Origin: Tequatrovirus BCH953P4
Reading direction: 5' to 3' (one strand)
Length of the DNA: 64,000 nucleotides
Sequence record: OZ035789.1
Position numbers and translations under genes: made by a program. The notes under the pieces were generated by a model. That model worked only from the letters and a program-made list of their open reading frames with translations. It was not told the DNA's origin and ran no database searches. This document shows, piece after piece, positions 1-64,000 of the stretch. How positions within the stretch are numbered: the stretch's first letter is position 1; each line of letters starts with the position of its first letter.

Positions 1-825
1 GAAAATATTATCACCACTAGTAGGTCTATTATACAAATACTCTATGCCACCAGGTTTAATATAGTTCCATGTCTGAAACGGATGTGTCTGATATGGATGA
101 TATAGATGATTATAAGGATTAAATCCAGGAGTTCTCCAGGTAGTGTTCCAAGGAAAAGAATCGTTTTTGATCATCTTCTCAATTACATCTTTTATAACTT
201 TTTCACTATCAAAACTTTCTTTATTTTCCTTCGATGGAAAAAGCTTATTCTCTACATCATTCCATGTATAAACTCGCTGTGCAGTTTTTGGAATACTGTC
301 ACGCTCTCCTCGAGCCATCCAATAAACTGGAACATTTAATATTTCACTCGCATGATCACAGTGGTGAGCGAGATCGTCAATATAACAAATTACGTTATAT
401 TTCTCTTTTGCCTTTTTGAACAACTCTTCTTTTGAAGAATCATGACCACACATCAGTACTTCTGAGAAGGCACCAGGAAAAAGAGCATTCAAATTAAATT
501 GACGATTCAGCAGAGCGTCAATAGAATCACCCAGTGCTGTAACAGCTACAAAATTATAATCTTCTTTTAATTTGTTAATTACACACAGGGCATCTTTATA
601 TGGAGACAAGTAACGAATAAAATCTGAACGATTATATTTTTCAATTAACTTGACACCAAGTTCTTCATCGCAATTAAAGAGCTTACCAGGAGAAATAAAT
701 TTTTCGTCCTGAATCATTTTTAAAATATGTTCTAATGGAAGATTATATTTTTGGGCAAAATAAGGAAGGCCTGATTGCCAGCTTAAACACACCCCGTCAA
801 TATCAGTCAAAATAGTAGGCTTCAT
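1..825 (-). CDS. HAD-fold hydrolase-like protein, partial (3' end lies beyond window start)
   Basis: Minus-strand frame open from ATG ~825 to position 1 with no stop; N-terminal ILTDIDGV (DxDG) motif; ATGA overlap with stop of upstream ORF at 822. Confidence 0.55.
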   Translation of the reverse strand, partial: MKPTILTDIDGVCLSWQSGLPYFAQKYNLPLEHILKMIQDEKFISPGKLFNCDEELGVKLIEKYNRSDFIRYLSPYKDALCVINKLKEDYNFVAVTALGDSIDALLNRQFNLNALFPGAFSEVLMCGHDSSKEELFKKAKEKYNVICYIDDLAHHCDHASEILNVPVYWMARGERDSIPKTAQRVYTWNDVENKLFPSKENKESFDSEKVIKDVIEKMIKNDSFPWNTTWRTPGFNPYNHLYHPYQTHPFQTWNYIKPGGIEYLYNRPTSGDNIF

Positions 826-1286
826 AGAGAGTCTCTTAATAGGTTTAACACATCAATAAATTCAGCTTCGGTTAATATTGTATCATCTTTTGTTAGACCA
901 CTAGCCATGCTGTGCTTCAAAACTTTTCCTTTTGAGGCTTGTAAGGCATCACGAAACCCCTTGTTTTGAATCGCTGCTTCAAAATATGCATTTGTGTATA
1001 ATTCTTTCCACGCCGGGGAATATCTTGAAAACGGAACTCCAATCCAGAAGAGGGTCCCACGGTCCTGAGCTCTAGCATAAGACCTTCCAGCTTGTTGGGC
1101 GGCAAGCCCGGATAACCCAAATATACGACGTTGTTGTTCAACATTTTTCACCTTACACCCTTGGAGGAATCCTTCAAGACCTCCAAATTGAATACCATCC
1201 ATAACGAAAGGCCATTGGGCGAAATTACTTAATGCACATGATGGCCACCTAAAATTGCTTCTAATCTCTAACTCAGACATTTTCAA
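822..1286 (-). CDS. YbiA/NADAR (DUF1768)-like protein
   Basis: 154-aa ORF; LSNFAQWPF..DGIQF..LEGFLQGCK resembles the SNFxxWP..DG..sEhxxQxxK signature of YbiA/NADAR; occupies the T4 30.3 position. Confidence 0.55.
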   Translation of the reverse strand: MKMSELEIRSNFRWPSCALSNFAQWPFVMDGIQFGGLEGFLQGCKVKNVEQQRRIFGLSGLAAQQAGRSYARAQDRGTLFWIGVPFSRYSPAWKELYTNAYFEAAIQNKGFRDALQASKGKVLKHSMASGLTKDDTILTEAEFIDVLNLLRDSL

Positions 1287-1479
1287 TGCTTATAATTTCA
1301 ACATCAGCCCAATGACCATAGCAAGGAAGACGAAATTCAACTGGCCAGTTAGGGTCCTTTTCTAATATAATAGACTCAACTCGTGGTTCTTCATGTTCAT
1401 CAGTATATGGATTTTTATCTGTTACTTTATATGTGACCTTAATGTACTGAATTCCAAAAATCTTATTAATTATATTCAT
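1273..1479 (-). CDS. hypothetical small protein (68 aa)
   Basis: ORF track; tight packing and same strand as neighbours in the 30.x region. Confidence 0.5.
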   Translation of the reverse strand: MNIINKIFGIQYIKVTYKVTDKNPYTDEHEEPRVESIILEKDPNWPVEFRLPCYGHWADVEIISIENV

Positions 1480-1673
1480 ACTAATTCCTTTAATCCGTAG
1501 ATAGGAGATAATTCATCACCCATACGAAGGTCTTCATTTCCATCTACCCAGGAAACAATATAAGCCTCTTTTATTTGAATACCACTCCATTTAAATGGAG
1601 GTAGAACCTTAGAAATTAATCCAGGTATACCAACTCCCTTTAATTCAACAGTTTGACCTAAAAAGAATTTCAT
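1476..1673 (-). CDS. hypothetical small protein (65 aa)
   Basis: ORF track; start overlaps stop of upstream ORF. Confidence 0.5.
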   Translation of the reverse strand: MKFFLGQTVELKGVGIPGLISKVLPPFKWSGIQIKEAYIVSWVDGNEDLRMGDELSPIYGLKELV

Positions 1674-1960
1674 TAGAACCTCATCTGAAAACCGTGCGAT
1701 TTAACATTACCGCCGCCAATATCAGAAATGTTAATTTCACGCGCAATTGAAGGGTCAATGTCAATTTCGCGATTGAGTTTAGTGATAGCTAAAGTATCAC
1801 GCCCATTTACAGTACGAAACTCTAAAGGACAAACCACATCAACGTAGTTTTTAATCGATTCGCTAGTAGGTTGCAAATGTGCAGGAAGGTCTTTAGGCGA
1901 CTTTGAGAAAACTACTTCGCAGAAGTTTTTACGGGTATCAAAATAAGTAGTCATAAACAT
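1673..1960 (-). CDS. hypothetical protein (95 aa)
   Basis: ORF track; 1-nt overlap with neighbour. Confidence 0.55.
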   Translation of the reverse strand: MFMTTYFDTRKNFCEVVFSKSPKDLPAHLQPTSESIKNYVDVVCPLEFRTVNGRDTLAITKLNREIDIDPSIAREINISDIGGGNVKSHGFQMRF

Positions 1961-2001
1961 AACATTTTCCTCAGTAAGGGGCCAAAGCCCCTCATTTTAT
2001 T

Positions 2002-2379
2002 TTAAATATCAAATTCGTTAAGAACTACATCAAAGATTGCTTCAAGATGCTCAGGTTTAGCTCTGTTACTCAGAATATGACGAATCCAAGTTTTAACCAA
2101 AAGCTTGCGATTAGCACCATTCCAGCAAGGATGAGTCCCTAAATCACGTTGACGAAAATCATCATCCAGAGCGATTTTGAAGTTTGAACCTTCCATTGTG
2201 ATTGAAACCGTGATTCCATTTTCAAATCGCATATAAACGTAATTAGGAGTCATATACTGCTCAATTTCGCATACTGATCCATTTTGATGTTTCCAAAGGC
2301 AAATAGTATCAATAGAACCTGCAATACAATTAGAAACATATTTACGTTCAAAATTGATGTAGTTCATTTTATTCTCCAA
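2002..2379 (-). CDS. hypothetical protein (125 aa)
   Basis: ORF track; same-strand early gene array. Confidence 0.55.
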   Translation of the reverse strand: MENKMNYINFERKYVSNCIAGSIDTICLWKHQNGSVCEIEQYMTPNYVYMRFENGITVSITMEGSNFKIALDDDFRQRDLGTHPCWNGANRKLLVKTWIRHILSNRAKPEHLEAIFDVVLNEFDI

Positions 2380-2434
2380 GATGTTTAATTGCGGTACAGG
2401 TATATAATATCATATCCTGTACCAAAGTAAACAA

Positions 2435-2767
2435 TTATTTTACTACTTTCCAATGCTGCATGTCAAGTTTACCAACTTTTTTCATCTTCTCAATTAAGCG
2501 TTCGGCACGTTGGCGAGCTGTAACATAATACCATTCACCTAATTCATTTTGTTCAATTTTTCCAACGATTACTGTATTCAATTCATAAATCCAACCAGTA
2601 AAGAAATTATGAACTTGAATTGTAAAGGTGAAATCTGTTCCCATACCTTCTGTTGTTTCTACTTCAATAATATCACCTTCAACTGCCATTAAGAACCACA
2701 TAGTTTCATCATATTTACCATTGAAGCATTTAGTTTTAACTGTAGCGTTCAGATTAATCGTTTTCAT
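2435..2767 (-). CDS. hypothetical protein (110 aa)
   Basis: ORF track; preceded by early-type promoter and SD GGAGAA. Confidence 0.55.
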   Translation of the reverse strand: MKTINLNATVKTKCFNGKYDETMWFLMAVEGDIIEVETTEGMGTDFTFTIQVHNFFTGWIYELNTVIVGKIEQNELGEWYYVTARQRAERLIEKMKKVGKLDMQHWKVVK

Positions 2768-2789
2768 TTTATTCTCCTTTGTTTGTGTA

Positions 2790-2825
2790 AGATAATACTA
2801 TCACAAAGGAACCGTACTGTAAACA
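2790..2825 (-). promoter_or_regulatory. early promoter
   Basis: GTTTAC, spacer, TAGTATTAT, SD GGAGAA. Confidence 0.5.
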
Positions 2826-2846
2826 ACTTTGTGCAATCTTTGGAAA

Positions 2847-2874
2847 ATAAAAAAGGACTCCCGAAGGAGTCCTT
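2847..2874 (-). terminator. rho-independent terminator after the small basic ORF
   Basis: Minus strand GGACTCC-ttcg-GGAGTCC then TTTTTTATTTT. Confidence 0.6.
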
Positions 2875-2877
2875 AAC

Positions 2878-3054
2878 TTATGCTTTCTGCTTACCAAAAC
2901 GAGAAGCATCATCTCGAAGAACCGCACGTGCTCGGCGCATGATCTTCTCAACAGTTTGATTGATACGAGAGTTCGACCCACGCTTGTAGCCAGCGCGTTT
3001 AGAATCACCAACTTTCTTTTCAACTGCTTTCTTTGCTTTAGCTTGTTTTGCCAT
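2878..3054 (-). CDS. small Lys/Arg-rich protein (~58 aa)
   Basis: Internal ATG (MAKQAKAKK..) of track ORF 2878..3096; followed by terminator hairpin. Confidence 0.5.
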   Translation of the reverse strand: MAKQAKAKKAVEKKVGDSKRAGYKRGSNSRINQTVEKIMRRARAVLRDDASRFGKQKA

Positions 3055-3342
3055 TATAAATTCTCTTTTAAATGAAAATGCAGGACTTATTGGCATTGCC
3101 TGCGCAAGCCCTCAAGGGGAACATAGGTTTTTGGATATTTAACGACCAGGATAACCATAAACCCGTCATCATACCACCAAGACTTACACAGATAACACTT
3201 TTCTGACGCATGATAGTAACATTCAAGAGGTACACCGTAAAACTGCCGGGGTCTTAAAACTATAATGATTCGCAAATCATTAATCAGACAGTTCGACGGC
3301 TCCTCGATTTAGCTCACACTAAGGCAGTGAATCTCCAATAAA

Positions 3343-3591
3343 TTACTTCAATGTTACCACAAAGTGACGAACTGCTTTTCGTGCAGCAGAAGCCAGAGGC
3401 TTAGCATATTTAAGTTCATCTTTTTCCTGAAGCTCAGCAGCTAATGCAGTTTGAGCAGGATTCAGATGTTTGAAATAACGCAGGATTTCAAGAGCTTCGG
3501 CTTCAACATCAATAGATGCGCCATAGTTTTCGTGACCATTATTCCATGCGTTTCGTTGCAGTTCAAGAGCGTGTTGTAATTGTTTAATCAT
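3343..3591 (-). CDS. rIII: rIII lysis-inhibition accessory protein
   Basis: 82-aa ORF matching T4 rIII in length, sequence and position immediately before gene 31. Confidence 0.85.
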   Translation of the reverse strand: MIKQLQHALELQRNAWNNGHENYGASIDVEAEALEILRYFKHLNPAQTALAAELQEKDELKYAKPLASAARKAVRHFVVTLK

Positions 3592-3738
3592 TTAAAAATT
3601 CTCGTTAGAGATTAAAACTCGGTAGTCACGTTCTTCTGAATTTCATCTTCTTTCGACAGATCTCTCAGTTGTAGACTACCACATAGAATTGTTCGGTTAA
3701 CTTATTATTCCGACACCCAATTCATATTATTATTTATA

Positions 3739-4074
3739 TCACTTATAAAGACACGGAATAGCTTTATAGTGACAGGTAACAAATTTTTGTTTAATTTCTT
3801 TTGGCTGCTTAAGACCCAGAGCTACAAAAGGATGCGGAACATTTCGAATTTGACCAACTGGAAGAGAAGTCAAATCACCAACTTCGCAGAAACCTTCAGG
3901 AACATCAGGACCGACAGAGTGAACTACACACAGTTCAGGAACTTCACCTTGAACACGTTTACCGATAATAAGTCCTGATTCTGTAACTTCTTCATCACCG
4001 GCTTGTGCAGGTTCAGAAACTAAAATAACATATTCACCGACAGCACGAATTGGTAGCTGTTGTACTTCAGACAT
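3739..4074 (-). CDS. 31: gp31 GroES-like co-chaperonin for capsid folding
   Basis: 111-aa ORF matching T4 gp31 ([16 protein letters not shown]...). Confidence 0.9.
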
Positions 4075-4130
4075 CGTTTTTCCTTTTTGTTAACAGATGA
4101 ATTAATAATAACAAATAATTCTTAAAGCAT

Positions 4131-4439
4131 TTATTTACCAATAAATTGAAGCAAATGCTCAACTTTCATACCATTAACGGAAATCAATTTGTCAATAGAA
4201 AAACCTCGCCACGCACCAAGCTCAACATCAAATACTGGAATCATATCAGTAGATTCTTTCCGGGTAGATTCAGTCAATTTACCAGTTTGCATGGTTGGCA
4301 TAAAGTCTGCGTCGCGAGTACCTTTCATAGTACGAATAGTACCATCAGACTTTTCAAAAACTACGTTTGAAACACCCATGGACAATTTAGTTTTCAAAAT
4401 TTCACGAATTGCTACTTTCTGCTCAGTTGTCAGTTTCAT
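4131..4439 (-). CDS. hypothetical protein (102 aa)
   Basis: ORF track; position between 31 and cd. Confidence 0.55.
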   Translation of the reverse strand: MKLTTEQKVAIREILKTKLSMGVSNVVFEKSDGTIRTMKGTRDADFMPTMQTGKLTESTRKESTDMIPVFDVELGAWRGFSIDKLISVNGMKVEHLLQFIGK

Positions 4440-4676
4440 TTATTTACCTATTACAGTTTTAATATGAGTTGTTCCACGTTCTTTAAGGGTGGAAAGTAAT
4501 TTTTGGCATTTTTCTAAATCAGATTTCCAACTATATGGTCTATCAATACTAGTCCAATCAGTTTTATAATACTGTTTCCATTTAGAGAAAAAATATTTCT
4601 TATACTCTACAGCAAATGAGATGTTCTCATTAGAATAAGAACTAATTGCTGTGAGCTTTACCAAACGAAATTTCAT
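4440..4676 (-). CDS. hypothetical protein (78 aa)
   Basis: ORF track; abuts cd. Confidence 0.5.
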   Translation of the reverse strand: MKFRLVKLTAISSYSNENISFAVEYKKYFFSKWKQYYKTDWTSIDRPYSWKSDLEKCQKLLSTLKERGTTHIKTVIGK

Positions 4677-5257
4677 TATTCACCACAGAATTCGTTGATA
4701 TTTTCCCAATTTAACTTATTCAAGTTTTTCTTAGGAACATTAAACACTTCAATACCCGCATTTCGCAGAATATCATCCCAGCCAGGTTTATTTTTATCGT
4801 ATGTTTCACAATAAACCAGCTTTTTAATACCAGATTGAGCTATCGCTTTTGCGCAATCTGGACAGGGAGAAAGTGTTACATACATAGTAGCACCTTCAAT
4901 TGAAGAACCGTTTCGTGCAGCAAACAAAATCGCATTTAGTTCAGCATGAATTTCATTTTTAGACGACCATTCAGAGTGAGCGCTACGATGTTCTTTCGCC
5001 AAGACAAAGCGATCAGTTGAACCAAATGATACGCATTCAGGCTTATGGCCTTGGATGATAGTATGTTTAGGTTTATTCAGCAACCAACCTTGCTCAGCGG
5101 CATAATCACAACAGTTCACACCTCCTGCGGGTGAACCATTATACCCAGTAGAAATAATACGTCCATTCTTTTCAATTACTGCTCCTACCTTCCAGGAGCA
5201 ACATTTTGATTCTTGTGATACTAAATATGCAATTTGAAGTACTGTACTCGCTTTCAT
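4676..5257 (-). CDS. cd: dCMP deaminase
   Basis: 193-aa ORF with zinc-binding HAELNAI and PCPDCAKAI motifs of cytidine/dCMP deaminases; T4 cd length. Confidence 0.9.
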   Translation of the reverse strand: MKASTVLQIAYLVSQESKCCSWKVGAVIEKNGRIISTGYNGSPAGGVNCCDYAAEQGWLLNKPKHTIIQGHKPECVSFGSTDRFVLAKEHRSAHSEWSSKNEIHAELNAILFAARNGSSIEGATMYVTLSPCPDCAKAIAQSGIKKLVYCETYDKNKPGWDDILRNAGIEVFNVPKKNLNKLNWENINEFCGE

Positions 5258-5592
5258 TTCATAATCACCAGATAAGCAGATTTAGCAGTTTCAACACGAT
5301 AAATTTCATGACGAAGTTTAGTTATACTTTTAATAACAGAACTAATTATATTCTGTCCGTCTTTAAAGCGGTTTTTCTTATCAATAAAAATTGCGCCAAC
5401 CATCTTTTTGTGAAGCTCAACTGGATACTTCGTCACAATAATAGCATCATATACAGAAGGATGAATACTATTTACTAGAGTGTCATTCATTAAAGTTATT
5501 CTAATGAACTGTGCTGTTTCAGAGTCAAGCGCTCTATGATCGCCAGTATCATTTTCAAGACAATTATCAATTATATCAGTTAAATTCATCAT
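5254..5592 (-). CDS. hypothetical protein (112 aa)
   Basis: ORF track; ATGA coupling to cd. Confidence 0.55.
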   Translation of the reverse strand: MMNLTDIIDNCLENDTGDHRALDSETAQFIRITLMNDTLVNSIHPSVYDAIIVTKYPVELHKKMVGAIFIDKKNRFKDGQNIISSVIKSITKLRHEIYRVETAKSAYLVIMK

Positions 5593-5825
5593 AGTACGCC
5601 ATACACCCTTTGTGCTTCAACTAATCCATCAAAATCCAATTTAAGATGTGTTATTTGATCACCATCACCTGGATTCACAATTACTAATACTGAACGAGGA
5701 GTTTCGGTAATAACACGAACCGATGTTTCAGGAAATCGTTCAGAAACCTTATTTACCAATTCCTGTGCAAATAGCTTAACTTTTTCTTGGAATTCTTTAA
5801 CAGTAATCGGTTTTTCACTTAGCAT
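5589..5825 (-). CDS. hypothetical protein (78 aa)
   Basis: ORF track; overlapping start/stop with neighbours. Confidence 0.5.
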   Translation of the reverse strand: MLSEKPITVKEFQEKVKLFAQELVNKVSERFPETSVRVITETPRSVLVIVNPGDGDQITHLKLDFDGLVEAQRVYGVL

Positions 5826-6361
5826 GTTGATCCCAGCTCCTTACTTTCAACGTTTTTAACTAATTTGACAGAAACTAATTCAGCATCTTGAGTAATCATT
5901 ACCGGGCCTTCTTCATACTCTTCAAGATATTCTAGAGCTTTCTTTTTAGCTTCTTCCTTCGTATCAGTTTGAGCATAGATATAAAACATACAACCAGTAA
6001 TACCTACTACTTTCCATTTAATTTCTTTATCAGTTTTAATTTCAAATTTACTGACAGAATCATCTTTTTGAACTTCTTCGAAAAAATAATATTCTGACAT
6101 ATAAGTAATTGAAAATAATGGGCTATCTTTATAGCATTCACCCATTACATCAACAGCTTTATACCAGTAATCGTCAATTTCACGTTTAATGCTAATAACA
6201 TTTTTCGCGGGATCAATTTTTACTTTAAATGAATTTTCCCCAATAAACTGAGCAATTCGTTTATTAGCCCCGCAAGTTTCATTAAAAATATCTTTATATC
6301 CAGCTTTAAAGCGATAAACCTTATCTTCTTCAAACCATTCGCTCATTTTCAATTTCCTCAT
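5819..6361 (-). CDS. hypothetical protein (180 aa)
   Basis: ORF track; early promoter upstream (~6375-6407). Confidence 0.55.
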   Translation of the reverse strand: MRKLKMSEWFEEDKVYRFKAGYKDIFNETCGANKRIAQFIGENSFKVKIDPAKNVISIKREIDDYWYKAVDVMGECYKDSPLFSITYMSEYYFFEEVQKDDSVSKFEIKTDKEIKWKVVGITGCMFYIYAQTDTKEEAKKKALEYLEEYEEGPVMITQDAELVSVKLVKNVESKELGSTC

Positions 6362-6374
6362 TTGTTTGGTAGAG

Positions 6375-6407
6375 CCATAATATCACAACTCTACTGTAAA
6401 GTAAACT
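6375..6407 (-). promoter_or_regulatory. early promoter
   Basis: GTTTAC, spacer, TATTAT before the 180-aa ORF. Confidence 0.5.
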
Positions 6408-6408
6408 A

Positions 6409-6684
6409 TTAAATCGCTTTGAATTCCGCAGTTTGAGATTCAAAGCGAATGTCGCCTTTGATAACTAACTCAGCATCAAGACCGAATACGACAATGATAT
6501 GCGCGGAACCTGGATACAGCGTAATGGCAACAGAATCCACCTGGTCTGGAAGCAAAGTGTTTAATACATGAGTCACTTGAGCATGGATTCGAAGTTCGGC
6601 TGCGTTATCAAGCTTTTCAAACATATTATTAGCGATAATTTGACTAAACACTACTTCTACGATTTTAGAATAAGTCGGAAACAT
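6409..6684 (-). CDS. hypothetical protein (91 aa)
   Basis: ORF track. Confidence 0.5.
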   Translation of the reverse strand: MFPTYSKIVEVVFSQIIANNMFEKLDNAAELRIHAQVTHVLNTLLPDQVDSVAITLYPGSAHIIVVFGLDAELVIKGDIRFESQTAEFKAI

Positions 6685-6686
6685 AT

Positions 6687-6887
6687 TTACCTCACATAAT
6701 TTTCTTCAAGCCAATCAATAACATCCAAAGCGTTATCAAAAGTTGAACCATCTACTTTGTCTTCTGTTTCATAATCAAGAACATCTAAGCCTACTCTTCC
6801 GTCAACAATAGGCCATAAACAAAATAGATATTTCTTTTCTTTTTCAATTTTATCACAAAGACGATAAATCTTTTCTATGTTATTCAT
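6687..6887 (-). CDS. hypothetical protein (66 aa)
   Basis: ORF track. Confidence 0.5.
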   Translation of the reverse strand: MNNIEKIYRLCDKIEKEKKYLFCLWPIVDGRVGLDVLDYETEDKVDGSTFDNALDVIDWLEENYVR

Positions 6888-7076
6888 AAGTTTTCCATGG
6901 TAAAGGCAGTTTAGTTTTCTTTACTGTTAGTTCAACATCAGGATTCTTTTCTCTCAATTTAAGACATTCCTCCCAAGCTCTGATTTCACTAGTGAATACA
7001 CAAAATTGCCCATTACTAGTACCGACTAAACCACTATTTACAATAATAATAGCCCAAGTTTCATGATGCCACGCCA

Positions 7077-7077
<1 letters not shown>
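6880..7077 (-). CDS. hypothetical protein (65 aa)
   Basis: ORF track; abuts pseT. Confidence 0.5.
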
Positions 7078-8280
<1,203 letters not shown>

Positions 8281-8284
<4 letters not shown>

Positions 8285-8511
8285 TTATTTTTCTCAACCA
8301 ATGATTGAATATAATCATGCAGGTCTTTAGATGCTTTACCCCACTTATTTTGGTATTCATTTTTAAGATTAGCACGTGATTGAGCTAATAAAACATCATT
8401 AGTTGGAGGTAAAGATTCTAATCGTTGAATCTGACGTCCATAAATCATTGCTGCCATCTCTGATTCATAAATCAATCCTTTGAGATGTTCAAATTGATGC
8501 CATGAAATCAT
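8281..8511 (-). CDS. hypothetical protein (76 aa)
   Basis: ORF track. Confidence 0.5.
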
Positions 8512-8807
8512 TTACATTTATCCTCTTTTAACTCTTGACGATAATAACATATCATAGTTTTCTGGTCATGTACATATCGTTTTACATCATTAAGCCAAAT
8601 ACGAAATTCCTGAGAATCTTCAAATGGCATACCGACCCAAGCTTTACCATCGATAACTTTAACTTGCCAAGATAGTTTAGCTTCGTCATATGACTTTATT
8701 TGCACAGGCCAATTAGGATGAACTGTTTCTTTCTTTACTTCTAGAGGCTTTGTCGAACAACCAACTAGAAGACCAATAGATAATATTACTGCTGATAGTT
8801 TAATCAT
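8508..8807 (-). CDS. outer-membrane lipoprotein, o-spanin candidate (T4 pseT.2-like)
   Basis: Signal peptide ending in lipobox LLVGC-S; 99 aa; immediately downstream of a TM/coiled-coil partner. Confidence 0.6.
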   Translation of the reverse strand: MIKLSAVILSIGLLVGCSTKPLEVKKETVHPNWPVQIKSYDEAKLSWQVKVIDGKAWVGMPFEDSQEFRIWLNDVKRYVHDQKTMICYYRQELKEDKCK

Positions 8808-9157
8808 TTAGAAAGGTCCTGGATGTCTTCTGCGAACTTGTTGAAGGAGTTGTTGATTTGTTTTTCAACCAATCCTGGCTTATGAGCCACCACATCCGCC
8901 TTCTTTGCGTCTTTGCGCAGCTTTTCATTTTCACGCTCAATTGCAGCAATTGATTCACGATTTTTATTATTCATTGCATCAATATAATTATATTGATTTT
9001 TTAAATCATTTAATGCTAAGGCGTTTTCATTGGCCGTTTTTGTAATTTCTACAACAGACGTTTCTAATCTTTCAATTTTATTTTTTAAAATTAAAGAAGT
9101 TCCGCCCAATGCAATTACAATTAATAACAAGCCTGCTGTCGTATTACTTACATGCAT
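8804..9157 (-). CDS. inner-membrane coiled-coil protein, i-spanin candidate (T4 pseT.3-like)
   Basis: N-terminal TM helix (GLLLIVIALGGTSLIL) followed by charged heptad-rich region; 117 aa; overlaps lipoprotein gene. Confidence 0.6.
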   Translation of the reverse strand: MHVSNTTAGLLLIVIALGGTSLILKNKIERLETSVVEITKTANENALALNDLKNQYNYIDAMNNKNRESIAAIERENEKLRKDAKKADVVAHKPGLVEKQINNSFNKFAEDIQDLSK

Positions 9158-9651
9158 AAAGTTTTAATAACCTCTATAATATCGTCTTGAGAAAGACCGT
9201 TAATTAAAATATGATGTTCAGCCGGAGATTTAGAAATTTTAAAGCATGCCTCAACATCTTCTGCCATATCCGATGCACTACGATTTGGATTACTAATTCC
9301 AAGACGATGCTTTCCCGTCAAAGGATTAACGATGATATAGCATTTACAGCTATTGATATGAACATTAGGTTGAGTCTGATTAATGAACACTTCGCAATCA
9401 TACTTAGCGAGTTGATTTTCTAAAAAGACTTTCATCTCCTCAACCGCATCAGGAAGCATATCACGGGCTTGCTCAAGACGACGATTTCGATATTCTTTAA
9501 TGGTCGTTTTCCGCTTAACTTGCTTAGCTAAATCTTTCTTAAGATCGGTGATATATCCAACTCGACGATTTCCTTTGAATACAGAAATCCCATCTGTAGT
9601 ATCACCGTATGCTTCAACGACCATTTCAGTAGTAATAAGCTGTAAATCCAT
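9148..9651 (-). CDS. alc: Alc, terminator of host (dC-DNA) transcription
   Basis: 167 aa from second Met; matches T4 Alc in size, sequence and position upstream of rnlA. Confidence 0.8.
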   Translation of the reverse strand: MDLQLITTEMVVEAYGDTTDGISVFKGNRRVGYITDLKKDLAKQVKRKTTIKEYRNRRLEQARDMLPDAVEEMKVFLENQLAKYDCEVFINQTQPNVHINSCKCYIIVNPLTGKHRLGISNPNRSASDMAEDVEACFKISKSPAEHHILINGLSQDDIIEVIKTLCM

Positions 9652-9715
9652 CATAAAGTCCTCATGTTATGTCAGTAAGACTACTGTAACACAACATGAG
9701 GGACTTGTAAACAGC

Positions 9716-11303
<1,588 letters not shown>

Positions 11304-11330
11304 AATAAAATGGGCCTTGCGGCCCACTCC

Positions 11331-12509
11331 TTAAAAATATTTTTTAAAACTCATCATAACTTTATCATCAACATCATTATCAATCTGTGCTACAAGATAA
11401 GATGACAGTTCTACTTCTTGTGGCGCGGATTGAACATTATCAGAATTAAGATATTCACGAATCCAAGGATACGGATGTTTAACCGGAGCATCGGTAATTG
11501 GGCATGGAAGACCACACTGTTTCATACGAGATACAGTTAAGTAATCAATAAAGCTCCACATGCTATTTGTATTTAATCCAGGAACATCGCCGTCTTTAAA
11601 TAAATGAACTGCCCAATCTTTTTCTTGGCGGTTAACTTCCATGAAAATATCAACTGCTTCTTGTTCACACTCTTGAGCAATTTTAACCCATTCATCGCCA
11701 TCAGTACCAGATTGAAGTTGACGAATAATATATTGAGTGCCTTTAAGGTGAAGCTGCTCATCACGTGCAATGAACTTCATAATTTTGGCATTACCTTCCA
11801 TGATTTCCATGTTTTTATGGAAGTTAAAGGTACATGCGAAAGATACATAAAAACGAATAGCTTCCAATGCGTTGATTACATGCAAACAGAGGTAAAGAGA
11901 TTTCATTAGCTCATGCTTCCAATATGTCTCATGCTCAATAGCATCTTCAATAACGTCTTCGTCTGCATTAATTTCTTTTTGGTATTCGATATCAGCTTTA
12001 GCGTTTTCCCAATAACGAGTTTTAATCAGAACATCATCATAATAACGTCCAATGGATTCAGCACGTTTCATAATAGCTTCATCTAATACAATTTCATCAA
12101 ATACCTTCGATGGATCAGTATAAAGATTTCGCATGATATGTGTGTATGAACGGCTGTGAATAGTTTCACTAAAAGTCCACGTAGCAACCCATGTATCAAG
12201 GCTTGGGTCTGAAATTAATGACATAAGTACAGCAGACGGCGCACGACCCTGAATGCTATCCAAAAGTGATTGATATTTCAGATTATTAGTAAAAATATTT
12301 TGCTGATACTGAGGAAGCTTATTAAACTGTGCAGCATCCATCATCAAGTTTACTTCTTCAGGACGCCAAAAAAATGATAAAGATTTCTCAATAAGTTCTT
12401 CAAATACTCTATGTCGTTGAATATCATATCGAGCTAAACCCAATCCAGAACCAAAAAACATCGGCTCAGTCAAAATATTAACAGGGGATGTATTAAAAAC
12501 TGTACTCAT
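11331..12509 (-). CDS. nrdB: ribonucleotide reductase small subunit (uninterrupted)
   Basis: Continuous 392-codon ORF starting MSTVFNT as T4 NrdB; di-iron ligand-containing helices; no intron. Confidence 0.9.
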   Translation of the reverse strand: MSTVFNTSPVNILTEPMFFGSGLGLARYDIQRHRVFEELIEKSLSFFWRPEEVNLMMDAAQFNKLPQYQQNIFTNNLKYQSLLDSIQGRAPSAVLMSLISDPSLDTWVATWTFSETIHSRSYTHIMRNLYTDPSKVFDEIVLDEAIMKRAESIGRYYDDVLIKTRYWENAKADIEYQKEINADEDVIEDAIEHETYWKHELMKSLYLCLHVINALEAIRFYVSFACTFNFHKNMEIMEGNAKIMKFIARDEQLHLKGTQYIIRQLQSGTDGDEWVKIAQECEQEAVDIFMEVNRQEKDWAVHLFKDGDVPGLNTNSMWSFIDYLTVSRMKQCGLPCPITDAPVKHPYPWIREYLNSDNVQSAPQEVELSSYLVAQIDNDVDDKVMMSFKKYF

Positions 12510-13147
12510 TTAGAATCCTTAAATTTACATTTATCATAATGCCATCTTAAAGCATTGCCTTTATTAACTTTCTTGCCACAATGCGGACAAGGCGGATACT
12601 CTGTACCTTGCTTAGTTCTCAAAGAAATCAAATCACGGGTTTCTTTAGTATGAGGAACATCTCTTGTCGGAGAGATTGTACCATACATTGGATTAAGCAC
12701 GCCGACTTTAGCAGCAGCTATATTCTTTTTAGCTTCTTCGGTTTTAGGTTTTCTCATGCGAGCTAAATGCTCTTTGGTAAATTTCCTTCCTTTAAGGGCT
12801 CTACTTATCTTTTCTCTGGTTTCCATAGAAACTTCACGTCCTATAGCAGCTTCAGATAAACGTCGTCTACCTAATTCGTACAGTTGAGAAGAAATTTTAT
12901 ATGAGCGATTTTTACCGGTCAAGCACATTAAACCAAAAGCTTTCTTTAATCCTGGGGTGTCATATATTTTACATAAAAGCCAATGAGCTATAAAATGCTC
13001 TCTACCTGTTAATTCAACTAAATTTTCTTTATCATCAGAACCTCCCATACATCTAGGGATTATATGATGTGTCTCTTTATATTCGGATAAAGGTTCCCGA
13101 GCCTGAGCTCGGGAAATTAGGTCATTATAGATTTTTTGATAATTCAT
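12506..13147 (-). CDS. mobE: free-standing HNH homing endonuclease
   Basis: 213-aa ORF between nrdA and nrdB with HHIIPR..GGSDDKENLVELTGREHFIAH HNH motif and C-terminal zinc-finger-like CPHCGKK. Confidence 0.75.
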   Translation of the reverse strand: MNYQKIYNDLISRAQAREPLSEYKETHHIIPRCMGGSDDKENLVELTGREHFIAHWLLCKIYDTPGLKKAFGLMCLTGKNRSYKISSQLYELGRRRLSEAAIGREVSMETREKISRALKGRKFTKEHLARMRKPKTEEAKKNIAAAKVGVLNPMYGTISPTRDVPHTKETRDLISLRTKQGTEYPPCPHCGKKVNKGNALRWHYDKCKFKDSK

Positions 13148-15411
13148 TACAATTTACACGCTGCACAATCTTCAGCTTTTGGAGTTTCTATTTCATAATC
13201 ATCAGTACCAGAACCATCGCGGGTATTATGATAATAGAAATTTTTTCCGCCAAAATACCAAAAATACAAAAGGTCATCAATCATTATTGACATTGGAACC
13301 TTTCCTTTTGGAAAAATCTGCGGGTCATAGTATGTATTCGCTGAAGCTGATTGACATACCCATTTCAGCATAATAGCTACCTGCGTAAGATAAGGTTTAT
13401 TACCTTTCTTAGCTAATTTCCATGTATAATCATAAAGGTCTATGTTATGCTCAATATTGGGCACGACTTGATTAAAGGAGCCCTCTTTTGATTCTTTAAC
13501 AGAGACTGGTCCACGTGGAGGCTCGATACCGTTTGTACTGTTAGAAACTTGGGAAGATGACTCACATGGCATAAGTGCTGATAATGTGCTATTACGGATG
13601 CCAAAGAGCTTAAGGTCTTCCCGCAGCGACGACCAGTCACAAACGTATTTTGGAGCTGCGATTTGGTCAATCTTTTTATTGTACCAGTCGATAGGTAATT
13701 CGCCTCGAGACCAACGAGTGTCTGAATAATATTCGCAAGGTCCTTTTTCTTTGGCGAGCTTAATGGATGCTTTAATGAGTCCATACTGTAATCTCTCAAA
13801 TAGTTCATGTGTTAAATCGTTAGCATCTTCATAAGAAGCAAAGTTACTTGCCAGCCAAGCTGCATAGTTAGTAACACCTACACCGAGGTTACGACGCTTT
13901 TTAGCTTTTTCTGCTTCAGGAACTGGATATCCTTGGTAATCCAAAAGATTATCAAGAGCACGAACTTGAACTTCTGCCAATTCATTAATTTTATCTTGGT
14001 CTTGCCAGTCAAAATTATCTAGTACGAATGCAGAGAGAGTACACAATCCAATTTCAGCATCAGGACTATTCACATCATTTGTTGGAATAGCAATTTCACA
14101 GCACAAGTTACTCTGACGAATAGGTGCCTTTTCACGAATAAATGGAGTATAGTTATTCGTATTATCAATGAACTGTACATAAATCCTTGCTGTTCCTGAA
14201 CGTTCAGTCATGAGCAATTCAAACAGTTCACGGGCTTTAATACGCTTTTTACGAATATTAGGGTCTTTTTCTGCTGCTTCGTATAATTCACGGAAACGGT
14301 CTTGGTCTTTAAAATAAGAATAATAAAGCTCTCCACCCATTTCATGTGGACTAAACAAAGTAATGTAATCGTTCTTTCCAAAACGTTCCATCATCAAATC
14401 ATTCAGCTGAACACCATAATCCATATGACGAATGCGGTTTTCTTCTACGCCTTTGTTATTTTTCAAAACGAGAAGATTTTCAACTTCCAAATGCCAAATA
14501 GGATAATAAGCAGTAGCAGCGCCGCCACGAATTCCACCCTGTGAGCATGATTTAACTGCAGTCTGAAAATGTTTCCAAAAAGGAATAACACCGGTATGGC
14601 GTACTTCACCCATGCCAATCTTAGAACCTTCAGCACGAATCATACCAACGTTAATACCAATTCCAGCGCGTTTAGAGATATATTCAACAATTGAAGCGGA
14701 AGCCTTATTGATAGACTTCAGCGAATCACCTGCCTCAATAACAACACATGAACTAAACTGTCGAGTCGGAGTACGACAACCAGCCATAATAGGAGTTGGC
14801 AGTGAAATCTGTCGAGTAGATACTGCTTCATAAAAACGGATAACATGTTTTAATCTATCAACAGGTTCATCTTGATGCAGTGCCATTCCAATAGCCATAA
14901 ATGCAAACTGTGGAGTTTCATAAATTTGACCAGTGGTTTTATCTTTAACTAGATATTTTTCTTTTAATTGCATCGCCCCGGAATAAGTAAATTCCATATC
15001 CCGCTCGTGCTTAATTTTTGATTCTAAAAATGTAATTTCTTCTGCTGAATATTTTGACAATAATTCAGGGTCATATTTACCTGCATTTACACAATAAGAA
15101 ATATGGTCAATAAATGAACGTGGTTCATACTGCCCATAAACATGCTTACGAAGAGCGAACATTAAACAACGTGCAGCTACATATTGGTAATCAGGCTCTT
15201 CAACCGAAATAGAATTCGCAGCGGCCTTAATGACAATAGTCTGAATATCATCAGTTGTCATTCCATCACGGAGATAAGATTTAATATTTTCATATAATTC
15301 ATAAGGATCTACTGATGTTCCCTCAGCTGCCCAAGATAAAACTTTAATAATTTTTTGTGGGTCAAAGCTCTGAGAAACACCACTACTTTTGATAACATTA
15401 ATTAATTGCAT
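13147..15411 (-). CDS. nrdA: ribonucleotide reductase large subunit
   Basis: 754-aa ORF, T4 NrdA length; class Ia RNR catalytic cysteines and C-terminal CAACKL tail. Confidence 0.95.
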   Translation of the reverse strand: MQLINVIKSSGVSQSFDPQKIIKVLSWAAEGTSVDPYELYENIKSYLRDGMTTDDIQTIVIKAAANSISVEEPDYQYVAARCLMFALRKHVYGQYEPRSFIDHISYCVNAGKYDPELLSKYSAEEITFLESKIKHERDMEFTYSGAMQLKEKYLVKDKTTGQIYETPQFAFMAIGMALHQDEPVDRLKHVIRFYEAVSTRQISLPTPIMAGCRTPTRQFSSCVVIEAGDSLKSINKASASIVEYISKRAGIGINVGMIRAEGSKIGMGEVRHTGVIPFWKHFQTAVKSCSQGGIRGGAATAYYPIWHLEVENLLVLKNNKGVEENRIRHMDYGVQLNDLMMERFGKNDYITLFSPHEMGGELYYSYFKDQDRFRELYEAAEKDPNIRKKRIKARELFELLMTERSGTARIYVQFIDNTNNYTPFIREKAPIRQSNLCCEIAIPTNDVNSPDAEIGLCTLSAFVLDNFDWQDQDKINELAEVQVRALDNLLDYQGYPVPEAEKAKKRRNLGVGVTNYAAWLASNFASYEDANDLTHELFERLQYGLIKASIKLAKEKGPCEYYSDTRWSRGELPIDWYNKKIDQIAAPKYVCDWSSLREDLKLFGIRNSTLSALMPCESSSQVSNSTNGIEPPRGPVSVKESKEGSFNQVVPNIEHNIDLYDYTWKLAKKGNKPYLTQVAIMLKWVCQSASANTYYDPQIFPKGKVPMSIMIDDLLYFWYFGGKNFYYHNTRDGSGTDDYEIETPKAEDCAACKL

Positions 15412-15728
15412 AAGTCCTCAACTTGAAAATCGTCTTTAAACAATCGGTTAACTATATGAGCTATTATATCACCATGACACGGCTTTGGTTTACATGTGCA
15501 TCCTAGCCTCATTCCACGTAAAGGCTCTAAATGTGCTTTAGTTATTTCTCCGGATTTAATTCGACGTATAAAATCTTTTTTGAATAATTCAATGGCAGCC
15601 TCCCGGCTGCCAGCATCTTTACCGACGTAATTTCCCCAAAATGTACCGCGGTGAATATTAACATCAAAGTCGGATTTATATTTATTCACTACTCGGCATA
15701 GACGGCCCACGCTGGAATAATTCGTCAT
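15402..15728 (-). CDS. hypothetical protein (108 aa)
   Basis: ORF track; position of T4 nrdA.1. Confidence 0.5.
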
Positions 15729-15945
15729 ATTGTTTTTCCGTTAATACAGTAATATCATAGTAACAATCGGAAGAAGTTTTAACTGTGGAAATTTTATTAT
15801 CAAAATACTCACGAGTCATTTTATGAGTATAATATTTTTTACCATAAATGATAATAGGCTGTTCTGGTCCTGGAACTTCTAACTCGCTTGGGTTAGGAAG
15901 TGTAAAAAGAACAACGCCAGAAGTATCTTTAAATCGTAAAATCAT
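15682..15945 (-). CDS. hypothetical protein (87 aa)
   Basis: ORF track; ATGA overlap with td exon 2 stop. Confidence 0.5.
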
Positions 15946-17818
15946 ATTGCCATTTTCCCTTTAATTGCTGGATGCGATTCATAATTTTCAAGGATAAAAT
16001 CTTTCGGTTTCATGTATTCAGTTAACCAGTAAAGCTGTGTTTCGGTGTCACAATTTCCAAACTCTATAGGCCAATCAATTTTAAGTTCACATAGTTCTTT
16101 AGGCTCACGACGTAAAATTTCTTTACATTGCTCAGTATGATTCATATAGATGTGAGTATTACCGCCAGAAAATATCAAATCTCCCGGAATAAGATTACAC
16201 ATCTTAGCTACAATATGAACTAACGCAGCGTATGATGCAATATTGAACGGTAGCATTATGTTCAGATAAGGTCGTTAATCTTACCCCGGAATTATATCCA
16301 GCTGCATGTCACCATGCAGATCAGACTATATCTCCAACTTGTTAAAGCAAGTTGTCTATCGTTTCGAGTCACTTGACCCTACTCCCCAAAGGGATAGTCG
16401 TTAGGCATTTATGTAGAACCAATTCCATTTATCAGATTTTACACGATAAGTAACTAATCCAGACGAAATTTTAAAATGTCTAGCTGCATCTGCTGCACAA
16501 TCAAAAATAACCCCATCACATGAAATCTTTTTAATATTACTAGGCTTTTTACCTTTCATCTTTTCTGATATTTTAGATTTAGTTATGTCTGAATGCTTAT
16601 GATTAAAGAATGAATTATTTTCACCTGAACGATTTCTGCATTTACTACAAGTATAAGCAGAAGTTTGTATGCGAACACCGCACTTACAAAACTTATGGGT
16701 TTCTGGATTCCAACGCCCGTTTTTACTTCCGGGTTTACTGTAAAGAGCTTTCCGACCATCAGGTCCAAGTTTAAGCATCTTAGCTTTAACAGTTTCAGAA
16801 CGTTTCTTAATAATTTCTTCTTTTAATGGATGCGTAGAACATGTATCACCAAACGTTGCATCAGCAATATTGTATCCATTAATTTTAGAATTAAGCTCTT
16901 TAATCCAAAAATTTTCTCGTTCAATAATCAAATCTTTCTCATATGGAATTTCTTCCAAAATAGAACATTCAAACACATTACCATGTTTGTTAAAAGACCT
17001 CTGAAGTTTTATAGAAGAATGGCATCCTTTTTCTAAATCTTTAAAATGCCTCTTCCATCTCTTTTCAAAATCTTTAGCACTTCCTACATATACTTTATTG
17101 TTTAAAGTATTTTTAATCTGATAAATTCCGCTTTTCATAAATACCTCTTTAAATATAGAAGTATTTATTAAAGGGCAGTCCTACAATTTAGCACGGGATT
17201 GTCTACTAGAGAGGTTCCCCGTTTAGATAGATTACAAGTATAAGTCACCTTATACTCAGGCCTCAATTAACCCAAGAAAACATCTACTGATCGTTGATAC
17301 CATTGTAAATCAAGATAACCATTACGCACATTAAATTGATAGAACATATGACAAGGTGGTAATGCCATCTGCTTGAGTTCAGCTGGATTCCATGCTGAAA
17401 CAATTTGACGCCTATCATTTGGCAGTTTTTTAATGCGATCAATAACTTCTATAATTTGGTCTACACCGCCAAAATCACGCCATTGTTTTCCATAAATTGG
17501 ACCAAGTTCACCACTATGGTATCCTAAATCTTTTGCTTGATTTTCGTAATTTTCATCCCAGACTGTTTTGCCTTGGATTAACGAATCATGCTGAATTAAT
17601 CGTAAATCATTGACATTTGTGCTTCCTGATAAAAACCATATTAACTCAGAAATGCAAGCTTTCCAGGCGAGCTTTTTAGTTGTTACTGCAGGAAAACCTT
17701 TGGTTAAATCCCAACGCAATTTAGTACCGAACAAAGCAATTGTTCCTGTGCCTGTTCGGTCATCAGTTTCATAACCATTTTCAAAAATGTCTTTAATTAA
17801 ATCTTGGTATTGTTTCAT
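15942..17818 (-). CDS. td: thymidylate synthase, split by a group I intron (exon 1 17270..17818, exon 2 15942..16253)
   Basis: Exon 1 ORF of 183 codons ends ..TTGGGT then in-frame TAA; intron begins TAATTGAGGCCTGAGTATAAGGTGACTTATAC and ends ..AACATAATG before CTACCG; 183+103 codons = 286 aa. Confidence 0.9.
16254..17269 (-). mobile_element. td group I self-splicing intron (1016 nt) carrying the I-TevI ORF
   Basis: Canonical td intron 5' and 3' boundary sequences read directly; length 1016 nt using ORF-track coordinates. Confidence 0.85.
16401..17138 (-). CDS. I-TevI: I-TevI GIY-YIG intron homing endonuclease
   Basis: 245-aa ORF inside the td intron; N-terminal GIYQIKN..VYVGSA GIY-YIG motif; Zn finger CKCG..CSKC. 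Confidence 0.9.
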   Translation of the reverse strand: MKSGIYQIKNTLNNKVYVGSAKDFEKRWKRHFKDLEKGCHSSIKLQRSFNKHGNVFECSILEEIPYEKDLIIERENFWIKELNSKINGYNIADATFGDTCSTHPLKEEIIKKRSETVKAKMLKLGPDGRKALYSKPGSKNGRWNPETHKFCKCGVRIQTSAYTCSKCRNRSGENNSFFNHKHSDITKSKISEKMKGKKPSNIKKISCDGVIFDCAADAARHFKISSGLVTYRVKSDKWNWFYINA

Positions 17819-17859
17819 TTAGTACCTTATATAAATTATAATACATTTTATGAAGCTAA

Positions 17860-18219
17860 TTAATATGGTTTAGCAACAAATTTTCTCTCAATTTCAGGTG
17901 TGAAATATAATTCTTTACCGCGTTTGGAAAAACGACCAATAATATGATAATTATTCTCATCAAACGTGATATTACCAATATCCATAGCTTTCAACCAAAT
18001 ATCGATATTTCTATCCAGCTTTATGTCAAAATTCCAATACGGAGAACTATTACCGAAAATACTGCAAGCGGATTCAGTGAAACAACTGCTATAAATCTTG
18101 TCTTTAGGAACTATTAATTGATAGACACCTTTAATAAACTGAGGACCCTGCCACTTTGGCTGTTTCGCGTCTTTTTCTAATAAAATAGGGTAATAATTAA
18201 AATTCATATTTTCCGCCAC
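17860..18219 (-). CDS. hypothetical protein (115-119 aa) lying between frd and td
   Basis: ORF track (GTG start at 18219; ATG at ~18207); no recognisable motif; AT-rich. Confidence 0.55.
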   Translation of the reverse strand: MAENMNFNYYPILLEKDAKQPKWQGPQFIKGVYQLIVPKDKIYSSCFTESACSIFGNSSPYWNFDIKLDRNIDIWLKAMDIGNITFDENNYHIIGRFSKRGKELYFTPEIERKFVAKPY

Positions 18220-18227
18220 GCGTTATT

Positions 18228-19054
<827 letters not shown>

Positions 19055-19064
19055 ATTATTTTCC

Positions 19065-19307
19065 TTAAACAGACTTTTTCACAATTTTCCAATCAGCTTT
19101 AAACTGCTCGACGTCAGAATGGTAAATCCAGAATCCTGCGCTTTCTCCGTCTTCATAAAGAGGACATCCATCACATTCATCTTCCCACCCCATATCACGT
19201 AAAAGGTGTTCAGCTTTTTCAACAAGCTCAGAATCTTTACCGATGATATTAAAATACCATTTACCTCTAACTTCTGAATCTTTAATGCTCTGACGTTGTA
19301 ATCTCAT
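19065..19307 (-). CDS. hypothetical protein (~80 aa)
   Basis: Internal start MRLQRQS.. preceded by SD GAGGAG and an early promoter; track ORF extends upstream through the promoter. Confidence 0.5.
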   Translation of the reverse strand: MRLQRQSIKDSEVRGKWYFNIIGKDSELVEKAEHLLRDMGWEDECDGCPLYEDGESAGFWIYHSDVEQFKADWKIVKKSV

Positions 19308-19334
19308 TTTATTCTCCTCATGTAGTTGATAGGG

Positions 19335-19367
19335 TAATAGTATCACACTACTACCCTGTTGTAAACA
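19335..19367 (-). promoter_or_regulatory. early promoter
   Basis: GTTTAC, spacer, GATACTATTA, conserved leader CCCTATCAACTAC, SD GAGGAG. Confidence 0.55.
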
Positions 19368-19374
19368 ATTATTT

Positions 19375-19629
19375 TTAAATTTTATCGAGCCACTTACCAA
19401 GCTTAATCATTTCTTTAGTAGCCTTTTCCATACTTCTGAACTTAACCAATAGAGGATAGGTATCGACACCCATAACTAAACTGGTTACAAGACTGTGTTC
19501 ACCCACAAGCCATAACGAATACGTTTGAATATCGAGCCCGTAATTTCTGTCTTTGTGGACCCGTACACCCATCACTTCAAATTTCTCACTAGCTTTTTCT
19601 ACCGCATCCAGGAAATCATCTTTAGTCAT
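19375..19629 (-). CDS. hypothetical protein (~84 aa)
   Basis: ORF track with start trimmed to internal Met (MTKDDF..) to avoid overlap. Confidence 0.45.
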   Translation of the reverse strand: MTKDDFLDAVEKASEKFEVMGVRVHKDRNYGLDIQTYSLWLVGEHSLVTSLVMGVDTYPLLVKFRSMEKATKEMIKLGKWLDKI

Positions 19630-19630
19630 A

Positions 19631-19996
19631 TTAGGCCTTAAAAGTTTTTCGCAAAAGTTCAATGATTTCATCTACATTATTTTCGTCAACAATGCAGTGA
19701 ATTTTTGTTACGCCAGAAACCGTGTCTTTGACTTCATCCTCTTCAGAAGTCGGTTCTTTATACTCGCGAAAACAATGAAATTCGTCTTCACAAACGTTAA
19801 AGTAAAAATGCTTTCCATTTGCGCATTCAATGTGTTTTATTACTCTAAATCCATCAACAAAGAAAGCTTCTTTAACTTCAAACCATCCACCATTTTCTTG
19901 AATAATTTTAACTATTGATGAATTAGAACGTGGGCGATAATTAATAAATGTATCAATAAGTCTTGGAACAAGCTCATACTTTTTGCCAATATACAT
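19631..19996 (-). CDS. hypothetical protein (121 aa)
   Basis: ORF track. Confidence 0.55.
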   Translation of the reverse strand: MYIGKKYELVPRLIDTFINYRPRSNSSIVKIIQENGGWFEVKEAFFVDGFRVIKHIECANGKHFYFNVCEDEFHCFREYKEPTSEEDEVKDTVSGVTKIHCIVDENNVDEIIELLRKTFKA

Positions 19997-20040
19997 TACG
20001 TTTTCCTCATTTTAACGGGGCTGTAATAGCCCCTTGATAA

Positions 20041-20268
20041 TTATTGTTCAATCAGTCCCATGTAAAATTCTGCGTCTTCAGAATCCATACCATCACAATA
20101 TTCATTAGCCATAAAGCGGGTAAGGTCTTCAAGAGGACCTTCAATAACGATTTGAATACTCCAAAACTTAGAATCTTGTACGCTTGTGATACTAAGTTCA
20201 GGATAACGATTACGAATAATCTCTTCAATATATTCAAAATCAACGATGTCAATATCAACTTTAGCCAT
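20041..20268 (-). CDS. hypothetical acidic protein (~75 aa)
   Basis: Internal start MAKVDIDIV.. with SD AAGAGGAAA; track ORF extends upstream through the promoter. Confidence 0.5.
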
Positions 20269-20308
20269 ATTATTTTCCTCTTTAATCATCAGCAGTATTG
20301 CCGATAGT

Positions 20309-20342
20309 TGTATAGTACCATGGAAGGACAAGGATGTAAACT
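20309..20342 (-). promoter_or_regulatory. early promoter immediately downstream of the gene 32 terminator
   Basis: GTTTAC, spacer, GTACTATAC. Confidence 0.55.
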
Positions 20343-20349
20343 GTTTTGT

Positions 20350-20392
20350 GAAAAAAATTTTTGAAATAAAAAAGGGGACCTCTAGGGTCCCC
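20350..20392 (-). terminator. rho-independent terminator downstream of gene 32
   Basis: On minus strand GGGGACC-ctag-AGGTCCCC hairpin followed by TTTTTTATTTC. Confidence 0.65.
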
Positions 20393-20414
20393 AATTAATT
20401 AGTAATATAATCTA

Positions 20415-21320
20415 TTAAAGGTCATTCAAAAGGTCATCCAGGTCCGTGTCATCAGCACTAGATGAACTGCCAGAGCTTGAGCTCATAAAATCATCTTCAG
20501 TTTTTGTATTGAAGTCATCAACATTGAATGCATCCAAATCATCAGCAACTTTATCAGCTTTCTTAGCAGCAGTCGCTGCGGCACCGCCCATCACAGCAGT
20601 TCCCATAACTTGACCGAATTTAGTATTCAGTTCTTCAAACGATTTGAATTTATCTTTAGAAGTCATTTCAGAAAGGTCAACCATTTGTTCGAACAGTTCT
20701 TTCTGGAAAGATTCATCATCAATGTTTGGAATCGCAGATTGATTCAGGAATTTAGATTCGTCGTAGTTACTAAAACCAGAAACTTGTTTAACTTTCAGTA
20801 CAAAGTTAGCACCTTCCCACGGACAAGTTACATCAACCGGAGTTTCACCCATTTCAACATCAACCGCAATCATCGCGTTGATTTTATCCCAGATTTTCTT
20901 ACCGAAACGATATTTAAATACTTTACCTTCATTTTCTGGAGCAGCTGGGTCTTTTACAACAAGAATATTAGCCCAGTAAGAAGTTTTACGTTTAACAAGA
21001 CTGTACTCTTTATTGTCAGTGTTGTACAGATCATTTTTACTGATGTACTGACATACTGGACAAGAATCGTAATCACCATGGGTAGATGAACATGTTTCAA
21101 TATACCATTTACCATTTTTCTTGAAACCGTGATTTACAAGAATTGCGAATGGTGCTTGTTCATCATTTTTAGACGGAAGAAAACGAATTACTGCTTGACC
21201 GTTACCCGCATTATCGAGTTTCAGTTTCCACTCGCCTTTATCTTCAGAAGAAAAACCTTTATTGCCATTCAGTTTAGCCATTTGTGCAGCAAGTTCAGCA
21301 GTAGATTTACGTTTAAACAT
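20415..21320 (-). CDS. 32: gp32 single-stranded DNA-binding protein
   Basis: 301-aa ORF matching T4 gp32 ([17 protein letters not shown]..; Zn site C..C..C; acidic Ser/Asp-rich C-terminus). Confidence 0.95.
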
Positions 21321-21388
21321 TTTATTTCCTTTTTAATTTAATTTAATTTAATTAACAGTTGGTGCTATGACACTTTACCTCATAGCTG
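21321..21388 (-). promoter_or_regulatory. gene 32 translational operator (pseudoknot plus AU-rich UUAAA repeats)
   Basis: mRNA reads ..GCUAUGAGGUAAAGUGUCAUAGCACCAACUGUUAAUUAAAUUAAAUUAAAUUAAAAAGGAAAUAAAAUG, the classical gp32 autoregulatory leader. Confidence 0.7.
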
Positions 21389-22012
21389 GCATAATTCGCA
21401 ATACTCTGGGTCTTCGAGAGGTATCCAACCTGAGTTGAAATACTTTACCATCGATTTAGCAGTTGTATCAGTTATATTTATATTACCTTTAACTCTTCGC
21501 CATCCAGGAGTTTTACCGTACAGATTAGAGGATAATAATAACACATAATTCTCGTAAGCAATATGAGATAATTTCCAAGACTCTATATTAGCTCGTGATG
21601 TTTTCCAAGGTCTAAAATCGTCACGGTTCATATAATTAGCCAATCTCATATGCTCTCTAACTTCCGGGTCTTTGGCTGGATGAGTTTCACCACTCACACC
21701 AAATCCACCACCAGCATATACCAGATTAAAATAGTCTGGATTATCTCTGGCATTTACTTCAAGTTGGTATTTTCGTTCTGCTTCAATAACATCCAAGTCA
21801 TCATCAATTTGAATTATTTTAACGCTCGGTTTTTGAAGCATTAGCGCATTCAAAAATCTTTTTTGTTTACATGAGCTCCAGTATTCCTTTCCGGAAGAGT
21901 CATATATTATTCCGTTCTCAAATGAGCAATTTAATTTACTACCGATATAATAGTATGGCGGAGTCTTATTTTTGACACGGTCTTCAAATGTAAACCAATA
22001 TACTATATTCAT
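21380..22012 (-). CDS. segG: GIY-YIG free-standing homing endonuclease (SegG-like) between genes 59 and 32
   Basis: 210-aa ORF; N-terminal VYWFTF..(x)..YYYIGSK GIY-YIG-type motif; position matches T4 segG. Confidence 0.6.
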   Translation of the reverse strand: MNIVYWFTFEDRVKNKTPPYYYIGSKLNCSFENGIIYDSSGKEYWSSCKQKRFLNALMLQKPSVKIIQIDDDLDVIEAERKYQLEVNARDNPDYFNLVYAGGGFGVSGETHPAKDPEVREHMRLANYMNRDDFRPWKTSRANIESWKLSHIAYENYVLLLSSNLYGKTPGWRRVKGNINITDTTAKSMVKYFNSGWIPLEDPEYCELCQL

Positions 22013-22013
22013 A

Positions 22014-22667
22014 TCAATACTTGCAAGATTTCACAGTTTCAATGAAAACATTTTTAGCTTTCTGTGAATCAATATTTAAAATTTTTCTATAAGCCTTTAA
22101 CTTTATAGAATAATTATTCCAGACTAAATTATCAGTCTGTTCATCGTGTTTATCAATTATATTTAAAAACGAATCAAGCAAGATAAACGTTTCAAACGAA
22201 ATTATATTCGACTGAAGCAGTTTAAAAATATAACTTGATTGAACCTTTGGATTATATTCAAAGATTTCTTTAAAAGCAGAAACTTCAACTTTTTTACTAA
22301 AATAATAAATGTTGCGAATATCTTCTTCAAACTTAAATTTAATTTGCTTTAAGCGTCCGATATATTCACGATAAAACACAAGTGCATCAGCGTCAGAGAT
22401 GTCACCAATCCAAGCATCTTGGTTAGCAACCAGATTGCTTATAAAGATTAAAGCAAGTTCCTTTAATTTATATTTTTCTGATAACTTCTGGAAAAAATAC
22501 TTATCCCTTCGCTTTTGATAAGCGGCATCAGACACCCGCATGCACCAATTATACTTAATAACATCATACTTTCCATTCATATGTTGTTTTATCATTAAGT
22601 ATAATTTATAAACTGATTTACCATCAATGTATCTTTCACCACCAGCAGGCATGCGGAGTTTAATCAT
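22014..22667 (-). CDS. 59: gp59 helicase loader
   Basis: 217-aa ORF matching T4 gp59 in length and sequence. Confidence 0.9.
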   Translation of the reverse strand: MIKLRMPAGGERYIDGKSVYKLYLMIKQHMNGKYDVIKYNWCMRVSDAAYQKRRDKYFFQKLSEKYKLKELALIFISNLVANQDAWIGDISDADALVFYREYIGRLKQIKFKFEEDIRNIYYFSKKVEVSAFKEIFEYNPKVQSSYIFKLLQSNIISFETFILLDSFLNIIDKHDEQTDNLVWNNYSIKLKAYRKILNIDSQKAKNVFIETVKSCKY

Positions 22668-23002
22668 AGTAGAAAATCTAATGTATTAGTTTTTTCACAA
22701 CGAACAACAGAAGGACGTAAAAGATTTTCGTCGATAGCTTCTGACTGAATTTTTTCAATTATACCCGAAGGAATAAATTTAGCAAATTGAGTTTCAGGAA
22801 TAGAGTTTTCTTCCAAGAATGCTGTCGTAGCTTCAAGATAACTCATTCCAAACTCTTCTACCATTTTTTCAATAATAAATCCATTTTCTTGACGATCAAG
22901 AAGCTTTGCTATTTCATCCTTTTCTTTCTTAATTGAAAGTTCTTTTTCTGAAAGACCGGTCTCATCGACCGGACGAATATCATTTAGAGAAAACTGTGTC
23001 AT
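22664..23002 (-). CDS. 33: gp33 late-transcription co-activator
   Basis: 112 aa from MTQFSLNDIRPVDETG; ATGA coupling with gene 59. Confidence 0.85.
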   Translation of the reverse strand: MTQFSLNDIRPVDETGLSEKELSIKKEKDEIAKLLDRQENGFIIEKMVEEFGMSYLEATTAFLEENSIPETQFAKFIPSGIIEKIQSEAIDENLLRPSVVRCEKTNTLDFLL

Positions 23003-23249
23003 AAAGTTCAACTACCTCTTCAGTTTCAGCTTCAAACACATCACGGTTATCTTTATGATACAAAGCTAATAGACGATTAAACATCTTACCATCAACGCCA
23101 AGTTCATCTTTGGCACGAATTCGAATATCTTTAATCAATTCATTATAACCAGAAATTTTCAGTTTATGATCAGATGCTTCTTTAATAAATTTAGCCAAAT
23201 CTTCGCCGTGGATAGCTTCATCAAATTCAACCATTTCTTTTTTAGCCAT
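22980..23249 (-). CDS. dsbA: DsbA double-stranded DNA-binding protein
   Basis: 89-aa ORF of T4 DsbA length between rnh and 33. Confidence 0.8.
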   Translation of the reverse strand: MAKKEMVEFDEAIHGEDLAKFIKEASDHKLKISGYNELIKDIRIRAKDELGVDGKMFNRLLALYHKDNRDVFEAETEEVVELYDTVFSK

Positions 23250-23257
23250 TATTCACC

Positions 23258-24175
23258 TCAAAATTCATTAATGCTATTAGTTAATTTAGAAAGACCCGCT
23301 TTTACAAAATATGAATAAATTTTGCCACGCGGTGGTAATTTATATGAATTATAGTAATTCACAATGTTTGAAGCAATATTATCAGGAATATAATCAAAAT
23401 CAATTAGAACTAAATTTTCTTTATAACGATTATATTCAGATTCTGTGAGAAGCACCTTAGCTTGCTCACGGTCATTAGCAATAGCTTCAACGATTGAAGT
23501 TTTCATTGAAGGAGTTCGTTCACCTTCAACTCTGGTAAACCAAAAGTCAGATCGTACTTTAACTGAAGCAACGTTATCCTTTTTGTCGCCTTTAAGGATT
23601 TTAGTCATACAGTCAATTTCAGCAGAACCGCTTTTAATTTTAACCCATTTCTTGTGCATCGGTGACCATTGCTTAACATTTGGGTATTTGTGAAGTTGAG
23701 TAAAGTCACCATCCGATGAAATGATTAAAATCTTATGTCCTTCTAAAGAGAACTTTTTAACAAGAACAGCAATATGGTCATCTGCTTCATACTTATCAAT
23801 ATCCATAACGATGTATGGCATATAAGCTTTCAATTCATCTATAACTTTATGACTGGATTCAAAATAACCTTCCCAGTCCCAAGTCGATTCTTCTCGTGCT
23901 TTTCCACGGTTTTTCTTATAATAATAAGCGAAATCACGACGCCAGTATCCAGATTTCGCGTTATCAATACACAGTACAATTTTAGTGTATCCAAGCGTTT
24001 TTGCTTTTTTGACATTAAACTTAATTGAGTTCAATATCAAATGACGAACCATTGATAAATTAATTTTTTCTTTATCTGGGAAGTTTACTAAAGCAGTTGA
24101 AAGCGCAATTTGACTAAAGTCAATAAAGCAAATTCCTTCTTTGTAATCTTCATCCAGCATCATTTCTAAATCCAT
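23258..24175 (-). CDS. rnh: RNase H (5'-3' exonuclease, FEN family)
   Basis: 305 aa from MDLEMMLDEDYKEG..; SD GAGG precedes this ATG; T4 RNase H length. Confidence 0.9.
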   Translation of the reverse strand: MDLEMMLDEDYKEGICFIDFSQIALSTALVNFPDKEKINLSMVRHLILNSIKFNVKKAKTLGYTKIVLCIDNAKSGYWRRDFAYYYKKNRGKAREESTWDWEGYFESSHKVIDELKAYMPYIVMDIDKYEADDHIAVLVKKFSLEGHKILIISSDGDFTQLHKYPNVKQWSPMHKKWVKIKSGSAEIDCMTKILKGDKKDNVASVKVRSDFWFTRVEGERTPSMKTSIVEAIANDREQAKVLLTESEYNRYKENLVLIDFDYIPDNIASNIVNYYNSYKLPPRGKIYSYFVKAGLSKLTNSINEF

Positions 24176-24202
24176 ATGAACCTCGTTCAATTAGTGAGAT
24201 TT

Positions 24203-24235
24203 CTATTATATACCATCCAAATCTTAAAGTAAACA
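24203..24235 (-). promoter_or_regulatory. early promoter for rnh
   Basis: Minus strand GTTTAC -35, ~17-nt spacer, TATATAAT -10. Confidence 0.55.
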
Positions 24236-24237
24236 AG

Positions 24238-24245
24238 TATAAATA
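24238..24245 (+). promoter_or_regulatory. late promoter (TATAAATA) for gene 34
   Basis: Exact TATAAATA ~35 nt upstream of gene 34 ATG. Confidence 0.65.
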
Positions 24246-24279
24246 CTTATTATTGAAAACACAATAGGAGCCCGGGAGA

Positions 24280-27200
24280 ATGGCCGAGATTAAAAGAAAG
24301 TTCAGAGCAGAAGATGGTCTGGACGCAGGTGGTGATAAAATAATCAACGTAGCTTTAGCTGATCGTACCGTAGGAACTGACGGTGTTAACGTTGATTACT
24401 TAATTCAAGAAAACACAGTTCAACAATATGATCCAACTCGTGGATATTTAAAAGATTTTGTAATCATTTATGATAACCGCTTTTGGGCTGCTATAAATGA
24501 TATTCCAAAACCAGCAGGAGCTTTTAATAGCGGACGCTGGAGAGCATTACGTACCGATGCTAACTGGATTACGGTTTCATCTGGTTCATATCAATTAAAA
24601 TCCGGTGAAGCAATTTCGGTTAATACTGCAGCTGGAAATGACATCACGTTTACTTTACCATCTTCTCCAATTGACGGTGATACTATCGTTCTCCAAGACA
24701 TTGGAGGAAAACCTGGAGTTAATCAAGTTTTAATTGTAGCTCCAGTGCAAAGTATTGTAAACTTCAGAGGTGAACAGGTACGTTCAGTACTAATGACTCA
24801 TCCAAAGTCACAGTTAGTTTTAATTTTTAGTAATCGTCTGTGGCAAATGTATGTAGCTGATTATAGTAGAGAAGCTGTAGTTGTAACACCAGCGAATACT
24901 TATCAAGCGCAATCTAATGATTTTATCGTGCGTAGATTTACTTCTGCTGCACCGATAAATATTAAACTTCCAAGATTTGCTAATCATGGCGATATTATTA
25001 ATTTCGTCGATTTGGATAAATTAAATCCGCTTTATCATACAATTGTTACTACATACGATGAAACGACTTCAGTACAAGAAGTTGGAACTCATTCCATTGA
25101 AGGCCGTACATCAATTGACGGTTTCTTGATGTTTGATGATAATGAGAAATTGTGGAGATTGTTTGACGGGGATAGTAAAGCACGTTTACGTATCATAACA
25201 ACTAATTCAAACATTCGTCCAAATGAAGAAGTTATGGTATTTGGTGCGAATAATGGAACAACTCAGACAATTGAGCTTAAGCTTCCAACTAATATTTCTG
25301 TTGGTGATACTGTTAAAATTTCCATGAATTACATGAGAAAAGGACAAACAGTTAAAATCAAAGCTGCTGATGAAGATAAAATTGCTTCTTCAGTTCAATT
25401 GCTGCAATTCCCAAAACGCTCAGAATATCCGCCTGAAGCTGAGTGGGTTACAGTCCAAGAATTAGTTTTTAATGGTGAAACTAATTATGTTCCAGTTTTA
25501 GAGCTTGCTTATATAGAAGATTCTGATGGAAAATACTGGGTTGTACAGCAAAACGTTCCAACCGTAGAAAGAGTAGATTCTTTAAATGATTCTACTAGAG
25601 CAAGATTAGGCGTAATTGCTTTAGCTACACAAGCTCAAGCTAATGTCGATTTAGAAAATTCTCCACAAAAAGAATTAGCAATTACTCCAGAAACGTTAGC
25701 TAATCGCACTGCTACTGAAACTCGCAGAGGTATTGCAAGAATAGCAACTACTGCTCAAGTGAATCAGAACACCACATTCTCTTTTGCAGATGACCTTATC
25801 ATTACTCCTAAAAAGCTGAATGAAAGAACTGCTACAGAAACTCGTAGAGGTGTCGCAGAAATTGCTACGCAGCAAGAAACTAATACAGGTACTGATGATA
25901 CTACAATCATTACTCCTAAAAAGCTTCAAGCTCGTCAAGGTTCTGAATCATTATCTGGTATTGTAACTTTTGTATCTACTGCAGGTGCTACTCCAGCTTC
26001 TAGCCGTGAATTAAATGGTACGAATGTTTATAATAAAAACACTAATAATTTAGTTGTTTCACCTAAAGCTTTGGATCAGTATAAAGCTACGCCTACTCAA
26101 CAGGGTGCAGTAATTTTAGCAGTTGAAAGTGAAGTAATTGCTGGACAAAGTCAGCAAGGATGGGCAAATGCTGTTGTAACGCCAGAAACGTTACATAAAA
26201 AGACATCAACTGATGGAAGAATTGGTTTAATTGAAATTGCTACGCAAAGTGAAGTTAATACAGGAACTGATTATACTCGTGCAGTCACTCCTAAAACTTT
26301 AAATGACCGTAGAGCAACTGAAAGTTTAAGTGGTATAGCTGAAATTGCTACACAAGTTGAATTCGACGCAGGCGTCGACGATACTCGTATCTCTACACCA
26401 TTAAAAATTAAAACCAGATTTAATAGTACTGATCGTACTTCTGTTGTTGCTCTATCTGGATTAGTTGAATCAGGAACTCTCTGGGACCATTATACCCTTA
26501 ATATTCTTGAAGCAAATGAGACACAGCGTGGTACACTTCGTGTGGCTACACAAGTTGAAGCTGCTGCAGGAAAATTAGATAATGTTTTAATAACTCCTAA
26601 AAAGCTTTTAGGTACTAAATCTACCGAATCGCAAGAGGGTGTTATTAAAGTTGCAACTCAGTCTGAAGCTGTGGCTGGAACGTCAGCAAATACTGCTATA
26701 TCTCCAAAAAATTTAAAATGGATTGTGCAGAGTGAACCTTCTTGGAGAGCAACTACTGCGATAAGAGGTTTTGTTAAAACTTCATCTGGTTCAATTACAT
26801 TCGTTGGTAATGATACCGTCGGTTCTACCCAAGATTTAGAACTTTATGAGAAAAATAATTATGCAGTATCACCATATGAATTAAACCGTGTATTAGCAAA
26901 TTATTTGCCATTAAAAGCAAAAGCTGCTGATACAAATTTATTGGATGGTCTAGATTCATCTCAGTTCATTCGTAGGGATATTGCACAGACGGTTAATGGT
27001 TCACTAACCTTAACCCAACAAACGAATCTGAGTGCCCCTCTTGTATCATCTAGTACTGCTACGTTTGGTGGTTCAGTTTCGGTAAATACATTAACTATTT
27101 CTAAAACTGGAACAGCAGCTCGTCTGATTTTTGAGAAAGGACCTCAAACTGAAACTAACCCAGCGCAGACGATGACTATCAAAGTTTGGGGAAACCAGTT

Positions 27201-28149
27201 TAGTGGCAGACCAGATTCAACGCGTTCTACTGTATTTGAAGTTGGTGATGAAACATCTCATCACTTTTATTCTCAGCGCAATACAGCTGGAAAGATATTG
27301 TTTAATATCAATGGTACTGTAATGCCGATAGATGTAAATGCTTCTGGTTCATTGAATGCGAATGGCGTTGCAACATTTGGTAATTCAGTTACTGCTAATG
27401 GAGAATTTACCAGTAAATCAGCAAATGCTTTTAGAGCAATAAATGGAAATTACGGATTCTTTATTCGTAATGCTGGTAATGACACCTATTTTATGCTCAC
27501 TGCAGCCGGTGATCAGTTTGGTGGATTTAATGGATTACGTCCATTATCAATTAATAATCAATCCGGTCAAGTTACAATTGGTGAAGGGCTTATCATTAGT
27601 AAAGGTGGAGCAACAATTAACAGCGGTGGTTTAACTGTTAACTCGAGAATTCGTTCTCAGGGTACTAAAACATCTGATTTATATACCCGTGCGCCAACAT
27701 CTGATACGGTAGGATTCTGGTCAATTGATATTAACGATTCAGCCACTTATAACCAGTTCCCGGGTTATTTTAAAATGGTTGAAAAAACTAATGAAGTGAC
27801 TGGGCTTCCATACTTAGAACGTGGCGAAGAAGTTAAATCTCCTGGTACACTGACTCAGTTTGGTAACACACTTGATTCGCTTTACCAAGATTGGATTACT
27901 TATCCAACTACCCCAGAAGCACGCACCACTCGCTGGACACGTACATGGCAGAAAACCAAAAACTCTTGGTCAAGTTTTGTTCAGGTATTTGACGGAGGTA
28001 ACCCTCCTCAACCATCTGATATCGGTGCTTTACCATCTGATAACGCTACAATGGGGAATCTTACTATTCGTGATTTCTTACGAATTGGTAATGTTCGCAT
28101 TGTTCCTGACCCAGTGAATAAATCTGTTAAATTTGAATGGGTTGAATAA
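24280..28149 (+). CDS. 34: gp34 long tail fibre proximal subunit
   Basis: 1289-aa ORF matching T4 gp34 (MAEIKRKFRAEDGLDAGGDKIINVALADRTVG..); repeated ITPKKL / ATQ motifs. Confidence 0.95.
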   Translation: MAEIKRKFRAEDGLDAGGDKIINVALADRTVGTDGVNVDYLIQENTVQQYDPTRGYLKDFVIIYDNRFWAAINDIPKPAGAFNSGRWRALRTDANWITVSSGSYQLKSGEAISVNTAAGNDITFTLPSSPIDGDTIVLQDIGGKPGVNQVLIVAPVQSIVNFRGEQVRSVLMTHPKSQLVLIFSNRLWQMYVADYSREAVVVTPANTYQAQSNDFIVRRFTSAAPINIKLPRFANHGDIINFVDLDKLNPLYHTIVTTYDETTSVQEVGTHSIEGRTSIDGFLMFDDNEKLWRLFDGDSKARLRIITTNSNIRPNEEVMVFGANNGTTQTIELKLPTNISVGDTVKISMNYMRKGQTVKIKAADEDKIASSVQLLQFPKRSEYPPEAEWVTVQELVFNGETNYVPVLELAYIEDSDGKYWVVQQNVPTVERVDSLNDSTRARLGVIALATQAQANVDLENSPQKELAITPETLANRTATETRRGIARIATTAQVNQNTTFSFADDLIITPKKLNERTATETRRGVAEIATQQETNTGTDDTTIITPKKLQARQGSESLSGIVTFVSTAGATPASSRELNGTNVYNKNTNNLVVSPKALDQYKATPTQQGAVILAVESEVIAGQSQQGWANAVVTPETLHKKTSTDGRIGLIEIATQSEVNTGTDYTRAVTPKTLNDRRATESLSGIAEIATQVEFDAGVDDTRISTPLKIKTRFNSTDRTSVVALSGLVESGTLWDHYTLNILEANETQRGTLRVATQVEAAAGKLDNVLITPKKLLGTKSTESQEGVIKVATQSEAVAGTSANTAISPKNLKWIVQSEPSWRATTAIRGFVKTSSGSITFVGNDTVGSTQDLELYEKNNYAVSPYELNRVLANYLPLKAKAADTNLLDGLDSSQFIRRDIAQTVNGSLTLTQQTNLSAPLVSSSTATFGGSVSVNTLTISKTGTAARLIFEKGPQTETNPAQTMTIKVWGNQFSGRPDSTRSTVFEVGDETSHHFYSQRNTAGKILFNINGTVMPIDVNASGSLNANGVATFGNSVTANGEFTSKSANAFRAINGNYGFFIRNAGNDTYFMLTAAGDQFGGFNGLRPLSINNQSGQVTIGEGLIISKGGATINSGGLTVNSRIRSQGTKTSDLYTRAPTSDTVGFWSIDINDSATYNQFPGYFKMVEKTNEVTGLPYLERGEEVKSPGTLTQFGNTLDSLYQDWITYPTTPEARTTRWTRTWQKTKNSWSSFVQVFDGGNPPQPSDIGALPSDNATMGNLTIRDFLRIGNVRIVPDPVNKSVKFEWVE

Positions 28150-28157
28150 GAGGTATT

Positions 28158-29273
28158 ATGGAAAAATTTATGGCAGAGTTTGGACAAGGATATGTCCAAA
28201 CGCCATTTTTATCGGAAAGTAATTCAGTAAGATACAAAATAAGTATAGCGGGTTCTTGCCCGCTTTCTACTGCAGGACCATATGTTAAATTTCAAGATAA
28301 TCCTGTCGGAAGTCAAACATTTAGCACAGGCCTTCATTTAAGAGTTTTTGACCCTTCTACAGGAGCATTAGTTGATAGTAAGTCATATGCTTTTTCGACT
28401 TCAAATGATACTACATCAGCTGCTTTTGTTAGTTTCATGAATTCTTTGACGAATAATAGACTTGTTGCTATATTAACTAACGGAAAGGTTAATTTTCCTC
28501 CTGAAGTAGTATCTTGGTTAAGAACCGCCGGAACGTCTGCCTTTCCATCTGATTCTGTATTGTCAAGATTCGACGTATCATATGCTGCTTTTTATACTTC
28601 TTCTAAAAGAGCTATTGCATTAGAGCATGTTAAACTGAGTAATAGAAAAAGCACAGATGATTATCAAACTATTTTAGATGTTGTATTTGACAGTTTAGAA
28701 GACGTAGGAGCTACCGGGTTTCCAAGAAGAACGTATGAAAGCGTTGAGCAATTCATGTCAGCAGTTGGTGGAACTAATAACGAAATTGCGAGATTGCCAA
28801 CTTCGGCTGCAATAAGTAAATTATCTGATTATAATTTAATTCCTGGAGATGTTCTTTATCTTAAAACACAGCTATACGCCGATGCCGATTTACTTGCTCT
28901 TGGAACTACGAATATATCCATTCGATTTTATAATGCATCTAACGGATATATTTCCTCGACACAAGCTGAATTTACTGGGCAAGCTGGATCTTGGGAATTA
29001 AAGGAAGATTATGTAGTTGTTCCAGAAAACGCTGTAGGATTTACGATATATGCACAAAGAACTGCACAAGCTGGCCAAGGTGGCATGAGAAATTTAAGCT
29101 TTTCTGAGGTGTCAAGAAATGGTAGTATTTCGAAACCCGCTGAATTTGGCGTCAATGGTATTCGTGTTAATTATATCTGTGAATCCGCTTCACCTCCGGA
29201 TATAATGGTACTTCCTACACAAGCATCGTCTAAAACTGATAAAGTGTTTGGGCAAGAATTTAGAGAAGTATAA
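28158..29273 (+). CDS. 35: gp35 long tail fibre hinge protein
   Basis: 371-aa ORF; position and size of T4 gp35. Confidence 0.9.
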   Translation: MEKFMAEFGQGYVQTPFLSESNSVRYKISIAGSCPLSTAGPYVKFQDNPVGSQTFSTGLHLRVFDPSTGALVDSKSYAFSTSNDTTSAAFVSFMNSLTNNRLVAILTNGKVNFPPEVVSWLRTAGTSAFPSDSVLSRFDVSYAAFYTSSKRAIALEHVKLSNRKSTDDYQTILDVVFDSLEDVGATGFPRRTYESVEQFMSAVGGTNNEIARLPTSAAISKLSDYNLIPGDVLYLKTQLYADADLLALGTTNISIRFYNASNGYISSTQAEFTGQAGSWELKEDYVVVPENAVGFTIYAQRTAQAGQGGMRNLSFSEVSRNGSISKPAEFGVNGIRVNYICESASPPDIMVLPTQASSKTDKVFGQEFREV

Positions 29274-29275
29274 AT

Positions 29276-29304
29276 TGAGGGAGCCTTCGGGTTCCCTTTT
29301 TTTC
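29276..29304 (+). terminator. stem-loop / terminator after gene 35
   Basis: GAGGGAGCC-ttcg-GGTTCCC hairpin followed by TTTTTTT. Confidence 0.55.
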
Positions 29305-29306
29305 TT

Positions 29307-29314
29307 TATAAATA
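29307..29314 (+). promoter_or_regulatory. late promoter (TATAAATA) for genes 36-37-38
   Basis: Exact TATAAATA ~24 nt upstream of gene 36 ATG. Confidence 0.65.
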
Positions 29315-29337
29315 CTATTAAAATAAAGGGGCATACA

Positions 29338-30003
29338 ATGGCTGATTTAAAAGTAGGTTCAACAACTGGAGGCTCTGTCATTTGGCATCAAGGAAATTTT
29401 CCATTGAATCCAGCCGGTGACGATGTACTCTATAAATCATTTAAAATATATTCAGAATATAATAAACCACAAGCTGCTGATAACGATTTCGTTTCTAAAG
29501 CTAATGGTGGTACTTATGCATCAAAGGTAACATTTAACGGCGGTGTCCAAGTCCCGTATGCTCCACACATCATGAGCCCATGCGGTATTTATGGGGGTAA
29601 CGGTGATGCAGCTACTTTTGATACAGCAAATATCGATATTGTTTCATGGTATGGCGTAGGATTTAAATCGTCATTTGGTTCAGCAGGCCGAACTGTTGTA
29701 ATTAATACACGCAATGGTGATATTAGTACAAAAGGCGTTGTGACAGCAGTAGGTCAAGTAAGAAGTAATGCAGTTGCTCCTATAGCAGCGAATGACCTTA
29801 CTAGAAAGGACTATGTTGATGGAGCAATAAATAATGTTACAGCAAATGCGAACTCTAGAGTGTTGCGTTCTGGTGACACTATGACAGGTAATTTAACGGC
29901 GCCAAACTTTTTCTCACAGAATCCTGCATCTCAACCTTCACATGTTCCACGATTTGACCAAATCGTAATTAAGGATTCTGTTCAAGATTTCGGCTATTAT
30001 TAA
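29338..30003 (+). CDS. 36: gp36 long tail fibre distal connector
   Basis: 221 aa from [21 protein letters not shown]; SD AAAGGGG; track ORF extends upstream across the promoter. Confidence 0.9.
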
Positions 30004-30011
30004 GAGGACTT

Positions 30012-33000
30012 ATGGCTACTTTAAAACAAATACAATTTAAAAGAAGCAAAACCGCAGGTGCACGTCCTGCTGCTTCAGTATTAGCCGAAGGTGAATTGGC
30101 TATAAACTTAAAAGATAGAACAATTTTTACTAAAGATGATTCAGGAAATATCATTGATCTAGGTATTGCTAAAGGCGGCCAGGTTGATGGTGATGTAACT
30201 ATCAACGGTAAATTAACATTAAATGGCGCGTATGTTCAGACGCTGGCTGGTATTAATACTACGGGTGGTATTAATTCTGGAGCCGCTATAAGTGCAACAA
30301 CTTATTATGCTCGGTCTGGTTCTTTTTATGCTCGTGCTCCAGATGCCAATGCGAATACACATGTTTGGTTTGAAAATAACAATGGTATAGAACGTGGTGT
30401 GATTTGGGCTGTTCCGAACACTTCAGACCTAGGCTCGGTACGTATTCGAGCAAAAACTGCAGGTGGTGTTTTTGCTGGCGAGTACAGTTTCCGCTCTGAC
30501 GGCCAATTTGATGTTCCTGTAGCAGTTAAAATCGGCGGAGCAGCGATGCTAACCAAAGACGGCAACATTACCTCTGGTTCTATGTTTGGCGGTAACCTTA
30601 ACAACTATTTGACTTCTATTAAAAATGACATTGTTGCTGGTGATAATAAGAAAGTAAGTAAAACCGGTGACACGATGTCCGGTAACTTGACTATTAACGC
30701 TAACTTAAAAGTCGAAAACCCTAATGGAACGTATGTTGATTTAGGTTCAGAGAACTCTAGTGGGTATAGCAGATTAACTCTTGCTCGTAAAATTGGCGAT
30801 GGCGCTGGTGTAGCAATGCTTAAAGTTACTCCTGAAGGATACGTGCAATTTGGTTATCAACCTACAGTTGCTACTCCATCTCCTACCAAGTATATTCTAA
30901 TTAAATCTAACGGTCTTGAAGTAGAAGGTGATTTAGTTTTTAAGCAAACTTATCGTGGTACTGAAGAAGCAGTTGATATTACTGATCAGACTATTGACCT
31001 TAATAGCCTGATTATTAGACATTCAGATTTAGGTACTCGTAAGCTGTATAAATGCAGATCATCTGGCGGTGGTTCTAATATATTGAACAAACCTACATCT
31101 GACGGAAACTTTACTCTTGAAGTTCTGTCTTTACGCAAGGTTTCTGATACCGATTGGTCATGTAAGCAGACCTTTACTACAAAGAACAATAATGTTGTAG
31201 GCGTATATGTTCGCTACGGGCAAGGCGGCTCATGGTCTGCATGGCAAGAGGTTGTTGCTGGTGTTCAACCAATTAATTTAGGTGGTACTGGAGCAACTTC
31301 TGTAGCTGCTGCCCGTAATAACCTTGGTGTTGGTGCAGGCCAAACTGTAACATTCGGTAATTTAGTTACCACCGATTTAACCGTAAATGGAAATGCTAGA
31401 TTAGTCGGAAGACTGAACTTTGGTTCTAATTCTCAGTCGGCTGGTGTATTACGAGCCAACGAAGGTGGGGCTGTTGTTTTAGGTTCTGCAATTGGTGCAA
31501 ACATCCACATCAGAGCAGGAAGCGGCGATACTTCTACAGGTGAAACTCGCTTTGAGCCAAATGGTAACGTTGTAGTTAGTGGTGCTATTACAGCATCTCG
31601 GTCTATTACAGTTAATACTGCCGCTGATGCTATTATTATTAATGCTCCAACGCAAGAGTCTTCTAACTTCATCCAAGGACGTAAAGCCAATGTTAATAAA
31701 TGGTATGTGGGTATTGTCTCCGAAGGGGATATGGTACGTCTACATAACCAAGTATATTCTCACGGTATTGCATTAAACTCTGATACTGTCGATATTACTA
31801 AGCCTCTTAAAGTTGGAAATGTCAAACTAGGAACTGATGGTAATATTACCGGTGGTTCTGGCAATTTTTCTAACTTGAACACAACATTAAACCGTAAAGT
31901 TAATGTTGGCGTATGGTCAGGTACCACTAAAACAGTAGGCTGGTACTGGTACAAATTTGCTACTGTAACAATGCCACAATCTACATCTACCGCGCGTTTC
32001 AAAATTATCGGCGGGAATGGTTATAATGCTAATTCTCCTGAACAAGCATCTGTAAGTGAAATTGTTCTTAGAACTGGTAATAATAATCCTAAATCTATTA
32101 ATGCGGTGCTGTGGTCTAGCACTAGTACCAGCCCGTCAAACATTGCTACAGTGAATACATCTGGCGATGATTATGATGTATATGTATACATGGGCTCTTT
32201 TGCCCAATCTTTATTAGTTGAATATGATGCTACAGTGAATATTAGCAATATTTCGGTAATCGGTCTTAATGGTGCATCTCAATCACCGGTAGAAGAATTA
32301 CCTGCAGACCATGTACTTGGACACGTGTATAAGATGTATTCCGATGCTCAGATACCTTATCCGGTCGGTGCTCCAATTCCATGGCCACGTGATTCAATTC
32401 CTGATGGATTTGCTTTAATGGAAGGCCAGACCTTTGATAAGTCTGCATATCCAAAGCTAGCTATAGCGTATCCTGGTGGTGTTATTCCTGATATGCGAGG
32501 CCAGACTATTAAGGGTAAACCGAGCGGTCGTGCTGTGTTGAGTGCTGAAGCTGATGGTATTAAGTCCCATACCCATATTGCCTCAGCATCCACTACTGCT
32601 TTGTCTGGTACTACAAGCGCTACTGATTTAGGGACTAAAACTGTTAGTACAACAGATCTAGGCCGTAAACATACTAACACCGCTGGTGCACATACTCATA
32701 CAGTATCCGGTACAACGAGTACTGACGGTAGGCACGCACACACTGCTTCACTTGGTAACAACGCTAACGTTCAGTCCGGTAGATTTGCAGCATCCAATTC
32801 CGGTCAGACAGCAACGACATGGACAAACGAGGATGGTCTACACTCACACACGTGGTCAGGTACTACGTCAGTAGGTCCAGAGCACAGTCACTATACTGAT
32901 ATCGGTACACATAACCATACGGTGGCTATAGGTTCACATACTCACACGTTTTCTATTGCTGCTCATGACCATACGATTACTGTAAATAGTACAGGTAATA

Positions 33001-33053
33001 CAGAAAACACGGTTAAAAACATTGCTTTTAACTACATCGTTCGTTTAGCATAA
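30012..33053 (+). CDS. 37: gp37 long tail fibre distal subunit (receptor-binding)
   Basis: 1013-aa ORF; T4-type gp37 with C-terminal His-x-His repeats (HTHT, HAHT, HSHT, HNHT, HTHT, HDHT). Confidence 0.95.
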
Positions 33054-33076
33054 GGAGAGGGGCTTCGGCCCCTTCT
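33054..33076 (+). terminator. GC-rich tetraloop stem-loop between 37 and 38
   Basis: GGGGC-ttcg-GCCCC hairpin; weak U tract, so likely a stabiliser or partial terminator. Confidence 0.4.
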
Positions 33077-33080
33077 AAAT

Positions 33081-33632
33081 ATGAAAATCTATCATTATTA
33101 TTTTGACACGAAAGAATTTTACAAAGAAGAAAATTACAAACCGATTAAAGGCATTGGTCTTCCTGCTCATTCAACAAATAAAAAACCTTTAGATCCTAAA
33201 GAAGGATACGCAGTTGTATTTGATGAACGTACTCAGGATTGGATTTATGAAGAAGACCATCGTGGTAAACGAGCATGGACTTTTAATAAAGAAGAAATTT
33301 TTATAAGTGACATTGGAAGCCCGGTTGGTATAACCTTTGATGAGCCCGGCGAATTTGATATATGGACTGATGATGGCTGGAAAGAAGACGAAACATATAA
33401 ACGTGTTTTAATTCGTAATAGAAAAATTGAAGAATTATATAGAGAGTTCCAAGTTTTAAATAATATGATTGAAGCTTCTGTCGCCAATAAAAAGGAAAAA
33501 TTCTATTATAAAAACCTTAAGCGGTTCTTTGCTCTTTTAGAAAAACATGAGCATTTAGGTGGTGAATTCCCTGCATGGCCTGAAAAAGAACAGAAGCCTT
33601 GGTATAAGCGTTTATTCAAGCATTACGTATAA
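33081..33632 (+). CDS. 38: gp38 tail fibre assembly chaperone (T4 type)
   Basis: 183-aa ORF matching T4 gp38 (MKIYHYYFDTKEFYKEENYKPIKG..). Confidence 0.9.
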   Translation: MKIYHYYFDTKEFYKEENYKPIKGIGLPAHSTNKKPLDPKEGYAVVFDERTQDWIYEEDHRGKRAWTFNKEEIFISDIGSPVGITFDEPGEFDIWTDDGWKEDETYKRVLIRNRKIEELYREFQVLNNMIEASVANKKEKFYYKNLKRFFALLEKHEHLGGEFPAWPEKEQKPWYKRLFKHYV

Positions 33633-33635
33633 ATA
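33628..33635 (+). promoter_or_regulatory. late promoter (TATAAATA) for t
   Basis: Exact TATAAATA 18 nt upstream of t start, inside 3' end of gene 38 region. Confidence 0.6.
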
Positions 33636-33652
33636 TCTTAAAAGGAGGGTCT

Positions 33653-34309
33653 ATGGCAGCACCTAGAATATCATTTTCGCCCTCTGATATTCTGTTTGGT
33701 GTTCTAGATCGCTTGTTCAAAGATAACGCTACCGGGAAAGTTCTTGCTTCTCGGGTAGCTGTCGTAATTCTTTTGTTTATAATGGCGATTGTTTGGTATA
33801 GGGGAGATAGTTTCTTTGAGTACTACAAGCAATCAAAGTATGAAACATACAGTGAAATTATTGAAAAGGAAAGAAATGCACGCTTTGAATCTGTCGCCCT
33901 GGAACAACTCCAGATAGTTCATATATCATCTGAGGCAGACTTTAGTGCGGTGTATTCTTTCCGCCCTAAAAACTTAAACTATTTTGTTGATATTATAGCA
34001 TATGAAGGAAAATTACCTTCAACAATAAGTGAAAAATCACTTGGAGGATATCCCGTTGATAAAACTATGGATGAATATGCAGTTCATTTAAACGGACGTC
34101 ATTATTATTCCAACTCAAAATTTGCTTTTTTACCAACTAAAAAGCCTACTCCCGAAATAAACTACATGTACAGTTGTCCATATTTTAATTTGGATAATAT
34201 CTATGCTGGAACGATAACCATGTACTGGTATAGAAATGATCATATAAGTAATGACCGCCTTGAATCAATATGTGCTCAGGCGGCCAGAATATTAGGAAGG
34301 GCTAAATAA
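33653..34309 (+). CDS. t: holin
   Basis: 218-aa ORF matching T4 holin T (single TM segment VAVVILLFIMAIVWY, large periplasmic domain); SD AGGAGGG. Confidence 0.95.
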   Translation: MAAPRISFSPSDILFGVLDRLFKDNATGKVLASRVAVVILLFIMAIVWYRGDSFFEYYKQSKYETYSEIIEKERNARFESVALEQLQIVHISSEADFSAVYSFRPKNLNYFVDIIAYEGKLPSTISEKSLGGYPVDKTMDEYAVHLNGRHYYSNSKFAFLPTKKPTPEINYMYSCPYFNLDNIYAGTITMYWYRNDHISNDRLESICAQAARILGRAK

Positions 34310-34582
34310 TTATTTGTTCGTATACATCTCTAGATATCGATATACACCCTCAAAACCCTCGTTGAATTCGTCGATGAGGGTTTTCTTATCTTCTTGAGTT
34401 AATTCAGAAACAATTTTACGGAATGAATTCTGATTTAATTTTCTACCTTCATGCGTTACTCCAATCTCATTCAGAAATGCAATAAAATTAGCACGATTCT
34501 CAACAATATCTTCTCTGGAAAATTTAATCAAAATAGACGCAACAGTAATAATTTCACGAACTGTATCGATGTTTTTATTCAT
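34310..34582 (-). CDS. asiA: AsiA anti-sigma-70 factor
   Basis: 90-aa ORF matching T4 AsiA (MNKNIDTVREIITVASILIKFSRED..). Confidence 0.95.
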   Translation of the reverse strand: MNKNIDTVREIITVASILIKFSREDIVENRANFIAFLNEIGVTHEGRKLNQNSFRKIVSELTQEDKKTLIDEFNEGFEGVYRYLEMYTNK

Positions 34583-34594
34583 TAACTATACCAC

Positions 34595-34747
34595 TCAATT
34601 AGTTGACTTTGTTATAATATCATCAGACGCTTGATTTGTAAACTGGTCTGTGTTATTTTCTTCAAAAATTTTTTCTACGAATTCCTTGAACGACTCACGT
34701 TCCTGAGCTACATTATGCTCGATTACCTTTTCAAGATTATGACTCAT
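34595..34747 (-). CDS. small ORF (~50 aa) between arn and asiA
   Basis: Hand-translated; ATGA overlap with arn stop; contains the asiA promoter in its 3' end; below track size cut-off. Confidence 0.35.
   Translation of the reverse strand: MSHNLEKVIEHNVAQERESFKEFVEKIFEENNTDQFTNQASDDIITKSTN
34612..34644 (-). promoter_or_regulatory. early promoter for asiA
   Basis: Minus strand GTTTAC, 18-nt spacer, TATTATAAC. Confidence 0.5.
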
Positions 34748-35022
34748 TCGAAATAATCTTCAATTTCGTAATCATGGACATAAAACATTATAGTTTTTAA
34801 TACATCATCGATACTTTTTCCTGGAGCTGGAATTACGTAGAAATATCCTGCTTTTGAGAGGTCTTTATAAGTTCCAATCAAGAAATCATTATTCTCAAGA
34901 TGCAGTTCTTCAACTAATTCATTAACAATTGAGTGGTATAAATTTGGTAGAAACTTATATAGCTTTTCTAGAATATCAATTTTGATTGTGTATTGAATCA
35001 CAGACTGAGAATCAATAATCAT
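34744..35022 (-). CDS. arn: Arn anti-restriction (McrBC inhibitor)
   Basis: 92-aa acidic ORF; T4 Arn size and position upstream of asiA. Confidence 0.75.
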   Translation of the reverse strand: MIIDSQSVIQYTIKIDILEKLYKFLPNLYHSIVNELVEELHLENNDFLIGTYKDLSKAGYFYVIPAPGKSIDDVLKTIMFYVHDYEIEDYFE

Positions 35023-35105
35023 AGACCTTCCCCTTATGTTTCTGTTTGCGATTAGATTCTTTAAACGCTTTCTTCTTATCCTTATGAACAGAAGCTTTAT
35101 TAAAA

Positions 35106-35324
35106 TTATGTTTTGCGACTAAATTGTTCATAATGCTGAATTACCTCTCTTAAACATTTGCATGTGAATGAAAACTTTTTAGCTACACCACATTCAAATA
35201 TATGTTCTCTTAAATCACGTGTATCAGTATATCCCATCTCAACAATAAAATGCCGTATTAGATTTTTATCTTTATCATTGAGAGAATTAAAATAATCAGA
35301 TTTTGAATTAATTTCCCTGGCCAA
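35106..35324 (-). CDS. hypothetical protein (72 aa)
   Basis: ORF track; arn-motA interval. Confidence 0.5.
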   Translation of the reverse strand: MAREINSKSDYFNSLNDKDKNLIRHFIVEMGYTDTRDLREHIFECGVAKKFSFTCKCLREVIQHYEQFSRKT

Positions 35325-35604
35325 ATTGAATCACCTTCAGTTGACGTTTTAACTCTTTTATCATTTCTTCGTTCATCGCAATATAAAGATCGCGTAAAGC
35401 AGGTTTTAGCATTCCATTTACTGGAGAACTAAATGGACATATATAATCTTTTCCTACAAGCTTTTTGGTGAATTCCATATCACAGAACTTAAATCCCGGC
35501 TCATTGGTATAAATTCCCCAATTAGTTGACATCATTTTGTTAGCATATTCCAGTGCCTGGATTTGATTCATAATTCCATCAATTTGAAACTGTTTAATAT
35601 TCAT
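35308..35604 (-). CDS. hypothetical protein (98 aa)
   Basis: ORF track. Confidence 0.5.
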   Translation of the reverse strand: MNIKQFQIDGIMNQIQALEYANKMMSTNWGIYTNEPGFKFCDMEFTKKLVGKDYICPFSSPVNGMLKPALRDLYIAMNEEMIKELKRQLKVIQFGQGN

Positions 35605-36062
35605 TAGTAAAGGTCCTCAGAGTAAAGTTCTTTTTCACTACCACGTTCAATACGTACTTGTCCAGCGTAAGTTGCAATAATCATTGCTTCTTCACGTGTC
35701 CAATAATTACTATATTGGTCAATAAACCCTTGGTCATCATCACAAACTTGCTGAGTAACTAATTGAGGTTTAACTACATCTAAAACTTCTGCCATATCTT
35801 TAGAATAATGACGAGCACCTGGAATAACAAGAGTTCGTCCATCTTTTAATTTAAAACGGTTGGCTGCGCAAACAATTCGTCGTTGATACTTTTGGTTTTC
35901 ATCCCAGTACGCAGTCTGCCAACAGATTTCAGGAACTTCTTTCAGAATATCTTCTTCTGTGCATTTATAACCATGCGCTTTAAATTTTTGAACAAGACTC
36001 TCCGGAGTCTCACGAGATAAAAGCACATTCAGCATTTTTAAACGATTAATAAATGGGTTCAT
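35604..36062 (-). CDS. hypothetical protein (152 aa)
   Basis: ORF track. Confidence 0.55.
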
Positions 36063-36388
36063 TTAAACCATCCTTTAATACGCTGCCACAAAGTTTTCTG
36101 CTGAGCTTTGTTAACACCAATTGAGCGAATAACCGGTTGAGATTCCTGGAATTCTTTATAATCATCAAGGTAAATTTCGTAAGCTGCATCTGTAAATGAA
36201 CTTATTGCTGCCATAAAATTATTGCGAATACCTACTGGAGCATCTTTACTTTCACGAATAATCATGTATTTACCAGTCTTAATCTTTACGATAGTTCCAA
36301 GATAAGCTCCATGATACCAGATGTCCCAACCCTCTTGAGTAGGTTCTGCGCAACGACGAAGTTCATTAACGATTTCTAACTTGTTCAT
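36059..36388 (-). CDS. hypothetical protein (109 aa)
   Basis: ORF track; ATGA coupling. Confidence 0.55.
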
Positions 36389-36398
36389 TATTTATTCC

Positions 36399-37034
36399 TC
36401 ACAGTTCAGATGCTACAGTGATTACAGCTTCAATGTTTTCTGCCGAGCGTTTAATGTCAAGATACACATTACCGTTTTTAGCGATTTTACATGACATTCC
36501 GATGTCAGTAAATTTCTGAATATGATGTTCCATCATTTTATATCCAAAAATTCGCATATTTCCATTGTTGTTAATTTCAAAATTACGAATTCCGTGAGTG
36601 CGTTTTTCTAAAATGGCAAGATAATTACTGCGATAAGTTTCAACCTTTTTAAGAACAAATCCATTTTCATCTAAAAGTTTTAACATGAGGTCTTTATCTT
36701 CTTCCATATCAGAAGTAATCTCGCGAGCTTTACGAGTTGCTCGTTTTTTCAGCAGTTCCGGAGCATTTTCCTGTGCGTATAAAGTTGCTGCATTTGAAAT
36801 AATATCTTGCGCTTCGCCTGTAATGATTAATCCATCACCTGATTTCTCTACCAGGCCTTTTTTAATTAATACCCCAATATTACTATTAACTACTGCGTTA
36901 CCTAAATCTGGATGCACCTCACGAACTTCTGCAGCTGTAATGAAATCTTTCTTAGCAATGGTAATTAAAATCGCAGCAGTTTTTTCATTCAGAACATCGT
37001 TAGAAGCTTTGATGATGTAAGTTACTTTAGACAT
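36399..37034 (-). CDS. motA: MotA middle-transcription activator
   Basis: 211-aa ORF matching T4 MotA. Confidence 0.95.
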   Translation of the reverse strand: MSKVTYIIKASNDVLNEKTAAILITIAKKDFITAAEVREVHPDLGNAVVNSNIGVLIKKGLVEKSGDGLIITGEAQDIISNAATLYAQENAPELLKKRATRKAREITSDMEEDKDLMLKLLDENGFVLKKVETYRSNYLAILEKRTHGIRNFEINNNGNMRIFGYKMMEHHIQKFTDIGMSCKIAKNGNVYLDIKRSAENIEAVITVASEL

Positions 37035-37072
37035 TTTCTAATCTCCGTAATTCTGTATCAGTAGTTGATAGT

Positions 37073-37106
37073 TGTATAGTACCACAGTATGCTTTGGTTG
37101 TAAACC
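37073..37106 (-). promoter_or_regulatory. early promoter for motA
   Basis: Minus strand GTTTAC, spacer, GTACTATAC, conserved leader ..AACTATCAACTAC.. and SD GGAG. Confidence 0.55.
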
Positions 37107-37118
37107 GTTTTGTGAAAA

Positions 37119-37157
37119 AAATTTTGAAATAAAAAAGGGAGAGCCAAGGCTCTCCCT
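37119..37157 (-). terminator. rho-independent terminator upstream of the motA promoter
   Basis: Minus strand GGGAGAGCC-tt-GGCTCTCCC hairpin followed by TTTTTTATTTC; near-identical to the gene 32 terminator cassette. Confidence 0.6.
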
Positions 37158-37161
37158 AAAA

Positions 37162-37311
37162 TTACTGCATGACTGTGATAACTGTCATGATAACACGTTG
37201 AATTCCGAACGCAAGAAGACCTCCTGCTACGGCTGGAACAACACCTACCCCCGCTAGTAAAATGCCGCCAGATACTAATGCAGCGCTTGTAATACCAATG
37301 AATGGACTCAT
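37162..37311 (-). CDS. small hydrophobic membrane protein (49 aa)
   Basis: Hand-translated MSPFIGITSAALVSGGILLAGVGVVPAVAGGLLAFGIQRVIMTVITVMQ; ATGA overlap with gene 52 stop. Confidence 0.45.
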   Translation of the reverse strand: MSPFIGITSAALVSGGILLAGVGVVPAVAGGLLAFGIQRVIMTVITVMQ

Positions 37312-38636
37312 TTGATTTCCTCTAAATCTTTGGTGTATTCGGTAACTACATCAGTAGTTTTCCAATATTCGTTTTCTTCTTTCTTAGCTTTAGCTTCTTC
37401 AGCAAGTTTCTTTGCTTCATCGGAAGTCATATGAAAAATATTCATTCCAACTAGTTTATCAACATAAGAAGAATACATCTCAATTTTAGAAAGTTCTTCG
37501 GTCAGTTCTTTACGAGTTTTACCCTGTACAACAATTTCACCTGAAATTACTTTCTTAATGAAATGCGCCTTGGCAAAGGCTAAACGAAAAGCTGACTCAG
37601 TTTCTTTAATTTTGTTATCAATTCGTTTTTGGACATAAGTTTTACGAACTTCAACGAAGTCTTTAATTAAATCAACTACGTTATCGTAAACTTGTAGTTT
37701 TCCTTTCTCATTAATAACCGTAATATTCTGAGAACGACGCTCAATCAACCCGAAGTCTTTCATAATTTTTGCATGACGTTCTTCTTCATTATCGCTCAAA
37801 GAATATTCTTTGCGGAATTTAACTTTGAATCCAAAACCATGCTCACCACAAGCATCATCCCATGTAATGAAGCCTTTATCTTCAAGTGGGTCTAAGATTT
37901 TACTCACATAAGTTTCACGATCATACTTATACGGAATCTCAGTGATATGCATTTGAGTTCGTGAAGTAAACTTATATGTTCCACGAATTTCATATTGCCC
38001 ATCAATTTCAACGACTTCACCACGAAATTCTGGGAATTCTACCTTCGGTTTAGTTACTTTCTTTCCTTGAAGAGCTTGCAGTACAGCTTTCTTGACAGAA
38101 GAAACACTATGAGGAAGAATGTAAGTTGCATAACCAGTTGCAATACCGGAAACGCCATTAAGAAGAACAGTAGGAATAATAGGCAAATAGAAAGCAGGCG
38201 GAATGTGTTCTTTATCTTGATGTACCGGAGCATATTCAGTATCTTTATATACGTTATAGAAATTTTTACTTACACGAGCAAAAATATAACGACTTGCCGC
38301 TGCCTTTTGGACAGTACGAGAACCGAAGTTTCCTTGACCATCTAACAAAGGAAAGTTATTATTCCAAGTGTTAGCCATCAAAGCACCTGCGTCTTGTGCA
38401 GAGTTTTCACCATGATGATATCCAAGGTCCGCTACACCACCTGCGATAGAAGCGAGTTTGTGAAACTTATCTTTATTTCCTCGTGCCAAATCAAGAGCTC
38501 GAGCAATAACAAATCGTTGAACTGGCTTAAATCCGTCAATCATATTTGGGATAGCACGATTTTCAACCGTGTACATAGCATAAGCCAATGCTTCATTATC
38601 AATGATACTTTTTAAATCGCGATTATTCAGTTGCAT
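37308..38636 (-). CDS. 52: gp52 topoisomerase II medium subunit (GyrA-like cleavage domain)
   Basis: 442-aa ORF of T4 gp52 length; position next to motA. Confidence 0.9.
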   Translation of the reverse strand: MQLNNRDLKSIIDNEALAYAMYTVENRAIPNMIDGFKPVQRFVIARALDLARGNKDKFHKLASIAGGVADLGYHHGENSAQDAGALMANTWNNNFPLLDGQGNFGSRTVQKAAASRYIFARVSKNFYNVYKDTEYAPVHQDKEHIPPAFYLPIIPTVLLNGVSGIATGYATYILPHSVSSVKKAVLQALQGKKVTKPKVEFPEFRGEVVEIDGQYEIRGTYKFTSRTQMHITEIPYKYDRETYVSKILDPLEDKGFITWDDACGEHGFGFKVKFRKEYSLSDNEEERHAKIMKDFGLIERRSQNITVINEKGKLQVYDNVVDLIKDFVEVRKTYVQKRIDNKIKETESAFRLAFAKAHFIKKVISGEIVVQGKTRKELTEELSKIEMYSSYVDKLVGMNIFHMTSDEAKKLAEEAKAKKEENEYWKTTDVVTEYTKDLEEIK

Positions 38637-38640
38637 AAAT

Positions 38641-38781
38641 TTACCATACTAGTGAATGTAGTGCCATAATAACATCAGAAATGAAAAGCACGACTTGAAT
38701 TAATCCGAACATTACTCCATAATATAGTGCTATTAATAAAATAGCAAGGGCTAATGAATAGCCCAAGATTTTCTTAATCAT
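38641..38781 (-). CDS. small hydrophobic membrane protein (46 aa)
   Basis: Hand-translated MIKKILGYSLALAILLIALYYGVMFGLIQVVLF..; ATG a few nt upstream of ac stop. Confidence 0.4.
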   Translation of the reverse strand: MIKKILGYSLALAILLIALYYGVMFGLIQVVLFISDVIMALHSLVW

Positions 38782-38929
38782 TAGATAACAACACAAATGT
38801 TAAATATGCGCACATACCCTGGGCTAAAGCTTGTGAAAACACACTGCTAGCATCGATACAGATAGTTAAAACACATGCTACTATCCAACAAATAAATGAA
38901 ATAACTCCTAATAATTTTGCGATATTCAT
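38774..38929 (-). CDS. ac: Ac (acridine sensitivity) small membrane protein
   Basis: 51 aa from MNIAKLLGVISFICWIVAC.. preceded by SD GAGGAG; T4 ac size and position. Confidence 0.6.
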   Translation of the reverse strand: MNIAKLLGVISFICWIVACVLTICIDASSVFSQALAQGMCAYLTFVLLSND

Positions 38930-38983
38930 AATATTCTCCTCAACTATTTTTAGAACCAATGTACGCGAATAATGATAAAATCG

Positions 38984-39094
38984 CTAATACGCCCTGAGCT
39001 GATGCTTGCAAAATACTGAAGTTTCTCCAGTTATTACTGTTCCGATGCATAAAAAGAACCAACAGAAAAAGGCTATACCGTGAACAAATTTCAT
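38984..39094 (-). CDS. small hydrophobic peptide (36 aa)
   Basis: Hand-translated MKFVHGIAFFCWFFLCIGTVITG..; SD GAGGA overlapping stp 3' end. Confidence 0.35.
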   Translation of the reverse strand: MKFVHGIAFFCWFFLCIGTVITGETSVFCKHQLRAY

Positions 39095-39101
39095 ATTTTC
39101 C

Positions 39102-39182
39102 TCACTGGCGTCCGAAGACGCCTTTGGTTTTAAGATTGTTACGATAGAACTGCATCACGTGTTCGTTGTGGAAATTACTCAT
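39102..39182 (-). CDS. stp: Stp 26-aa peptide (activator of host PrrC anticodon nuclease)
   Basis: Hand-translated [26 protein letters not shown]; ATG overlaps ndd stop. Confidence 0.7.
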
Positions 39183-39640
39183 TAATATGCCTGCAAAACA
39201 AATTTAAAGTTATCAGCCAACATACGGTTCATTTCTTCAAGTGTTTGATACTCAGAATGATGATTACGAGTAAACGCCAAAGCTAACTGACCTTTACCAA
39301 ATCCCGTCGTCAGAGGTTTCATCTTAGAAGCAGGCAGATAAAACACTGTGTATGGAACATTGTTATTTGCAATAGTACGCGCAAGTTGAGACCGGCGTTG
39401 ACGAATATGACTTAAAACCGCACTGAATCCTTGCTTAGAACGCTGATTACCTACATAAAATCGTGCAGACACACATGGATTACTAAATGGACGACCATCT
39501 AATTTACTTACTAAAAAGTAAAATCCAGGTTTAGATAAAATATCTTTATGTGGAGTTCCTAAAAACCATTCACCACCCTTGATTGTACCAATAACAGTAG
39601 CGCCTGCGTTGTTCAGATCAGTAACAGTCATATATTTCAT
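39182..39640 (-). CDS. ndd: Ndd nucleoid disruption protein
   Basis: ~152 aa from [13 protein letters not shown].. with SD GAGGAA; T4 Ndd size and position. Confidence 0.75.
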
Positions 39641-39700
39641 ATTAATTTCCTCTAAATTATTTTCTACTCCAAGGCCGCATGAATACACACGGCCATTAAA

Positions 39701-39916
39701 TTAATCGTCGCAGTCGACGCTCAATTCCCAAAACTCTTCTACGGTATAAGTTTCAGTATCATTTTCAATACAGAAACGTTCATTACTGTTATTTACTAAA
39801 GTAGCGTTAACTGTCATTTTCTCGCTGGTGCTCTTAAGAGGCGAAATACGAATTAACTGATCACCGTTATCTAAACAAAAAATTTCACCAACTTTTACAT
39901 CTTTAAAAATTTTCAT
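39701..39916 (-). CDS. hypothetical protein (71 aa)
   Basis: ORF track. Confidence 0.5.
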   Translation of the reverse strand: MKIFKDVKVGEIFCLDNGDQLIRISPLKSTSEKMTVNATLVNNSNERFCIENDTETYTVEEFWELSVDCDD

Positions 39917-39924
39917 AATTCACC

Positions 39925-40035
39925 TCAAGGAGTATAAAATCCAAATGCAGTTGTTGACCATCCCATCCAATATGGAAAATTTGCACCAATGTAAAACATA
40001 AGAATATAAAACCAAATGTTTAGTAAATTCATCAT
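39925..40035 (-). CDS. small hydrophobic peptide (36 aa)
   Basis: Hand-translated MMNLLNIWFYILMFYIGANFPYWMGW..; ATGA overlap. Confidence 0.35.
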   Translation of the reverse strand: MMNLLNIWFYILMFYIGANFPYWMGWSTTAFGFYTP

Positions 40036-40229
40036 TTTACGCCATTCCAAATTGTTTCAACTACGGATTTTAAACCATTTTGATGAATATCAATTCCGAC
40101 TACTGTCATCAAATAGATTCCAACTACAACTGAACCTAAGGCAAAAATCAGCATGAAAATGAATAAAGCCGGAAAAATATTATCGAAAAACCATTCAATA
40201 AATGTAAAAGCACTGCGTTTACGCTTCAT
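40032..40229 (-). CDS. small membrane protein (~65 aa)
   Basis: Internal start MKRKRSAF.. with SD GAGG; TM segment FPALFIFMLIFALGSVVVGIYLM. Confidence 0.45.
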   Translation of the reverse strand: MKRKRSAFTFIEWFFDNIFPALFIFMLIFALGSVVVGIYLMTVVGIDIHQNGLKSVVETIWNGVK

Positions 40230-40236
40230 ATTTTCC

Positions 40237-40350
40237 TCACATAAATCCAAAGTAAACGTTTAATACATCAATCATTAAAACGATTGGGAATATACTCAAA
40301 ACTAATAGTATTATAACTACATTCCATATAGCTTTAATAATCTTTTTCAT
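40237..40350 (-). CDS. small membrane peptide (37 aa)
   Basis: MKKIIKAIWNVVIILLVLSIFPIVLMIDV.. after SD GGAGGAAC and an early promoter; longer track ORF rejected. Confidence 0.4.
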   Translation of the reverse strand: MKKIIKAIWNVVIILLVLSIFPIVLMIDVLNVYFGFM

Positions 40351-40376
40351 TTTCTGTTCCTCCGTAGTTGATAGGG

Positions 40377-40409
40377 TAATAATACCACAGAGGAACAGTC
40401 TTGTAAACA
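40377..40409 (-). promoter_or_regulatory. early promoter
   Basis: GTTTAC, spacer, TATTATTA, conserved leader CCCTATCAACTACGGAGGA. Confidence 0.55.
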
Positions 40410-40415
40410 ACTTTT

Positions 40416-40514
40416 TTAAAAATATTCGTAATAAATGTGAATACCAACTACTACCGCTGAAACCTGTGCAACCCACCACGCACAAGCAATAAGTATAGAA
40501 TTCATAATTTTCAT
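40416..40514 (-). CDS. small hydrophobic peptide (32 aa)
   Basis: Hand-translated MKIMNSILIACAWWVAQVSAVV..; SD GAGG. Confidence 0.3.
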   Translation of the reverse strand: MKIMNSILIACAWWVAQVSAVVVGIHIYYEYF

Positions 40515-40597
40515 AATAACCTCATTACAAAAGTAAATGTTAAACAAATTACTGGAATACTAATTAACCAAACAAAACACCACCACAGTGAACTCAT
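40511..40597 (-). CDS. small hydrophobic peptide (28 aa)
   Basis: Hand-translated MSSLWWCFVWLISIPVICLTFTFVMRLL; ATGA overlaps on both sides. Confidence 0.3.
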   Translation of the reverse strand: MSSLWWCFVWLISIPVICLTFTFVMRLL

Positions 40598-40857
40598 AGC
40601 TCAATCTCAATGATTTCAAGATTATTTTCTTTAATAGCTTTCTTTAAATCATCGTAAATAAGAACTTCCCAAGAATTGTTTAAATCACCATTCAACAAAC
40701 GCTCTTGTTGCAATTTATCAGTAAGATATGGTTGATCTGATTCATATTTAGACAATCCCAATGAAATAAATGATGTTGCATCATCAATTTCAGAATATTG
40801 TACATAAACAAATTCACCTGTGATTTTATGTTTAACATAAAAGAATTTAAATTTCAT
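40594..40857 (-). CDS. hypothetical protein (87 aa)
   Basis: ORF track; SD GGAGGAAC and early promoter upstream. Confidence 0.55.
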   Translation of the reverse strand: MKFKFFYVKHKITGEFVYVQYSEIDDATSFISLGLSKYESDQPYLTDKLQQERLLNGDLNNSWEVLIYDDLKKAIKENNLEIIEIEL

Positions 40858-40881
40858 TTTTGTTCCTCCGTAGTTGATAGG

Positions 40882-40915
40882 GTAATAGTACCACGGTCCT
40901 TGTGGTATGTAAACT
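40882..40915 (-). promoter_or_regulatory. early promoter
   Basis: GTTTAC, 17-nt spacer, GTACTATTA, conserved leader CCCTATCAACTACGGAGGA. Confidence 0.55.
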
Positions 40916-40930
40916 AGTTTATGAAAATTT

Positions 40931-41488
40931 TTAGATGGAAAGATACCATCCGTTGTAGTTGCTTTTTCGCACTACCTTACGAAGGTCTTCTCTATCCCCA
41001 ATGAACTTCGGAGTGTACTGGATGACACCTGGATGAATTTCTTTAGTGTTGAATATAATTATACAGTCCGCGACTTGATGATTTAGAATGGGCCCTAGAT
41101 TTATTCCAGAACCATATGGATACTCTCCGCTGCATCCTGTTGTTACCGAAATCCAACGTGAGTCAGTTTGATGTGTCTTAACTTCTACACGAAGCCCACA
41201 GTATTTTGGATGTGCTAAAACATCCCATGCATATGTGTACGGATCATCGACATCTTCTTGGCCTTTATTGACATATCCGCTTAGCCAATCTGCCACAAAA
41301 AACTCTGCGTACACAGCGATACGGCATCTTTCGATAACTTCTGCCTTATCCTGATTTGGGTTCTGTTTTAAAGAGTATCTTACAGTATCAGCAATTTTGA
41401 CCTTCATTTCATTGGTTAAATCGCTGTTCGATAGAGTAAATGTCGGAATCTGAAATAGTCTCTGCAAACCCGGATTCGTTTTCTGCAT
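40931..41488 (-). CDS. denB: endonuclease IV
   Basis: 185-aa ORF of T4 DenB length upstream of the ndd cluster. Confidence 0.85.
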   Translation of the reverse strand: MQKTNPGLQRLFQIPTFTLSNSDLTNEMKVKIADTVRYSLKQNPNQDKAEVIERCRIAVYAEFFVADWLSGYVNKGQEDVDDPYTYAWDVLAHPKYCGLRVEVKTHQTDSRWISVTTGCSGEYPYGSGINLGPILNHQVADCIIIFNTKEIHPGVIQYTPKFIGDREDLRKVVRKSNYNGWYLSI

Positions 41489-41544
41489 TTAAACTTTCCT
41501 TTTATGTCTGAATCACTGGTATTCATATAAATCATAATTTCTCT

Positions 41545-41568
41545 TAAAACAAAAGGGCCGAAGCCCTT
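41545..41568 (-). terminator. GC-rich tetraloop hairpin / terminator after the 64-aa ORF
   Basis: AAGGGC-ttcg-GCCCTT with U tract on the minus strand (also T-rich on plus). Confidence 0.45.
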
Positions 41569-41571
41569 ATT

Positions 41572-41766
41572 TTATTTGAATTGTGCAATTCTTTTCTCTA
41601 GACATTCAGCATAAGATTTCATTGAGATGAACTGTGAAAGTAGTAGTTCTTGCTCAACTGCACTAACTGTTAGAAACTTTGCGCTTTCTAAAAATTTACT
41701 CAGTGCATTAATTTTGAGCATTAATTGATCGTATTCTTCTTTTACTCGTGCTTGATAACCTAACAT
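41572..41766 (-). CDS. hypothetical protein (64 aa)
   Basis: ORF track. Confidence 0.5.
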   Translation of the reverse strand: MLGYQARVKEEYDQLMLKINALSKFLESAKFLTVSAVEQELLLSQFISMKSYAECLEKRIAQFK

Positions 41767-41798
41767 AATTTTCCTTGATGTGATAAGGGCCGAAGCCC

Positions 41799-42737
41799 TT
41801 ATTTAAATTGTTCAGTAACGTCTTCAACTACTTCGTATTGGCAGGTACGCATTTTAGCGTCGTTGTAATCAATCGGAATTGATACTACATCACGCGGATG
41901 TACTTTAACTTTTACAACTCGGCTGGTTGAACTGCCAAAGTGACGAATATAAGATTTAGAACACACATGCAGACCACGAGAACAAGTTTGTGTATCATCG
42001 TCATTCACACGAGTACGTGGCATTTTAACTACTTTACCAGGACTGTTATCAAAGGTATTTGAGTGACAGTCAAAGTAGTTGTCACGAACTACTTTCCAAG
42101 CATAGAAGTAACCATCTTCGGTGATTTCAATATCGTTTGCTACCAAGAAATCAAAGAGTCGAGATACCGCTTTTTGGCTTGGGTTTTCCAGCAGATTTTC
42201 CAAGAACGGAAAATAAAATTCAAAGTTTTCGCCTTTTTCCATCGAGTCAAGAATACGATCAACCAAACCAGACCGCAATTCAATATTTTGATAGAACAAG
42301 CTTCCACCTTCAATTCGAACATCACCGGAAATATATTTTTCAACAGCGCGACGAACATTAATTTTTTGTGCCGCTTCTTCCAATTTATCTGCTACGAGCA
42401 GATTAAGAATTTCCTGGAAGTTTGAATGAGTATTAGGAGTTGCGTTATAAGTTACACCGTCAACAGTAATTGAAATGAATTTTTTAGATGCATTCCAAAT
42501 AATGTCAGATTTAGCAACTGGAGCAATAACTGCATCGCTATTAACTTTAACTGTAATATCACCGCTAATAGTAACTTTAGGGCGTTTAGCTTCTTCAGCA
42601 TTTTTCAAAACACGACGGATTGTGTCAACCGATACACCTTGCCAATCAGCCAATTCCTGTTGGGTGTAATTACCACTTGAATACAGTTTAACAATTTCAG
42701 CTTGTTCGTTTTTGGTCAGGCATTTAATATTGTACAT
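41799..42737 (-). CDS. rIIB: rIIB
   Basis: 312-aa ORF, T4 rIIB length, adjacent to rIIA. Confidence 0.9.
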   Translation of the reverse strand: MYNIKCLTKNEQAEIVKLYSSGNYTQQELADWQGVSVDTIRRVLKNAEEAKRPKVTISGDITVKVNSDAVIAPVAKSDIIWNASKKFISITVDGVTYNATPNTHSNFQEILNLLVADKLEEAAQKINVRRAVEKYISGDVRIEGGSLFYQNIELRSGLVDRILDSMEKGENFEFYFPFLENLLENPSQKAVSRLFDFLVANDIEITEDGYFYAWKVVRDNYFDCHSNTFDNSPGKVVKMPRTRVNDDDTQTCSRGLHVCSKSYIRHFGSSTSRVVKVKVHPRDVVSIPIDYNDAKMRTCQYEVVEDVTEQFK

Positions 42738-42748
42738 AATTTTCCTTA

Positions 42749-44926
42749 TTAGGCCGCAAGGGCCTTCATAGTTTTAGCGATTTGAGAAACTTCATCATCA
42801 CTTAAAGAGTTGCGATATCCGATGAAGTCGGAAACAATACGGAATTTCTTGGTAAACTCAGCAACCATTTTATCACTGTTTTTTGAAGCATTATTTGATA
42901 ATACATCAAAAAGATTAGTTACTGTCCAGATGTCATGACCAATGGTATCTTTTCCACCATTAAAATATACACCCTGTAATGAACTAACCATATTAGCGAG
43001 TCGTGTATATTCTTCAGAAACTTCATCTACACTGAAGTACTTCATCATAAAATCTAATTCAGGATACTTGATAATTTTATCAATATATCGTTTAGCTGAA
43101 CTTGAATAACCTACATACTTATCATAATCTACATCATCAAAAGCATCTACATATAAATCACGCAAAGCTTCAAAAATACATTGGCACTGACCGAGTTCTT
43201 TTACCTTTTTCTGTAAAAGCGGACGAATAACATAAAATTCATTAATGCCAATAAGATTAGCCATACGAATCAAAATATTCATAGATGGATGACAAAGCGA
43301 TGTAGTACCATCCATAGAGAAAATATCAGAACGATGCATATACGCTACATAACCAGTAATTTCATCTGCTTCTGACGTAAGTGTAAATAGTTCCTCTTTT
43401 TCCCAGCGCCCATCTTTAATTTCAAACTTAAATGCTGTAGCAGCTTTAGGACGAGGAGCTTTACTTTTAACTACCTTTGGAATATAGCTTTTAACTAAAG
43501 CTTCAATTTCTGACAAATAATGAATGTTAACTTCATCACTTTCAAACATCGCAATAATGTCAGGAAGCAAATCAATCTGTGATTCTACTTCTGGATTAAT
43601 AAACAGAAGGCGTTCGTTGTGATGAATATTCAAAGTGTTATTAAATTCACTATCATCTAACGCACGTGCTAATCCACGGACAATATTAACACGATTTTTA
43701 ATATTATCAATAACGATATTAATTTTTGTTGTATTAATACCAAACAGACGATAACTTGATGCAATGGCTGAAGTTTCATGACTTTGCTTAATGCGCTTCA
43801 GTCGAGGGTCAAGATTTACTTCATACACAACTCCTGCATTGCATAACTTACTGTCAGGTTCAAACATACTCTGCATCTTCTTATATGACAGATTTTTAGT
43901 CGTGAATTTGACTGAATTACTAATCATATAATCTCGAGCAGAATACCCCATCTTCATCAATTCACGATATGTGTGACGAGGAGATGTAGATTCTTTAAAT
44001 CGTTTTACATCTTCATTAAATGCTTTCTCACTGAGTTCTTTAACTCGTTCAATAATATTTTTACGAGTACGATCATCCAGCGAAAGAGCCTCGCGAGATG
44101 GAGCAATATCAAGTGAACCCATTGGAAACTTAATGTAATTCACTTCATTGCGAATGCTTAACCAGTTGCGGTCTCTAATAACACCATCAATAGGATAAAC
44201 AATACCGCCATAGATAGCATATAATCCACCACGATCAGGCCAGTATCTTTCTGGATTTACACCGTAATAGTCATCAAAATCCGGAAAATAGTCAATTTCG
44301 CGGTCAAGACCATTAATGATAGCCAAATCTTTGAATGGTCGCATGATATAAGAAACTTCATAAGCAAAGTTTCTAAAGTCTTTTTCTTCAACTGGAACTA
44401 CGATTTCAATACCAGTTTTATCATCTGGACCCATTTCTTTTACGAATGTAGGTTTAATCTGTGGACCATCACCATCCATATAAGCTACATAACCACGAAT
44501 TTCACCTTTATGATACGAAGTAATACTAAATGTATCAGTATAACTAAACGGAGATTTAGAACCTAAACCAAATCCGCCAATGAAATCGTTAGATTCAGCC
44601 TTAGATGAACTGAAGTATGAATTATACAACCCAGGAGAATTATCATCACCTTGAATATCAAAATCACTCATACCCGGACCAAAATCTCGACAAACAAATC
44701 GTGGATCTAAACGTCCTGGAACTTGTATGATAAATTTTTCAGGATTTCCATTGAGAGCATGGGCATCAATCATGTTGGTAATCAATTCACGGACTACTGC
44801 GCGAATCTTGTTTGTATACAAATCAGATGACAGAATTTTAAATACTTTAGGATTTGCTGCGATGCTAAATGCTTTTGATTTAGAACCATTGCCAAGAATT
44901 GTTTCTTTTTCAGTGGTGATAATCAT
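42749..44926 (-). CDS. rIIA: rIIA
   Basis: 725-aa ORF, T4 rIIA length; GHKL-like ATPase N-terminal region ([10 protein letters not shown]..). Confidence 0.95.
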
Positions 44927-44936
44927 AATTTCCTCA

Positions 44937-45140
44937 TTAATTCATATTACGCTTAATAACTTCAGCAACTTCTAGTAATTCATCTTTAGTTGCGGTGTCG
45001 GATTGAATTTTATCTCTAATATCTTTAAAGCGGTTTTTAAATTCTTCGGCTTCTCCCATATCGAAAAAGCGTTGAATGATTCTATATTCTCGATGAACTG
45101 CTTTATCAAAAAGTTCTAAATTTACTTTATATGATTTCAT
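44937..45140 (-). CDS. hypothetical protein (67 aa)
   Basis: ORF track; early promoter upstream inside gene 39 3' end. Confidence 0.55.
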
Positions 45141-45163
45141 TCCAATATCCTCATTTGCCCAAT

Positions 45164-45196
45164 TAATTATACCACATCCTTGTGGTAAAGTAAACT
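45164..45196 (-). promoter_or_regulatory. early promoter for the 67-aa ORF/rIIA unit
   Basis: GTTTAC, 17-nt spacer, TATAAT. Confidence 0.5.
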
Positions 45197-47015
45197 ACTG
45201 ACTCATCCATTCTTTGCGAAGGTCAGCATTATCTCCCATGAGCATTTCAAAAAGCTCTTTCCAGTTCTCAGGAAGTTTAACAACATCATATACTGGATTT
45301 TGAATCATTTCACGATATTCAGATTTTTCCAAAGAGCCAAGTCCTTTAATATAACGGATGCTATGTTTAGGTAGAGCATCTTTGGCACTCTCATATTCAG
45401 CGACTGTATAAAACCATTCTTGTTTTTTACCGACCTGAGCGATGATTACAGGAGTTTTGACAAAGCGAATTCGTCCTTGCTCAAACAATTCTGGCCAATT
45501 ACTAAAAAACCCGAGCAGAGAAGGATAAATGCTTCCTAAACCATCATGGTCAGCATCGGTCATAATAGCAATATTATGATAATTCAAGTTTTCAGCTTTT
45601 TCACCAAGAACTAATCCAGTGATTGCGCAAATATCAAATAGTTCTTTGTTTTTAAGCATATCTGCATATGACATACCCCAACTGTTGAGAACTTTACCAC
45701 GCAATGGATAACCACCATGAAGTTCTTTATCACGAACATCAATAAGATACCCGATAGCAGAATCACCCTCAGTCAAGAAAAGAGTAGTGTCAGCATCTTT
45801 ACCGCAAAGATTCGCTTTGATATGTTTATGAACTTTAGCTTTAGAAGCCTTTTTAGCTGCTTTAGTTTCTGCTGCTTTTTCTGCTGCCAATTTACGAGCC
45901 AAGGCAGCTTCAATAATTGGCATCAAAATAGCTTCATTATTTAGAATAGCGCGTGAAATCTTTTTAGCATCAAGCTGAATATGACTACGAATTTCGCCAA
46001 ATGGAGAAGTCAAACGCTCTTTAGTTTGAGAATCAAATCGCATGTTTTTCATATCACGAACAAACATAACGATAGTCAAACATTCTTTAACACGTGCTTT
46101 AGTTACATCAATTTTAAACTTACGTTTGATTTGTGGAATAAGGTCTTCACAAATATCATCCATAACACAGTCAATGTGATGGCCACCATTCTTAGTGTGA
46201 ATGTTATTCACATAAGTTAATTGACGAAAACCATCCGGTGAACGACCAACCGCAATAGAACAATTTTCTTGTTCCTGAACAATAGCATGCTCATCATATT
46301 GGCGTGCATATTTCTTAAAATTGCCCTGAACCTTTTTACCATTAAAGGTAAATTGAATATCAGGATAAACTACTGCAAGTGTCTGGAGACGATCTAGTGT
46401 AATGTCAAGATAAACTTGTGACAGCTCATTAGTTTCAAATGACATAAAATCAGGAATGAAAGTAACACGAGTTCCTTTCCATTTTCCAGGAATAGTTTCC
46501 CATGATTTATTTTCCATGCCATTTGAACAACGAACTACAATATTATTTTGACCATCACCAGTTTCACCGACAAACATCACAGAAAAAATGTTTGTCAAAC
46601 TAGAACCAACACCATTCATACCGCCGGTGACGCGTTCTTTATCATCACCGAAGTTACCACCTGCTTTTGGAATAGTCCACGCAGCAACAGGACCAGGAAT
46701 TTCTTCACCTGTAGGTGTTTTAACCATCGCCTGTGGAATACCACGACCGTTATCTTCAACTGTTACTTGATTGTTTTTAATAGTAACATTAATTTTATTT
46801 GCGAATTTAAACTTAGTACGAATACCTTCATCTACTGAGTTATCGATAATTTCATCAATAAGCTTAACAAGACCAGGTACATACTGAACACTTTCCCATT
46901 TACCAAACAGAAAGCGCTCATGCATTTCATTAGCAGAAGAGCCAATGTACATGCCGCTACGCTTTTTGATATGTTCAATATCGCTCAGAATTTTAATTTC
47001 ATTCTTAATCATCAC
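45195..47015 (-). CDS. 39: topoisomerase II large (GyrB-like ATPase) subunit, unsplit 39 (39+60 equivalent)
   Basis: Continuous 606-codon ORF; GHKL ATPase and Toprim motifs; no intervening insertion or bypass element. Confidence 0.9.
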   Translation of the reverse strand: MMIKNEIKILSDIEHIKKRSGMYIGSSANEMHERFLFGKWESVQYVPGLVKLIDEIIDNSVDEGIRTKFKFANKINVTIKNNQVTVEDNGRGIPQAMVKTPTGEEIPGPVAAWTIPKAGGNFGDDKERVTGGMNGVGSSLTNIFSVMFVGETGDGQNNIVVRCSNGMENKSWETIPGKWKGTRVTFIPDFMSFETNELSQVYLDITLDRLQTLAVVYPDIQFTFNGKKVQGNFKKYARQYDEHAIVQEQENCSIAVGRSPDGFRQLTYVNNIHTKNGGHHIDCVMDDICEDLIPQIKRKFKIDVTKARVKECLTIVMFVRDMKNMRFDSQTKERLTSPFGEIRSHIQLDAKKISRAILNNEAILMPIIEAALARKLAAEKAAETKAAKKASKAKVHKHIKANLCGKDADTTLFLTEGDSAIGYLIDVRDKELHGGYPLRGKVLNSWGMSYADMLKNKELFDICAITGLVLGEKAENLNYHNIAIMTDADHDGLGSIYPSLLGFFSNWPELFEQGRIRFVKTPVIIAQVGKKQEWFYTVAEYESAKDALPKHSIRYIKGLGSLEKSEYREMIQNPVYDVVKLPENWKELFEMLMGDNADLRKEWMSQ

Positions 47016-47039
47016 TTATCCTCGTTTGGTTTCGGGAAT

Positions 47040-47066
47040 ATTATACTCCGGTAATCATAAAGCTAA
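47040..47066 (-). promoter_or_regulatory. MotA-dependent middle promoter for gene 39
   Basis: Minus strand GCTTTA MotA box, 12-nt gap, TATAAT -10, ~25 nt before gene 39 ATG. Confidence 0.5.
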
Positions 47067-47081
47067 AGGCCCGAAGGCCTT

Positions 47082-47342
47082 TTATTTAAAACGAATAGTC
47101 GAATCCTTGAAGAATAGTCCAGAACATACTGTTCCTTCTACTTTCTGCCCAGTAGGTCCAATAGCACGAAATCCAGTATGCTGGAAATCATTTTCAGAGC
47201 AACCGAACCAATTATATCCAGTGATTTCAATATTAGTAAAACCACTTGAAGACAAAACTTTGGTTGCATTATCAGCATCAGTACATCCTATTAAAGACAC
47301 TGCTAATACTAATGCTGCGATAGAACGATTAATATATTTCAT
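47082..47342 (-). CDS. predicted lipoprotein (86 aa)
   Basis: Signal peptide with lipobox LIGC-T. Confidence 0.6.
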   Translation of the reverse strand: MKYINRSIAALVLAVSLIGCTDADNATKVLSSSGFTNIEITGYNWFGCSENDFQHTGFRAIGPTGQKVEGTVCSGLFFKDSTIRFK

Positions 47343-47344
47343 AA

Positions 47345-47521
47345 TTACCCTTTAAGCAAGTCGTAAAATCCGCCATTCACATGCTTAGGAGCGGAAACTA
47401 ACCGAATAGCAATCCGATGACAATCAGGACATACATCAGTATCCCTTTCAGAAATTTTCTTGATTTTTTCGTATTCTTTTGCACAGTCTTTGGATTGACA
47501 TTTATAATCATAAAGAGGCAT
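47345..47521 (-). CDS. small zinc-ribbon protein (58 aa)
   Basis: Hand-translated MPLYDYKCQSKDCAKEYE..CPDCH.. (CxxC..CxxC); ATG 2 nt beyond the goF stop. Confidence 0.4.
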   Translation of the reverse strand: MPLYDYKCQSKDCAKEYEKIKKISERDTDVCPDCHRIAIRLVSAPKHVNGGFYDLLKG

Positions 47522-47523
47522 AA

Positions 47524-47949
47524 TTATTCCTTAAAGTGAGCTTTCAACATCTGATACAAGGACCATGCCTGTTCATTATTTTCAATAGTAACTTTCATGA
47601 CCGGGAATTCTGTGAAATCTTCTATTTGTTCTTGCTCTTTCTCTTCCTGCTCTTTCTCTTCAACTGCCTGATATGGATTTTCCACTTCATCAAAGAACCC
47701 AGCTTCGTTAGTAGAAAGCCAGATAAAGTTTTCGTCAAGGATATCACCATGTGTTGCATATCCAACTGTGCCAGCAGATGTCACAATTTTAGTAGGACGA
47801 CCAAGATGGTCAACATCTAAAATTTTAAAAGGATGCATACCTAAACGTCGTGCATAGATTCCGTTATCAGTATGGTCTTTAATAAAATTTTCTTGAGCTT
47901 GTTTATTTTTAAATTGATACCATTTATTAACTTCAAATTTAATAGCCAT
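47524..47949 (-). CDS. goF: GoF-like protein (141 aa)
   Basis: Size and position match T4 goF; acidic [12 protein letters not shown] repeat. Confidence 0.6.
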
Positions 47950-48164
47950 TAATAAATTTCCTTCCAGTAAGTTGTGCCATCTTCAGTAATTTCACGAAAT
48001 ACACCGTAAATTGGTTGTTTATCACCGACTTTCTCATACACATAAACCGAAGTCAAGTGAGTAAACTTGCTAGTATGTTCCTTTTGAACTACTACCAAAT
48101 CTGGATCGAATAATACATCTTCAAATTCATCATTAGTGCAATTCTGAACAATTTTACGTTTCAT
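47949..48164 (-). CDS. cef: Cef-like protein (71 aa)
   Basis: Size and position match T4 cef. Confidence 0.5.
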
Positions 48165-48336
48165 TACAATTTCCTCATTAATTGAACATTGGAGAGATGC
48201 GTTTCAGAAGAGTATCAGCACCTTTAACGAATTATCCATTTTATTCTTCAAGTTGTTTTCTGTATCAGTAGTTGATATTGATATAGTACCATAATCAACT
48301 ACTGATGTATATAGTTTTATGAAAAAATTTTAAACC

Positions 48337-48828
48337 TTATGCATAGCGAGCTTTGCTGTAGTGTTTAATCCAACTTTCAGGAATGACTTTGTATGTTCCT
48401 AAAAATACCACATTGTACAGCTTAACACCATCTTCTACCCATTGATCAGTAATGTATGCACACATAGCGCGAGTACGCTGAGGAAGTGGTTGTCCACCTT
48501 CGGTAAATTCAAACTCATAAGGAGCAATGAACTTGATAGCTTGACCAAGTTTCCACTTAAAGTCTACACCTACATGTGAAGTATCAATCGTTTCAATTCC
48601 TTTAGCAGGAACAGCTTTCAAAAACGCAGATTCAAGAAATTTCGCGCGAACATAACCAAACTGAGGTTTAGACTTTCCATCTTTAGGAATGATACGCACT
48701 TTTACTTCAGAATCTTCATCTTTAACGCCATGTTTAAGCTGAATGCTTACAATTTCGACCAATTTTCCTGCTGCTTTAGAACGGGATTTATCAGATACAC
48801 GAGCAATTTCACCAATATTAATAATCAT
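48337..48828 (-). CDS. motB: MotB
   Basis: 163-aa ORF at T4 motB position; early promoter upstream. Confidence 0.7.
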   Translation of the reverse strand: MIINIGEIARVSDKSRSKAAGKLVEIVSIQLKHGVKDEDSEVKVRIIPKDGKSKPQFGYVRAKFLESAFLKAVPAKGIETIDTSHVGVDFKWKLGQAIKFIAPYEFEFTEGGQPLPQRTRAMCAYITDQWVEDGVKLYNVVFLGTYKVIPESWIKHYSKARYA

Positions 48829-48870
48829 AGTTATCTCTCACTTGTTAAAAAGATTTTATACTCCACAGGA

Positions 48871-48903
48871 CCATTATACTCTGGTCCCAAGAGTTTGTAA
48901 ACT
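48871..48903 (-). promoter_or_regulatory. early promoter for motB
   Basis: GTTTAC, 18-nt spacer, TATAAT. Confidence 0.5.
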
Positions 48904-48904
48904 A

Positions 48905-49447
48905 TTAATTCAAAATAGCTACCACTGCACTACGAGGTACTACGCTAAAATCACCTGCATGAACAACGTTCAGAAGTTCAACACCATCTTCAATCCATTG
49001 GTCTGTTACCCAACCACAGACCGAAATAAATGGAGTCTTGATAGCTACCGCATGAGTTAGAAGGTCGGTAGGGTCTTGTTCTTCAACTTCTTGGAACAGG
49101 ATGAACTCATCTTCATAAACCAGGTTTTTCTTTATTTTGTTATTATCTAACCGGCGACCGTGGATGACGTAAGATTTGTCAAACCACTCACTTTTGGCAA
49201 ATTCTTCAACAATAAATTCGCCTTCGCCAAAAACATCAGTCAGAGTTTTATGACCGGAAATCAAGGCATTAGTTTTAATTTTAGGTTCAACCAGTTTGTA
49301 GGTTTTGCCGATTTCAATAGCGGTAGTCATAGTAGGTTCCTCAATTTCCAGCGGTTTAACAGGGCATACATAAGTGCTTACAACATCAAAATCAATCAGT
49401 TTAGCTACCGGATTTGGTATGTATTCAGGATTATAATTAAATTTCAT
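48905..49447 (-). CDS. MotB paralogue (180 aa)
   Basis: C-terminal WVTDQWIEDGVELLNVV matches YITDQWVEDGVKLYNVV of the adjacent MotB. Confidence 0.6.
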   Translation of the reverse strand: MKFNYNPEYIPNPVAKLIDFDVVSTYVCPVKPLEIEEPTMTTAIEIGKTYKLVEPKIKTNALISGHKTLTDVFGEGEFIVEEFAKSEWFDKSYVIHGRRLDNNKIKKNLVYEDEFILFQEVEEQDPTDLLTHAVAIKTPFISVCGWVTDQWIEDGVELLNVVHAGDFSVVPRSAVVAILN

Positions 49448-49449
49448 AA

Positions 49450-49989
49450 TTATCTCATTTCAATAAAATCTACGAGTTCAGCATGCGATTTGCGGAACAT
49501 TACTTGGTGCCCGCCAATGATAACTTGGTCATCTGGCACTTCGTATACAGCAAGATAAAATCCTTTAGAAGCTAATTCTTCACGCTCTTCTCGTGTGAAC
49601 CATCTCATCATATCATATTCACTAGCGAAAGCAAAATGATAAAGACCTATAAACCATCCTGGAATATGATATTCTACTCCAACATAATCTTTCTTGAACT
49701 TAGTATTAATTACTATATTAGCGTTTTTAACTAATAGTTTATCTTCGTGTGGTAAAGGAATTCTTTTATTATTATCGCTATGATGCATAAAATTAGGTCT
49801 GTCATAACCTACGTGTAATAGCCACTCTTCGCTCCATGAATCTATTATACTCCTATACGGCGTTATTTGAACACAAAGATTTCGACGTATTGTTATAGCA
49901 TCTTCATAATCAAGAATACTAAACGATGATTCAACACGATAAATTTTCATTTTATTATCCTCAGTAGCTATGGTGTTATAATACCACAA
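49450..49989 (-). CDS. hypothetical protein (179 aa)
   Basis: ORF track; early promoter upstream (~49976-50008). Confidence 0.55.
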   Translation of the reverse strand: MWYYNTIATEDNKMKIYRVESSFSILDYEDAITIRRNLCVQITPYRSIIDSWSEEWLLHVGYDRPNFMHHSDNNKRIPLPHEDKLLVKNANIVINTKFKKDYVGVEYHIPGWFIGLYHFAFASEYDMMRWFTREEREELASKGFYLAVYEVPDDQVIIGGHQVMFRKSHAELVDFIEMR

Positions 49990-50013
49990 CTAACCGAGGA
50001 AGTAAACAACTTT

Positions 50014-50697
50014 TTATCGTTTTGTTGGAAGAGACAGAGGATCGCAATCTTCCTCTGACGGAGCATCTTCAAGACCCATAGCGTATCGCAAAGCATACTT
50101 CATCATCAGGATGTCTTTCGCACAGTCATGAATAGAATCATGCGCAACGAATCCATCTAAAGTTCCTTTTGGAAGAGGACACGTTGTCATATCACGAACA
50201 AGTAGAAGTGCTTCAATTCTGGTACGAATATCACGCTGATTCCAAAATTTACAAGGTTCTAACTTAAATGTATCAAGCTCATTCTCGGAAACGCCGTTAA
50301 GACGTTGAATATCGCGAATGAGATCGACTAAAATTGGAAAATCAAACGACATTCCACGGCACCAGCCTTGAGATTTCCAAGGATCGATATTATGCGCATT
50401 GATGTAATCATTAAATTTTGCAATACCATCGATAGTGCTTACATCTTCATCTGATGGCGCAATATTTTTTCGAGCTTCAGGAGATTGATTCTTCCACCAT
50501 TCGATAGTGCTTTTAGTAAAAAGACGATGTCCTTTTTGGCTTTTTAAATCAAATTTGATTTTAATGCCACGTGAAACTAATTCATCAAATGTTTCAACGA
50601 CTTCTGGATTAGGGTCAAAAGCAATTACAGCCAAATCAATAACAGCTGCTTTTTCACCGCTTCCCATTGTTTCAAAATCTATAATAAAATCAAACAT
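50014..50697 (-). CDS. dexA: exonuclease A
   Basis: 227-aa ORF of T4 DexA length. Confidence 0.85.
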   Translation of the reverse strand: MFDFIIDFETMGSGEKAAVIDLAVIAFDPNPEVVETFDELVSRGIKIKFDLKSQKGHRLFTKSTIEWWKNQSPEARKNIAPSDEDVSTIDGIAKFNDYINAHNIDPWKSQGWCRGMSFDFPILVDLIRDIQRLNGVSENELDTFKLEPCKFWNQRDIRTRIEALLLVRDMTTCPLPKGTLDGFVAHDSIHDCAKDILMMKYALRYAMGLEDAPSEEDCDPLSLPTKR

Positions 50698-50972
50698 TAA
50701 ATTTTCCTTGCTAAATCGCGAATTTGACCTACAGTATAATCTTGGATATAAACTTTATTAATAGGCTCATCAATAAATTTTGCCATAGATTCAATATCTT
50801 TTTGTATCTCTTCAAGACTGTATACTATCTTTAAAGCTTTTTCGCGAATAGTAATATTTTCAGGACTAGAATTTTCCTCAATGACAGCTTTAACATTTGT
50901 CATAAGAGATTTAAACTGATGCAAACTTAATTCAATCATTAATAACCGCCTTATAAAGATGGCTAATTTCAC
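50697..50972 (-). CDS. hypothetical small protein (91 aa), paralogous to next ORF
   Basis: Shares LEEIQKDI / DYTVGQI motifs with 50932..51192 (LEEIERDL / DYVLGEI). Confidence 0.5.
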   Translation of the reverse strand: MKLAIFIRRLLMIELSLHQFKSLMTNVKAVIEENSSPENITIREKALKIVYSLEEIQKDIESMAKFIDEPINKVYIQDYTVGQIRDLARKI

Positions 50973-51192
50973 CTAAAACATAATCACTGATTGTAACAGT
51001 TTTTACTTCACCACAAAAGAATTCTAACGCAATTAAATCTCGTTCAATTTCTTCTAATTGAAGCATTAACTTGCCTGATTCAGTTTTCACGTTTTTGCGA
51101 TTTTTGCTATAAGCAATTTCATAAATTTCGCTTACTTTATCTTGAAGAAGATAAAACTGATCTTTAGTTATTTCCACGAATAGCTTCCTCAA
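50932..51192 (-). CDS. hypothetical small protein (86 aa), paralogous to previous ORF
   Basis: ORF track; motif sharing as above. Confidence 0.5.
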   Translation of the reverse strand: MRKLFVEITKDQFYLLQDKVSEIYEIAYSKNRKNVKTESGKLMLQLEEIERDLIALEFFCGEVKTVTISDYVLGEISHLYKAVIND

Positions 51193-51424
51193 ATTTAATT
51201 AGTAATTTACAGACACTTTCATCTAGTGTAATTACCGTATCTGTATTACTGTGATATGATTGTTTTTCAATTCGTTTAATTGCTAATATAGTATCACTTA
51301 TAAGATAAAGCTTATGAAGGAGCTCAGCTCCTGTTACCATAACATCGAGATTATCTTGCTTATTAGTATGCTTCCTTATACCATCTATTAGACGATTTAA
51401 ATATTTTGAATTGATGTTAATCAT
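51164..51424 (-). CDS. hypothetical small protein (86 aa)
   Basis: ORF track. Confidence 0.5.
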   Translation of the reverse strand: MININSKYLNRLIDGIRKHTNKQDNLDVMVTGAELLHKLYLISDTILAIKRIEKQSYHSNTDTVITLDESVCKLLIKFEEAIRGNN

Positions 51425-51430
51425 ATAGCC

Positions 51431-52750
51431 TCACACATAAAATACATCATAACGACCACGAGTTACACCAACATAAAGAAGTTGTTGAGCTAATTCAGCA
51501 TCTGCATAATGAATACAAGGCGTATAAATGAAAGCACGGTCTACAGACATACCCTGAGCTTTATGGAATGTTGACGCAGGAAGTGCTTTCACTTTACTAA
51601 ACTGCGATTTAGCATCCCAAAAATCACTCCACGGGGCTTTTCCGCCTTTATTCCAATTTTTATAAGTTTCTGCCGTTTTACCTAAAAATAAGTTAAACTT
51701 ATACAGCTCTTCATCAGATGAAATTATTTTAATCTTTTCACGATAATATTCATCATCGCCGTAAGTTTCTACTGTTAAATCCCAATGACGAATTAGATAT
51801 TCTCCAGAAACACCACGAGCTTTAACAAAGGTTGATGTATACTCTGCTTCTATAATACGAACTAATTGTCCGTTATTAAAAATAATTTCTGACACAGGCT
51901 TTCCATCAATTTTATATGTTTTAATTAATGGTTCCTGCATTACAATAATTTCACCGACAATAAAATCTTTATCAGTTTCAAAAATCTTTTTACGAATGAT
52001 GCTATTTAACTTATCAACAGATTTATTCGTAAATGCCATTACACGATTTTCAAACAAATCATCTAGTGATTTGACGATTGAAAAATAATTTACCATAAAA
52101 TCGCGTAAAGCGGTATCACCGGTAAATCCACGTACTCCATGACCGTCAACAACTTTATCATAAATCCACTTACCGTTGCGAACATCAGTAGCTACATCAA
52201 TAATAGGAGCATTACTGCGTTTAACTTCAGTGAGTTCACACTGATAAAAATCTTTATGTGTAAAGAATGGACTGATATAAGCAATGTTTTCTCCTGGGTC
52301 AACAGGTCTAATTTGCTTATTATCACCTATTCCAATTATAGTACACCAAGGTGGAATAGTTGAAAGCAGAATTTTAAACAGCTTTCTATCATACATTGAC
52401 ACTTCGTCGCAGATTAATACCCTGCATTTAGCTAAATCTGGTACTTCCTTCTGTTCAAAAAGAACGTTTTCTTCATACGTAACTGGGTTAATTTTAAGAA
52501 TACTGTGAATAGTACTCGCTTCTTTCCCTGACAGTTTTGAAAGAATCTTTTTAGCTGCATGAGTAGGAGCTGCTAAAATAATACCAGTTTCACCCGTAGA
52601 TATTAAAGCTTCAATGATGAACTTAGTAAGAGTAGTCTTACCAGTACCAGCAGGTCCATTAATAGTTACATGATGTTTCTTTTCTTTAATAGCCCTCATA
52701 ACGATGTTAAAGGCATTTTTCTGGCCTTCTGTCAAATCATCAAATGTCAT
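51431..52750 (-). CDS. dda: Dda SF1B DNA helicase
   Basis: 439-aa ORF; Walker A GPAGTGKTT; T4 Dda length. Confidence 0.95.
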   Translation of the reverse strand: MTFDDLTEGQKNAFNIVMRAIKEKKHHVTINGPAGTGKTTLTKFIIEALISTGETGIILAAPTHAAKKILSKLSGKEASTIHSILKINPVTYEENVLFEQKEVPDLAKCRVLICDEVSMYDRKLFKILLSTIPPWCTIIGIGDNKQIRPVDPGENIAYISPFFTHKDFYQCELTEVKRSNAPIIDVATDVRNGKWIYDKVVDGHGVRGFTGDTALRDFMVNYFSIVKSLDDLFENRVMAFTNKSVDKLNSIIRKKIFETDKDFIVGEIIVMQEPLIKTYKIDGKPVSEIIFNNGQLVRIIEAEYTSTFVKARGVSGEYLIRHWDLTVETYGDDEYYREKIKIISSDEELYKFNLFLGKTAETYKNWNKGGKAPWSDFWDAKSQFSKVKALPASTFHKAQGMSVDRAFIYTPCIHYADAELAQQLLYVGVTRGRYDVFYV

Positions 52751-53058
52751 CGTAAATTCCCTGCAATTGGTATACTAACAATACGCCCAGTATCTAAAAT
52801 TCGCTGATATAATCTTTGTGTGTCTACGTCAGGCTTAACATGTTTAACTTCTATTTTATTAAACCAAAATTTACGTGGAGTCTCAACTAATCTTGGAATT
52901 CCCTTACCTAAAGCTAGTTGATACTGCTCTTTAAGAGTGGTAAATACTTTATCAGCAATCTTCCATTCAAAAAATACAGCAGGACGATGTTCATCAAGCG
53001 GAACTGGCGCAGTAAATCCGTCTTTGTCTCGGTAAACTATCGCATATACATAAACCAT
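52747..53058 (-). CDS. hypothetical protein (103 aa)
   Basis: ORF track; ATGA coupling with dda. Confidence 0.55.
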   Translation of the reverse strand: MVYVYAIVYRDKDGFTAPVPLDEHRPAVFFEWKIADKVFTTLKEQYQLALGKGIPRLVETPRKFWFNKIEVKHVKPDVDTQRLYQRILDTGRIVSIPIAGNLR

Positions 53059-53059
53059 A

Positions 53060-53806
53060 TTATCCTCGGATAAGTTTAAAAATTGAACAATTTAGCGGGT
53101 ATCCTCTTTTCAGTTTAAGTTTATCAATAAAAGACAAGTTTTGATACCGCTCTACACCTTGAATAATTTTATCACACATATCATATTGCATTTCTGCTTC
53201 TGACAACTTTTTCACAGTTTTCCAATCCGAGCCTTTAAGAAGAACGTTCAATTTAACAACTTCAGCGCCTTCTGCTATACGAGAACCATCAATACGAGCT
53301 TTGAGTGCTACAATCGTTAGCTTAATATCAGAGGTTTGTTTTGATTTAGAAAGCTGAGAAATGTGTTCAATTCGGTTTTCACGTTTTTTCTGTATAGCTT
53401 TAATTTGATTATAAGTCTTTTTGATTTTAGCCCATTTCTTTTCATCTAAATTTAGTTTATGAACTTTTTTCGCAGATGAACGACCAATTCGCAAAGCAAA
53501 TAAATCACGCTTTTCAATCAACTCTTCTAAAGTATAATCAGAACGAAATGTATTATACTTTTTCTTTACTGCAATAACATTCCCTTTAATGTATCCAACG
53601 TTATTATCAAAACGTTCTAATGATAATTTCTCTCCTTCAATACGATTATCAAAAGGTTCTCCCGAGTAAGCGCAAACTTTCTGATCTAAAATGTTCTTAA
53701 TGTAATTGAAGTCTAAGTTAAAATCTTTAGAACGTCTTTTAGCAGATGCCTGAGTATGCTCTAGACGACGTTTAATTTTACGAATTTGATTATTAGACAG
53801 TTTCAT
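53060..53806 (-). CDS. srd: Srd-like protein (248 aa)
   Basis: Size and position of T4 srd between dda and modA; early promoter upstream. Confidence 0.55.
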   Translation of the reverse strand: MKLSNNQIRKIKRRLEHTQASAKRRSKDFNLDFNYIKNILDQKVCAYSGEPFDNRIEGEKLSLERFDNNVGYIKGNVIAVKKKYNTFRSDYTLEELIEKRDLFALRIGRSSAKKVHKLNLDEKKWAKIKKTYNQIKAIQKKRENRIEHISQLSKSKQTSDIKLTIVALKARIDGSRIAEGAEVVKLNVLLKGSDWKTVKKLSEAEMQYDMCDKIIQGVERYQNLSFIDKLKLKRGYPLNCSIFKLIRG

Positions 53807-53828
53807 ATTTTTCTCACATCTTACGGAC

Positions 53829-53863
53829 GGTTAACTACTTATACTATAACATTTTTACTTCAG
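53829..53863 (-). promoter_or_regulatory. early promoter for srd
   Basis: GTTTAC, spacer, TAGTATAAG. Confidence 0.5.
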
Positions 53864-53928
53864 CTTGTAAACAACTTTATGAAAAATGCTTTAAAACTTT
53901 CATGGTATAATGAATCTAAGTCCTTCCG

Positions 53929-54531
53929 TTATAGATTAAATCCTTCAAAATCAAGAGTATAGATAGTGTATGTTGAACACTTTTTATACTCATATCTATC
54001 TGCAATTCTAAATACACTTCCAGCCGGTATCATTACTTCTTGTTCATCTGAAACTAATTCCATATTACGATAACGATGACTATCCGGAAACTTAAAGTTT
54101 GGATTGTATTCTTTACAGCGTAGAGCTTTTATAGCATACTCCTGGAAATTGAATACCATAGGAGCTTTGAATTCAAAAATAACTTGTGTGTTATACTCTA
54201 AACCGGAAGCAAAATGTAGAGCTATATTTTTATCATATGAAGCTGATACGACTTTATCAAATGTAATAATATCAATTCCTTGATTTAACACCTGCTTAGT
54301 CTCAGCTGGAACACCTCTCCAAAGAGGTTTATCGTTTGGAACCAAACGAGATTTGATTATTTCATTTAACCAAGAATGATCGTCTGGCTTATTAGTAATA
54401 CAATGAATTAAAAGTTCAATTTCGGATAAATTAAATCCTTCGGAAAGTAATTCTTCACGAATAGAAGCACGCACCGATGCATCCATTGATTTGATTTTAA
54501 AATCTTTTAATTGCATTGCTGAATATTTCAT
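53929..54531 (-). CDS. modA: ModA ADP-ribosyltransferase
   Basis: 200-aa ORF of T4 ModA length, tandem with its 207-aa paralogue. Confidence 0.85.
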   Translation of the reverse strand: MKYSAMQLKDFKIKSMDASVRASIREELLSEGFNLSEIELLIHCITNKPDDHSWLNEIIKSRLVPNDKPLWRGVPAETKQVLNQGIDIITFDKVVSASYDKNIALHFASGLEYNTQVIFEFKAPMVFNFQEYAIKALRCKEYNPNFKFPDSHRYRNMELVSDEQEVMIPAGSVFRIADRYEYKKCSTYTIYTLDFEGFNL

Positions 54532-55151
54532 TCAACTACCTCAATATCATACACTTTAAATGTTCCAAATGAATCGTGTAATTTTTCTTTTGAAATAGAA
54601 GTTATTTTATACTTTCCAATTGGAATCATCCATTCTTGTTCACGTACAATCATCATTAAGTTATCAGTACGTTCTGAATCTAATCCATCAGTATCTTCAT
54701 ATGTATACTTAAACTCAGTATTAGGAGAAGAAAGTATAATATCGCTGATATGGTCAGAATAATTAAAAGCTTTATCAGTTTTTAAGCGAAATATTATTTC
54801 AGTGAAATACTCAACATAAGAAAAACCACATGCTGTGTGCAAACTAGTAGTAAATGAATCTACCCTGTTCGTTGAAAACACCTCTCCAACTTGTAAATCT
54901 TTAATGAGTTCTTTTGTCGATTTTGATATACCACGATATAACTGATAAGGTGATTTAGTTAAATGCTTTTTAATGATTTTATTCAACTGCTGATGAAGAG
55001 CTTCATTCTTTTTGGCTTCCATACATTGCCAAAGAACAGATTGCTCAAAGTCAGTAAATTTTTCACAGACCTTTTTATACATATCATATTGAAAATCAAC
55101 GCTTTCAGCTTTTATAGATAACTGTTCAACATCTGCAAGATTAATAATCAT
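54528..55151 (-). CDS. modB: ModB ADP-ribosyltransferase
   Basis: 207-aa ORF of T4 ModB length; ATGA coupling to modA. Confidence 0.85.
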   Translation of the reverse strand: MIINLADVEQLSIKAESVDFQYDMYKKVCEKFTDFEQSVLWQCMEAKKNEALHQQLNKIIKKHLTKSPYQLYRGISKSTKELIKDLQVGEVFSTNRVDSFTTSLHTACGFSYVEYFTEIIFRLKTDKAFNYSDHISDIILSSPNTEFKYTYEDTDGLDSERTDNLMMIVREQEWMIPIGKYKITSISKEKLHDSFGTFKVYDIEVVE

Positions 55152-55175
55152 GATAGCCTCCGTATACTTCAGAAG

Positions 55176-55208
55176 CTATCATATCATCGTTAGAAAGGAA
55201 AGTAAACA
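55176..55208 (-). promoter_or_regulatory. early promoter for modB-modA
   Basis: GTTTAC, spacer, TATGAT. Confidence 0.45.
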
Positions 55209-55218
55209 ACTTTTTGAA

Positions 55219-55401
55219 TTATTTTGCCCAGGGAGCCCAGGGCGGAGGGTCAAGATGGTATGAAGCTAGTTCTTCTAGAAGAGCATCTGGGGCTTCAATT
55301 CCATAATTCTGTAATACTATACGGTACTCTTTCTTATAATCACTAGAATCATTCTGGATATTCGTAGAATGATTATCTTCTAACATCTCAAATAAATCCA
55401 T
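55219..55401 (-). CDS. hypothetical small protein (60 aa)
   Basis: ORF track. Confidence 0.4.
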   Translation of the reverse strand: MDLFEMLEDNHSTNIQNDSSDYKKEYRIVLQNYGIEAPDALLEELASYHLDPPPWAPWAK

Positions 55402-55409
55402 ATTAATTC

Positions 55410-55880
55410 CTAGCGATAAAAACCAAAATGACGATTAGCTTCAGCAATCTTTCTTTCTTCTTCGGACATTCTCCAGCGTAATCCAACGTCAAAATGAGCC
55501 CAGACCATCTTAACAAATGCATTTATATCTTTAATATCTTCAATAATGAATGTTTTACTTTTCGAAGGTTGACTCGCTAATTTAACCTTATCATCTTCAA
55601 ACAGGTCAAAAAGACCATATTCATGAGCTCTTTTATAGCCTTTAATAGTTAAAGCTTCGGAAGAAGAAAACGGTGAATCAGTATTTTGCAAAATATCTTC
55701 AGTATGCTTTATAATTAGAATAATATTTTCTGGATATTTTCTTTCTTTTATATCTTTAATTAAAAAATCCGGATTTTCTGCTAAAGGAATAATTAATGAG
55801 CATTTTTTATCAAGTGTATTTACTGATTTACCTTCTTTAGACATAAATTCTATTGAATAATGTTTTGCTACTTCAATCAT
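55410..55880 (-). CDS. hypothetical protein (156 aa)
   Basis: ORF track. Confidence 0.55.
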
Positions 55881-56037
55881 GTGATTTCCTTTTGCCTACT
55901 AATGGACCGTCAGGAATTTTGTTTTCCTGGATATATTTCTCATTTTCTTCCATCATTTTACTACCAATTTTAAGAAGCAAATCCATTGCTTCATTTGCTT
56001 TTGCTTTAGCCTCTTCCAATGTCATATCTTTGCTCAT
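55873..56037 (-). CDS. small ORF (54 aa)
   Basis: Hand-translated [26 protein letters not shown]..; ATGA overlap with upstream stop. Confidence 0.35.
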
Positions 56038-56237
56038 GATTTATCACCATAGATGTCTCTCATCAATTTAAGCGCTGAGCGTTCTAATTTCTTTTCTTTC
56101 TCAGCACTAATCATTGATTTCATCCATTCTTCCGATTCGTTCTGCATTTCTTTATTTGCTTGTTCAACCCAACCATCATCAATATACATTGAGTTTGGTC
56201 TATTGAACCATTCAAGCATTTTCTTCAGAGCTTTCAT
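56034..56237 (-). CDS. hypothetical protein (67 aa)
   Basis: ORF track. Confidence 0.5.
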
Positions 56238-56709
56238 TTGTTTTACCTAAAACAACAGTAGGAGCATCATCAAATTCATGAATTTTTAGCAAATTTGGAT
56301 GTAAACTATTCCATACAGAAGAAATAAAGTATGATAAAGCATCTTCGTCCACAATTATAAATTTATTTCCTTTATCTATTTTCCAACTATATACTGAATC
56401 GTACGAATAAAAAGATAAAGGTTCATCATTATATTTTTCTGTGTTAACATTAATGTATTCTGATTTAGTAAATGCTTCAATTGCTCTAAACGGAATATTT
56501 GGTACAGTTTCAATAATTCCGATCTTTTTAAGTTTTATTTCAGCATCTTCTGGAACTGGCATTGAAACGAAATTTTCTACGAGATACATAGGATTACGAT
56601 AACCCTTATCAATCATTACTGCTACGGTAATTGGAACGTCTTTAGCAAACGACATGCTATTACTGCTGATATACATTTCAAACAAAATCGCTTCCATAAT
56701 TTTCCTCAA
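56212..56709 (-). CDS. hypothetical protein (165 aa), mrh-region
   Basis: ORF track; position of T4 mrh, not verified. Confidence 0.5.
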
Positions 56710-57044
56710 TCACAAGATGTGGATGAACAACTAGAATCACAAGAACTTCCACATGAATCGCCCGTCCATACATGAACAGGAACATTAGTATCATATGAAT
56801 CAGAACTAGACTGTGTATTCTGCGTATTAGATGATGCAGGTGTTGACCAGCGCCAAGGATTTTTATAATATTCTTGGGCTTCTTCATAAGTCATAGTGAC
56901 TGCTTCTACTGTTCCATCTCCCATATAAACATACTCAACTACAGTTAAAGGAAGGTAGTCATTTGAAATAGGAACTACACCTTCTCCGGGAGTCGTAGAG
57001 AAAAAATCCGTAAAGAAATTTTTAAACCAATTAAAGATAAACAT
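56706..57044 (-). CDS. protein with Ser/Cys-rich C-terminal tail (112 aa)
   Basis: ORF track; C-terminus [17 protein letters not shown]. Confidence 0.55.
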
Positions 57045-57250
57045 TACAAAAAGCCTCTTTTGAATTCAACTTGCTTTTCACCATAATCATATCGAATCTC
57101 TGCATTAAATTCGACAGAACCATCTGCGTACATCATAAATGAATGCACAACAACTTCTGTAGACCATGGTTGCAATTCATATTTCTTCATTACATGCCGT
57201 GAAATGATAATATCTAAATCTTCATTCGGTTTAATCCAACGATTTAACAT
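57044..57250 (-). CDS. hypothetical protein (68 aa)
   Basis: ORF track; early promoter upstream (~57275-57307). Confidence 0.5.
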   Translation of the reverse strand: MLNRWIKPNEDLDIIISRHVMKKYELQPWSTEVVVHSFMMYADGSVEFNAEIRYDYGEKQVEFKRGFL

Positions 57251-57310
57251 AGTGCTCTCCTCTATAAGATAATTCTATTATACCATACTCATTTTGGAAA
57301 GTAAACCGGT

Positions 57311-57342
57311 AAAATGAAAAAAGGACTCCCGAAGGAGTCCTT
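57311..57342 (-). terminator. rho-independent terminator downstream of soc
   Basis: Minus strand AAGGACTCC-ttcg-GGAGTCCTT then TTTTTCATTTT; same hairpin as at 2847..2874. Confidence 0.6.
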
Positions 57343-57346
57343 GAAT

Positions 57347-57592
57347 TTATTCACCAGTTACTTTCCACAAATCTTCATTTGCAGTAATCCATTCAGTACG
57401 TTGATTTTCTTCATATACTGTAGAATATGCTGCTTTTTCTGAAGGGAATGTCTGATAATGAGCGCCAGAAATTTTGTGAACGTCAGAATAAAGAGGGAAA
57501 GCTACGGAAATTTCCTTTCCTTCAATTTTCTTATTTCCATCTAATTTCTGCTCAAATGTTTTGATATTAACATAACCGCGAGTACTAGCCAT
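57347..57592 (-). CDS. soc: Soc small outer capsid protein
   Basis: ORF matching T4 Soc (MASTRGYVNIKTFEQKLDGNKKIEGKEISVAFPLYSDV..). Confidence 0.9.
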   Translation of the reverse strand: MASTRGYVNIKTFEQKLDGNKKIEGKEISVAFPLYSDVHKISGAHYQTFPSEKAAYSTVYEENQRTEWITANEDLWKVTGE

Positions 57593-57622
57593 GTAATTCT
57601 CCTTTTATTTAAATTACATGAT

Positions 57623-57630
57623 TATTTATA
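57623..57630 (-). promoter_or_regulatory. late promoter (TATAAATA) for soc
   Basis: Minus strand TATAAATA ~30 nt upstream of soc ATG. Confidence 0.6.
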
Positions 57631-57660
57631 ATAAATTCTCACGGCTTTTAAGACGAGTTG

Positions 57661-58179
57661 TTAATAACCTCGGTCTTGACGCGCGAAATTTTCGGCATTT
57701 TTCAGATAATAAAGTTTAAAGATTTCTTCTGCTGTAAGACCAAGACCTTGGAACATGTTCAGAACGAAATGAAGAATATCAATCATTTCGAATTTAATTT
57801 CCAACTGGTCTTGTGGAGACAAATCAGTAATTAGAGTTTCACGACGTTCACCATGTTGAGCTTTCCAAGGCTTCCATACAGCAGATGCATCTTTTTCGCC
57901 ATTGCTCATACCGCCAAGAGAAGTTAGAAGTTCACGGAATTCATCGTCAATATAATCTTTCTGATTACGCAGCCAATCAACAACTTCACCGGCAGTAGCC
58001 AAGTCATCAGGATGACGATTATATTCAGGTTTATCTTTAGCTAAACGAATCTGCAGAGATTTCTGCATGTCAAGCATTACCTGCAGCGGGTCTTTTTCAT
58101 CACCTAGAATATCCCAGTATTCATTTTGAGCTTTATCAGCGCCTTCGATCAGTTGACTACATTCGTTAAAGTAAGCCAT
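57661..58179 (-). CDS. 56: gp56 dCTPase/dUTPase (MazG-like)
   Basis: ~172 aa from MAYFNEC..; size and position of T4 gp56 next to dam. Confidence 0.8.
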   Translation of the reverse strand: MAYFNECSQLIEGADKAQNEYWDILGDEKDPLQVMLDMQKSLQIRLAKDKPEYNRHPDDLATAGEVVDWLRNQKDYIDDEFRELLTSLGGMSNGEKDASAVWKPWKAQHGERRETLITDLSPQDQLEIKFEMIDILHFVLNMFQGLGLTAEEIFKLYYLKNAENFARQDRGY

Positions 58180-58239
58180 TATTTTTCCTTTCAATTCATT
58201 AATAAGTTAAATAATTATATCATTTGAGTATGTAAGCAA

Positions 58240-59579
<1,340 letters not shown>

Positions 59580-59602
59580 TATATCATCCTCAGCAATTTA
59601 TT

Positions 59603-59635
59603 TTATAATACCATAACAAGCTGAGAAAGTAAACA
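59603..59635 (-). promoter_or_regulatory. early promoter for the nuclease-like ORF and dam
   Basis: GTTTAC, 17-nt spacer, GTATTATAA, 25-nt leader to the ATG. Confidence 0.55.
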
Positions 59636-59678
59636 AATTTATGAAATTTGTGATAAATATTAATTTAAAGGAGGACAT

Positions 59679-59879
59679 ATGGTACAAAAATTAATGGCAC
59701 TTGTTAATGCCATAAAAGGTAATAAAAAACGTATAGCTTTTACTATTTCTGCTATGGTAGGAATTTTACTCTGGAACTTTATTTTATCACCAATTGCAAT
59801 TGCGCATGGTGTTAATATTCCAGTAGTTACTCTTGATACATTCGTAGATCTAGCATTTGCTTTAGTTGGGTTAATTTAA
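59679..59879 (+). CDS. small two-TM membrane protein (66 aa) on the opposite strand
   Basis: ORF track; strong SD AAGGAGGA 7 nt upstream; two hydrophobic segments; converges on gene 61 stop. Confidence 0.45.
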   Translation: MVQKLMALVNAIKGNKKRIAFTISAMVGILLWNFILSPIAIAHGVNIPVVTLDTFVDLAFALVGLI

Positions 59880-60904
59880 ATCTTGGCATATTTAGATAGC
59901 CGCATTTTAGCCATCAACCCCTGGGCAATATTATTTTTCATATATTCCATAATTTGTTCAGGGGTTGCACCTTCCTTTCTAATCATATCATTGACATCTT
60001 TTGATTTCCAGGGAGATTTATCCCAAAACATAACCCTTTCTCCTGCATCAACTAATTTAGTCATTCGTTTGATAGTGTCAGGGTGACGAGGTTCATTATC
60101 TAAAACCCACACTCGTCTATCTTTAAATGGAACAACTTCTAGGTCTAATTGACCACCCGTAATAGCTATACCATTTTCAATAAAAAGTGAATCTATAGGT
60201 CCTTCTAGAACATATACATCACCATCTTTAACTCGTTCGACTCCATATATTTTTGTTGCCTCAGGATAAGCTTTGATGGTGATATATTTTTGAGGAGCAT
60301 CTTTCTTTAATGCACGTCCTTGAAAAGACTCAGCTTTTCCATTAGCATTATAAATTGGAATAACAAGACGAGGCTCAGAAATTTCCTTTTTGTATGTTCC
60401 CGGTGCTATGCTATTAACTAATTTAGGCCATTCGGTTGTAAACCAAAGATATTTCCATTTATCCTTTGGAATACAACGAGCTTTTACATATTTTATAATT
60501 GGATGGTCTTCCGCCAGTTTATCTAATCTAACACATGACGGAAGAGATTTAATTATTTTCTTCTCAGGTTGTTTAGGAAGTTCTTTAGGTTTTTCTACTG
60601 GACGACTTTTACCTTTTTCTTTTCTTATTTCAAAGATATACTCACGATATAAATCAGGTTCAAACTCCTTTAAATATATTCCGATTGGTGCATGATAGTT
60701 ACAGTTATAACAGTGAATATTTCCTTCATTATTATCGCCATAATACCATCCACGGGCTTTATTTTGGTCGGTTTTTGAATCTCCACAAACAGGGCATCTA
60801 AACCGCAATTTAAAAGTTGAACTATTATTTACTTGTGTGAATTTAGGTAAATGAGCTAATGCACGGTATGCAAACTCATTATCAATCCAAGGTATTGATG
60901 ACAT
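59876..60904 (-). CDS. 61: gp61 DNA primase
   Basis: 342-aa ORF; N-terminal zinc ribbon CPVCGDS..CYNC; Toprim region; T4 gp61 length. Confidence 0.95.
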   Translation of the reverse strand: MSSIPWIDNEFAYRALAHLPKFTQVNNSSTFKLRFRCPVCGDSKTDQNKARGWYYGDNNEGNIHCYNCNYHAPIGIYLKEFEPDLYREYIFEIRKEKGKSRPVEKPKELPKQPEKKIIKSLPSCVRLDKLAEDHPIIKYVKARCIPKDKWKYLWFTTEWPKLVNSIAPGTYKKEISEPRLVIPIYNANGKAESFQGRALKKDAPQKYITIKAYPEATKIYGVERVKDGDVYVLEGPIDSLFIENGIAITGGQLDLEVVPFKDRRVWVLDNEPRHPDTIKRMTKLVDAGERVMFWDKSPWKSKDVNDMIRKEGATPEQIMEYMKNNIAQGLMAKMRLSKYAKI

Positions 60905-60906
60905 TT

Positions 60907-61071
60907 TTACTCTTCTTTTTCTTTAGATTCCTCTTTTTTCTTTTTAGGAATCTGTTCAGGACCTTTATTTACTACAGCACCTGATGTTGTTCCAGTAGAG
61001 ATATTTTCAGGATTACCACCTGAATCTCCAGCGACCATATCTTCTTTAATAAATTCTTTATATGTTTTCAT
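60907..61071 (-). CDS. small charged protein (54 aa)
   Basis: Hand-translated MKTYKEFIKEDMVAGDSGGNPE..KKKKEESKEKEE; stop abuts the gene 61 ATG. Confidence 0.35.
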   Translation of the reverse strand: MKTYKEFIKEDMVAGDSGGNPENISTGTTSGAVVNKGPEQIPKKKKEESKEKEE

Positions 61072-61072
61072 A

Positions 61073-61429
61073 TTAACCTCTATTCATAAAAGCATTAAAA
61101 ATTTGGTCATCAATAGATGGCGCAGTAATATTTTCTGCATCATTTAGCAAATCATTAATTTCATCAGATAGCATAACACATGTACCTTTATTTCCTGTAA
61201 TTGTTACTGCACAATTACGAACGTTTTCTTTATCAAATTTTAGGTTAATATTTTCGTAGTGAAAATCCTTTAATGCCGAATATATCTTTAAAATGAAATT
61301 GTCTTTTACTACAATAAACCCAACCTCACTATTAAAACGCGGTTCATGGAAACTGTAATAAACCTTTTCATCTATAAAATCGTATGAAATTTTTTCCATT
61401 TTTAAATATGAAAATTCAGAACTATGCAT
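61073..61429 (-). CDS. hypothetical protein (118 aa)
   Basis: ORF track; 61-41 interval. Confidence 0.55.
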   Translation of the reverse strand: MHSSEFSYLKMEKISYDFIDEKVYYSFHEPRFNSEVGFIVVKDNFILKIYSALKDFHYENINLKFDKENVRNCAVTITGNKGTCVMLSDEINDLLNDAENITAPSIDDQIFNAFMNRG

Positions 61430-61441
61430 ACTAACCTCTAA

Positions 61442-61735
61442 TTACTCACCTACCACTTCAGCGATGATATTTTTGTTATTAAAGTTTTTATCGCAATACA
61501 GAACATAATTATACTGCATTACACCACCAGACTTAAGCTGTTTTTGCACTTCAGCTTTCATTTCAGGACGATCGCGCTCAACGATATTCATAATATCTGC
61601 TTCAATTTGGGTTTCAACCTCAGTCTGATCTGCAGTCATAGACCATTCACATAAATCTTTATCATAGCCTGCCATAGCAGGCTGAGCAGCACAAGAAGCT
61701 AAAGCAAAAATTGTAGCAAAGATAAATTTTTTCAT
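61442..61735 (-). CDS. sp: Spackle periplasmic superinfection-exclusion protein
   Basis: 97-aa ORF with cleavable signal peptide MKKFIFATIFALASCAAQPAMA; T4 Sp size and position. Confidence 0.8.
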   Translation of the reverse strand: MKKFIFATIFALASCAAQPAMAGYDKDLCEWSMTADQTEVETQIEADIMNIVERDRPEMKAEVQKQLKSGGVMQYNYVLYCDKNFNNKNIIAEVVGE

Positions 61736-61761
61736 GATAATCTCCTCAGTAGTTTATGTTT

Positions 61762-61794
61762 ATATAGTATCTCAATTTCCAACAAAAGTAAACA
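61762..61794 (-). promoter_or_regulatory. early promoter for sp
   Basis: GTTTAC, spacer, TACTATATA, SD GAGGAG. Confidence 0.5.
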
Positions 61795-61795
61795 G

Positions 61796-62095
61796 TTATT
61801 TTAAAACTTTTGCGTAATCACATGTTACAAACTGTTTCTCTAGCTTAACGATCTTACGAAAATACCTTTTACACTGACGAATCTGTCGCTTCGTAGGACG
61901 TACAGCAAACTTAATAAATTCCACTCTACCAAATGGAGGGCTTTCTTCTGCTGGAATATCTAGCACCAATTCCCATGTATCTGCAATAAGTGCTTTGAAT
62001 TGCGTATTTTTCCTGACGTTATACGGAGTGGGTTTAAATAAAACAATATGCATATTATCCTCGGCAATCCACTTCACATACTTTCTTGTCATCAA
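61796..62095 (-). CDS. hypothetical basic protein (99 aa)
   Basis: ORF track; Lys/Arg-rich. Confidence 0.55.
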   Translation of the reverse strand: MMTRKYVKWIAEDNMHIVLFKPTPYNVRKNTQFKALIADTWELVLDIPAEESPPFGRVEFIKFAVRPTKRQIRQCKRYFRKIVKLEKQFVTCDYAKVLK

Positions 62096-62237
62096 TGAAA
62101 GCTTTAACTAATGCTTTATTAACTTCAGCATACTGAGTAGTAGCCCATTGAACGTCATCTTTCATCATTGTGGTTTCTTTAGTAAACATGCTTTCATTCT
62201 TAAACCACCCCATAAAAACTACCTTTACCAATTCCAT
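62055..62237 (-). CDS. dmd: Dmd antitoxin (inhibitor of host RnlA/LsoA toxins)
   Basis: 60 aa from MELVKVVFMGWFKNESMF.. matching T4 Dmd; early promoter upstream. Confidence 0.8.
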   Translation of the reverse strand: MELVKVVFMGWFKNESMFTKETTMMKDDVQWATTQYAEVNKALVKAFIDDKKVCEVDCRG

Positions 62238-62264
62238 AACAATCTCCACATTTAACCAACAAGA

Positions 62265-62297
62265 CTACTATACCATAGTCTTGTCAGCTTGTAAACT
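62265..62297 (-). promoter_or_regulatory. early promoter for dmd
   Basis: GTTTAC overlapping gene 41 stop, spacer, TATAGT. Confidence 0.5.
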
Positions 62298-63723
62298 AAA
62301 ATTTTAATTCATTTGCCAAAGCATCTAACTGAGCTCGAGCTGATTCGTTTCTTTGATAGCGATTCTGTTCAGCCTGAATCTGTTGTGAACCTGCTACTTC
62401 GTTCACTTCAGTTGGAGTAGAATCTTGTTCAATTTCTACCCATTTCTGATTTCCCTTTTGAACACCCATCAAAAACTTATTCCATTTGTTCTTATCGCCA
62501 TATCGTGATTTGATTTGCTTAATGAGTTGTTGTTCAGCAGCTGCTAGCTCCTCGGTTTCAATGACCGCAAGCATAAAATCAGCTGTTGCTGGAAGACCAG
62601 CAGATTCTGCAATATCGCTCATGTTAACATCGGAAGAGTCCCAAGCTTGTTTACCAACCTGTGCTGCAGTCCAAAGAACAGTTTCGGTTTCAACAGCCAG
62701 AGCACGCAATTCCTCGGCAATAGCTTTAACAGTTGTGTAACTATTTTCTGAATAAACTCTAATGCGGCAAGATTTACAAATACCTAGATAGTCGACAATA
62801 ATGATTGTTGGAACAAAATTCTTCTTGAGCTTCAATTCGTTTAAAAGTGATCGAAATGTATTAGCGTCTGCTCCACCAGTAGGATACTGTTTAACGATTA
62901 AACGACCAAGGGTAGATTTCTCACGCCATTTTTCCATTTTTCCTTTATATTCAGCGTAAGAAATATGTCCATCATCAATATCGTCAAGAGAAACATCGAG
63001 CATGTTAGCATCAATACGTTTAGCACAGACTTCTTCTGCCATTTCCATGGAGATATAAAGAACGTTATGACCAAGCTGCAAATAATCTGCTGCTAATGAA
63101 CAAAGTCCTAATGATTTACCAACGTTAACACCAGCCATTAAAACGTTCAGTGTTCCAGTCTCAGCTCCGCCTTTAGTAATTTTGTTTAGAATTCTGAGTT
63201 TAAATGGAACCTTACGAGCTTTATTCATATAAGATAGCCAACGCGCTTCGTAGTCATCCATCCAATCATGACCAACGTAACTATCAAATGAAATAGATAA
63301 TGCCTGGCGCATGATGTCAGGAATAGCACCTACATCTGGCATTTTCTTATTTCGTTTTTCCGGAGGAAGCTCAGCATTAGTTTGAATTTCGATTATTTTA
63401 GACGTAGCATTAAACATCGCCCTTTGCTGAACATATTTTTCTGTTTCTTTTATTAACCAACTGTGGTCTTCCGGAGAATCAGCCAGTTTTGAAATAAGTG
63501 TTTTTACACCAGAATATTCTGTTTCAGTAAATGAACTATTTTCTAATGCAACATTTAACGCATTAATAGATGGAACGCTATGGTACTCATTAACATGAGA
63601 TTTAATTAATTTGAATGTATTTTTAGCTGGACCACTTTCAAAATATTCTGAATCCATATATGGCCAAACTTTTGAAAAATAAGCTTGATCAAATATGAGA
63701 TGAGAAAGAATAATTTCTACCAC
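62296..63723 (-). CDS. 41: gp41 replicative DNA helicase
   Basis: 475-aa ORF; Walker A GVNVGKS, DnaB-family; T4 gp41 length. Confidence 0.95.
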   Translation of the reverse strand: MVEIILSHLIFDQAYFSKVWPYMDSEYFESGPAKNTFKLIKSHVNEYHSVPSINALNVALENSSFTETEYSGVKTLISKLADSPEDHSWLIKETEKYVQQRAMFNATSKIIEIQTNAELPPEKRNKKMPDVGAIPDIMRQALSISFDSYVGHDWMDDYEARWLSYMNKARKVPFKLRILNKITKGGAETGTLNVLMAGVNVGKSLGLCSLAADYLQLGHNVLYISMEMAEEVCAKRIDANMLDVSLDDIDDGHISYAEYKGKMEKWREKSTLGRLIVKQYPTGGADANTFRSLLNELKLKKNFVPTIIIVDYLGICKSCRIRVYSENSYTTVKAIAEELRALAVETETVLWTAAQVGKQAWDSSDVNMSDIAESAGLPATADFMLAVIETEELAAAEQQLIKQIKSRYGDKNKWNKFLMGVQKGNQKWVEIEQDSTPTEVNEVAGSQQIQAEQNRYQRNESARAQLDALANELKF

Positions 63724-63732
63724 ACTTACTCC

Positions 63733-63957
63733 TTAAAAGAATTTAAATTTTTTCTTTGACCTTTTATTAAATGCATCTTGTAGTTGCATTGTAATACATT
63801 TTTCTACATGAGGAGCTAACTCAGCTTTTCTTTCTTGGTCAAGAACAGCAAAGTCCATTACGACTTTTCCATCAACCCAATCTAATTTTGTCACATACAC
63901 AATGTGTGTAGAACCATCTTCTAGTTTAATGACAATCTCCTGGATAACATTTTCCAT
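63733..63957 (-). CDS. hypothetical protein (74 aa)
   Basis: ORF track; upstream of gene 41. Confidence 0.5.
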   Translation of the reverse strand: MENVIQEIVIKLEDGSTHIVYVTKLDWVDGKVVMDFAVLDQERKAELAPHVEKCITMQLQDAFNKRSKKKFKFF

Positions 63958-64000
63958 AGCGGATTTAATTATCTTAAGAGACTCATTAAAAAGACGTTCT

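Follow-up and report, generated by a model that had tools for sequence, protein, structure and literature searches.

It has been shown that gp30.3 of phage T4, named AdfN for anti-DarT factor NADAR (Johannesman et al., Nat Commun 2025, PMC11825919), is both necessary and sufficient against DarTG1 (10.1101/2024.07.11.602962, PMC11825919). The purified T4 protein strips ADP-ribose from DarT1-modified DNA, rescue is abolished by the substitutions E36A and K43A, and the RB69 allele, from which the last 15 aa are missing, is inactive (10.1101/2024.07.11.602962, PMC11825919). An independent group found in vitro that the T4 NADAR hydrolyses guanosine-ADPr and not thymidine-ADPr (Toxins 2024, PMC11125620); the methods of that study give the construct as 'residues 1-208', whereas T4 gp30.3 has 152 aa. 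The substrates reported for the T4 enzyme are guanine-ADP-ribose in DNA/RNA, and in a 2026 summary table the phage NADAR is not entered for cytidine-ADPr. In the hands of both groups, T4 AdfN gave no rescue of DarT1 toxicity in uninfected cells (PMC11825919, PMC11125620). Non-T-even phages are helped weakly by T4 AdfN, and the full effect needs T-even infection. Since AdfN fails without infection and works on unmodified T4 DNA, the authors postulated another T-even factor (PMC11825919). By the mechanism shown for T4, DarT1 of the host ADP-ribosylates guanines in the replicating phage DNA and so blocks its replication, and AdfN, a single-domain NADAR hydrolase regarded as an 'orphan antitoxin', restores replication by cleaving the N-glycosidic bond between ADP-ribose and guanine. 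Its active site comprises the Glu E36, the Lys K43, which binds phosphate, and, in the last strand, the His of the phage type, H123. Both the NADAR identity of gp30.3 and its anti-DarT role are already in the literature, and our result for this gene is confirmatory.

The window, that is, the whole stretch of DNA analysed here, comprises 64,000 nucleotides of Tequatrovirus BCH953P4. Many Tequatrovirus (T4-like) genomes are 97-98% identical to it in the first 4.1 kb, and identity to Tequatrovirus genomes is ~96% across 25 kb of the window; an identical record was not found. Every gene at the left edge lies on the minus strand. Comparison with annotated T4 and one close relative gives, in order of falling coordinates, gp31, rIII, the 30.9 position, 30.8, 30.7, 30.6, 30.5, 30.4, 30.3 and 30.2; in these two genomes, 30.1, DNA ligase (gene 30), alt.1 and alt come next, beyond the window edge. 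The ADP-ribosyltransferase gene alt would belong to this gene block too, ~2 kb past the left edge. The features on which the following analysis is centred are:

822..1280, minus strand: gene 30.3 (adfN), a 152-aa phage-type NADAR, with ATG at 1280..1278 and TGA at 824..822
1..825, minus strand: gene 30.2, HAD phosphatase-like, 275 of 278 codons, its C-terminal end being cut by the window edge
822..825, minus strand: ATGA in which the stop of 30.3 (TGA 824..822) overlaps the start of 30.2 (ATG 825..823)
1273..1479, minus strand: gene 30.4 (68 aa), directly upstream of 30.3, from the ORF list and the T4 annotation
917..1144, minus strand: ORF 30.3' (75 aa), in another frame within 30.3, given in the T4 annotation as internal translation

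All the elements described in the initial annotation were found in the sequence. The ATGA overlap between 30.3 and the partial ORF downstream of it is present at 822..825, and ModA- and ModB-like genes do occur in the same window, at 53932..54531 (-) and 54531..55151 (-), where they match phrog_832 'RNA polymerase ADP-ribosylase' with E 2e-33 and 5e-42. The stop of 30.4 and the start of 30.3 overlap by 8 nt (ATGTCTGA, 1273..1280), and further overlaps are found between 30.6 and 30.5 at 1673 and between 30.5 and 30.4 at 1476..1479. All four junctions from 30.6 to 30.2 within the window therefore overlap, by 1, 4 or 8 nt, and in relatives the 30.2/30.1 and 30.1/ligase junctions do so as well. 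Since overlaps are usual between the genes of this operon, the ATGA of 30.3/30.2 is not distinctive. A promoter and terminator scan of positions 1..3700 gave hits at chance level, with no promoter between 30.3 and 30.2.

The mechanical ORF at 822..1286 (-) has 154 aa and begins at TTG. The biological start of gene 30.3 lies at the ATG 1280..1278, so that the product has 152 aa, in agreement with the T4 annotation (459 nt) and with the published E36/K43 numbering. The string LSNFAQWPF..DG..LEGFLQGCK, which had been noticed in the 154-aa ORF as resembling the YbiA/NADAR signature, is indeed there and corresponds to residues 17-43 counted from the ATG; in a profile search, it aligned with 'FSNFAAWPIKVDGKTWPTSEHYFQAQK' of E. 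coli YbiA. The window protein and T4 gp30.3 are identical at 150 of 152 residues (98.7%). Both differences, I80 (L in T4) and M124 (I in T4), are conservative, and M124 adjoins the catalytic H123. Across 48 gp30.3 homologues, neither E36 nor H123 varies, and K43 is kept in at least 90%.

In Pfam, gp30.3 matched PF08010 (Phage_30_3) with E 4.3e-70, far beyond what chance would give; the score was 234.3 bits (cut-off 36), and the match spans positions 1-138 of the 138 in the profile. The search against NADAR/DUF1768 proposed in the initial annotation gave a divided answer: the general NADAR profile PF08719 (formerly DUF1768) did not match the window protein even at E 1, and it was matched by 15 of the 48 full-length homologues, with a best E of 1.5e-7. 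When the family profile was run against PDB sequences, YbiA came out on top (E 0.008), while a single-sequence phmmer search of gp30.3 against the same sequences yielded a chance match only. The relationship to YbiA is thus visible only through the family profile or by structure comparison, not with single-sequence phmmer. NCBIfam had no match for gp30.3 or gp30.2.

An AF2 model of gp30.3, built on the 48-sequence alignment, reached a pLDDT of 92.4 and a pTM of 0.88. Its top three fold matches in the PDB are all NADARs, namely 2b3w (YbiA; E 1e-4, TM 0.68), 8bau (a Phytophthora nicotianae NADAR with ADP-ribose) and 8bat (a Geobacter NADAR), and nothing else in the PDB was significant. In the model, the last strand (residues 120-123) ends with H123, and the C-terminal helix (138-151) is complete, the protein having its full length of 152 aa. 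The residue in the last strand of NADARs follows a rule, being His in the phage type, Glu in the YbiA family and Asp in the DarG1 family; gp30.3 carries the phage-type His. The features of the DarG1 type are absent, as there is neither the last-strand Asp nor an N-terminal extension (the first strand begins at residue 3), and neither of the neighbours, 30.4 and 30.2, resembles an ADP-ribosyltransferase toxin in profile searches or annotation. Judged from the model and the PF08010 match together with E36, K43 and H123, gp30.3 is a NADAR-superfamily enzyme with a predicted YbiA/NADAR fold, as had been supposed from its motif.

What we computed here is gene identity, fold, catalytic residues and synteny; the activity and the anti-DarTG1 phenotype are those published for the T4 orthologue. 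We infer that the window allele of AdfN is active, and, as this published counter-defence enzyme is intact here, the phage is predicted to be resistant to DarTG1. The initial annotation had suggested that the protein may reverse host ADP-ribosylating defence toxins, and this has been demonstrated for T4 AdfN, which differs at 2 of 152 residues. The reading that we hold to be highly probable is that gp30.3 is AdfN, a DNA guanine ADP-ribosylglycohydrolase, and that gp30.2 is a separate HAD phosphatase which is not needed against DarTG1.

The product of gene 30.2 is ~96% identical to T4 gp30.2 and falls in phrog_420 (function unknown). Its N-terminus, MKPTILTDIDGV, contains D8-x-D10-G11, the DxDG motif by which a HAD enzyme had been suspected, and all four HAD motifs are present: D8-I-D10-G-V, T96, K132 and D150-D151, which are invariant or conserved in at least 90% of 41 homologues. 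In the structural model, a Rossmann-like HAD core, confident to about residue 197, carries a four-helix C1 cap inserted right after motif I (between motifs I and II), and a C-terminal tail of about 75-80 residues is disordered. A conserved C-terminal peptide of gp30.2 reads G-x-G-I-E-Y-L-x-x-x-P-T. Pfam gave no above-threshold family assignment for the window protein. In the HAD profile search that had been proposed, the protein itself gave no match, and PF00702 (HAD) was matched by 11 of the 41 homologues (best E 3.4e-4); likewise, PF06941 (NT5C) was matched by five of the 41 (best E 1.2e-4) and not by the window protein. The top Foldseek match of the model is the cytosolic 5'(3')-deoxyribonucleotidase 2jao (E 6e-9), and the related nucleotidases reach TM values of 0.65-0.71, normalised to the target. 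The family profile also placed 2jao first among PDB sequences, with a marginal E of 0.046, in an alignment that pairs DGVxxxW-SGL with DGVLADFESGL. In the literature, we found no functional or biochemical report on gp30.2. We conclude that gp30.2 is most likely a catalytically competent, Mg-dependent HAD phosphomonoesterase acting on a small phosphorylated metabolite, for which a nucleotide is possibly the substrate class and the lead candidate. It is a well-conserved, motif-intact HAD enzyme of T4-like phages, and its function is one of two leads remaining from this locus, the other being the significance of 30.4.

As to its genomic company, DNA ligase lies directly downstream of gp30.2 in 71 of 77 loci and alt is near it in 55 of the 77. 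One may ask on these grounds whether gp30.2 is a PNKP-like DNA-end 3'-phosphatase which prepares nicks for the ligase, and weak matches to Pfam HAD_PNKP (PF25109, E 0.17) and, with E 0.0036, to the polynucleotide kinase family phrog_415 point in the same direction. However, PF25109 stayed far under its threshold (12.5 bits versus a cut-off of 27.6), PseT already serves T4 for the removal of DNA 3'-phosphates, and the model shows a four-helix C1 cap and not a capless core open to DNA ends. HAD C1 caps go with small-molecule rather than macromolecular substrates. Because T4-like gene order is broadly conserved, the adjacency of gp30.2 and ligase is by itself weak evidence, and we regard a DNA-end phosphatase as unlikely. 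In our preferred reading, gp30.2 would be a phosphatase with a function of its own, encoded within the conserved 30.2-(30.1)-ligase-alt block.

The T4 transposon data allow the neighbours of 30.3 to be compared on a DarTG1 host. Relative to the control, insertions in 30.3 vanished (log2FC -7.25), and exactly two genes were significant, 30.3 and 30.4, the latter with a log2FC of -1.79 and an adjusted p of 0.014. Gene 30.2 was neutral (log2FC -0.12, p 0.61, 71 insertion sites), a result measured in T4 with one DarTG1 system in rich medium. Insertions in 30.2 were also neutral in M9 versus LB, and the gene is non-essential on K-12. On K-12, insertions in 30.3 were neutral in LB as well as M9, and the sole phenotype of this gene is the one on DarTG1.

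Could one of the neighbours in the block 30.4-30.3-30.2 supply the T-even-specific factor postulated for AdfN? If any does, the candidate is gp30.4 and not gp30.2, since 30.4 is the second DarTG1 gene and is restricted to phages of the T4-type AdfN clade. Homologues of 30.4 turned up solely among T-even phages with a gp30.3 that is at least 84% identical, in every case immediately before that gene, and an iterated profile search for gp30.4 outside the T-even clade brought nothing new past round 1. Nevertheless, the transposon signal in 30.4 is more simply explained by polarity on the coupled 30.3, and it is possible that 30.4 acts as a translational driver of 30.3. We give only a small probability to a factor encoded by either neighbour. 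gp30.2 as the missing cofactor of AdfN was rejected as the main reading on its transposon neutrality and its synteny, and at most it might be a redundant or conditional helper.

ORF 30.3', the other reading frame within the gene, has 5 changes in 75 aa with respect to T4, compared with 1 change in the 30.3 frame over the same bases. In 8 of 14 relatives, ACG, ATT or ATC stands in place of its ATG, and one more relative has a broken frame. As the start codon is not conserved, 30.3' was rejected as a real overlapping gene; by this comparison of sequences it is probably not a conserved gene.

The initial annotation had treated 30.3 and 30.2 as a pair that may process ADP-ribosylated substrates. 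As a two-enzyme module, gp30.2 could dephosphorylate the ADP-ribose released by gp30.3 or its breakdown products, act on a phosphorylated DNA remnant, or itself be the T-even factor of AdfN. The ATGA coupling speaks for such a module, as do the adjacency of the two genes in all close relatives (loci L011-L022 and L051; some distant ones share it) and the full effectiveness of AdfN only in T-even infection, for which its authors propose 'another factor'. However, only 30.3 and 30.4 were significant on DarTG1 and insertions in 30.2 were neutral, purified AdfN is active alone in vitro, and overlapping junctions are common throughout the operon. The distribution of the genes argues in the same sense. 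A gp30.2 homologue was found at up to 4 kb from a gp30.3 homologue in 19 of 80 viral loci and was lacking there in the other 61; in eight further loci with a gp30.3 homologue, from other large phages, no gp30.2 homologue was found. Conversely, a gp30.3 homologue lies within 5 kb of gp30.2 in only 37 of 77 loci, compared with 71 of 77 for DNA ligase, so that gp30.2 tracks the ligase instead, and in nine genomes carrying both, 54-69 kb separate the two homologues (contig ranges). With an unspecific overlap, proximity in 19/80 and 37/77 loci and a transposon-neutral 30.2, the functional pair was not upheld, and we consider a module of the two enzymes decidedly improbable.

The other role that had been envisaged, balancing the phage's own ADP-ribosylation, fared no better, and we found no evidence for it. 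Here gp30.3 would counteract Alt, ModA and ModB by taking ADP-ribose off proteins of the host or the phage, which would fit the presence of modA and modB in the same window and of alt just past its left edge. Alt, ModA and ModB target protein arginines, a different linkage from guanine-ADPr. The T4 enzyme has been reported to act on guanine-ADPr in DNA/RNA and not on thymidine-ADPr, the only phenotype of 30.3 mutants is specific to DarTG1, and many phages have gp30.3 homologues without an alt seen nearby, all of which makes this role very improbable. Finally, that gp30.3 is a housekeeping N-glycosidase of the YbiA type, acting on riboflavin-pathway intermediates and not on DNA, may be dismissed as extremely improbable: YbiA is its best PDB match in both structure and sequence, but the last-strand residue is the phage-type His and not the Glu of the YbiA family, and DNA de-ADP-ribosylation and the DarTG1 phenotype are published for T4.

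With gp30.3 read as AdfN and gp30.2 as a separate phosphatase, both proteins can be set against the known systems. The cytosolic and mitochondrial 5'(3')-deoxyribonucleotidases (cdN/mdN, NT5C; 2jao, 2i7d, 1mh9) and the deoxyribonucleotidase-like 3bwv of Staphylococcus resemble gp30.2 in the HAD core and the helical C1 cap, as well as in an aromatic residue 8 positions past the nucleophile, W16 in gp30.2 versus Phe. They differ in that identity to gp30.2 is 17-20%, the phage protein has an extra disordered tail of ~80 aa, and the window protein lacks a Pfam NT5C match.

For gp30.3, E. coli YbiA (2b3w) is the best fold match and has the motif SNF..DG..E..Q..K in common with it. However, the two share 18% identity, YbiA carries Glu at the position of the phage-type His, and it has been connected with riboflavin metabolism and a LexA operon. 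DarG1, the BC4488-family NADAR of DarTG1 (Geobacter lovleyi 8bat, E. coli C7), shares the fold and, as established for T4 AdfN, the reaction, namely the removal of ADP-ribose from DNA guanine. In contrast to DarG1, the window protein is an orphan without an adjacent DarT toxin, carries a last-strand His where DarG1 has Asp, and comprises 152 aa without an N-terminal extension versus 219 aa in 8bat; moreover, T4 AdfN gives no rescue from DarT1 in uninfected cells. The phage NADARs Bas32 and Bas60 are likewise anti-DarTG1, guanine-specific DNA ADP-ribosylglycohydrolases. Unlike T4 AdfN, they come from other NADAR clades and were independently acquired, and they rescue DarT1 toxicity without infection. 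AdfM (Tk.4) of T4 follows the same strategy of a phage-encoded ADP-ribosylglycohydrolase resembling an orphan antitoxin, but has an unrelated fold, a macrodomain, counters the thymidine-modifying DarTG2 and is encoded elsewhere in the genome. The closest system is T4 AdfN itself: the gene is the same and occupies the same place in the genome, and, apart from I80 and M124 (L and I in T4), its product agrees with that of T4 in length, in E36, K43 and H123, and in the intact C-terminal helix.

Among all the genes in the published T4 transposon insertion screen comparing DarTG1 hosts with the control, gene 30.4 was the only one besides 30.3 (adfN, coding for the anti-DarTG1 NADAR enzyme AdfN) to be significant on DarTG1, with a log2FC of -1.79 and an adjusted p of 0.014. 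Its counterpart in the window is:

Window 1273..1479, minus strand: gene 30.4 (68 aa), overlapping the start of adfN by 8 nt.

No obvious ribosome-binding site was found for adfN itself. Homologues of gene 30.4 are confined to the T-even clade with the T4-type AdfN, always directly upstream of it. Either the DarTG1 signal of gene 30.4 is a polar effect, or the gene is a candidate for the additional T-even factor postulated by the authors of the AdfN work. The overlapping genes running from 30.6 to the ligase gene begin just downstream of a hairpin:

Window 1977..1992, between 30.7 and 30.6: GC-rich hairpin AGGGGCCAAAGCCCCT, which the annotation of a relative calls a terminator.

A second reading frame lies inside gene 30.3:

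Window 917..1144, minus strand: ORF 30.3', in another frame of 30.3, annotated in T4 as an internal translation.

This is probably not a conserved gene. Of 14 relatives, 8 do not have its ATG and one more has an interruption in the frame; with respect to T4, there are 5 amino-acid changes in the frame of ORF 30.3' versus 1 in that of 30.3. In most relatives, the frame runs for 75 codons without a stop.

When the loci of gp30.2 homologues (HAD phosphatase-like proteins) were compared, DNA ligase was found to follow in 71 of 77 (L091-L163; T4 locus L010), and 55 of the 77 were found to have the ADP-ribosyltransferase gene alt no more than 5 kb away. Many T4-like phages keep the block 30.2-(30.1)-ligase-alt, while the position of gp30.3 varies. 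In four loci on large phage contigs of up to 308 kb (L002-L005), genes for a NUDIX hydrolase and a Thg1-like protein lie about 2.6 kb from the gp30.3 homologue; no gp30.2 homologue was found near it. The gp30.2 protein itself ends in a tail:

Window 1..225, minus strand: C-terminal tail of gp30.2, a disordered linker followed by a conserved short motif.

In the forms of about 280 aa, this terminal motif, approximately G-[TG]-G-I-E-Y-L-x-x-[QR]-P-T, is conserved and could be a docking peptide; the entire tail is missing from the forms of about 200 aa of other T4-like phages.

The initial annotation placed ModA and ModB in the same window, and both genes are indeed present:

Window 53932..54531, minus strand: ModA-like ADP-ribosyltransferase gene (200 aa), matching phrog_832.
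Window 54531..55151, minus strand: ModB-like ADP-ribosyltransferase gene (207 aa), matching phrog_832.

Neither protein had a match in Pfam. In the T4 transposon data, alt was neutral on DarTG1; modA and modB are also given as neutral on DarTG1 hosts, with figures that are RnlAB data.

The other published anti-DarTG1 factor, AdfA (208 aa), is the product of T4 gene 61.2, at whose position we found:

Window 61073..61429, minus strand: ORF of 118 aa.

When this ORF is aligned with the C-terminal portion of AdfA from T4, identity is only about 30%, compared with 95-99% for the surrounding genes 61.1, sp, 61.4 and dmd. Another ORF adjoins the Dam GATC methyltransferase gene:

Window 59019..59579, minus strand: ORF of 186 aa between dam and gene 61, phrog_8706 (function unknown).

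It gave weak Pfam matches to the restriction endonucleases DpnII (E 0.0045) and BanI. In T4, dam and gene 61 are separated by a gap of just 310 nt in place of this ORF.

Follow-up and report, generated by a model that had tools for sequence, protein, structure and literature searches.

Homing-endonuclease elements and empty element sites in a Tequatrovirus closely related to T4

Homing-endonuclease genes present in the window

The stretch of DNA analyzed here (the window) comprises 64,000 nucleotides of Tequatrovirus BCH953P4 (OZ035789.1), and all of the homing-endonuclease-related genes in question lie on its minus strand. The thymidylate synthase gene td is interrupted by a group I intron of 1016 nt (16254..17269, minus strand), which is inserted at the same position as in T4 and has the same splice junctions. 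Joining of exon 1 (17270..17818, minus strand, 549 nt) to exon 2 (15942..16253, minus strand, 312 nt) gives a 286-aa thymidylate synthase that is identical to T4 Td at 253 of its 286 residues, the 3' half of exon 2 being a hypervariable patch. The intron differs from that of T4 by a 1-nt deletion and one substitution (99.9% identity) and is 100% identical to the allele of RB3, T6 and PST. Within it lies the gene for the 245-aa GIY-YIG homing endonuclease I-TevI (16401..17138, minus strand), which has no nucleotide difference from its T4 counterpart and whose product matches the Pfam families for the GIY-YIG domain (PF01541, 2e-18), the I-TevI zinc finger (PF22635, 1e-20) and the I-TevI DNA-binding domain (PF20987, 3e-32). 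An earlier reading of this DNA, made from the sequence only, had reported a td group I intron with an intact 245-codon I-TevI, and both the alignment to T4 and the Pfam matches agree with it. The assignment of the intron is based on the alignment to T4: there were zero Rfam matches in the whole window at the gathering threshold, and in a permissive search the intron scored 42.5 bits (E 3.4e-9) against RF00028, short of the gathering score (50), as the fold is broken up by the 738-nt ORF. Given its identity to the characterized T4 element, the td intron would be expected to self-splice and I-TevI to cut intronless td alleles, into which the intron would then be copied by double-strand-break repair.

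Between nrdA and nrdB is a free-standing, full-length, T6-type allele of mobE (12506..13147, minus strand) that overlaps the nrdA stop by 1 nt and the nrdB start by 4 nt, exactly as in T4. Its 213-aa product has an N-terminal HNH domain (PF01844, 3e-5), NUMOD3 repeats (PF07460, 7e-9) and a C-terminal CxxC region, and matches phrog_655, "homing endonuclease", at 8e-67, as anticipated by the sequence-only reading, which had placed an HNH endonuclease at the mobE position. The gene is 99.2% identical at the nucleotide level to that of T6 (AY262134 / MH550421), which is 642 bp long and is annotated as MobE. In comparison with T4, its product corresponds over the N-terminal 55 aa to T4 MobE and over the C-terminal 83 aa to the product of T4 "nrdB.1". 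The T4 gene is diverged at its centre and is broken by frame changes into two genes, "mobE" (141 aa) and "nrdB.1" (83 aa). As judged from this alignment, the 213-aa MobE is the intact form and the two genes annotated in the T4 reference are fragments of it. That T4 mobE is a broken version of the ORF in the window had been missed in the sequence-only reading. Based on published work, MobE would nick nrdB near codon 42, in a strand-specific manner, in phages that lack mobE. No intrinsic terminator hairpin was identified by a simple scan of 12300..13300 within the 5' part of the window mobE; the rule of the scan may miss one such as that published for T4 mobE, in which the U tract is short and which is reported to be weak.

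The third gene, the free-standing segG (21380..22012, minus strand, 210 aa), lies between gene 32 (20415..21320) and gene 59 (22014..22667). A GIY-YIG ORF had been proposed at this position, and its product proved to be T4 SegG, with identity at 210 of 210 residues and a match to phrog_7504 at 1e-133. It is important to note that SegG had no match to the Pfam GIY-YIG family at E<=0.01, which holds equally for the identical T4 protein, and the family assignment derives from the T4 annotation together with a weak match to phrog_314 (1e-7). By analogy with published work, SegG would cut gene 32 of phages that are without segG.

Insertions in the window relative to T4 were listed exhaustively and scanned for domains, and the equivalent of T4 166.9-168.9 kb was checked by ORF listing. 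The candidate explanation that additional seg or mob genes had gone unnoticed in the window was rejected, as no HNH or GIY-YIG domain was present in any insertion.

Empty sites in nrdB, at gene 56 and in gene 39

The nrdB gene (11331..12509, minus strand) is a single intronless ORF of 392 codons. The 598-nt T4 intron is missing exactly between ...TTCGCAT and GTACC..., leaving an empty intron site between 11834 and 11833, beside which the variable patch of NrdB (aa 162-200) is of the T2 type. Codon 42, the homologue of the codon at which MobE nicks, is AAA (12384..12386), and the block at nt 114-131 is polymorphic and unlike that of T2. Both AAA at codon 42 and a variant target region have been reported for phages that contain mobE (PMC2790892).

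The segF site is also empty. In T4, segF is a 224-codon ORF that overlaps the end of gene 56, and the corresponding 660-bp T4 segment (T4T 15596-16256) has no counterpart in the window, where soc (57347..57592) and gene 56 (57661..58179, minus strand), which encodes the dCTPase and is the target gene of SegF, are separated by a spacer of 68 bp (57593..57660, minus strand). The two small ORFs that T2 carries between soc and 56 are likewise absent. Gene 56 combines T4 and T2 sequence as a mosaic, and its 3' end is T2-like rather than of the T4 form that overlaps segF. Gene 39, for the topoisomerase II large subunit (45195..47015, minus strand), is an unsplit ORF of 606 codons that is colinear with T4 gp39 plus gp60 and in which the sequence "...MTDADHDGLGS..." runs uninterrupted. 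The mobA/gene 60 bypass cassette of T4, consisting of the 39/60 split, mobA and a 50-nt coding gap, is absent from the gene, and in place of T4T 2806-3900 there are 52 bp of continuous coding sequence. The sequence-only reading had described all three of these sites as lacking the T4 element, with a gap of about 70 bp, too short for segF, between soc and gene 56, and its observations at all six loci, positions included, were correct.

Relation to T4 and to other T-even phages

Presence or absence of the elements, their domain content and their levels of identity were determined directly in this analysis. Of the window, 55 kb could be aligned to T4, with a mean identity of 95.7%, and the two are syntenic from T4 127.5 kb across the genome end to 22.3 kb. 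The earlier view of this phage as a close relative of T4 with a different set of homing endonucleases is upheld by these values and by the alignments at each locus. We consider it very probable (at about 0.92) that the source of the window is a Tequatrovirus that shares ~96% identity with T4 and has an unremarkable subset of the homing-endonuclease elements of the T-even phages. The gene order, which matches that of T4, would also be expected if the window were T4 itself and the gene content of T4 had merely been misstated in the sequence-only reading, a possibility that we regard as practically negligible. The T4 reference does hold the nrdB intron, segF and the 39/mobA/60 split, as that reading stated, the identity to the window is just 95.7% with many other indels, and the 10.7-kb region with the nrd, td and segG loci had no full-length match above ~96% in the phage collection.

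The elements that are shared with T4 (NC_000866), namely the td intron with I-TevI, segG and the occupied mobE position, are 99.8-100% identical between the two phages in a backbone of ~96% identity. Locally, the identity to T4 is 100% for the I-TevI ORF, 100% for SegG and 99.9% for the intron versus 78% for td exon 2 and 90.5% for nrdB. Such an excess of element identity over backbone identity is as expected from horizontal spread by homing, of which the window is an illustration. Beyond what is in the window, T4 has the nrdB intron with a defective I-TevIII, segF and the mobA/gene 60 bypass cassette; conversely, it is without the td-frd ORF and the ORF adjoining dam.

Among ~540 T4-like records, the td intron was found in 195, segG in 140 and a T6-type mobE in 48, and the elements absent from the window were found in 118 (nrdB intron), 50 (segF) and 41 (mobA cassette). 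The three elements missing from the window are minority elements in the collection, and the empty states are the commoner ones. Most of the matches to the td intron (192 of 195 at full length) and to segG (115 of 140) in the phage collection had an identity of at least 99%, which indicates recent horizontal spread of both.

The same state at all six loci is found in vB_EcoM_G2540 (MK327936), which is colinear with the window: segG and the td intron bearing I-TevI are present, soc and gene 56 lie 68 bp apart, and gene 39 is unsplit. Its 213-aa MobE is identical to that of the window at 210 of 213 residues and its intronless 392-aa NrdB at 391 of 392, and it shares the td-frd ORF and the 186-aa ORF adjoining dam. 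The two phages differ in nucleotide sequence, with an identity of only ~96%, and carry different alleles in the 3' half of td exon 2; an additional 371-bp ORF next to gene 39.1 is found in vB_EcoM_G2540 but not in the window. The six-locus combination is therefore already known, having been deposited in GenBank as vB_EcoM_G2540, and it was misleading to present it as a notable "mosaic", given that each of the three absences is the commoner state. The match of T6 to the region with the nrd, td and segG loci covers only bases 1-10013 of the 10682-base query and ends before segG, which suggests that T6 is without segG at this position. T2 (AP018813), which is classically the recipient genome, lacks all six elements, including the td intron, mobE and segG. 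Like the window, it has an NrdB of 392 aa encoded without an intron, in which the variable patch is the same; its gene 39 is unsplit, segF is absent, and the td-frd ORF and the ORF adjoining dam are both there. The two small ORFs between soc and 56 set it apart from the window.

Variable homing-endonuclease content of the T-even phages, marker exclusion and the position of T4 as an outlier have been documented since the 1970s-2000s. As such, the main finding carries little weight: it is T4 that is the unusual member, and the pattern in the window is normal for the group. The window does show that the combination of mobE+ with an intronless nrdB, known before from laboratory crosses, also exists in nature. 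At the nrd locus its genotype is that of the T4 x T2 mobE+ I-TevIII- recombinants of Wilson & Edgell 2009 (PMC2790892), although these have the T4 allele of mobE rather than the T6-type allele that occurs naturally here.

Probable origin of the element pattern and possible susceptibility of the empty sites

The enzymatic activities and homing behavior discussed here are those expected from published work on the same genes. Each element would spread on its own, by gene conversion that an endonuclease triggers when phages co-infect a cell, so that related phages would come to hold different combinations; T4, with 15 such genes, is the extreme case. The nrdB intron site, the soc/56 site and the gene 39 site would then either never have been invaded or have been converted back. 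That the three absences are instead secondary losses from a T4-like ancestor with all six elements is, in our judgment, improbable. It is known that, in principle, introns can be lost precisely and free-standing endonuclease genes deleted, and decay of such elements is evident in T4 itself, in its defective I-TevIII, its broken mobE and the mobA pseudogene of the reference sequence. However, when MobA inserts, a stretch of 55-75 nt is lost from the topoisomerase gene and a diverged copy takes its place (bioRxiv 10.1101/2022.08.31.505936), and so the unsplit gene 39 of the window, near-identical to that of T2, cannot come from simple excision. At the other two sites the flanking sequences also argue against loss, the 3' end of gene 56 being T2-like rather than the segF-overlapping T4 form and the variable patch next to the nrdB intron site being of the T2 type, and the empty states are in the majority in the collection.

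That these sites were never invaded, or were converted back, remains our preferred account. The sequence-only reading had regarded all three as potential targets of the corresponding T4 endonucleases, and in its strongest form, in which every site is cut by the matching T4 enzyme and converted in a mixed infection with T4, we lean against this proposal while regarding it as possible. From sequence comparison, it is plausible for gene 39, less clear for gene 56 and disfavored for nrdB. The homologue of the MobA target and insertion region in gene 39 lies at ~45530..45605, and the nick-site region has 2 differences in ~100 nt, both synonymous, from that of T2, a proven substrate; gene 39 is thus plausibly susceptible to MobA, although the reference T4 carries mobA only as a pseudogene, an intact copy being found in T4T and other stocks. 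In gene 56, the conserved block that lies upstream of the segF site, at a distance of ~210 nt, is nearer to T2 than to T4, which would favor cleavage, but since the gene as a whole is a T4/T2 mosaic it may less clearly be called a T2-type substrate of SegF. T2 markers undergo exclusion at these sites when T4 is crossed with T2 (PMC2988022), and in such crosses the nrdB intron hitchhikes on the nick that MobE makes at codon 42 of nrdB (PMC2790892). The T4 I-TevIII is a deletion derivative that is annotated as defective, the active form being that of RB3. Transfer of the T4 intron needs this nicking of nrdB by MobE. The window has an intact mobE of its own and a target of the type found in mobE-containing phages, and with AAA at codon 42 and a block at nt 114-131 unlike that of T2, action of T4 MobE on its nrdB appears unlikely.

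A nuclease-fold ORF adjoining dam

An unannotated ORF of 186 aa (59019..59579, minus strand) overlaps the start of dam (58240..59019). It is not a classical homing-endonuclease gene; its product has a PD-(D/E)XK restriction-endonuclease-like fold with the conserved D...(D/E)XK residues, and matches PADLOC REase_II at 9e-5 and Pfam DpnII at 0.0045 (16.8 bits, below the cut-off of 23). DpnII is a GATC-cutting enzyme whose methylase resembles Dam. Single-sequence and profile searches of PDB sequences gave no real match, an exhaustive profile search recovered just 11 clusters with no link to a named enzyme family, and no description of the ORF was found in a literature search. Two distant homologues (P0011 and P0014) each overlap a methyltransferase gene of the D12/Dam class, and for one of them the pair sits elsewhere in the genome, next to rIIA/rIIB-like genes. 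The linkage of the two genes is conserved in distant T4-like phages, at differing locations.

We speculate, as a tentative and on balance unlikely interpretation, that the "orphan" Dam of the T-even phages is half of a two-gene cassette with this putative nuclease, which could be either a GATC restriction-modification-like module or a PD-(D/E)XK homing endonuclease. If active, the ORF might give the phage such a GATC module, for example against unmethylated co-infecting DNA; alternatively, it might be a new free-standing PD-(D/E)XK homing endonuclease that drags dam along. It is the sole item in the window with potential for discovery, since it bears on the origin of the T-even Dam methylase. 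The ORF is present in ~145 deposited genomes, being named "hypothetical protein" or misnamed among the records listed, and in T4 it has been lost through a 541-bp deletion.

Homing endonuclease elements shared with and missing relative to T4

When T4 was aligned to the window in two pieces by BLASTN, the synteny was straight, with window 1..40500 corresponding to T4 127.5-166.9 kb and window 42738..64000 to T4 1-22.3 kb, at a mean identity of 95.7% across the ~55 kb aligned. A search with the 10.7-kb region 11331-22012 matched >1000 phage records; the top full-length matches were Tequatrovirus at ~96% identity, and none of the matching records was identical. Those at least 90% identical in this search (~540) are referred to here as T4-like. 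The sequence-only reading had described a close T4 relative that holds three of the mobile elements of T4 and lacks three others, and the state at all six loci was borne out, as was, from the T4 reference, the presence in T4 of the nrdB intron, segF and the 39/60 split. All genes concerned lie on the minus strand.

The td gene comprises exon 1 (17270..17818), a group I intron of 1016 nt (16254..17269) and exon 2 (15942..16253), and the spliced ORF encodes 286 aa, like T4 Td. Within the intron is an intact 245-codon I-TevI ORF (16401..17138) that matches the Pfam GIY-YIG, I-TevI zinc-finger and I-TevI DNA-binding models. Relative to T4 the intron has a 1-nt deletion and one substitution, with zero differences in the I-TevI ORF, and the allele is 100% identical in RB3, RB5-10, T6 and PST. 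Its score against the Rfam group I model (42.5 bits, E 3e-9) was below the gathering score of 50 because the endonuclease ORF interrupts the fold, a case which illustrates that default scans miss ORF-bearing group I introns. The GIY-YIG ORF at the segG position (21380..22012, 210 aa) is segG, its product being identical to T4 SegG at 210 of 210 residues.

The HNH endonuclease gene between nrdA and nrdB (12506..13147, 213 aa, with HNH and NUMOD3 motifs) matched phrog_655 "homing endonuclease" at 8e-67, was 99.2% identical in nucleotides to the annotated mobE of T6, and overlaps the nrdA stop and nrdB start exactly as for T4 mobE/nrdB.1. What the sequence-only reading missed is its relation to the two T4 genes: its 55 N-terminal residues share 98% identity with T4 MobE and its 83 C-terminal residues 99% with T4 "NrdB.1", and in a three-frame translation of T4 139716..140416 the NUMOD3-like repeats run on through two frame changes. 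Based on these end matches and repeats, T4 "mobE" (141 aa) and "nrdB.1" (83 aa) are the N- and C-terminal parts of a single MobE with a diverged centre between them. The MobE of this phage is the complete two-module protein, HNH plus DNA-binding tail, and is intact in T6 as well.

At the other three loci, nrdB (11331..12509) is a continuous ORF of 392 codons that lacks the 598-nt intron of T4, its exon sequences meeting exactly at the known junction. The spacer between soc (57347..57592) and the gene 56 stop at 57661 is 68 bp (57593..57660), close to the ~70 bp estimated previously, and the T4 segF segment is missing from it. Since a pair of small ORFs located here in T2 is also missing from the spacer, there are at least three states of the soc-56 locus. 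Gene 39 (45195..47015) is a single ORF of 606 codons that reads straight through "...IMTDADHDGLGSIYPS..." and is equivalent to a fusion of gp39 and gp60 of T4; where T4 has the 1.1-kb mobA/bypass segment, the window carries 52 bp of coding sequence.

Distribution and history of the elements

Identity to T4 was 99.9% for the td intron and 99.8% for segG, versus 97.3% for nrdA, 94.2% for td exon 1, 90.5% for nrdB and 77.9% for td exon 2. The exon 2 divergence sits in the 3' half (15942..16100, ~75% identical to T4), a hypervariable C-terminal patch of thymidylate synthase with three alleles (that of the window, that of vB_EcoM_G2540 (MK327936) and that of T4/T2), next to an intron that is identical across phages. 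In the phage records searched, 192 of 195 full-length td intron matches and 115 of 140 segG matches had at least 99% identity. Such a pattern is what should be expected if the elements spread independently and their co-conversion tracts are short.

Among the ~540 T4-like records, the td intron was found in 195, segG in 140, a T6-type mobE in 48 (any mobE match, 141) and segF in 50; the nrdB intron was found in 118 records, many from other genera, and the mobA/gene-60 cassette in 41 of the 498 records matching its flanks. Based on these counts each missing element is a minority state. The six-locus combination is not unusual: vB_EcoM_G2540 matches the state of the window at each of the six loci, is colinear with it in the two stretches that were compared, and is set apart by ~4% divergence and one small ORF, while T2 is without all six elements. 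The general interpretation of a T4 relative with a different homing endonuclease set was right but unremarkable, and the feature is already known.

The empty sites could in principle reflect decay of a T4-like element set. However, when MobA inserts, 55-75 nt of the gene it enters are deleted and replaced (bioRxiv 10.1101/2022.08.31.505936), so an unsplit, T2-identical gene 39 cannot be a simple excision product. Gene 56 is a mosaic with a T4-like 5' end and a T2-like 3' end, and a variable patch of nrdB (aa 162-200, window 11900..12030), ~70-160 nt upstream of the empty intron site, has one form common to the window and T2 (392-aa NrdB) and another in T4 (388 aa). The gene 56 3' end and the nrdB patch are thus both of the "empty-allele" type, and because the window has the T2 form of the patch, that of T4 seems to move together with the intron. 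Given these features and the gene 39 arrangement, we consider it likelier that the sites were never invaded, or received an empty allele by conversion, than that a T4-like set decayed.

Empty sites as targets of T4 endonucleases

The proposal that the empty sites are potential targets of the corresponding T4 enzymes held only in part, probably failing for nrdB and being plausible for gene 39. An active form of I-TevIII is present in RB3, and such an enzyme might cut the nrdB intron insertion site of the window, which differs from that of T2 at 2 of ~60 positions. The T4 I-TevIII gene, however, is internally deleted and defective (T4 reference annotation). In T4 x T2 crosses the nrdB intron was carried along by MobE nicking of T2 nrdB at codon 42 (AAG), and a mobE-containing genotype with intronless nrdB, like that of this phage, was also recovered among the progeny (PMC2790892). 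In mobE-containing phages codon 42 is AAG, AAA, CGG or CGA, inside a polymorphic block at nt 114-131 (PMC2790892). Given that codon 42 of the window is AAA, that its block is unlike both T2 and T4, and that the phage has its own MobE, T4 MobE action on this nrdB appears unlikely.

The region nicked by MobA in T2 falls inside the stretch replaced by the insert (bioRxiv 10.1101/2022.08.31.505936), and there the window has two synonymous differences from T2 in ~100 nt. It is plausible from this similarity that gene 39 would be a target of T4 MobA; the reference T4 record has a broken mobA, whereas T4T, a T4 stock, and other stocks have an intact one. In gene 56, a possible target of T4 SegF, the conserved block that precedes the segF site by ~210 nt has "CCTTGG", as in T2.

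Other differences from T4

A domain scan of the insertions relative to T4 identified no additional HNH or GIY-YIG ORFs. Three minus-strand ORFs that T4 lacks fall into PHROG families whose function is unknown, and no nuclease domain was found in any of them: 5819..6361 (180 aa, between cd.2 and cd.3), 7982..8284 (100 aa, between pseT and pseT.1) and 51164..51424 (86 aa, between dexA.2 and dda). A fourth, of 119 aa (17860..18219, minus strand; phrog_1928, function unknown), separates td from frd; T2 and vB_EcoM_G2540 have a counterpart but T4, in which td and frd overlap, does not.

A further extra ORF (59019..59579, minus strand, 186 aa) runs with its stop into the start of dam. Copies occur in 145 records, nearly all of those listed annotating it as "hypothetical protein", and T2 and vB_EcoM_G2540 have it too; its last 88 nt remain, frameshifted, in T4, indicating loss there through a 541-bp deletion. 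Its similarity to PADLOC REase_II was weak (9e-5) and that to Pfam DpnII (0.0045) under the cut-off, while D72 and E85-I-K87 are invariant in the family alignment. This is a tiny family, with 11 clusters out of 1.84 billion representatives. Both distant homologues found adjoin and overlap a downstream Dam-class methyltransferase gene, a linkage which suggests that the nuclease-methylase pair behaves as a cassette, and one such pair is at a different genomic position, adjoining rIIA/rIIB-like genes. A limited literature search found no published description of the ORF. The ORF may encode a nuclease that actively cuts at GATC or a novel type of homing endonuclease, or it may be a relic without activity.

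At the position of T4 61.2 is a shorter homologue (61073..61429, minus strand, 118 aa) whose match to Pfam AdfA (anti-DarT factor A) is confined to the C-terminal half. Lastly, 30241..32927, which takes in distal gene 37 and the stretch directly upstream of the gene 38 region, aligns to T4 poorly or not at all at the nucleotide level, the gene 37 divergence implying a different receptor-binding tip.

Follow-up and report, generated by a model that had tools for sequence, protein, structure and literature searches.

The closest described system is the early, non-essential gene cluster of phage T4, 52.1-ac-stp-ndd-ndd.1-ndd.2-ndd.2a/3-ndd.4-ndd.5-ndd.6, for all ORFs of which T4 RefSeq names exist (T4p265-T4p275: 52.1, ac, stp, ndd, ndd.1-ndd.6). 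The island is functionally mixed: T4 Stp, which activates PrrC and inhibits EcoprrI, has a cytoplasmic restriction/anticodon-nuclease complex as its target, and the target of Ndd is the nucleoid. The E. coli host has small inner-membrane regulators of its own, among them MgrB and AcrZ, the latter a peptide of 49 aa that partners the efflux pump AcrB. Tiny hydrophobic peptides are difficult objects for mass spectrometry. In T4 the RNA class of all cluster members is 'early' (PMC9697503, supplementary file 4), the Ndd and Ndd.1 proteins are detected early in the time-course proteome, and the hydrophobic peptides carry the proteome class 'NA', none of them being classed as detected (PMC9697503). 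Knock-down by CRISPRi-ART in a laboratory host classed every member as 'Not Fit' (no fitness cost) and gene 52 as 'Fit', and the accompanying gene table gives the function of Ndd.2-Ndd.6 and 52.1 as 'Unknown' (PMC11879866). Removal of the whole interval in saΔ9 leaves the phage viable with its yield halved, and infection then no longer stimulates phospholipid (phosphatidylglycerol) synthesis (PMC6071114). A preprint on Ac reports that expression of Ac sensitises E. coli to acriflavine and proposes a block of AcrAB-TolC efflux for Ac and for no other member; its introduction recalls that early ac work suggested an infection-induced membrane modification raising acridine uptake, and, citing Miller 2003, the preprint counts the cluster among three T4 clusters of predicted membrane-protein genes. 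In the Petrov 2010 review ndd and the micro-ORFs are absent, the relevant content being denB and rIIB only.

The window examined here is a stretch of 64,000 nucleotides from Tequatrovirus BCH953P4 (OZ035789.1). On its minus strand, between denB (40931-41488) and gene 52 (start 38636), there are eight intact ORFs of 26-65 codons and one that is frameshifted, which together with their larger neighbours are arranged as follows.

40594-40857, minus strand: orf87, 87 aa, soluble, acidic, phrog_2390; its stop overlaps the Ndd.6 start (ATGA)
40511-40597, minus strand: ndd.6, 28 aa, single-helix hydrophobic, phrog_8851
40416-40514, minus strand: ndd.5, 32 aa, hydrophobic, phrog_5011; ATGA-coupled to ndd.6
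40237-40350, minus strand: ndd.4, 37 aa, N-terminal KK..K and one predicted transmembrane helix, strong GGAGG Shine-Dalgarno (SD) sequence, phrog_3098
40032-40229, minus strand: ndd.3-2a (ndd.3 and ndd.2a fused), 65 aa, Pfam DUF7248, phrog_2401
39925-40035, minus strand: ndd.2, 35/36 aa, aromatic-rich, phrog_4135; coupled to the ndd.3-2a stop via ATGA or TGATG
39701-39916, minus strand: ndd.1, 71 aa, soluble, acidic, phrog_2183
39182-39640, minus strand: ndd, 152 aa, nucleoid disruption protein by annotation
39102-39182, minus strand: stp, 26 aa, soluble, basic, Pfam PF08133 (anticodon nuclease activator); its start overlaps the ndd stop
38940-39094, minus strand: AcP, second ac paralog, phrog_2501, 51 aa in relatives and frameshifted here
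38774-38929, minus strand: ac, 51 aa, hydrophobic, acridine-sensitivity determinant, identical to Ac of T4 strain 147
38641-38781, minus strand: 52.1, 46 aa, hydrophobic, Pfam DUF7396, phrog_3595; ends 4 nt before gene 52

The position between denB and gene 52, the strand and the gene order all match the T4 cluster, and alignment of the translations, with PHROG matches over the full length, identifies every ORF as the homologue of its named T4 gene. The region is 92-97% identical in nucleotide sequence to hundreds of Tequatrovirus genomes (552 records match it) and corresponds gene by gene with the annotated records of T4, T2, RB14 and others. Judged on sequence and gene order, the feature is the BCH953P4 ortholog of the T4 cluster; its annotation dates back to the T4 genome project and, as a sequence feature, it adds nothing new. 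The earlier note, which had counted at least eight small ORFs here and had recognised Ac (51 aa) and Stp (26 aa) among them, was right on both points, Ac and Stp being 100% identical to those of T4 strain 147 and the remaining peptides differing from theirs by at most three residues each. Its reference to the micro-ORFs as unannotated does not hold: all are named T4 RefSeq genes, each has a PHROG family and three also match Pfam, namely Stp (PF08133 over its full length, E = 2e-21, 75.3 bits against a cut-off of 25), Ndd.3-2a (DUF7248, 68.1 bits against a gathering cut-off of 27) and 52.1 (DUF7396, 80.1 bits against a gathering cut-off of 27). Ac matches phrog_2501 with E = 2e-25, and none of the peptides matched a family in NCBIfam. 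The window shares with T4 the gene order, strand, overlaps and early promoter positions and departs from it in three respects: T4 lacks orf87, which separates denB and ndd.6 here; T4 and T2 have no second ac paralog, of which the window has a frameshifted copy; and ndd.3-2a, an intact gene here, is split in the T4 reference by a 1-nt difference. Given its identity to T4 Stp, the Stp of the window, which lies directly 3' of ndd, would be expected to activate PrrC and inhibit EcoprrI, and, being soluble and basic, it stands functionally apart from the hydrophobic members.

The lesion in AcP is a private 1-nt deletion, one T being lost from a run of five (39010-39013), which leaves a 36-aa ORF (39094-38984) in place of the intact 51-aa frame, which is absent from the window. 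The paralog is found in 70 records, and the match spans 156 nt in all 40 of the records listed. Rescue of the frame by programmed -1 frameshifting or transcriptional slippage was considered and rejected on inspection of the sequence: the run has just four T, and a slip would oblige the P-site tRNA to pair anew on AUU. The motif SVFxQAxAQG is conserved and common to Ac and AcP. A lipobox-like IVAC at residues 16-19 raised the possibility that Ac is a lipoprotein, which was discarded as the cysteine context is lost in AcP and in the Mosigvirus homologue. The earlier cysteine of Ac, in 'CW', is retained in both.

The genes are tightly packed. ATGA overlaps occur at the orf87/Ndd.6, Ndd.6/Ndd.5 and Ndd.3-2a/Ndd.2 junctions, ndd and stp overlap as TAATG, ac and 52.1 overlap by 8 nt, and all other junctions are spaced by 4-10 nt, except for two larger gaps, one of 65 nt between Ndd.5 and Ndd.4 that contains an early promoter and one of 60 nt between Ndd.1 and ndd that contains a hairpin. 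The chaining by ATGA or short overlaps put forward in the earlier note is thus real but is interrupted at these two gaps, and its statement that each ORF has its own SD is true in part: cores of 4-5 nt precede Ndd.5, Ndd.4, Ndd.3-2a, AcP and Ac, but those of Ndd.6, Ndd.2 and Stp are just 3 nt long and no core of 3 nt or more precedes 52.1. The larger gene ndd has a strong SD of its own. The regulatory elements found in the region are the following.

40885-40914, minus strand: T4-type early promoter match, GTTTACA-N17-TACTAT with extended TG, in the denB/orf87 gap, with the leader TTACCCTATCAACTACGGAGG downstream
40379-40408, minus strand: second T4-type early promoter match, GTTTACA-N17-TATTAT with TG, with the same leader and SD cassette
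39668-39700, minus strand: RNA hairpin in the ndd.1/ndd gap, conserved with wobble changes, with no U-tract

Both promoters match the T4 early consensus and are conserved, the first of them in the aligned Tequatrovirus loci, and the RNA class 'early' is a measurement made in T4 itself. The cassette of the second promoter includes a 38-nt stretch that is a 95% direct repeat of 40857-40894. Neither the late promoter motif TATAAATA nor a MotA-box middle promoter is present in the region. Folding of the full 60 nt of the ndd.1/ndd gap gave -16.6 kcal/mol (z = -3.6), a C(UUCG)G hairpin lies at the 3' end of stp (39107-39122), and Rfam returned sub-threshold hairpin matches only, all of them outside the region.

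Conservation of the frames among relatives, on which the earlier note had let its reading depend, was found: the frames are unbroken in nearly all of 16 Tequatrovirus loci, the exceptions being T2, with two nonsense codons (in ac and ndd.3-2a), and one IMG/VR contig (L009), whose ndd.6 has gained 2 nt at its 3' end. An IMG/VR scan with Ndd gave no more than five near-identical loci, and annotated phage records were used in its place. Pooled dN/dS is 0.12 in the called frames and 1.24 and 1.58 in the two other frames; single genes give 0.09 (ndd), 0.10 (ndd.5), 0.08 (ndd.3-2a) and 0.11 (ndd.2), and Ndd.4 alone has a weak signal (0.76, from very few substitutions). Searches with phmmer found homologues in other genera for five of the seven hydrophobic families, 52.1, Ndd.4, Ndd.3-2a, Ndd.6 and the Ac family, and the amino-acid homologues occupy the same position in Mosig-, Dhaka-, Gapriver-, Winkler-, Karam- and Jiaodavirus. 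The most widely conserved is 52.1 (six other genera, Winklervirus weakly), with the motif LFISDVIM..HSL.W; Ndd.4 reaches Dhaka-, Gapriver-, Winkler- and Karamvirus, and Ndd.6 reaches Mosigvirus and Gaprivervirus. Strict criteria were set at an ATG start, an SD core no shorter than 4 nt, a length of 25-70 aa and a hydrophobic window reaching 1.9 or more. Five ORFs of the cluster satisfy them, whereas 500 random sequences generated from a first-order Markov model of matching composition held on average 0.03 such ORFs each and never more than one; in the entire 64-kb window eight minus-strand ORFs qualify, and the cluster accounts for five of them. By these measures the ORFs of the cluster are genuine protein-coding genes under purifying selection. 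Nevertheless, individual members are expendable, as the naturally occurring losses of ac and ndd.3-2a in T2 (nonsense codons) and of AcP in this window (frameshift) show.

Transmembrane prediction, which the earlier note had proposed, gave best 19-residue Kyte-Doolittle windows of 2.15-3.03 for Ndd.6, Ndd.5, Ndd.4, Ndd.3-2a, AcP, Ac and 52.1. On Kyte-Doolittle and Hessa-type scales these peptides have a hydrophobic segment of bilayer-spanning length, with Ndd.2 borderline (Kyte-Doolittle 1.29), whereas the values of Stp (-0.85) and of Ndd.1 and Ndd (about 0.5) mark them as soluble. A single pass through the membrane is predicted for seven or eight of the peptides (28-65 aa), with both insertion and topology read from hydrophobicity scales; the picture of mostly one hydrophobic helix per ORF is upheld for these and does not extend to Stp, Ndd and Ndd.1. 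Basic residues lie on the N-terminal side of Ndd.4, Ndd.3-2a and 52.1. The intact Ndd.3-2a, with its N-terminal MKRKR, long predicted transmembrane segment and conserved C-terminal GLKSVVETIWNG tail, has the basic-plus-transmembrane layout of a membrane anchor. All-against-all comparison of the micro-proteins revealed no paralogy except that of Ac and AcP.

Public records often call Ndd.2, Ndd.2a, Ndd.5 and Ndd.6 outer-membrane or periplasmic proteins. Such an identity would call for a cleavable signal peptide followed by a mature domain and was rejected, given that peptides of 28-36 aa are almost wholly hydrophobic segment and leave no mature domain; the names look like legacy localisation predictions.

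Taken together, it is probable that the locus, as the ortholog of the T4 cluster, encodes early, translationally coupled, putative inner-membrane micro-proteins through which the phage would modulate membrane machines of the host. Ribosomes would travel along polycistronic early mRNAs during the first minutes after infection, re-initiating at every coupled start, and the peptides would enter the host cytoplasmic membrane with the N-terminus inside, each serving as a small auxiliary to host takeover by binding a membrane machine resident there and modulating it. Ac would block efflux of the AcrAB-TolC type, one or more of the other peptides may act on lipid synthesis or permeability, and the soluble members would have other targets, the EcoprrI/PrrC complex for Stp and the nucleoid for Ndd. 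To assign host membrane or envelope proteins as targets of the island as a whole, as was done in the earlier note, overstates the case, given that AcrAB-TolC is proposed for Ac only, in a preprint, and that Stp and Ndd act at other sites.

A more specific form of this reading, in which each hydrophobic peptide would be a transmembrane-helix ligand of a different host inner-membrane machine, is a tentative possibility: Ac and AcP would bind an AcrB-type efflux pump, another member a phospholipid-synthesis enzyme, which would explain the phosphatidylglycerol phenotype of saΔ9, and others transporters or membrane-anchored defence proteins. There is a functional analogy, drawn from general knowledge, with AcrZ and MgrB, in that the peptides are 30-65 aa long with one predicted transmembrane helix, are proposed to bind and modulate a large membrane machine and include, in Ac, a member whose proposed target is the very pump that AcrZ binds; unlike AcrZ and MgrB, they are phage-encoded and, in T4, of the early RNA class.

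It is also conceivable, although rather doubtful, that the peptides act on the bilayer itself as general permeabilisers or depolarisers, similar to type I toxins or holins, and so alter permeability, lipid turnover or the timing of superinfection and lysis. The acridine uptake suggested by the early ac studies (introduction of the Ac preprint), the change in bulk phospholipid synthesis when the region is lost (PMC6071114), the lethality to the host of many small T4 early genes once cloned, as described in the literature, and the fact that the peptides are little beyond one hydrophobic helix are all consistent with such an effect. However, eight unrelated families, with no paralogy except Ac/AcP, would be redundant for a generic action, and the conserved non-hydrophobic motifs (SVFxQAxAQG in Ac and AcP, GLKSVVETIWNG in Ndd.3-2a and LFISDVIM..HSL.W in 52.1) argue for specific contacts.

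That the peptides neutralise membrane-anchored exclusion and abortive-infection systems of the host or its prophages is distinctly unlikely, even though it would explain why they are dispensable in laboratory strains, where knock-down is without fitness effect (PMC11879866). Genes for host interference and anti-defence abound nearby (stp, rIIB at 41799-42737 and, in relatives, arn-like anti-restriction genes near motA), gene content is patchy among close relatives (AcP in 70 records against the 552 that match the region) and modules are swapped between genera. On the other hand, genera with different hosts share 52.1, Ndd.4 and Ndd.3-2a, a pattern more in keeping with a housekeeping target in the membrane than with a defence confined to particular strains, and the known phenotypes concern acridine uptake and lipid synthesis only.

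It is highly improbable that translation of the micro-ORFs serves mainly to deliver ribosomes to downstream genes such as ndd and gene 52, as a relay or spacer, the peptides themselves being functionless. The stop/start overlaps are tight throughout and 52.1, which lacks an SD, ends 4 nt ahead of the fitness-relevant gene 52, as a relay of this kind would have it, but the amino-acid sequence itself is conserved (pooled dN/dS of 0.12 and phmmer homologues in other genera), ndd carries its own strong SD, and knock-down of 52.1 is neutral while that of gene 52 is costly (PMC11879866). Finally, the notion that the ORFs are a by-product of a T-rich coding strand in an AT-rich genome, in which T-rich codons specify hydrophobic residues and other parts of the window do contain spurious short ORFs of hydrophobic sequence, has a negligible probability and is refuted by the random-sequence counts (0.03 expected, five observed), the frame-specific dN/dS and the cross-genus homologues.

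Few blocks of unexplained function in a model phage are as large as the small early genes of T4. Recent transcriptome and knock-down screens of the whole genome already cover this cluster, and Ac is being worked on; what is added here is quantitative evidence of purifying selection on the micro-ORFs (weak for Ndd.4 alone), a map of the families that reach beyond Tequatrovirus (52.1, Ndd.4, Ndd.3-2a, Ndd.6 and the Ac family) and several annotation corrections. With eight predicted membrane micro-proteins, the cluster is a compact place to seek new control of efflux, lipid synthesis and membrane-bound defences. If each hydrophobic peptide is indeed the ligand of a different membrane machine, the cluster would mirror the small-protein regulators of the host itself, and the frequent gain, loss and pseudogenisation of its members (AcP here, ac and ndd.3-2a in T2) would reflect host-specific tuning.

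On the minus strand between denB and gene 52, a run of small ORFs constitutes real, selected and tightly coupled genes lying behind early promoter consensus matches; most of these genes encode peptides with a single predicted helix of transmembrane length. The earlier note's description of at least eight ORFs of 26-65 codons linked by ATGA or short overlaps is borne out by the mapped coordinates and junctions:

denB, 40931-41488, minus strand, upstream border of the cluster
orf87, 40857-40594, minus strand, 5'-most ORF, after an early-promoter cassette
Ndd.6 (28 aa), 40597-40511, minus strand, ATGA overlap with orf87
Ndd.5 (32 aa), 40514-40416, minus strand, ATGA overlap with Ndd.6
Ndd.5/Ndd.4 gap (65 nt), minus strand, contains the second early-promoter cassette
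Ndd.4 (37 aa), 40350-40237, minus strand
Ndd.3-2a (65 aa), 40229-40032, minus strand, 7-nt gap after Ndd.4
Ndd.2 (36 aa), 40035-39925, minus strand, ATGA overlap with Ndd.3-2a
Ndd.1 (71 aa), 39916-39701, minus strand, 8-nt gap after Ndd.2
Ndd.1/ndd gap (60 nt), minus strand, contains a stable hairpin
ndd (152 aa), 39640-39182, minus strand
Stp (26 aa), 39182-39102, minus strand, TAATG overlap with ndd
AcP, second ac-like gene, 39094-38940, minus strand, 7-nt gap after Stp
Ac (51 aa), 38929-38774, minus strand, 10-nt gap after AcP
52.1 (46 aa), 38781-38641, minus strand, 8-nt overlap with Ac
gene 52, start at 38636, minus strand, downstream border, 4-nt gap after 52.1

The further claim that each ORF carries its own SD holds for Ndd.5, Ndd.4, Ndd.3-2a, AcP and Ac, with cores of 4-5 nt, but not throughout: the cores at Ndd.6, Ndd.2 and Stp are of 3 nt and 52.1 lacks even a 3-nt core; translation of 52.1 presumably relies on coupling to ac. 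A 49-aa glycine-rich hydrophobic ORF (phrog_3487; 37162-37311, minus strand) shares an ATGA at its start with the stop codon of gene 52, so that the chain of coupled membrane micro-ORFs extends past gene 52, outside the 38641-40597 stretch first described; from its position and length we take this ORF to resemble T4 MotA.1. Over the 2.6 kb around the cluster, hundreds of Tequatrovirus (T4-like) genomes show 92-97% identity to the window, with phages vB_Eco_F26, 132, sutha and Aplg8 as top nucleotide matches; the product of gene 52 and its phage wV7 counterpart share 100% identity.

Strict ORF criteria (ATG start, SD core of 4 nt or longer, 25-70 aa, a Kyte-Doolittle score of 1.9 or more over a 19-residue window) are satisfied by five ORFs in the region, against a mean of 0.03 per sequence and at most one in any of 500 first-order Markov sequences of the same composition; elsewhere on the minus strand of the 64-kb window, three further ORFs pass. 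Across 16 aligned Tequatrovirus loci, including T4 strain 147, T2, RB14, AR1, Aplg8, phage 132 and FriedrichZschokke, the micro-ORF frames are all intact save in two. T2 (LC348380) has nonsense codons at ac codon 11 and Ndd.3-2a codon 33, which read as natural knock-outs of two cluster members; acridine resistance is classically reached through ac loss. In the second exception, an IMG/VR contig, two inserted nucleotides close to the 3' end of ndd.6 change the C-terminus of the product. Substitutions among the 16 loci cluster in third codon positions. Pooled over the seven hydrophobic ORFs, the Nei-Gojobori dN/dS in the annotated frame is 0.12; re-reading those columns in the other two frames gives 1.24 and 1.58 (the accepted gene ndd has 0.09); Ndd.4 alone gives 0.76, a weakly informative value from nine variable sites. 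Given these near-uniformly intact frames and the frame-specific selection, the island withstands the objection that the earlier note had raised against itself, namely that its frames might not be conserved among relatives.

Two matches to the T4 early promoter consensus (GTTTACA-N17-TA(C/T)TAT with upstream TG) lie at 40914-40885 and 40408-40379 and are both conserved among the aligned relatives; neither a MotA-box middle promoter nor a late promoter motif was found in the region, nor was any Rfam family. A 38-nt direct repeat (40351-40388 and 40857-40894; 95% identity, 506 nt apart) comprises the two early-promoter -10/leader/SD cassettes and flanks the orf87-Ndd.6-Ndd.5 module, and could be a recombination substrate for module loss or shuffling. 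The Ndd.1/ndd gap as a whole folds at -16.6 kcal/mol. The hairpin at its start (39668-39700, minus strand) lacks a U-tract, is kept among relatives with G-U wobble variation and may serve RNA processing or stability, dividing the ndd.4-ndd.1 from the ndd-52 part of the transcript. A C(UUCG)G hairpin, also lacking a U-tract, occupies the last stp codons directly before the AcP SD (39107-39122, minus strand; -12.2 kcal/mol for the 36 nt around it). A second C(UUCG)G hairpin, upstream of denB (41553-41568, minus strand), has a U-tract behind it and resembles an intrinsic terminator.

AcP, the second ac paralog, shares 43% identity with Ac (E = 6e-10) and the motif SVFxQAxAQG; it is present in 70 phage records, compared with 552 matching the region, and the Ac-family form in Mosigvirus is of the AcP type. 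T4 and T2 both lack AcP, and their junction sequences differ from each other, T4 retaining an AcP-type SD before ac and T2 an ac-type SD, which suggests that AcP was lost independently in the two phages. In the window itself one T is missing from a T5 run (39010-39013), cutting the product to 36 aa. Given that this 155-nt copy is matched at 100% in no record, and that the match spans 156 nt in 40 of 40 records listed out of the 70 holding AcP, the loss is private to the window and reflects either recent pseudogenisation or an error in sequencing the homopolymer.

The window also differs from T4 in carrying orf87 (phrog_2390), between denB and ndd.6, which encodes a soluble, acidic protein translationally coupled to ndd.6 and has homologues in Mosig-, Dhaka- and Gaprivervirus; an unrelated 68-aa ORF takes its position in T2 and JoYop, and RB14 has both. 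The Ndd.3-2a gene lies at 40032-40229 (minus strand) in the window, at 1333-1529 in comparison locus L026 and at 1269-1466 in L003; it is intact in the window, T4 strain 147 and almost every relative. At codons 2-3 the T4 reference genome has ATGAACG and the others ATGAAGCG; this 1-nt difference accounts for the separate annotations ndd.3 and ndd.2a, and 'ndd.3' is a PHROG singleton. Given this single difference, 'Ndd.3' is probably best viewed as an artefact or a strain-specific lesion of one 65-aa gene.

When ORFs were called anew in the denB-gene 52 intervals of eight other genera and searched by phmmer, homologues of 52.1 were found in Mosig-, Dhaka-, Gapriver-, Karam- and Jiaodavirus and weakly in Winklervirus, of Ndd.4 in Dhaka-, Gapriver-, Winkler- and Karamvirus, of Ndd.3-2a in Winkler-, Karam- and Jiaodavirus, of Ndd.6 in Mosig- and Gaprivervirus, of Stp in Dhaka- and Gaprivervirus and of the AcP type in Mosigvirus; none was found in these intervals for Ndd.5 or Ndd.2. 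The C-terminus of 52.1 (LFISDVI..HSL.W, strongly) and the tail of Ndd.3-2a (GLKS.VE.IWNG) are conserved across genera. The Acinetobacter phage interval retains only ndd and a single 52-aa hydrophobic ORF, and Krischvirus is without comparable synteny at this interval. Judged from this patchy distribution, the rIIB-denB-...-ndd-...-52 interval is a conserved slot in which some of the small genes are kept and others exchanged.

The top 19-residue Kyte-Doolittle windows reach 2.15-3.03 in Ndd.6, Ndd.5, Ndd.4, Ndd.3-2a, AcP, Ac and 52.1, 1.29 in Ndd.2, and about 0.5 or below in Stp, Ndd.1, orf87 and Ndd. Hessa apparent free energies, summed position-independently with the scale values of Hessa et al. 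(2005), split likewise: the seven clear cases come to about +0.8 or lower, Ndd.2 to 2.1 and the soluble proteins to at least 8. Basic residues on the N-terminal side of Ndd.4 (three), Ndd.3-2a (four) and 52.1 (two) predict, by the positive-inside rule, an N-in orientation. Residues 16-19 of Ac (38774-38929, minus strand) form a lipobox-like IVAC; lipoprotein processing seems unlikely, since the cysteine context is absent from AcP and the Mosigvirus homologue. Product names in public records are inconsistent, and stp, ndd.6 or 52.1 is left unannotated in many of them. Ndd.2, Ndd.2a, Ndd.5 and Ndd.6 are often named 'outer membrane' or 'periplasmic', which is implausible for peptides of 28-36 aa with little beyond a hydrophobic segment, and stray names such as 'naphthalene 1,2-dioxygenase' and 'sugar ABC transporter permease' are equally implausible; all these names are probably legacy predictions or transfer errors.

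All cluster ORFs are named in the T4 RefSeq record (T4p265-T4p275: 52.1, ac, stp, ndd, ndd.1, ndd.2, ndd.2a, ndd.3, ndd.4, ndd.5, ndd.6), each has a PHROG family, Pfam matches Stp (PF08133), 52.1 (DUF7396) and Ndd.3-2a (DUF7248), and T4 strain 147 has Ac and Stp sequences identical to those of the window. In a time-resolved T4 transcriptome and proteome, the RNA class is 'early' for all cluster genes; at the protein level Ndd and Ndd.1 were detected early, and the class is 'NA' for Stp and for the hydrophobic peptides (PMC9697503). Genome-wide dCas13d knock-down scored 52.1, ac, stp, ndd, ndd.1-ndd.6 and denB as 'Not Fit' and gene 52 as 'Fit' (PMC11879866). Phage with the classical saΔ9 deletion, which spans exactly 52.1 through denB, grow with about half the yield and lose the infection-induced stimulation of phospholipid synthesis, notably of phosphatidylglycerol (PMC6071114). 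Expression of Ac in E. coli gives greater acriflavine sensitivity and Δac phage are resistant, according to a preprint that proposes insertion of Ac into the membrane and a block of AcrAB-TolC by it, a block restated as a working assumption in a 2026 PNAS paper. The cluster is a textbook, already annotated T4 feature that would not surprise a specialist, and the finding makes the roles of its members no more testable than before.

The run of micro-ORFs observed in the earlier note is confirmed and lies far from chance; its reading as an island of membrane-targeting micro-proteins is sensible, though only in part supported, and is not new. Generic perturbation of the bilayer by the peptides is a live alternative. 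Three features argue against general membrane damage and favour specific protein contacts: the polar motif SVFxQAxAQG is kept in both Ac and AcP, Ndd.3-2a and 52.1 have conserved polar motifs in their C-terminal tails, and the peptide families, Ac and AcP aside, are unrelated to one another. A counter-defence role is also a live alternative. Amino-acid-level conservation effectively excludes both chance ORFs and a function as a translational relay only. Under the favoured reading of specific contacts, it is suggested that the hydrophobic peptides would insert in the cytoplasmic membrane, where each would modulate one resident membrane machine, Ac acting on efflux of the AcrAB-TolC type. From the T4 literature, the genes of this cluster are early-expressed, individually dispensable in the laboratory and collectively tied to acridine accumulation and phospholipid synthesis.

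Follow-up and report, generated by a model that had tools for sequence, protein, structure and literature searches.

A conserved small membrane protein gene, probably expressed late, on the strand opposite the primase gene in T-even phages

Organisation of the locus

The window analysed here is a stretch of 64,000 nucleotides from Tequatrovirus BCH953P4 (OZ035789.1), a T4-like phage. It contains a small ORF (66 aa, ATG start) at 59679..59879 on the plus strand. The surrounding genes soc, 56, dam, an ORF of 186 aa, 61, 61.1, 61.2 and sp are all on the minus strand; the small ORF is the sole sizeable plus-strand ORF among them. Its description in the first-pass annotation as a lone opposite-strand ORF is therefore accurate. 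The sp gene (61442..61735) belongs to the same gene block, about 2 kb away. The product, a predicted small single-pass membrane protein, matches the profile of PHROG 2024 over its full length (E 1.5e-31, 109 bits, residues 2-66 against positions 1-65 of 65).

The small ORF converges on gene 61, which encodes primase. Its stop codon is at 59877-59879 on the plus strand and that of gene 61 is at 59876-59878 on the minus strand. The two stops share a 4-nt TTAA palindrome (59876..59879, both strands), which bears out the convergence claimed at first pass. The same 4-nt overlap is found in T4, ST0, CkP1, KLB31 and loci L012, L013/L014/L015 and L016. In L013/L014/L015 a 124-aa minus-strand ORF is inserted before primase, and the 4-nt stop overlap is still there. 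The overlap is missing in Gaprivervirus, YenP8 and PKO111. The small ORF is kept in each of these and is separated from primase by about 100 nt, by a homing-endonuclease gene and by 19 nt, respectively.

Two minus-strand signals lie nearby. A terminator-like hairpin with a T-run (59694..59713) lies within the 5' part of the small ORF and is likely to be the terminator of the gene 61 transcript. It is the sole terminator-like site in 59300-60300, and the annotation of fPS-65 has a terminator at the equivalent position. The hairpin was found only in Tequatrovirus sequence. On the plus strand, no terminator-like site is present within 420 nt downstream of the small ORF. The second signal is a divergent promoter of the sigma-70/early type for the 186-aa ORF and dam (59605..59633; TTTACT, 17-nt spacer, TG-extended TATTAT). 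Its equivalent is annotated in fPS-65 as a 'predicted early promoter'. This promoter had been described as overlapping the region upstream of the small ORF. The promoter exists, but it adjoins the late-type box described below at a distance of about 19 bp and does not overlap it. Scanned with Rfam on both strands, 59000-60400 showed nothing beyond a noise-level miRNA match.

Coding potential

ORF length by itself is not significant here; antisense ORFs of 67 and 101 aa are present inside gene 61. The small ORF stands out from chance because it is conserved. It is intact in 685 of the 691 phage records positive by tblastn. In comparisons of different genera, synonymous change (dS) is saturated, dN/dS has values of 0.15-0.4, and the reading frame remains open at amino-acid identities of 22-55%. 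Differences are distributed over the three codon positions at about 30/12/40 (chi-square p = 3e-4 to 6e-4), and position 2 is the most conserved. Among eight distinct Tequatrovirus alleles there are 14 synonymous variable sites, against 7 in codons with an amino-acid change. All five other reading frames of the small ORF contain stop codons. The first-pass annotation had looked to stop codons or frameshifts in relatives as grounds for doubt; the frame is instead open and under purifying selection. Judged by these comparisons, the small ORF is a real coding gene.

Distribution in T4-like phages

The small ORF is carried by 501 records at >=90% identity, compared with 500 records that carry gp61 at >=95%; essentially every Tequatrovirus thus has it. 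The same query finds a further ~190 records at 44-56% identity. A distant family member used as query finds 183 records, some of which overlap with the ~190. Positional orthologues with 22-55% identity are found in Mosig-, Gapriver-, Karam-, Jiaoda- and Kanagawavirus, and also in metagenomic T4-like contigs. An alignment-based search for related loci gave 10 IMG/VR loci. An exhaustive profile search of 1.84 billion representatives gave eight matches only and brought in distant members of the family, at E 4e-5 to 4e-4. Profile search and synteny together join this distant branch (P0077-P0080; Karam-, Jiaoda- and Kanagawavirus) to the rest. In the three contigs long enough to judge, the distant members are lone opposite-strand genes between the gene 56 side and primase. 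PKO111, CkP1, KLB31 and SP18 have the same lone opposite-strand arrangement.

The T4 orthologue is at 17738..17938 and is unannotated in RefSeq NC_000866.4. T2 carries the small ORF as well; it is left unannotated in LC348380 and NC_054931. RB14 names the orthologue RB32ORF030w, and most recent Tequatrovirus records say 'hypothetical' or 'putative membrane protein'. Searches of the literature on T4 ribosome profiling, unannotated small proteins, RB32ORF030w and T4 TSS mapping found no paper on the small ORF.

The small ORF is absent next to primase in Winkler-, Krisch- and Biquartavirus and in the unclassified Klebsiella phage RCIP0006, where there is either no room or the genes are on the same strand. 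Because it is absent in these phages, it is dispensable for the basic T4-type cycle. We regard it as a genuine accessory gene of one clade of T4-like phages, the T-evens (Tequatro-, Mosig-, Gapriver-, Karam-, Jiaoda- and Kanagawavirus).

Ribosome-binding site and late-type promoter box

A Shine-Dalgarno sequence, AAGGAGGA, is present at 59668..59675 (plus strand). The first-pass annotation was right about its strength and wrong about a spacing of 7 nt: the ATG follows 3 nt after AAGGAGGA and 4 nt after GGAGG. In T4 the spacer between the Shine-Dalgarno sequence and the ATG is 2 nt longer than in the window. A GGAGG, AGGAG or GGAG core precedes the ATG in every lineage examined.

Further upstream, at 59652..59659 on the plus strand, is GATAAATA, a variant late-promoter box of the T4 type that corresponds to -13 to -6. 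It agrees with the TATAAATA-type box at 7 of 8 positions, and 19 nt separate its last A from the ATG. A late-promoter-like element about 20 nt upstream had been proposed, and it is confirmed. Of the 15 informative distinct upstream sequences, from at least six genera, 14 have an [A/C/G]ATAAATA box that ends 14-33 nt before the ATG, and it persists despite diverged flanks. CkP1 has TATTAAATA in place of the late box. The consensus T at the first position is found in none of the 14 upstream sequences that carry the box; the window has G there, and other genera have C or A. Only 14-16 nt separate box and ATG in some lineages, so that the leader would be reduced to 8-10 nt. VATAAATA is rare in the window, with 8 occurrences against 27 expected.

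Four other arrangements of NATAAATA, Shine-Dalgarno sequence and ORF are found in the window. From their sequences we take the genes to be gp36, holin t, soc and I-TevI. The distance from box to ORF is 30 nt for soc, 17 nt for t, and 23 nt for both gp36 and I-TevI, the last with the variant AATAAATA. A late promoter is mentioned for I-TevI (PMC3014915).

The late-promoter box occupies -13 to -6 relative to +1 (PMC1524935). Position -13 is poorly conserved across most T4-like phages examined (PMC1524935) and variable in T4-like late promoters, in which G or C is an uncommon variant (PMC2988020). The T4 late-promoter list accepts variants with a single deviation (PMC2988020). On the published position of the box (PMC1524935), transcription of the small ORF is predicted to start at 59665 (plus strand), with a 14-nt leader. 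The equivalent start in the T4 genome would be at ~17722. A T4 dRNA-seq study (bioRxiv 10.1101/2024.04.04.588121) gives overall counts of 150 TSSs, 22 of them antisense. All early and middle T4 transcripts run counterclockwise (PMC2988020). The small ORF is clockwise, a polarity incompatible with early or middle transcription. It is probably expressed late, to judge from polarity and upstream signals.

Predicted membrane protein

The transmembrane helix is predicted at codons 19-42 (IAFTISAMVGILLWNFILSPIAIA; 59733..59804, plus strand). The AF2 model has helices at residues 2-12, 16-42 and 52-63 with a mean pLDDT of 75.5, and pLDDT is about 80 in the helix at 16-42. The best 19-mer scores +0.4 kcal/mol on a crude Hessa-scale sum. 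Flanking charges are +5/0 on the N-terminal side and 0/-2 on the C-terminal side; the N-terminus is basic and the C-tail is acidic. With one hydrophobic helix of ~20 residues and asymmetric flanking charge, the product has the features of a single-pass protein. The charge bias and the crude hydrophobicity sum, on which the topology call is based, suggest an N-in/C-out orientation.

Two hydrophobic segments had been reported at first pass. The first (~19-42) is of transmembrane grade. The C-terminal one (~48-66) is not: two Asp residues lie within it, and its crude-scale sums are +5.8 to +15.8. A second, C-terminal transmembrane helix was rejected on this poor score, and the homologous tail of distant members scores worse still.

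Conservation is centred on a core, WNF-x3-P-x-A-x2-HG-x3-P-x3-L-D, at codons 32-53 (59772..59837, plus strand). It covers the outer end of the transmembrane helix and the loop that follows. In 16 sequences with 22-95% identity, W32, P38 and G44 are invariant, and N33 and P48 are present in at least 90%. The family motif is WN[FY]x3PxAxx[HY]Gx3P. No Lys or Arg occurs after R18, and the 48 remaining hydrophobic residues form a single tryptic peptide; standard trypsin proteomics is thus poorly suited to this protein.

Searches of Pfam, NCBIfam, PADLOC and PDB sequences with the small protein and the 16-member alignment gave nothing above noise. No PADLOC family matched the window protein or P0078/P0080. 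Scanning the 16 members against the Pfam holin families gave GTA_holin_3TM as the best match (E 0.1, one of 16 members). A match to Ldr is likewise at noise level (E 0.1, one of 16 members). Comparison by hhalign with T4 Imm, RI and RI.1 gave probabilities of 0.4%, 0.3% and 0.1%. When the AF2 model was searched against BFVD with Foldseek, all matches were members of the family; a three-helix model of 66 residues is too simple for meaningful fold matches.

The product is most likely a late-expressed, single-pass inner-membrane protein. The first-pass annotation had inferred a genuinely expressed small membrane protein, possibly late. Comparison supports this through purifying selection in frame, a conserved Shine-Dalgarno sequence and box, and one clear transmembrane helix.

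The nuclease-like neighbour

The 186-aa ORF next to dam (59019..59579, minus strand; PHROG 8706) has a PD-(D/E)xK restriction-endonuclease fold. Sequence matches are weak: PADLOC REase_II at E 9e-5 and Pfam DpnII at E 0.0045, below the cut-off. Its AF2 model has a pLDDT of 79. The top Foldseek matches in PDB are mostly PD-(D/E)xK nucleases, and the best global match is MunI (TMq 0.59). The ORF is found in about 152-162 phage records, or ~30% of Tequatroviruses. Six Klebsiella-phage records, such as KPV15, carry a homologue.

A 548-bp segment of the window (59099..59646) is absent from T4. It is flanked by the direct repeat TTTGTGAT, and its right edge lies just before GATAAATA. T4 has thus lost the nuclease gene and its promoter, and has retained the box, the Shine-Dalgarno sequence and the small ORF. 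A remnant of the 3' end of the 186-aa ORF remains. In the Mosig-, Gapriver-, Karam-, Jiaoda- and Kanagawavirus loci sampled, the left neighbour of the small ORF is neither dam nor the 186-aa ORF.

The first-pass annotation had suggested that the small protein works with the nuclease-like gene, and had proposed co-occurrence across T-even genomes as a check. The suggestion fails on distribution (501 records against about 152-162), and T4 keeps the small ORF alone. The small ORF is independent of the nuclease-like gene.

Alternative explanations

A chance ORF in the primase 3' untranslated region might be conserved through minus-strand signals such as the terminator and promoters. ORFs of similar length do arise by chance in an AT-rich genome, a terminator-like hairpin lies inside this one, and the RefSeq T4 record and T2 do not annotate it. 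The explanation was rejected on selection, the codon-position pattern and the conserved Shine-Dalgarno sequence, and we give it next to no credence. Its frame is open at 22-55% identity with synonymous sites saturated, change is least frequent at codon position 2, the start codon is conserved too, and the hairpin is seen only in Tequatrovirus sequence. Just as hard to credit is the first-pass idea of an immunity or membrane partner for the dam-linked nuclease-like ORF. The two genes are adjacent with back-to-back promoters in the window and ~150 other genomes. However, the small ORF occurs without the nuclease gene in ~70% of Tequatroviruses, T4 among them; neither the nuclease gene nor dam is beside it in the loci sampled from other genera; and the predicted timing differs, with an early promoter for the nuclease and a late box for the small ORF. 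A late antisense RNA could also be the main product, the ORF being secondary. Such an RNA, transcribed clockwise from the box, would run into gene 61 and silence leftover early messages from primase and the dam region. The stop overlap, which leaves no intergenic space in most lineages examined, and the lack of a plus-strand terminator-like site within 420 nt downstream agree with this. Nevertheless, selection acts on the amino acids, the strong Shine-Dalgarno sequence is conserved, and the ORF is kept although apart from primase in Gaprivervirus, YenP8 and PKO111. An antisense RNA could coexist with the protein, but it fails to explain conservation at the protein level, and we consider it improbable as the main product.

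Two further explanations accept the protein and differ on what it does. A lysis protein of the holin or pinholin type, able to permeabilise the inner membrane by itself, would fit the small size, the transmembrane helix and the late-type promoter, and the OE5505 orthologue is labelled 'Holin' by its source (UniProt). That label is an unreviewed annotation, however. The protein has one transmembrane-grade helix and a hydrophobic C-terminus (..AFALVGLI), not the charged cytoplasmic tail typical of holins, and the Pfam holin families were unmatched (best E 0.1, in one of 16 members). Nor is the gene near endolysin or spanin genes, and the canonical holin t (33653..34309) has a consensus late box. 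A holin is thus quite unlikely. A role in defence or counter-defence at the membrane, acting late against superinfecting or competing phages or neutralising a host membrane-acting abortive-infection system, is unlikely, if less so. It is favoured by the limitation of this accessory gene to enterobacterial T-evens, by a region rich in variable accessory genes (dam, the nuclease, homing endonucleases, sp) and by a conserved interface motif that suggests a specific partner. On the other hand, PADLOC was unmatched and Imm is dissimilar; the T4 exclusion proteins Imm and Sp are products of early genes on the other strand; and the small ORF is near-universal and varies little within Tequatrovirus, unlike typical arms-race genes.

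Proposed mechanism and role

The explanation we prefer, and hold to be probable though well short of certain, is an accessory T-even gene that is transcribed late and encodes a bitopic membrane product. Clockwise transcription of the gene would be driven by a variant late promoter of its own, [G/C/A]ATAAATA. This promoter would be read by RNA polymerase with gp55/gp33 and activated by the gp45 clamp, and the transcript would begin a few nucleotides before the strong Shine-Dalgarno sequence. Over its whole length the gene is opposed by an antisense RNA, the 3' untranslated tail of the gene 61 (primase) message. Passage of early and middle transcription over the gene should therefore work against premature expression and restrict the protein to the late stage. 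The activity of the late promoter, the topology of the protein and the antisense gating are all put forward here as predictions.

The product would be a bitopic inner-membrane protein of 60-69 aa. Its basic N-terminal amphipathic helix would be on the cytoplasmic side, its conserved motif on the outer half of the transmembrane helix and the following loop, and a periplasmic or interfacial tail of ~20 residues at its C-terminal end. Since the motif is at the membrane-periplasm interface, the protein most likely binds a specific membrane partner and does not form holes alone.

Modulation of lysis timing, lysis inhibition or membrane integrity is suggested tentatively, and with low confidence, as its late envelope role. 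No specific tie to lysis was found: Imm, RI, RI.1 and the holin families showed no homology with the protein. More speculatively, and with little likelihood, the small protein may be a component of the T-even late envelope programme that had gone unrecognised. For example, it might join the modulators of holin T and lysis inhibition as a third one, or protect against a host defence that acts at the membrane. A deliberately sub-consensus gp55 promoter and antisense occlusion by the primase message would together keep its expression strictly late.

T4 serves as reference organism for these phages and its RefSeq record as gene list for transcriptomic, proteomic and CRISPRi screens, and a gene absent there will be missed systematically. 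Should the product have a part in lysis control or membrane defence, one of the oldest phage phenotypes would gain a new player. If not, the small ORF still offers a clear and testable case of a late gene set antisense within a block of early replication genes. Failing that, it is one more conserved hypothetical small membrane protein among the many uncharacterised T4 ORFs.

Comparison with known systems

The layout of the small ORF (8-bp box, short leader, Shine-Dalgarno sequence, ORF) resembles that of the T4 late genes e, soc, t and I-TevI, in which the promoter abuts the ribosome-binding site. It differs from them at -13, which is G here, C or A in other genera and never the consensus T; its promoter activity is a prediction. 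PHROG 2024, to which the small protein belongs, has no assigned function, and no publication on the family was found; the gene is unannotated in the T4 and T2 reference records.

The T4 proteins holin T, RI and RI.1 work in the inner membrane or periplasm as infection ends, which is where and when the small protein is predicted to be found. RI is secreted into the periplasm, and T carries a large domain there; the small protein has only ~24 residues beyond the membrane. RI and RI.1 are unrelated to it in sequence (hhalign probability <1%). Imm and Sp, known exclusion proteins encoded by T4 early genes, are small T-even envelope proteins like the product of the small ORF, and sp lies in the same gene block. 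However, both are on the early (minus) strand, whereas the small ORF is predicted to be late, and Imm is dissimilar.

Type I toxin peptides of the Ldr, Hok and TisB class also consist of a short hydrophobic single helix, and here too a convergent antisense transcript could gate expression. For the small ORF, that antisense RNA would be the tail of the primase mRNA, and the conserved Pro/Gly/His interface motif of its product is unlike the toxins.

Locus organisation

Tequatrovirus genomes, slur03 and Lutter among them, match the region at 99.4% identity. Along it lie soc, 56 (dCTPase), dam, a 186-aa nuclease-like ORF, the small ORF, 61 (primase), 61.1, 61.2 and sp, in an order which agrees with the T4 map (~15-20 kb). 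Every gene of this block lies on the minus strand except the small ORF (59679..59879, +), which encodes 66 aa from an ATG start. Its Shine-Dalgarno sequence (SD; AAGGAGGA, 59668-59675, +) is 3 nt 5' of the ATG, not 7 nt as given in the first-pass annotation; in T4 the spacer is 2 nt longer. A late-type box (GATAAATA, 59652-59659, +) is found 19 nt from the ATG. The convergence on gene 61 described in the same annotation is exact: both stop codons share the TTAA at 59876-59879 (both strands).

A TG-extended sigma-70/early-type promoter (59633..59605, -) would drive the 186-aa ORF and dam; its equivalent in fPS-65 is annotated as a predicted early promoter. The small ORF contains, in its 5' end, the sole terminator-like hairpin of the region (59713..59694, -). 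This hairpin probably serves as the terminator of gene 61, so the small ORF would span the ~180-nt 3' tail of the primase message.

Coding status and conservation

Length alone lends the small ORF no significance, since gene 61 holds antisense ORFs of 67 and 101 aa; the coding case rests on conservation. The small ORF is nearly full-length in 685 of the 691 phage records with tblastn matches. Identity is at least 90% in 501 records and 44-56% in ~190; gp61 is found at 95% identity or more in 500 records, and therefore essentially all Tequatroviruses carry the small ORF. Nei-Gojobori dN/dS ranges from 0.15 to 0.4 in comparisons between genera, dS being saturated; differences per codon position are ~30/12/40 (chi-square p = 3e-4 to 6e-4), and none of the five alternative frames is free of stop codons. 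Across eight distinct alleles from Tequatrovirus, 14 synonymous-only sites and 7 sites in amino-acid-changing codons vary. This pattern points to a genuine, conserved protein-coding gene, omitted from the T4 and T2 reference annotations. The T4 orthologue (17738..17938, +, NC_000866.4; two amino-acid differences) is unannotated, as are those in T2 LC348380 (16642..16839, +), T2 NC_054931 and SP18 NC_014595.1 (from 1459, + strand of the compared locus). Newer Tequatrovirus submissions mostly annotate it; many GenBank records call it hypothetical.

Distribution beyond Tequatrovirus

Lower-identity tblastn matches are found in Mosigvirus (ST0), Gaprivervirus (TH40, TH57, SP18) and Yersinia phage P8. 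At each of these loci the ORF lies on the opposite strand, flanked by the gene 56 side and primase. When 1.84 billion cluster representatives were searched exhaustively with a profile, only eight matched; the family is therefore narrow. Four of these (P0077-P0080) are distant members of 60-68 aa with 22-28% identity, and share the core motif WN[FY]x3PxAxx[HY]Gx3P with the small ORF. Three of the four are on contigs long enough to be recognised as T4-like phages, where the gene again stands alone on the opposite strand, flanked by the dCTPase side and primase; synteny was judged on these three, the P0077 contig being 745 bp. The P0080 query matches back to Tequatrovirus small ORFs in tblastn. 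Used as queries, the distant members also retrieve Jiaodavirus (PKO111 and many Klebsiella phages), Karamvirus (CkP1) and Kanagawavirus (KLB31) loci with the same synteny. The gene is missing next to primase in Winklervirus CHI14, Biquartavirus (Aeromonas 31.2), Krischvirus (kaaroe) and the unclassified Klebsiella phage RCIP0006, and is therefore a clade-specific accessory gene outside the T4 core.

The surroundings of the gene vary. In Yersinia phage vB_YenM_P8 (locus L005, 2209-3047), the small ORF and primase are separated by an inserted homing-endonuclease gene. A 33-codon ORF that goes with it bears the implausible name 'DNA packaging ATPase', and several further product names in this record look mis-assigned. 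Three metagenomic T4-like contigs (L013, L014, L015) have a 124-aa minus-strand ORF between the small ORF and primase (4204-4578 in L013), and the small-ORF stop overlaps the stop of this ORF, not that of primase. The left neighbour in Klebsiella phage PKO111 (locus L017, 1-1409, -) is a long hypothetical CDS of >469 aa, cut at the locus edge; other sampled genera have short accessory genes there.

The nuclease-like neighbour

The 186-aa ORF (59019-59579, -), directly upstream of dam, belongs to PHROG 8706. It has weak matches to type II restriction enzymes (PADLOC REase_II, E 9e-5; Pfam DpnII, E 0.0045, below cut-off). Its AlphaFold2 model (pLDDT 79) matches mostly PD-(D/E)xK nucleases in the PDB, with MunI the best global fit (TMq 0.59), and so the protein is predicted to have a PD-(D/E)xK restriction-endonuclease fold. 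DpnII-type enzymes target GATC, which is also the Dam site; for this reason, dam and the 186-aa ORF may be a phage-borne restriction-modification-like pair.

The first-pass annotation proposed the small protein as a possible partner or immunity factor of this nuclease. The distributions do not bear this out. The 186-aa ORF is found in ~152-162 phage records, T2 among them, or ~30% of Tequatroviruses, against essentially all for the small ORF. Relative to the window, T4 has a 548-bp deletion (window 59099-59646; T4 NC_000866.4 ~17703/17704) bounded by TTTGTGAT direct repeats. The early promoter and the bulk of the 186-aa gene are gone, and the deletion edge is exactly at the box; T4 keeps the small ORF with only the last ~20 codons of the 186-aa gene in its dam-61 'intergenic' region. 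The small ORF is thus independent of the 186-aa ORF.

Probable late promoter

Of 15 informative distinct upstream sequences, 14 have an [A/C/G]ATAAATA box 14-33 nt 5' of the ATG, with diverged flanks; CkP1 has TATTAAATA in its place. The first base is G in the T4 type and in loci L008 and L013, C in Gaprivervirus, KLB31, L012 and L016, and A in Mosigvirus, PKO111 and the IsaacDaniel type. The consensus T is never first (0/14 box-bearing distinct sequences, from lineages which are not independent), and the promoter may be deliberately weak. In the 64-kb window, VATAAATA is rarer than expected from dinucleotide shuffles (8 vs 27 +/- 5; all 100 shuffles contained at least 8), while TATAAATA occurs 7 times against 9.9 expected. 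Such avoidance fits selection that keeps stray late promoters out of a mostly early window. The window has 15 NATAAATA boxes, and five of them have an SD and ORF downstream, the small ORF among them; the remaining four ORFs are recognisable from their sequences as gp36, holin t, soc and I-TevI. A late promoter is mentioned for I-TevI (PMC3014915). A list of 50 T4 late promoters includes single-deviation variants; in vitro transcription uses variant promoters, and for some of these there are matching RNA 5' ends in vivo (PMC2988020). Most T4-like phages examined show poor conservation of position -13 (PMC1524935). The I-TevI-like GIY-YIG ORF (245 aa; 17138..16401, -) has the variant box AATAAATA (17169-17162) 23 nt 5' of it, another non-T (-13) late-type box in the window.

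Taken together, box conservation, avoidance in the window, the other ORFs with box and SD, the published variants and the T4 deletion edge make a predicted gp55-type late promoter the best reading, with +1 predicted near 59665 (T4 ~17722). There is no plus-strand terminator-like site within 420 nt downstream of the small ORF, and late RNA may therefore run antisense into gene 61. Early gene 61 transcripts would cover the small ORF antisense, a mutual layout which could confine its expression to late times. The small ORF is probably late-expressed.

Protein and possible role

The AlphaFold2 model of the small protein (19-sequence alignment; mean pLDDT 75.5) has helices at 2-12, 16-42 and 52-63. 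Two hydrophobic segments had been proposed. The first is of transmembrane (TM) grade in a crude hydrophobicity analysis (residues 19-37/42); the C-terminal one contains two Asp and falls below it, and the equivalent tail of distant homologues scores worse still. Flank charges (N-terminal +5/0, C-terminal 0/-2) suggest an N-in/C-out topology. The product is probably a single-pass inner-membrane protein of the T-even clade. The first-pass description, a membrane protein that is possibly late, is supported by the conserved ORF, the late-type box and the one TM-grade helix; expression itself is an inference from sequence. PHROG 2024 is the only family matched; searches against Pfam, NCBIfam, PADLOC and PDB sequences, and comparison with T4 Imm, RI and RI.1, gave no match. 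One orthologue is labelled 'Holin' by its source, an unsupported annotation.

The most conserved part of the protein is the TM helix's outer half with the loop after it (W32, P38 and G44 invariant; N33 and P48 nearly so), which speaks for a specific interaction where membrane and periplasm meet. Tentatively, we guess that the protein binds a partner and so modulates a late envelope event, be it lysis timing, lysis inhibition or membrane integrity. A role in defence or counter-defence is less likely, a true holin less likely again, and a primarily antisense-RNA role for the locus slightly less likely still. The small protein falls within the known class of small membrane proteins of phages, and its probable late promoter, a variant one, is neatly conserved.
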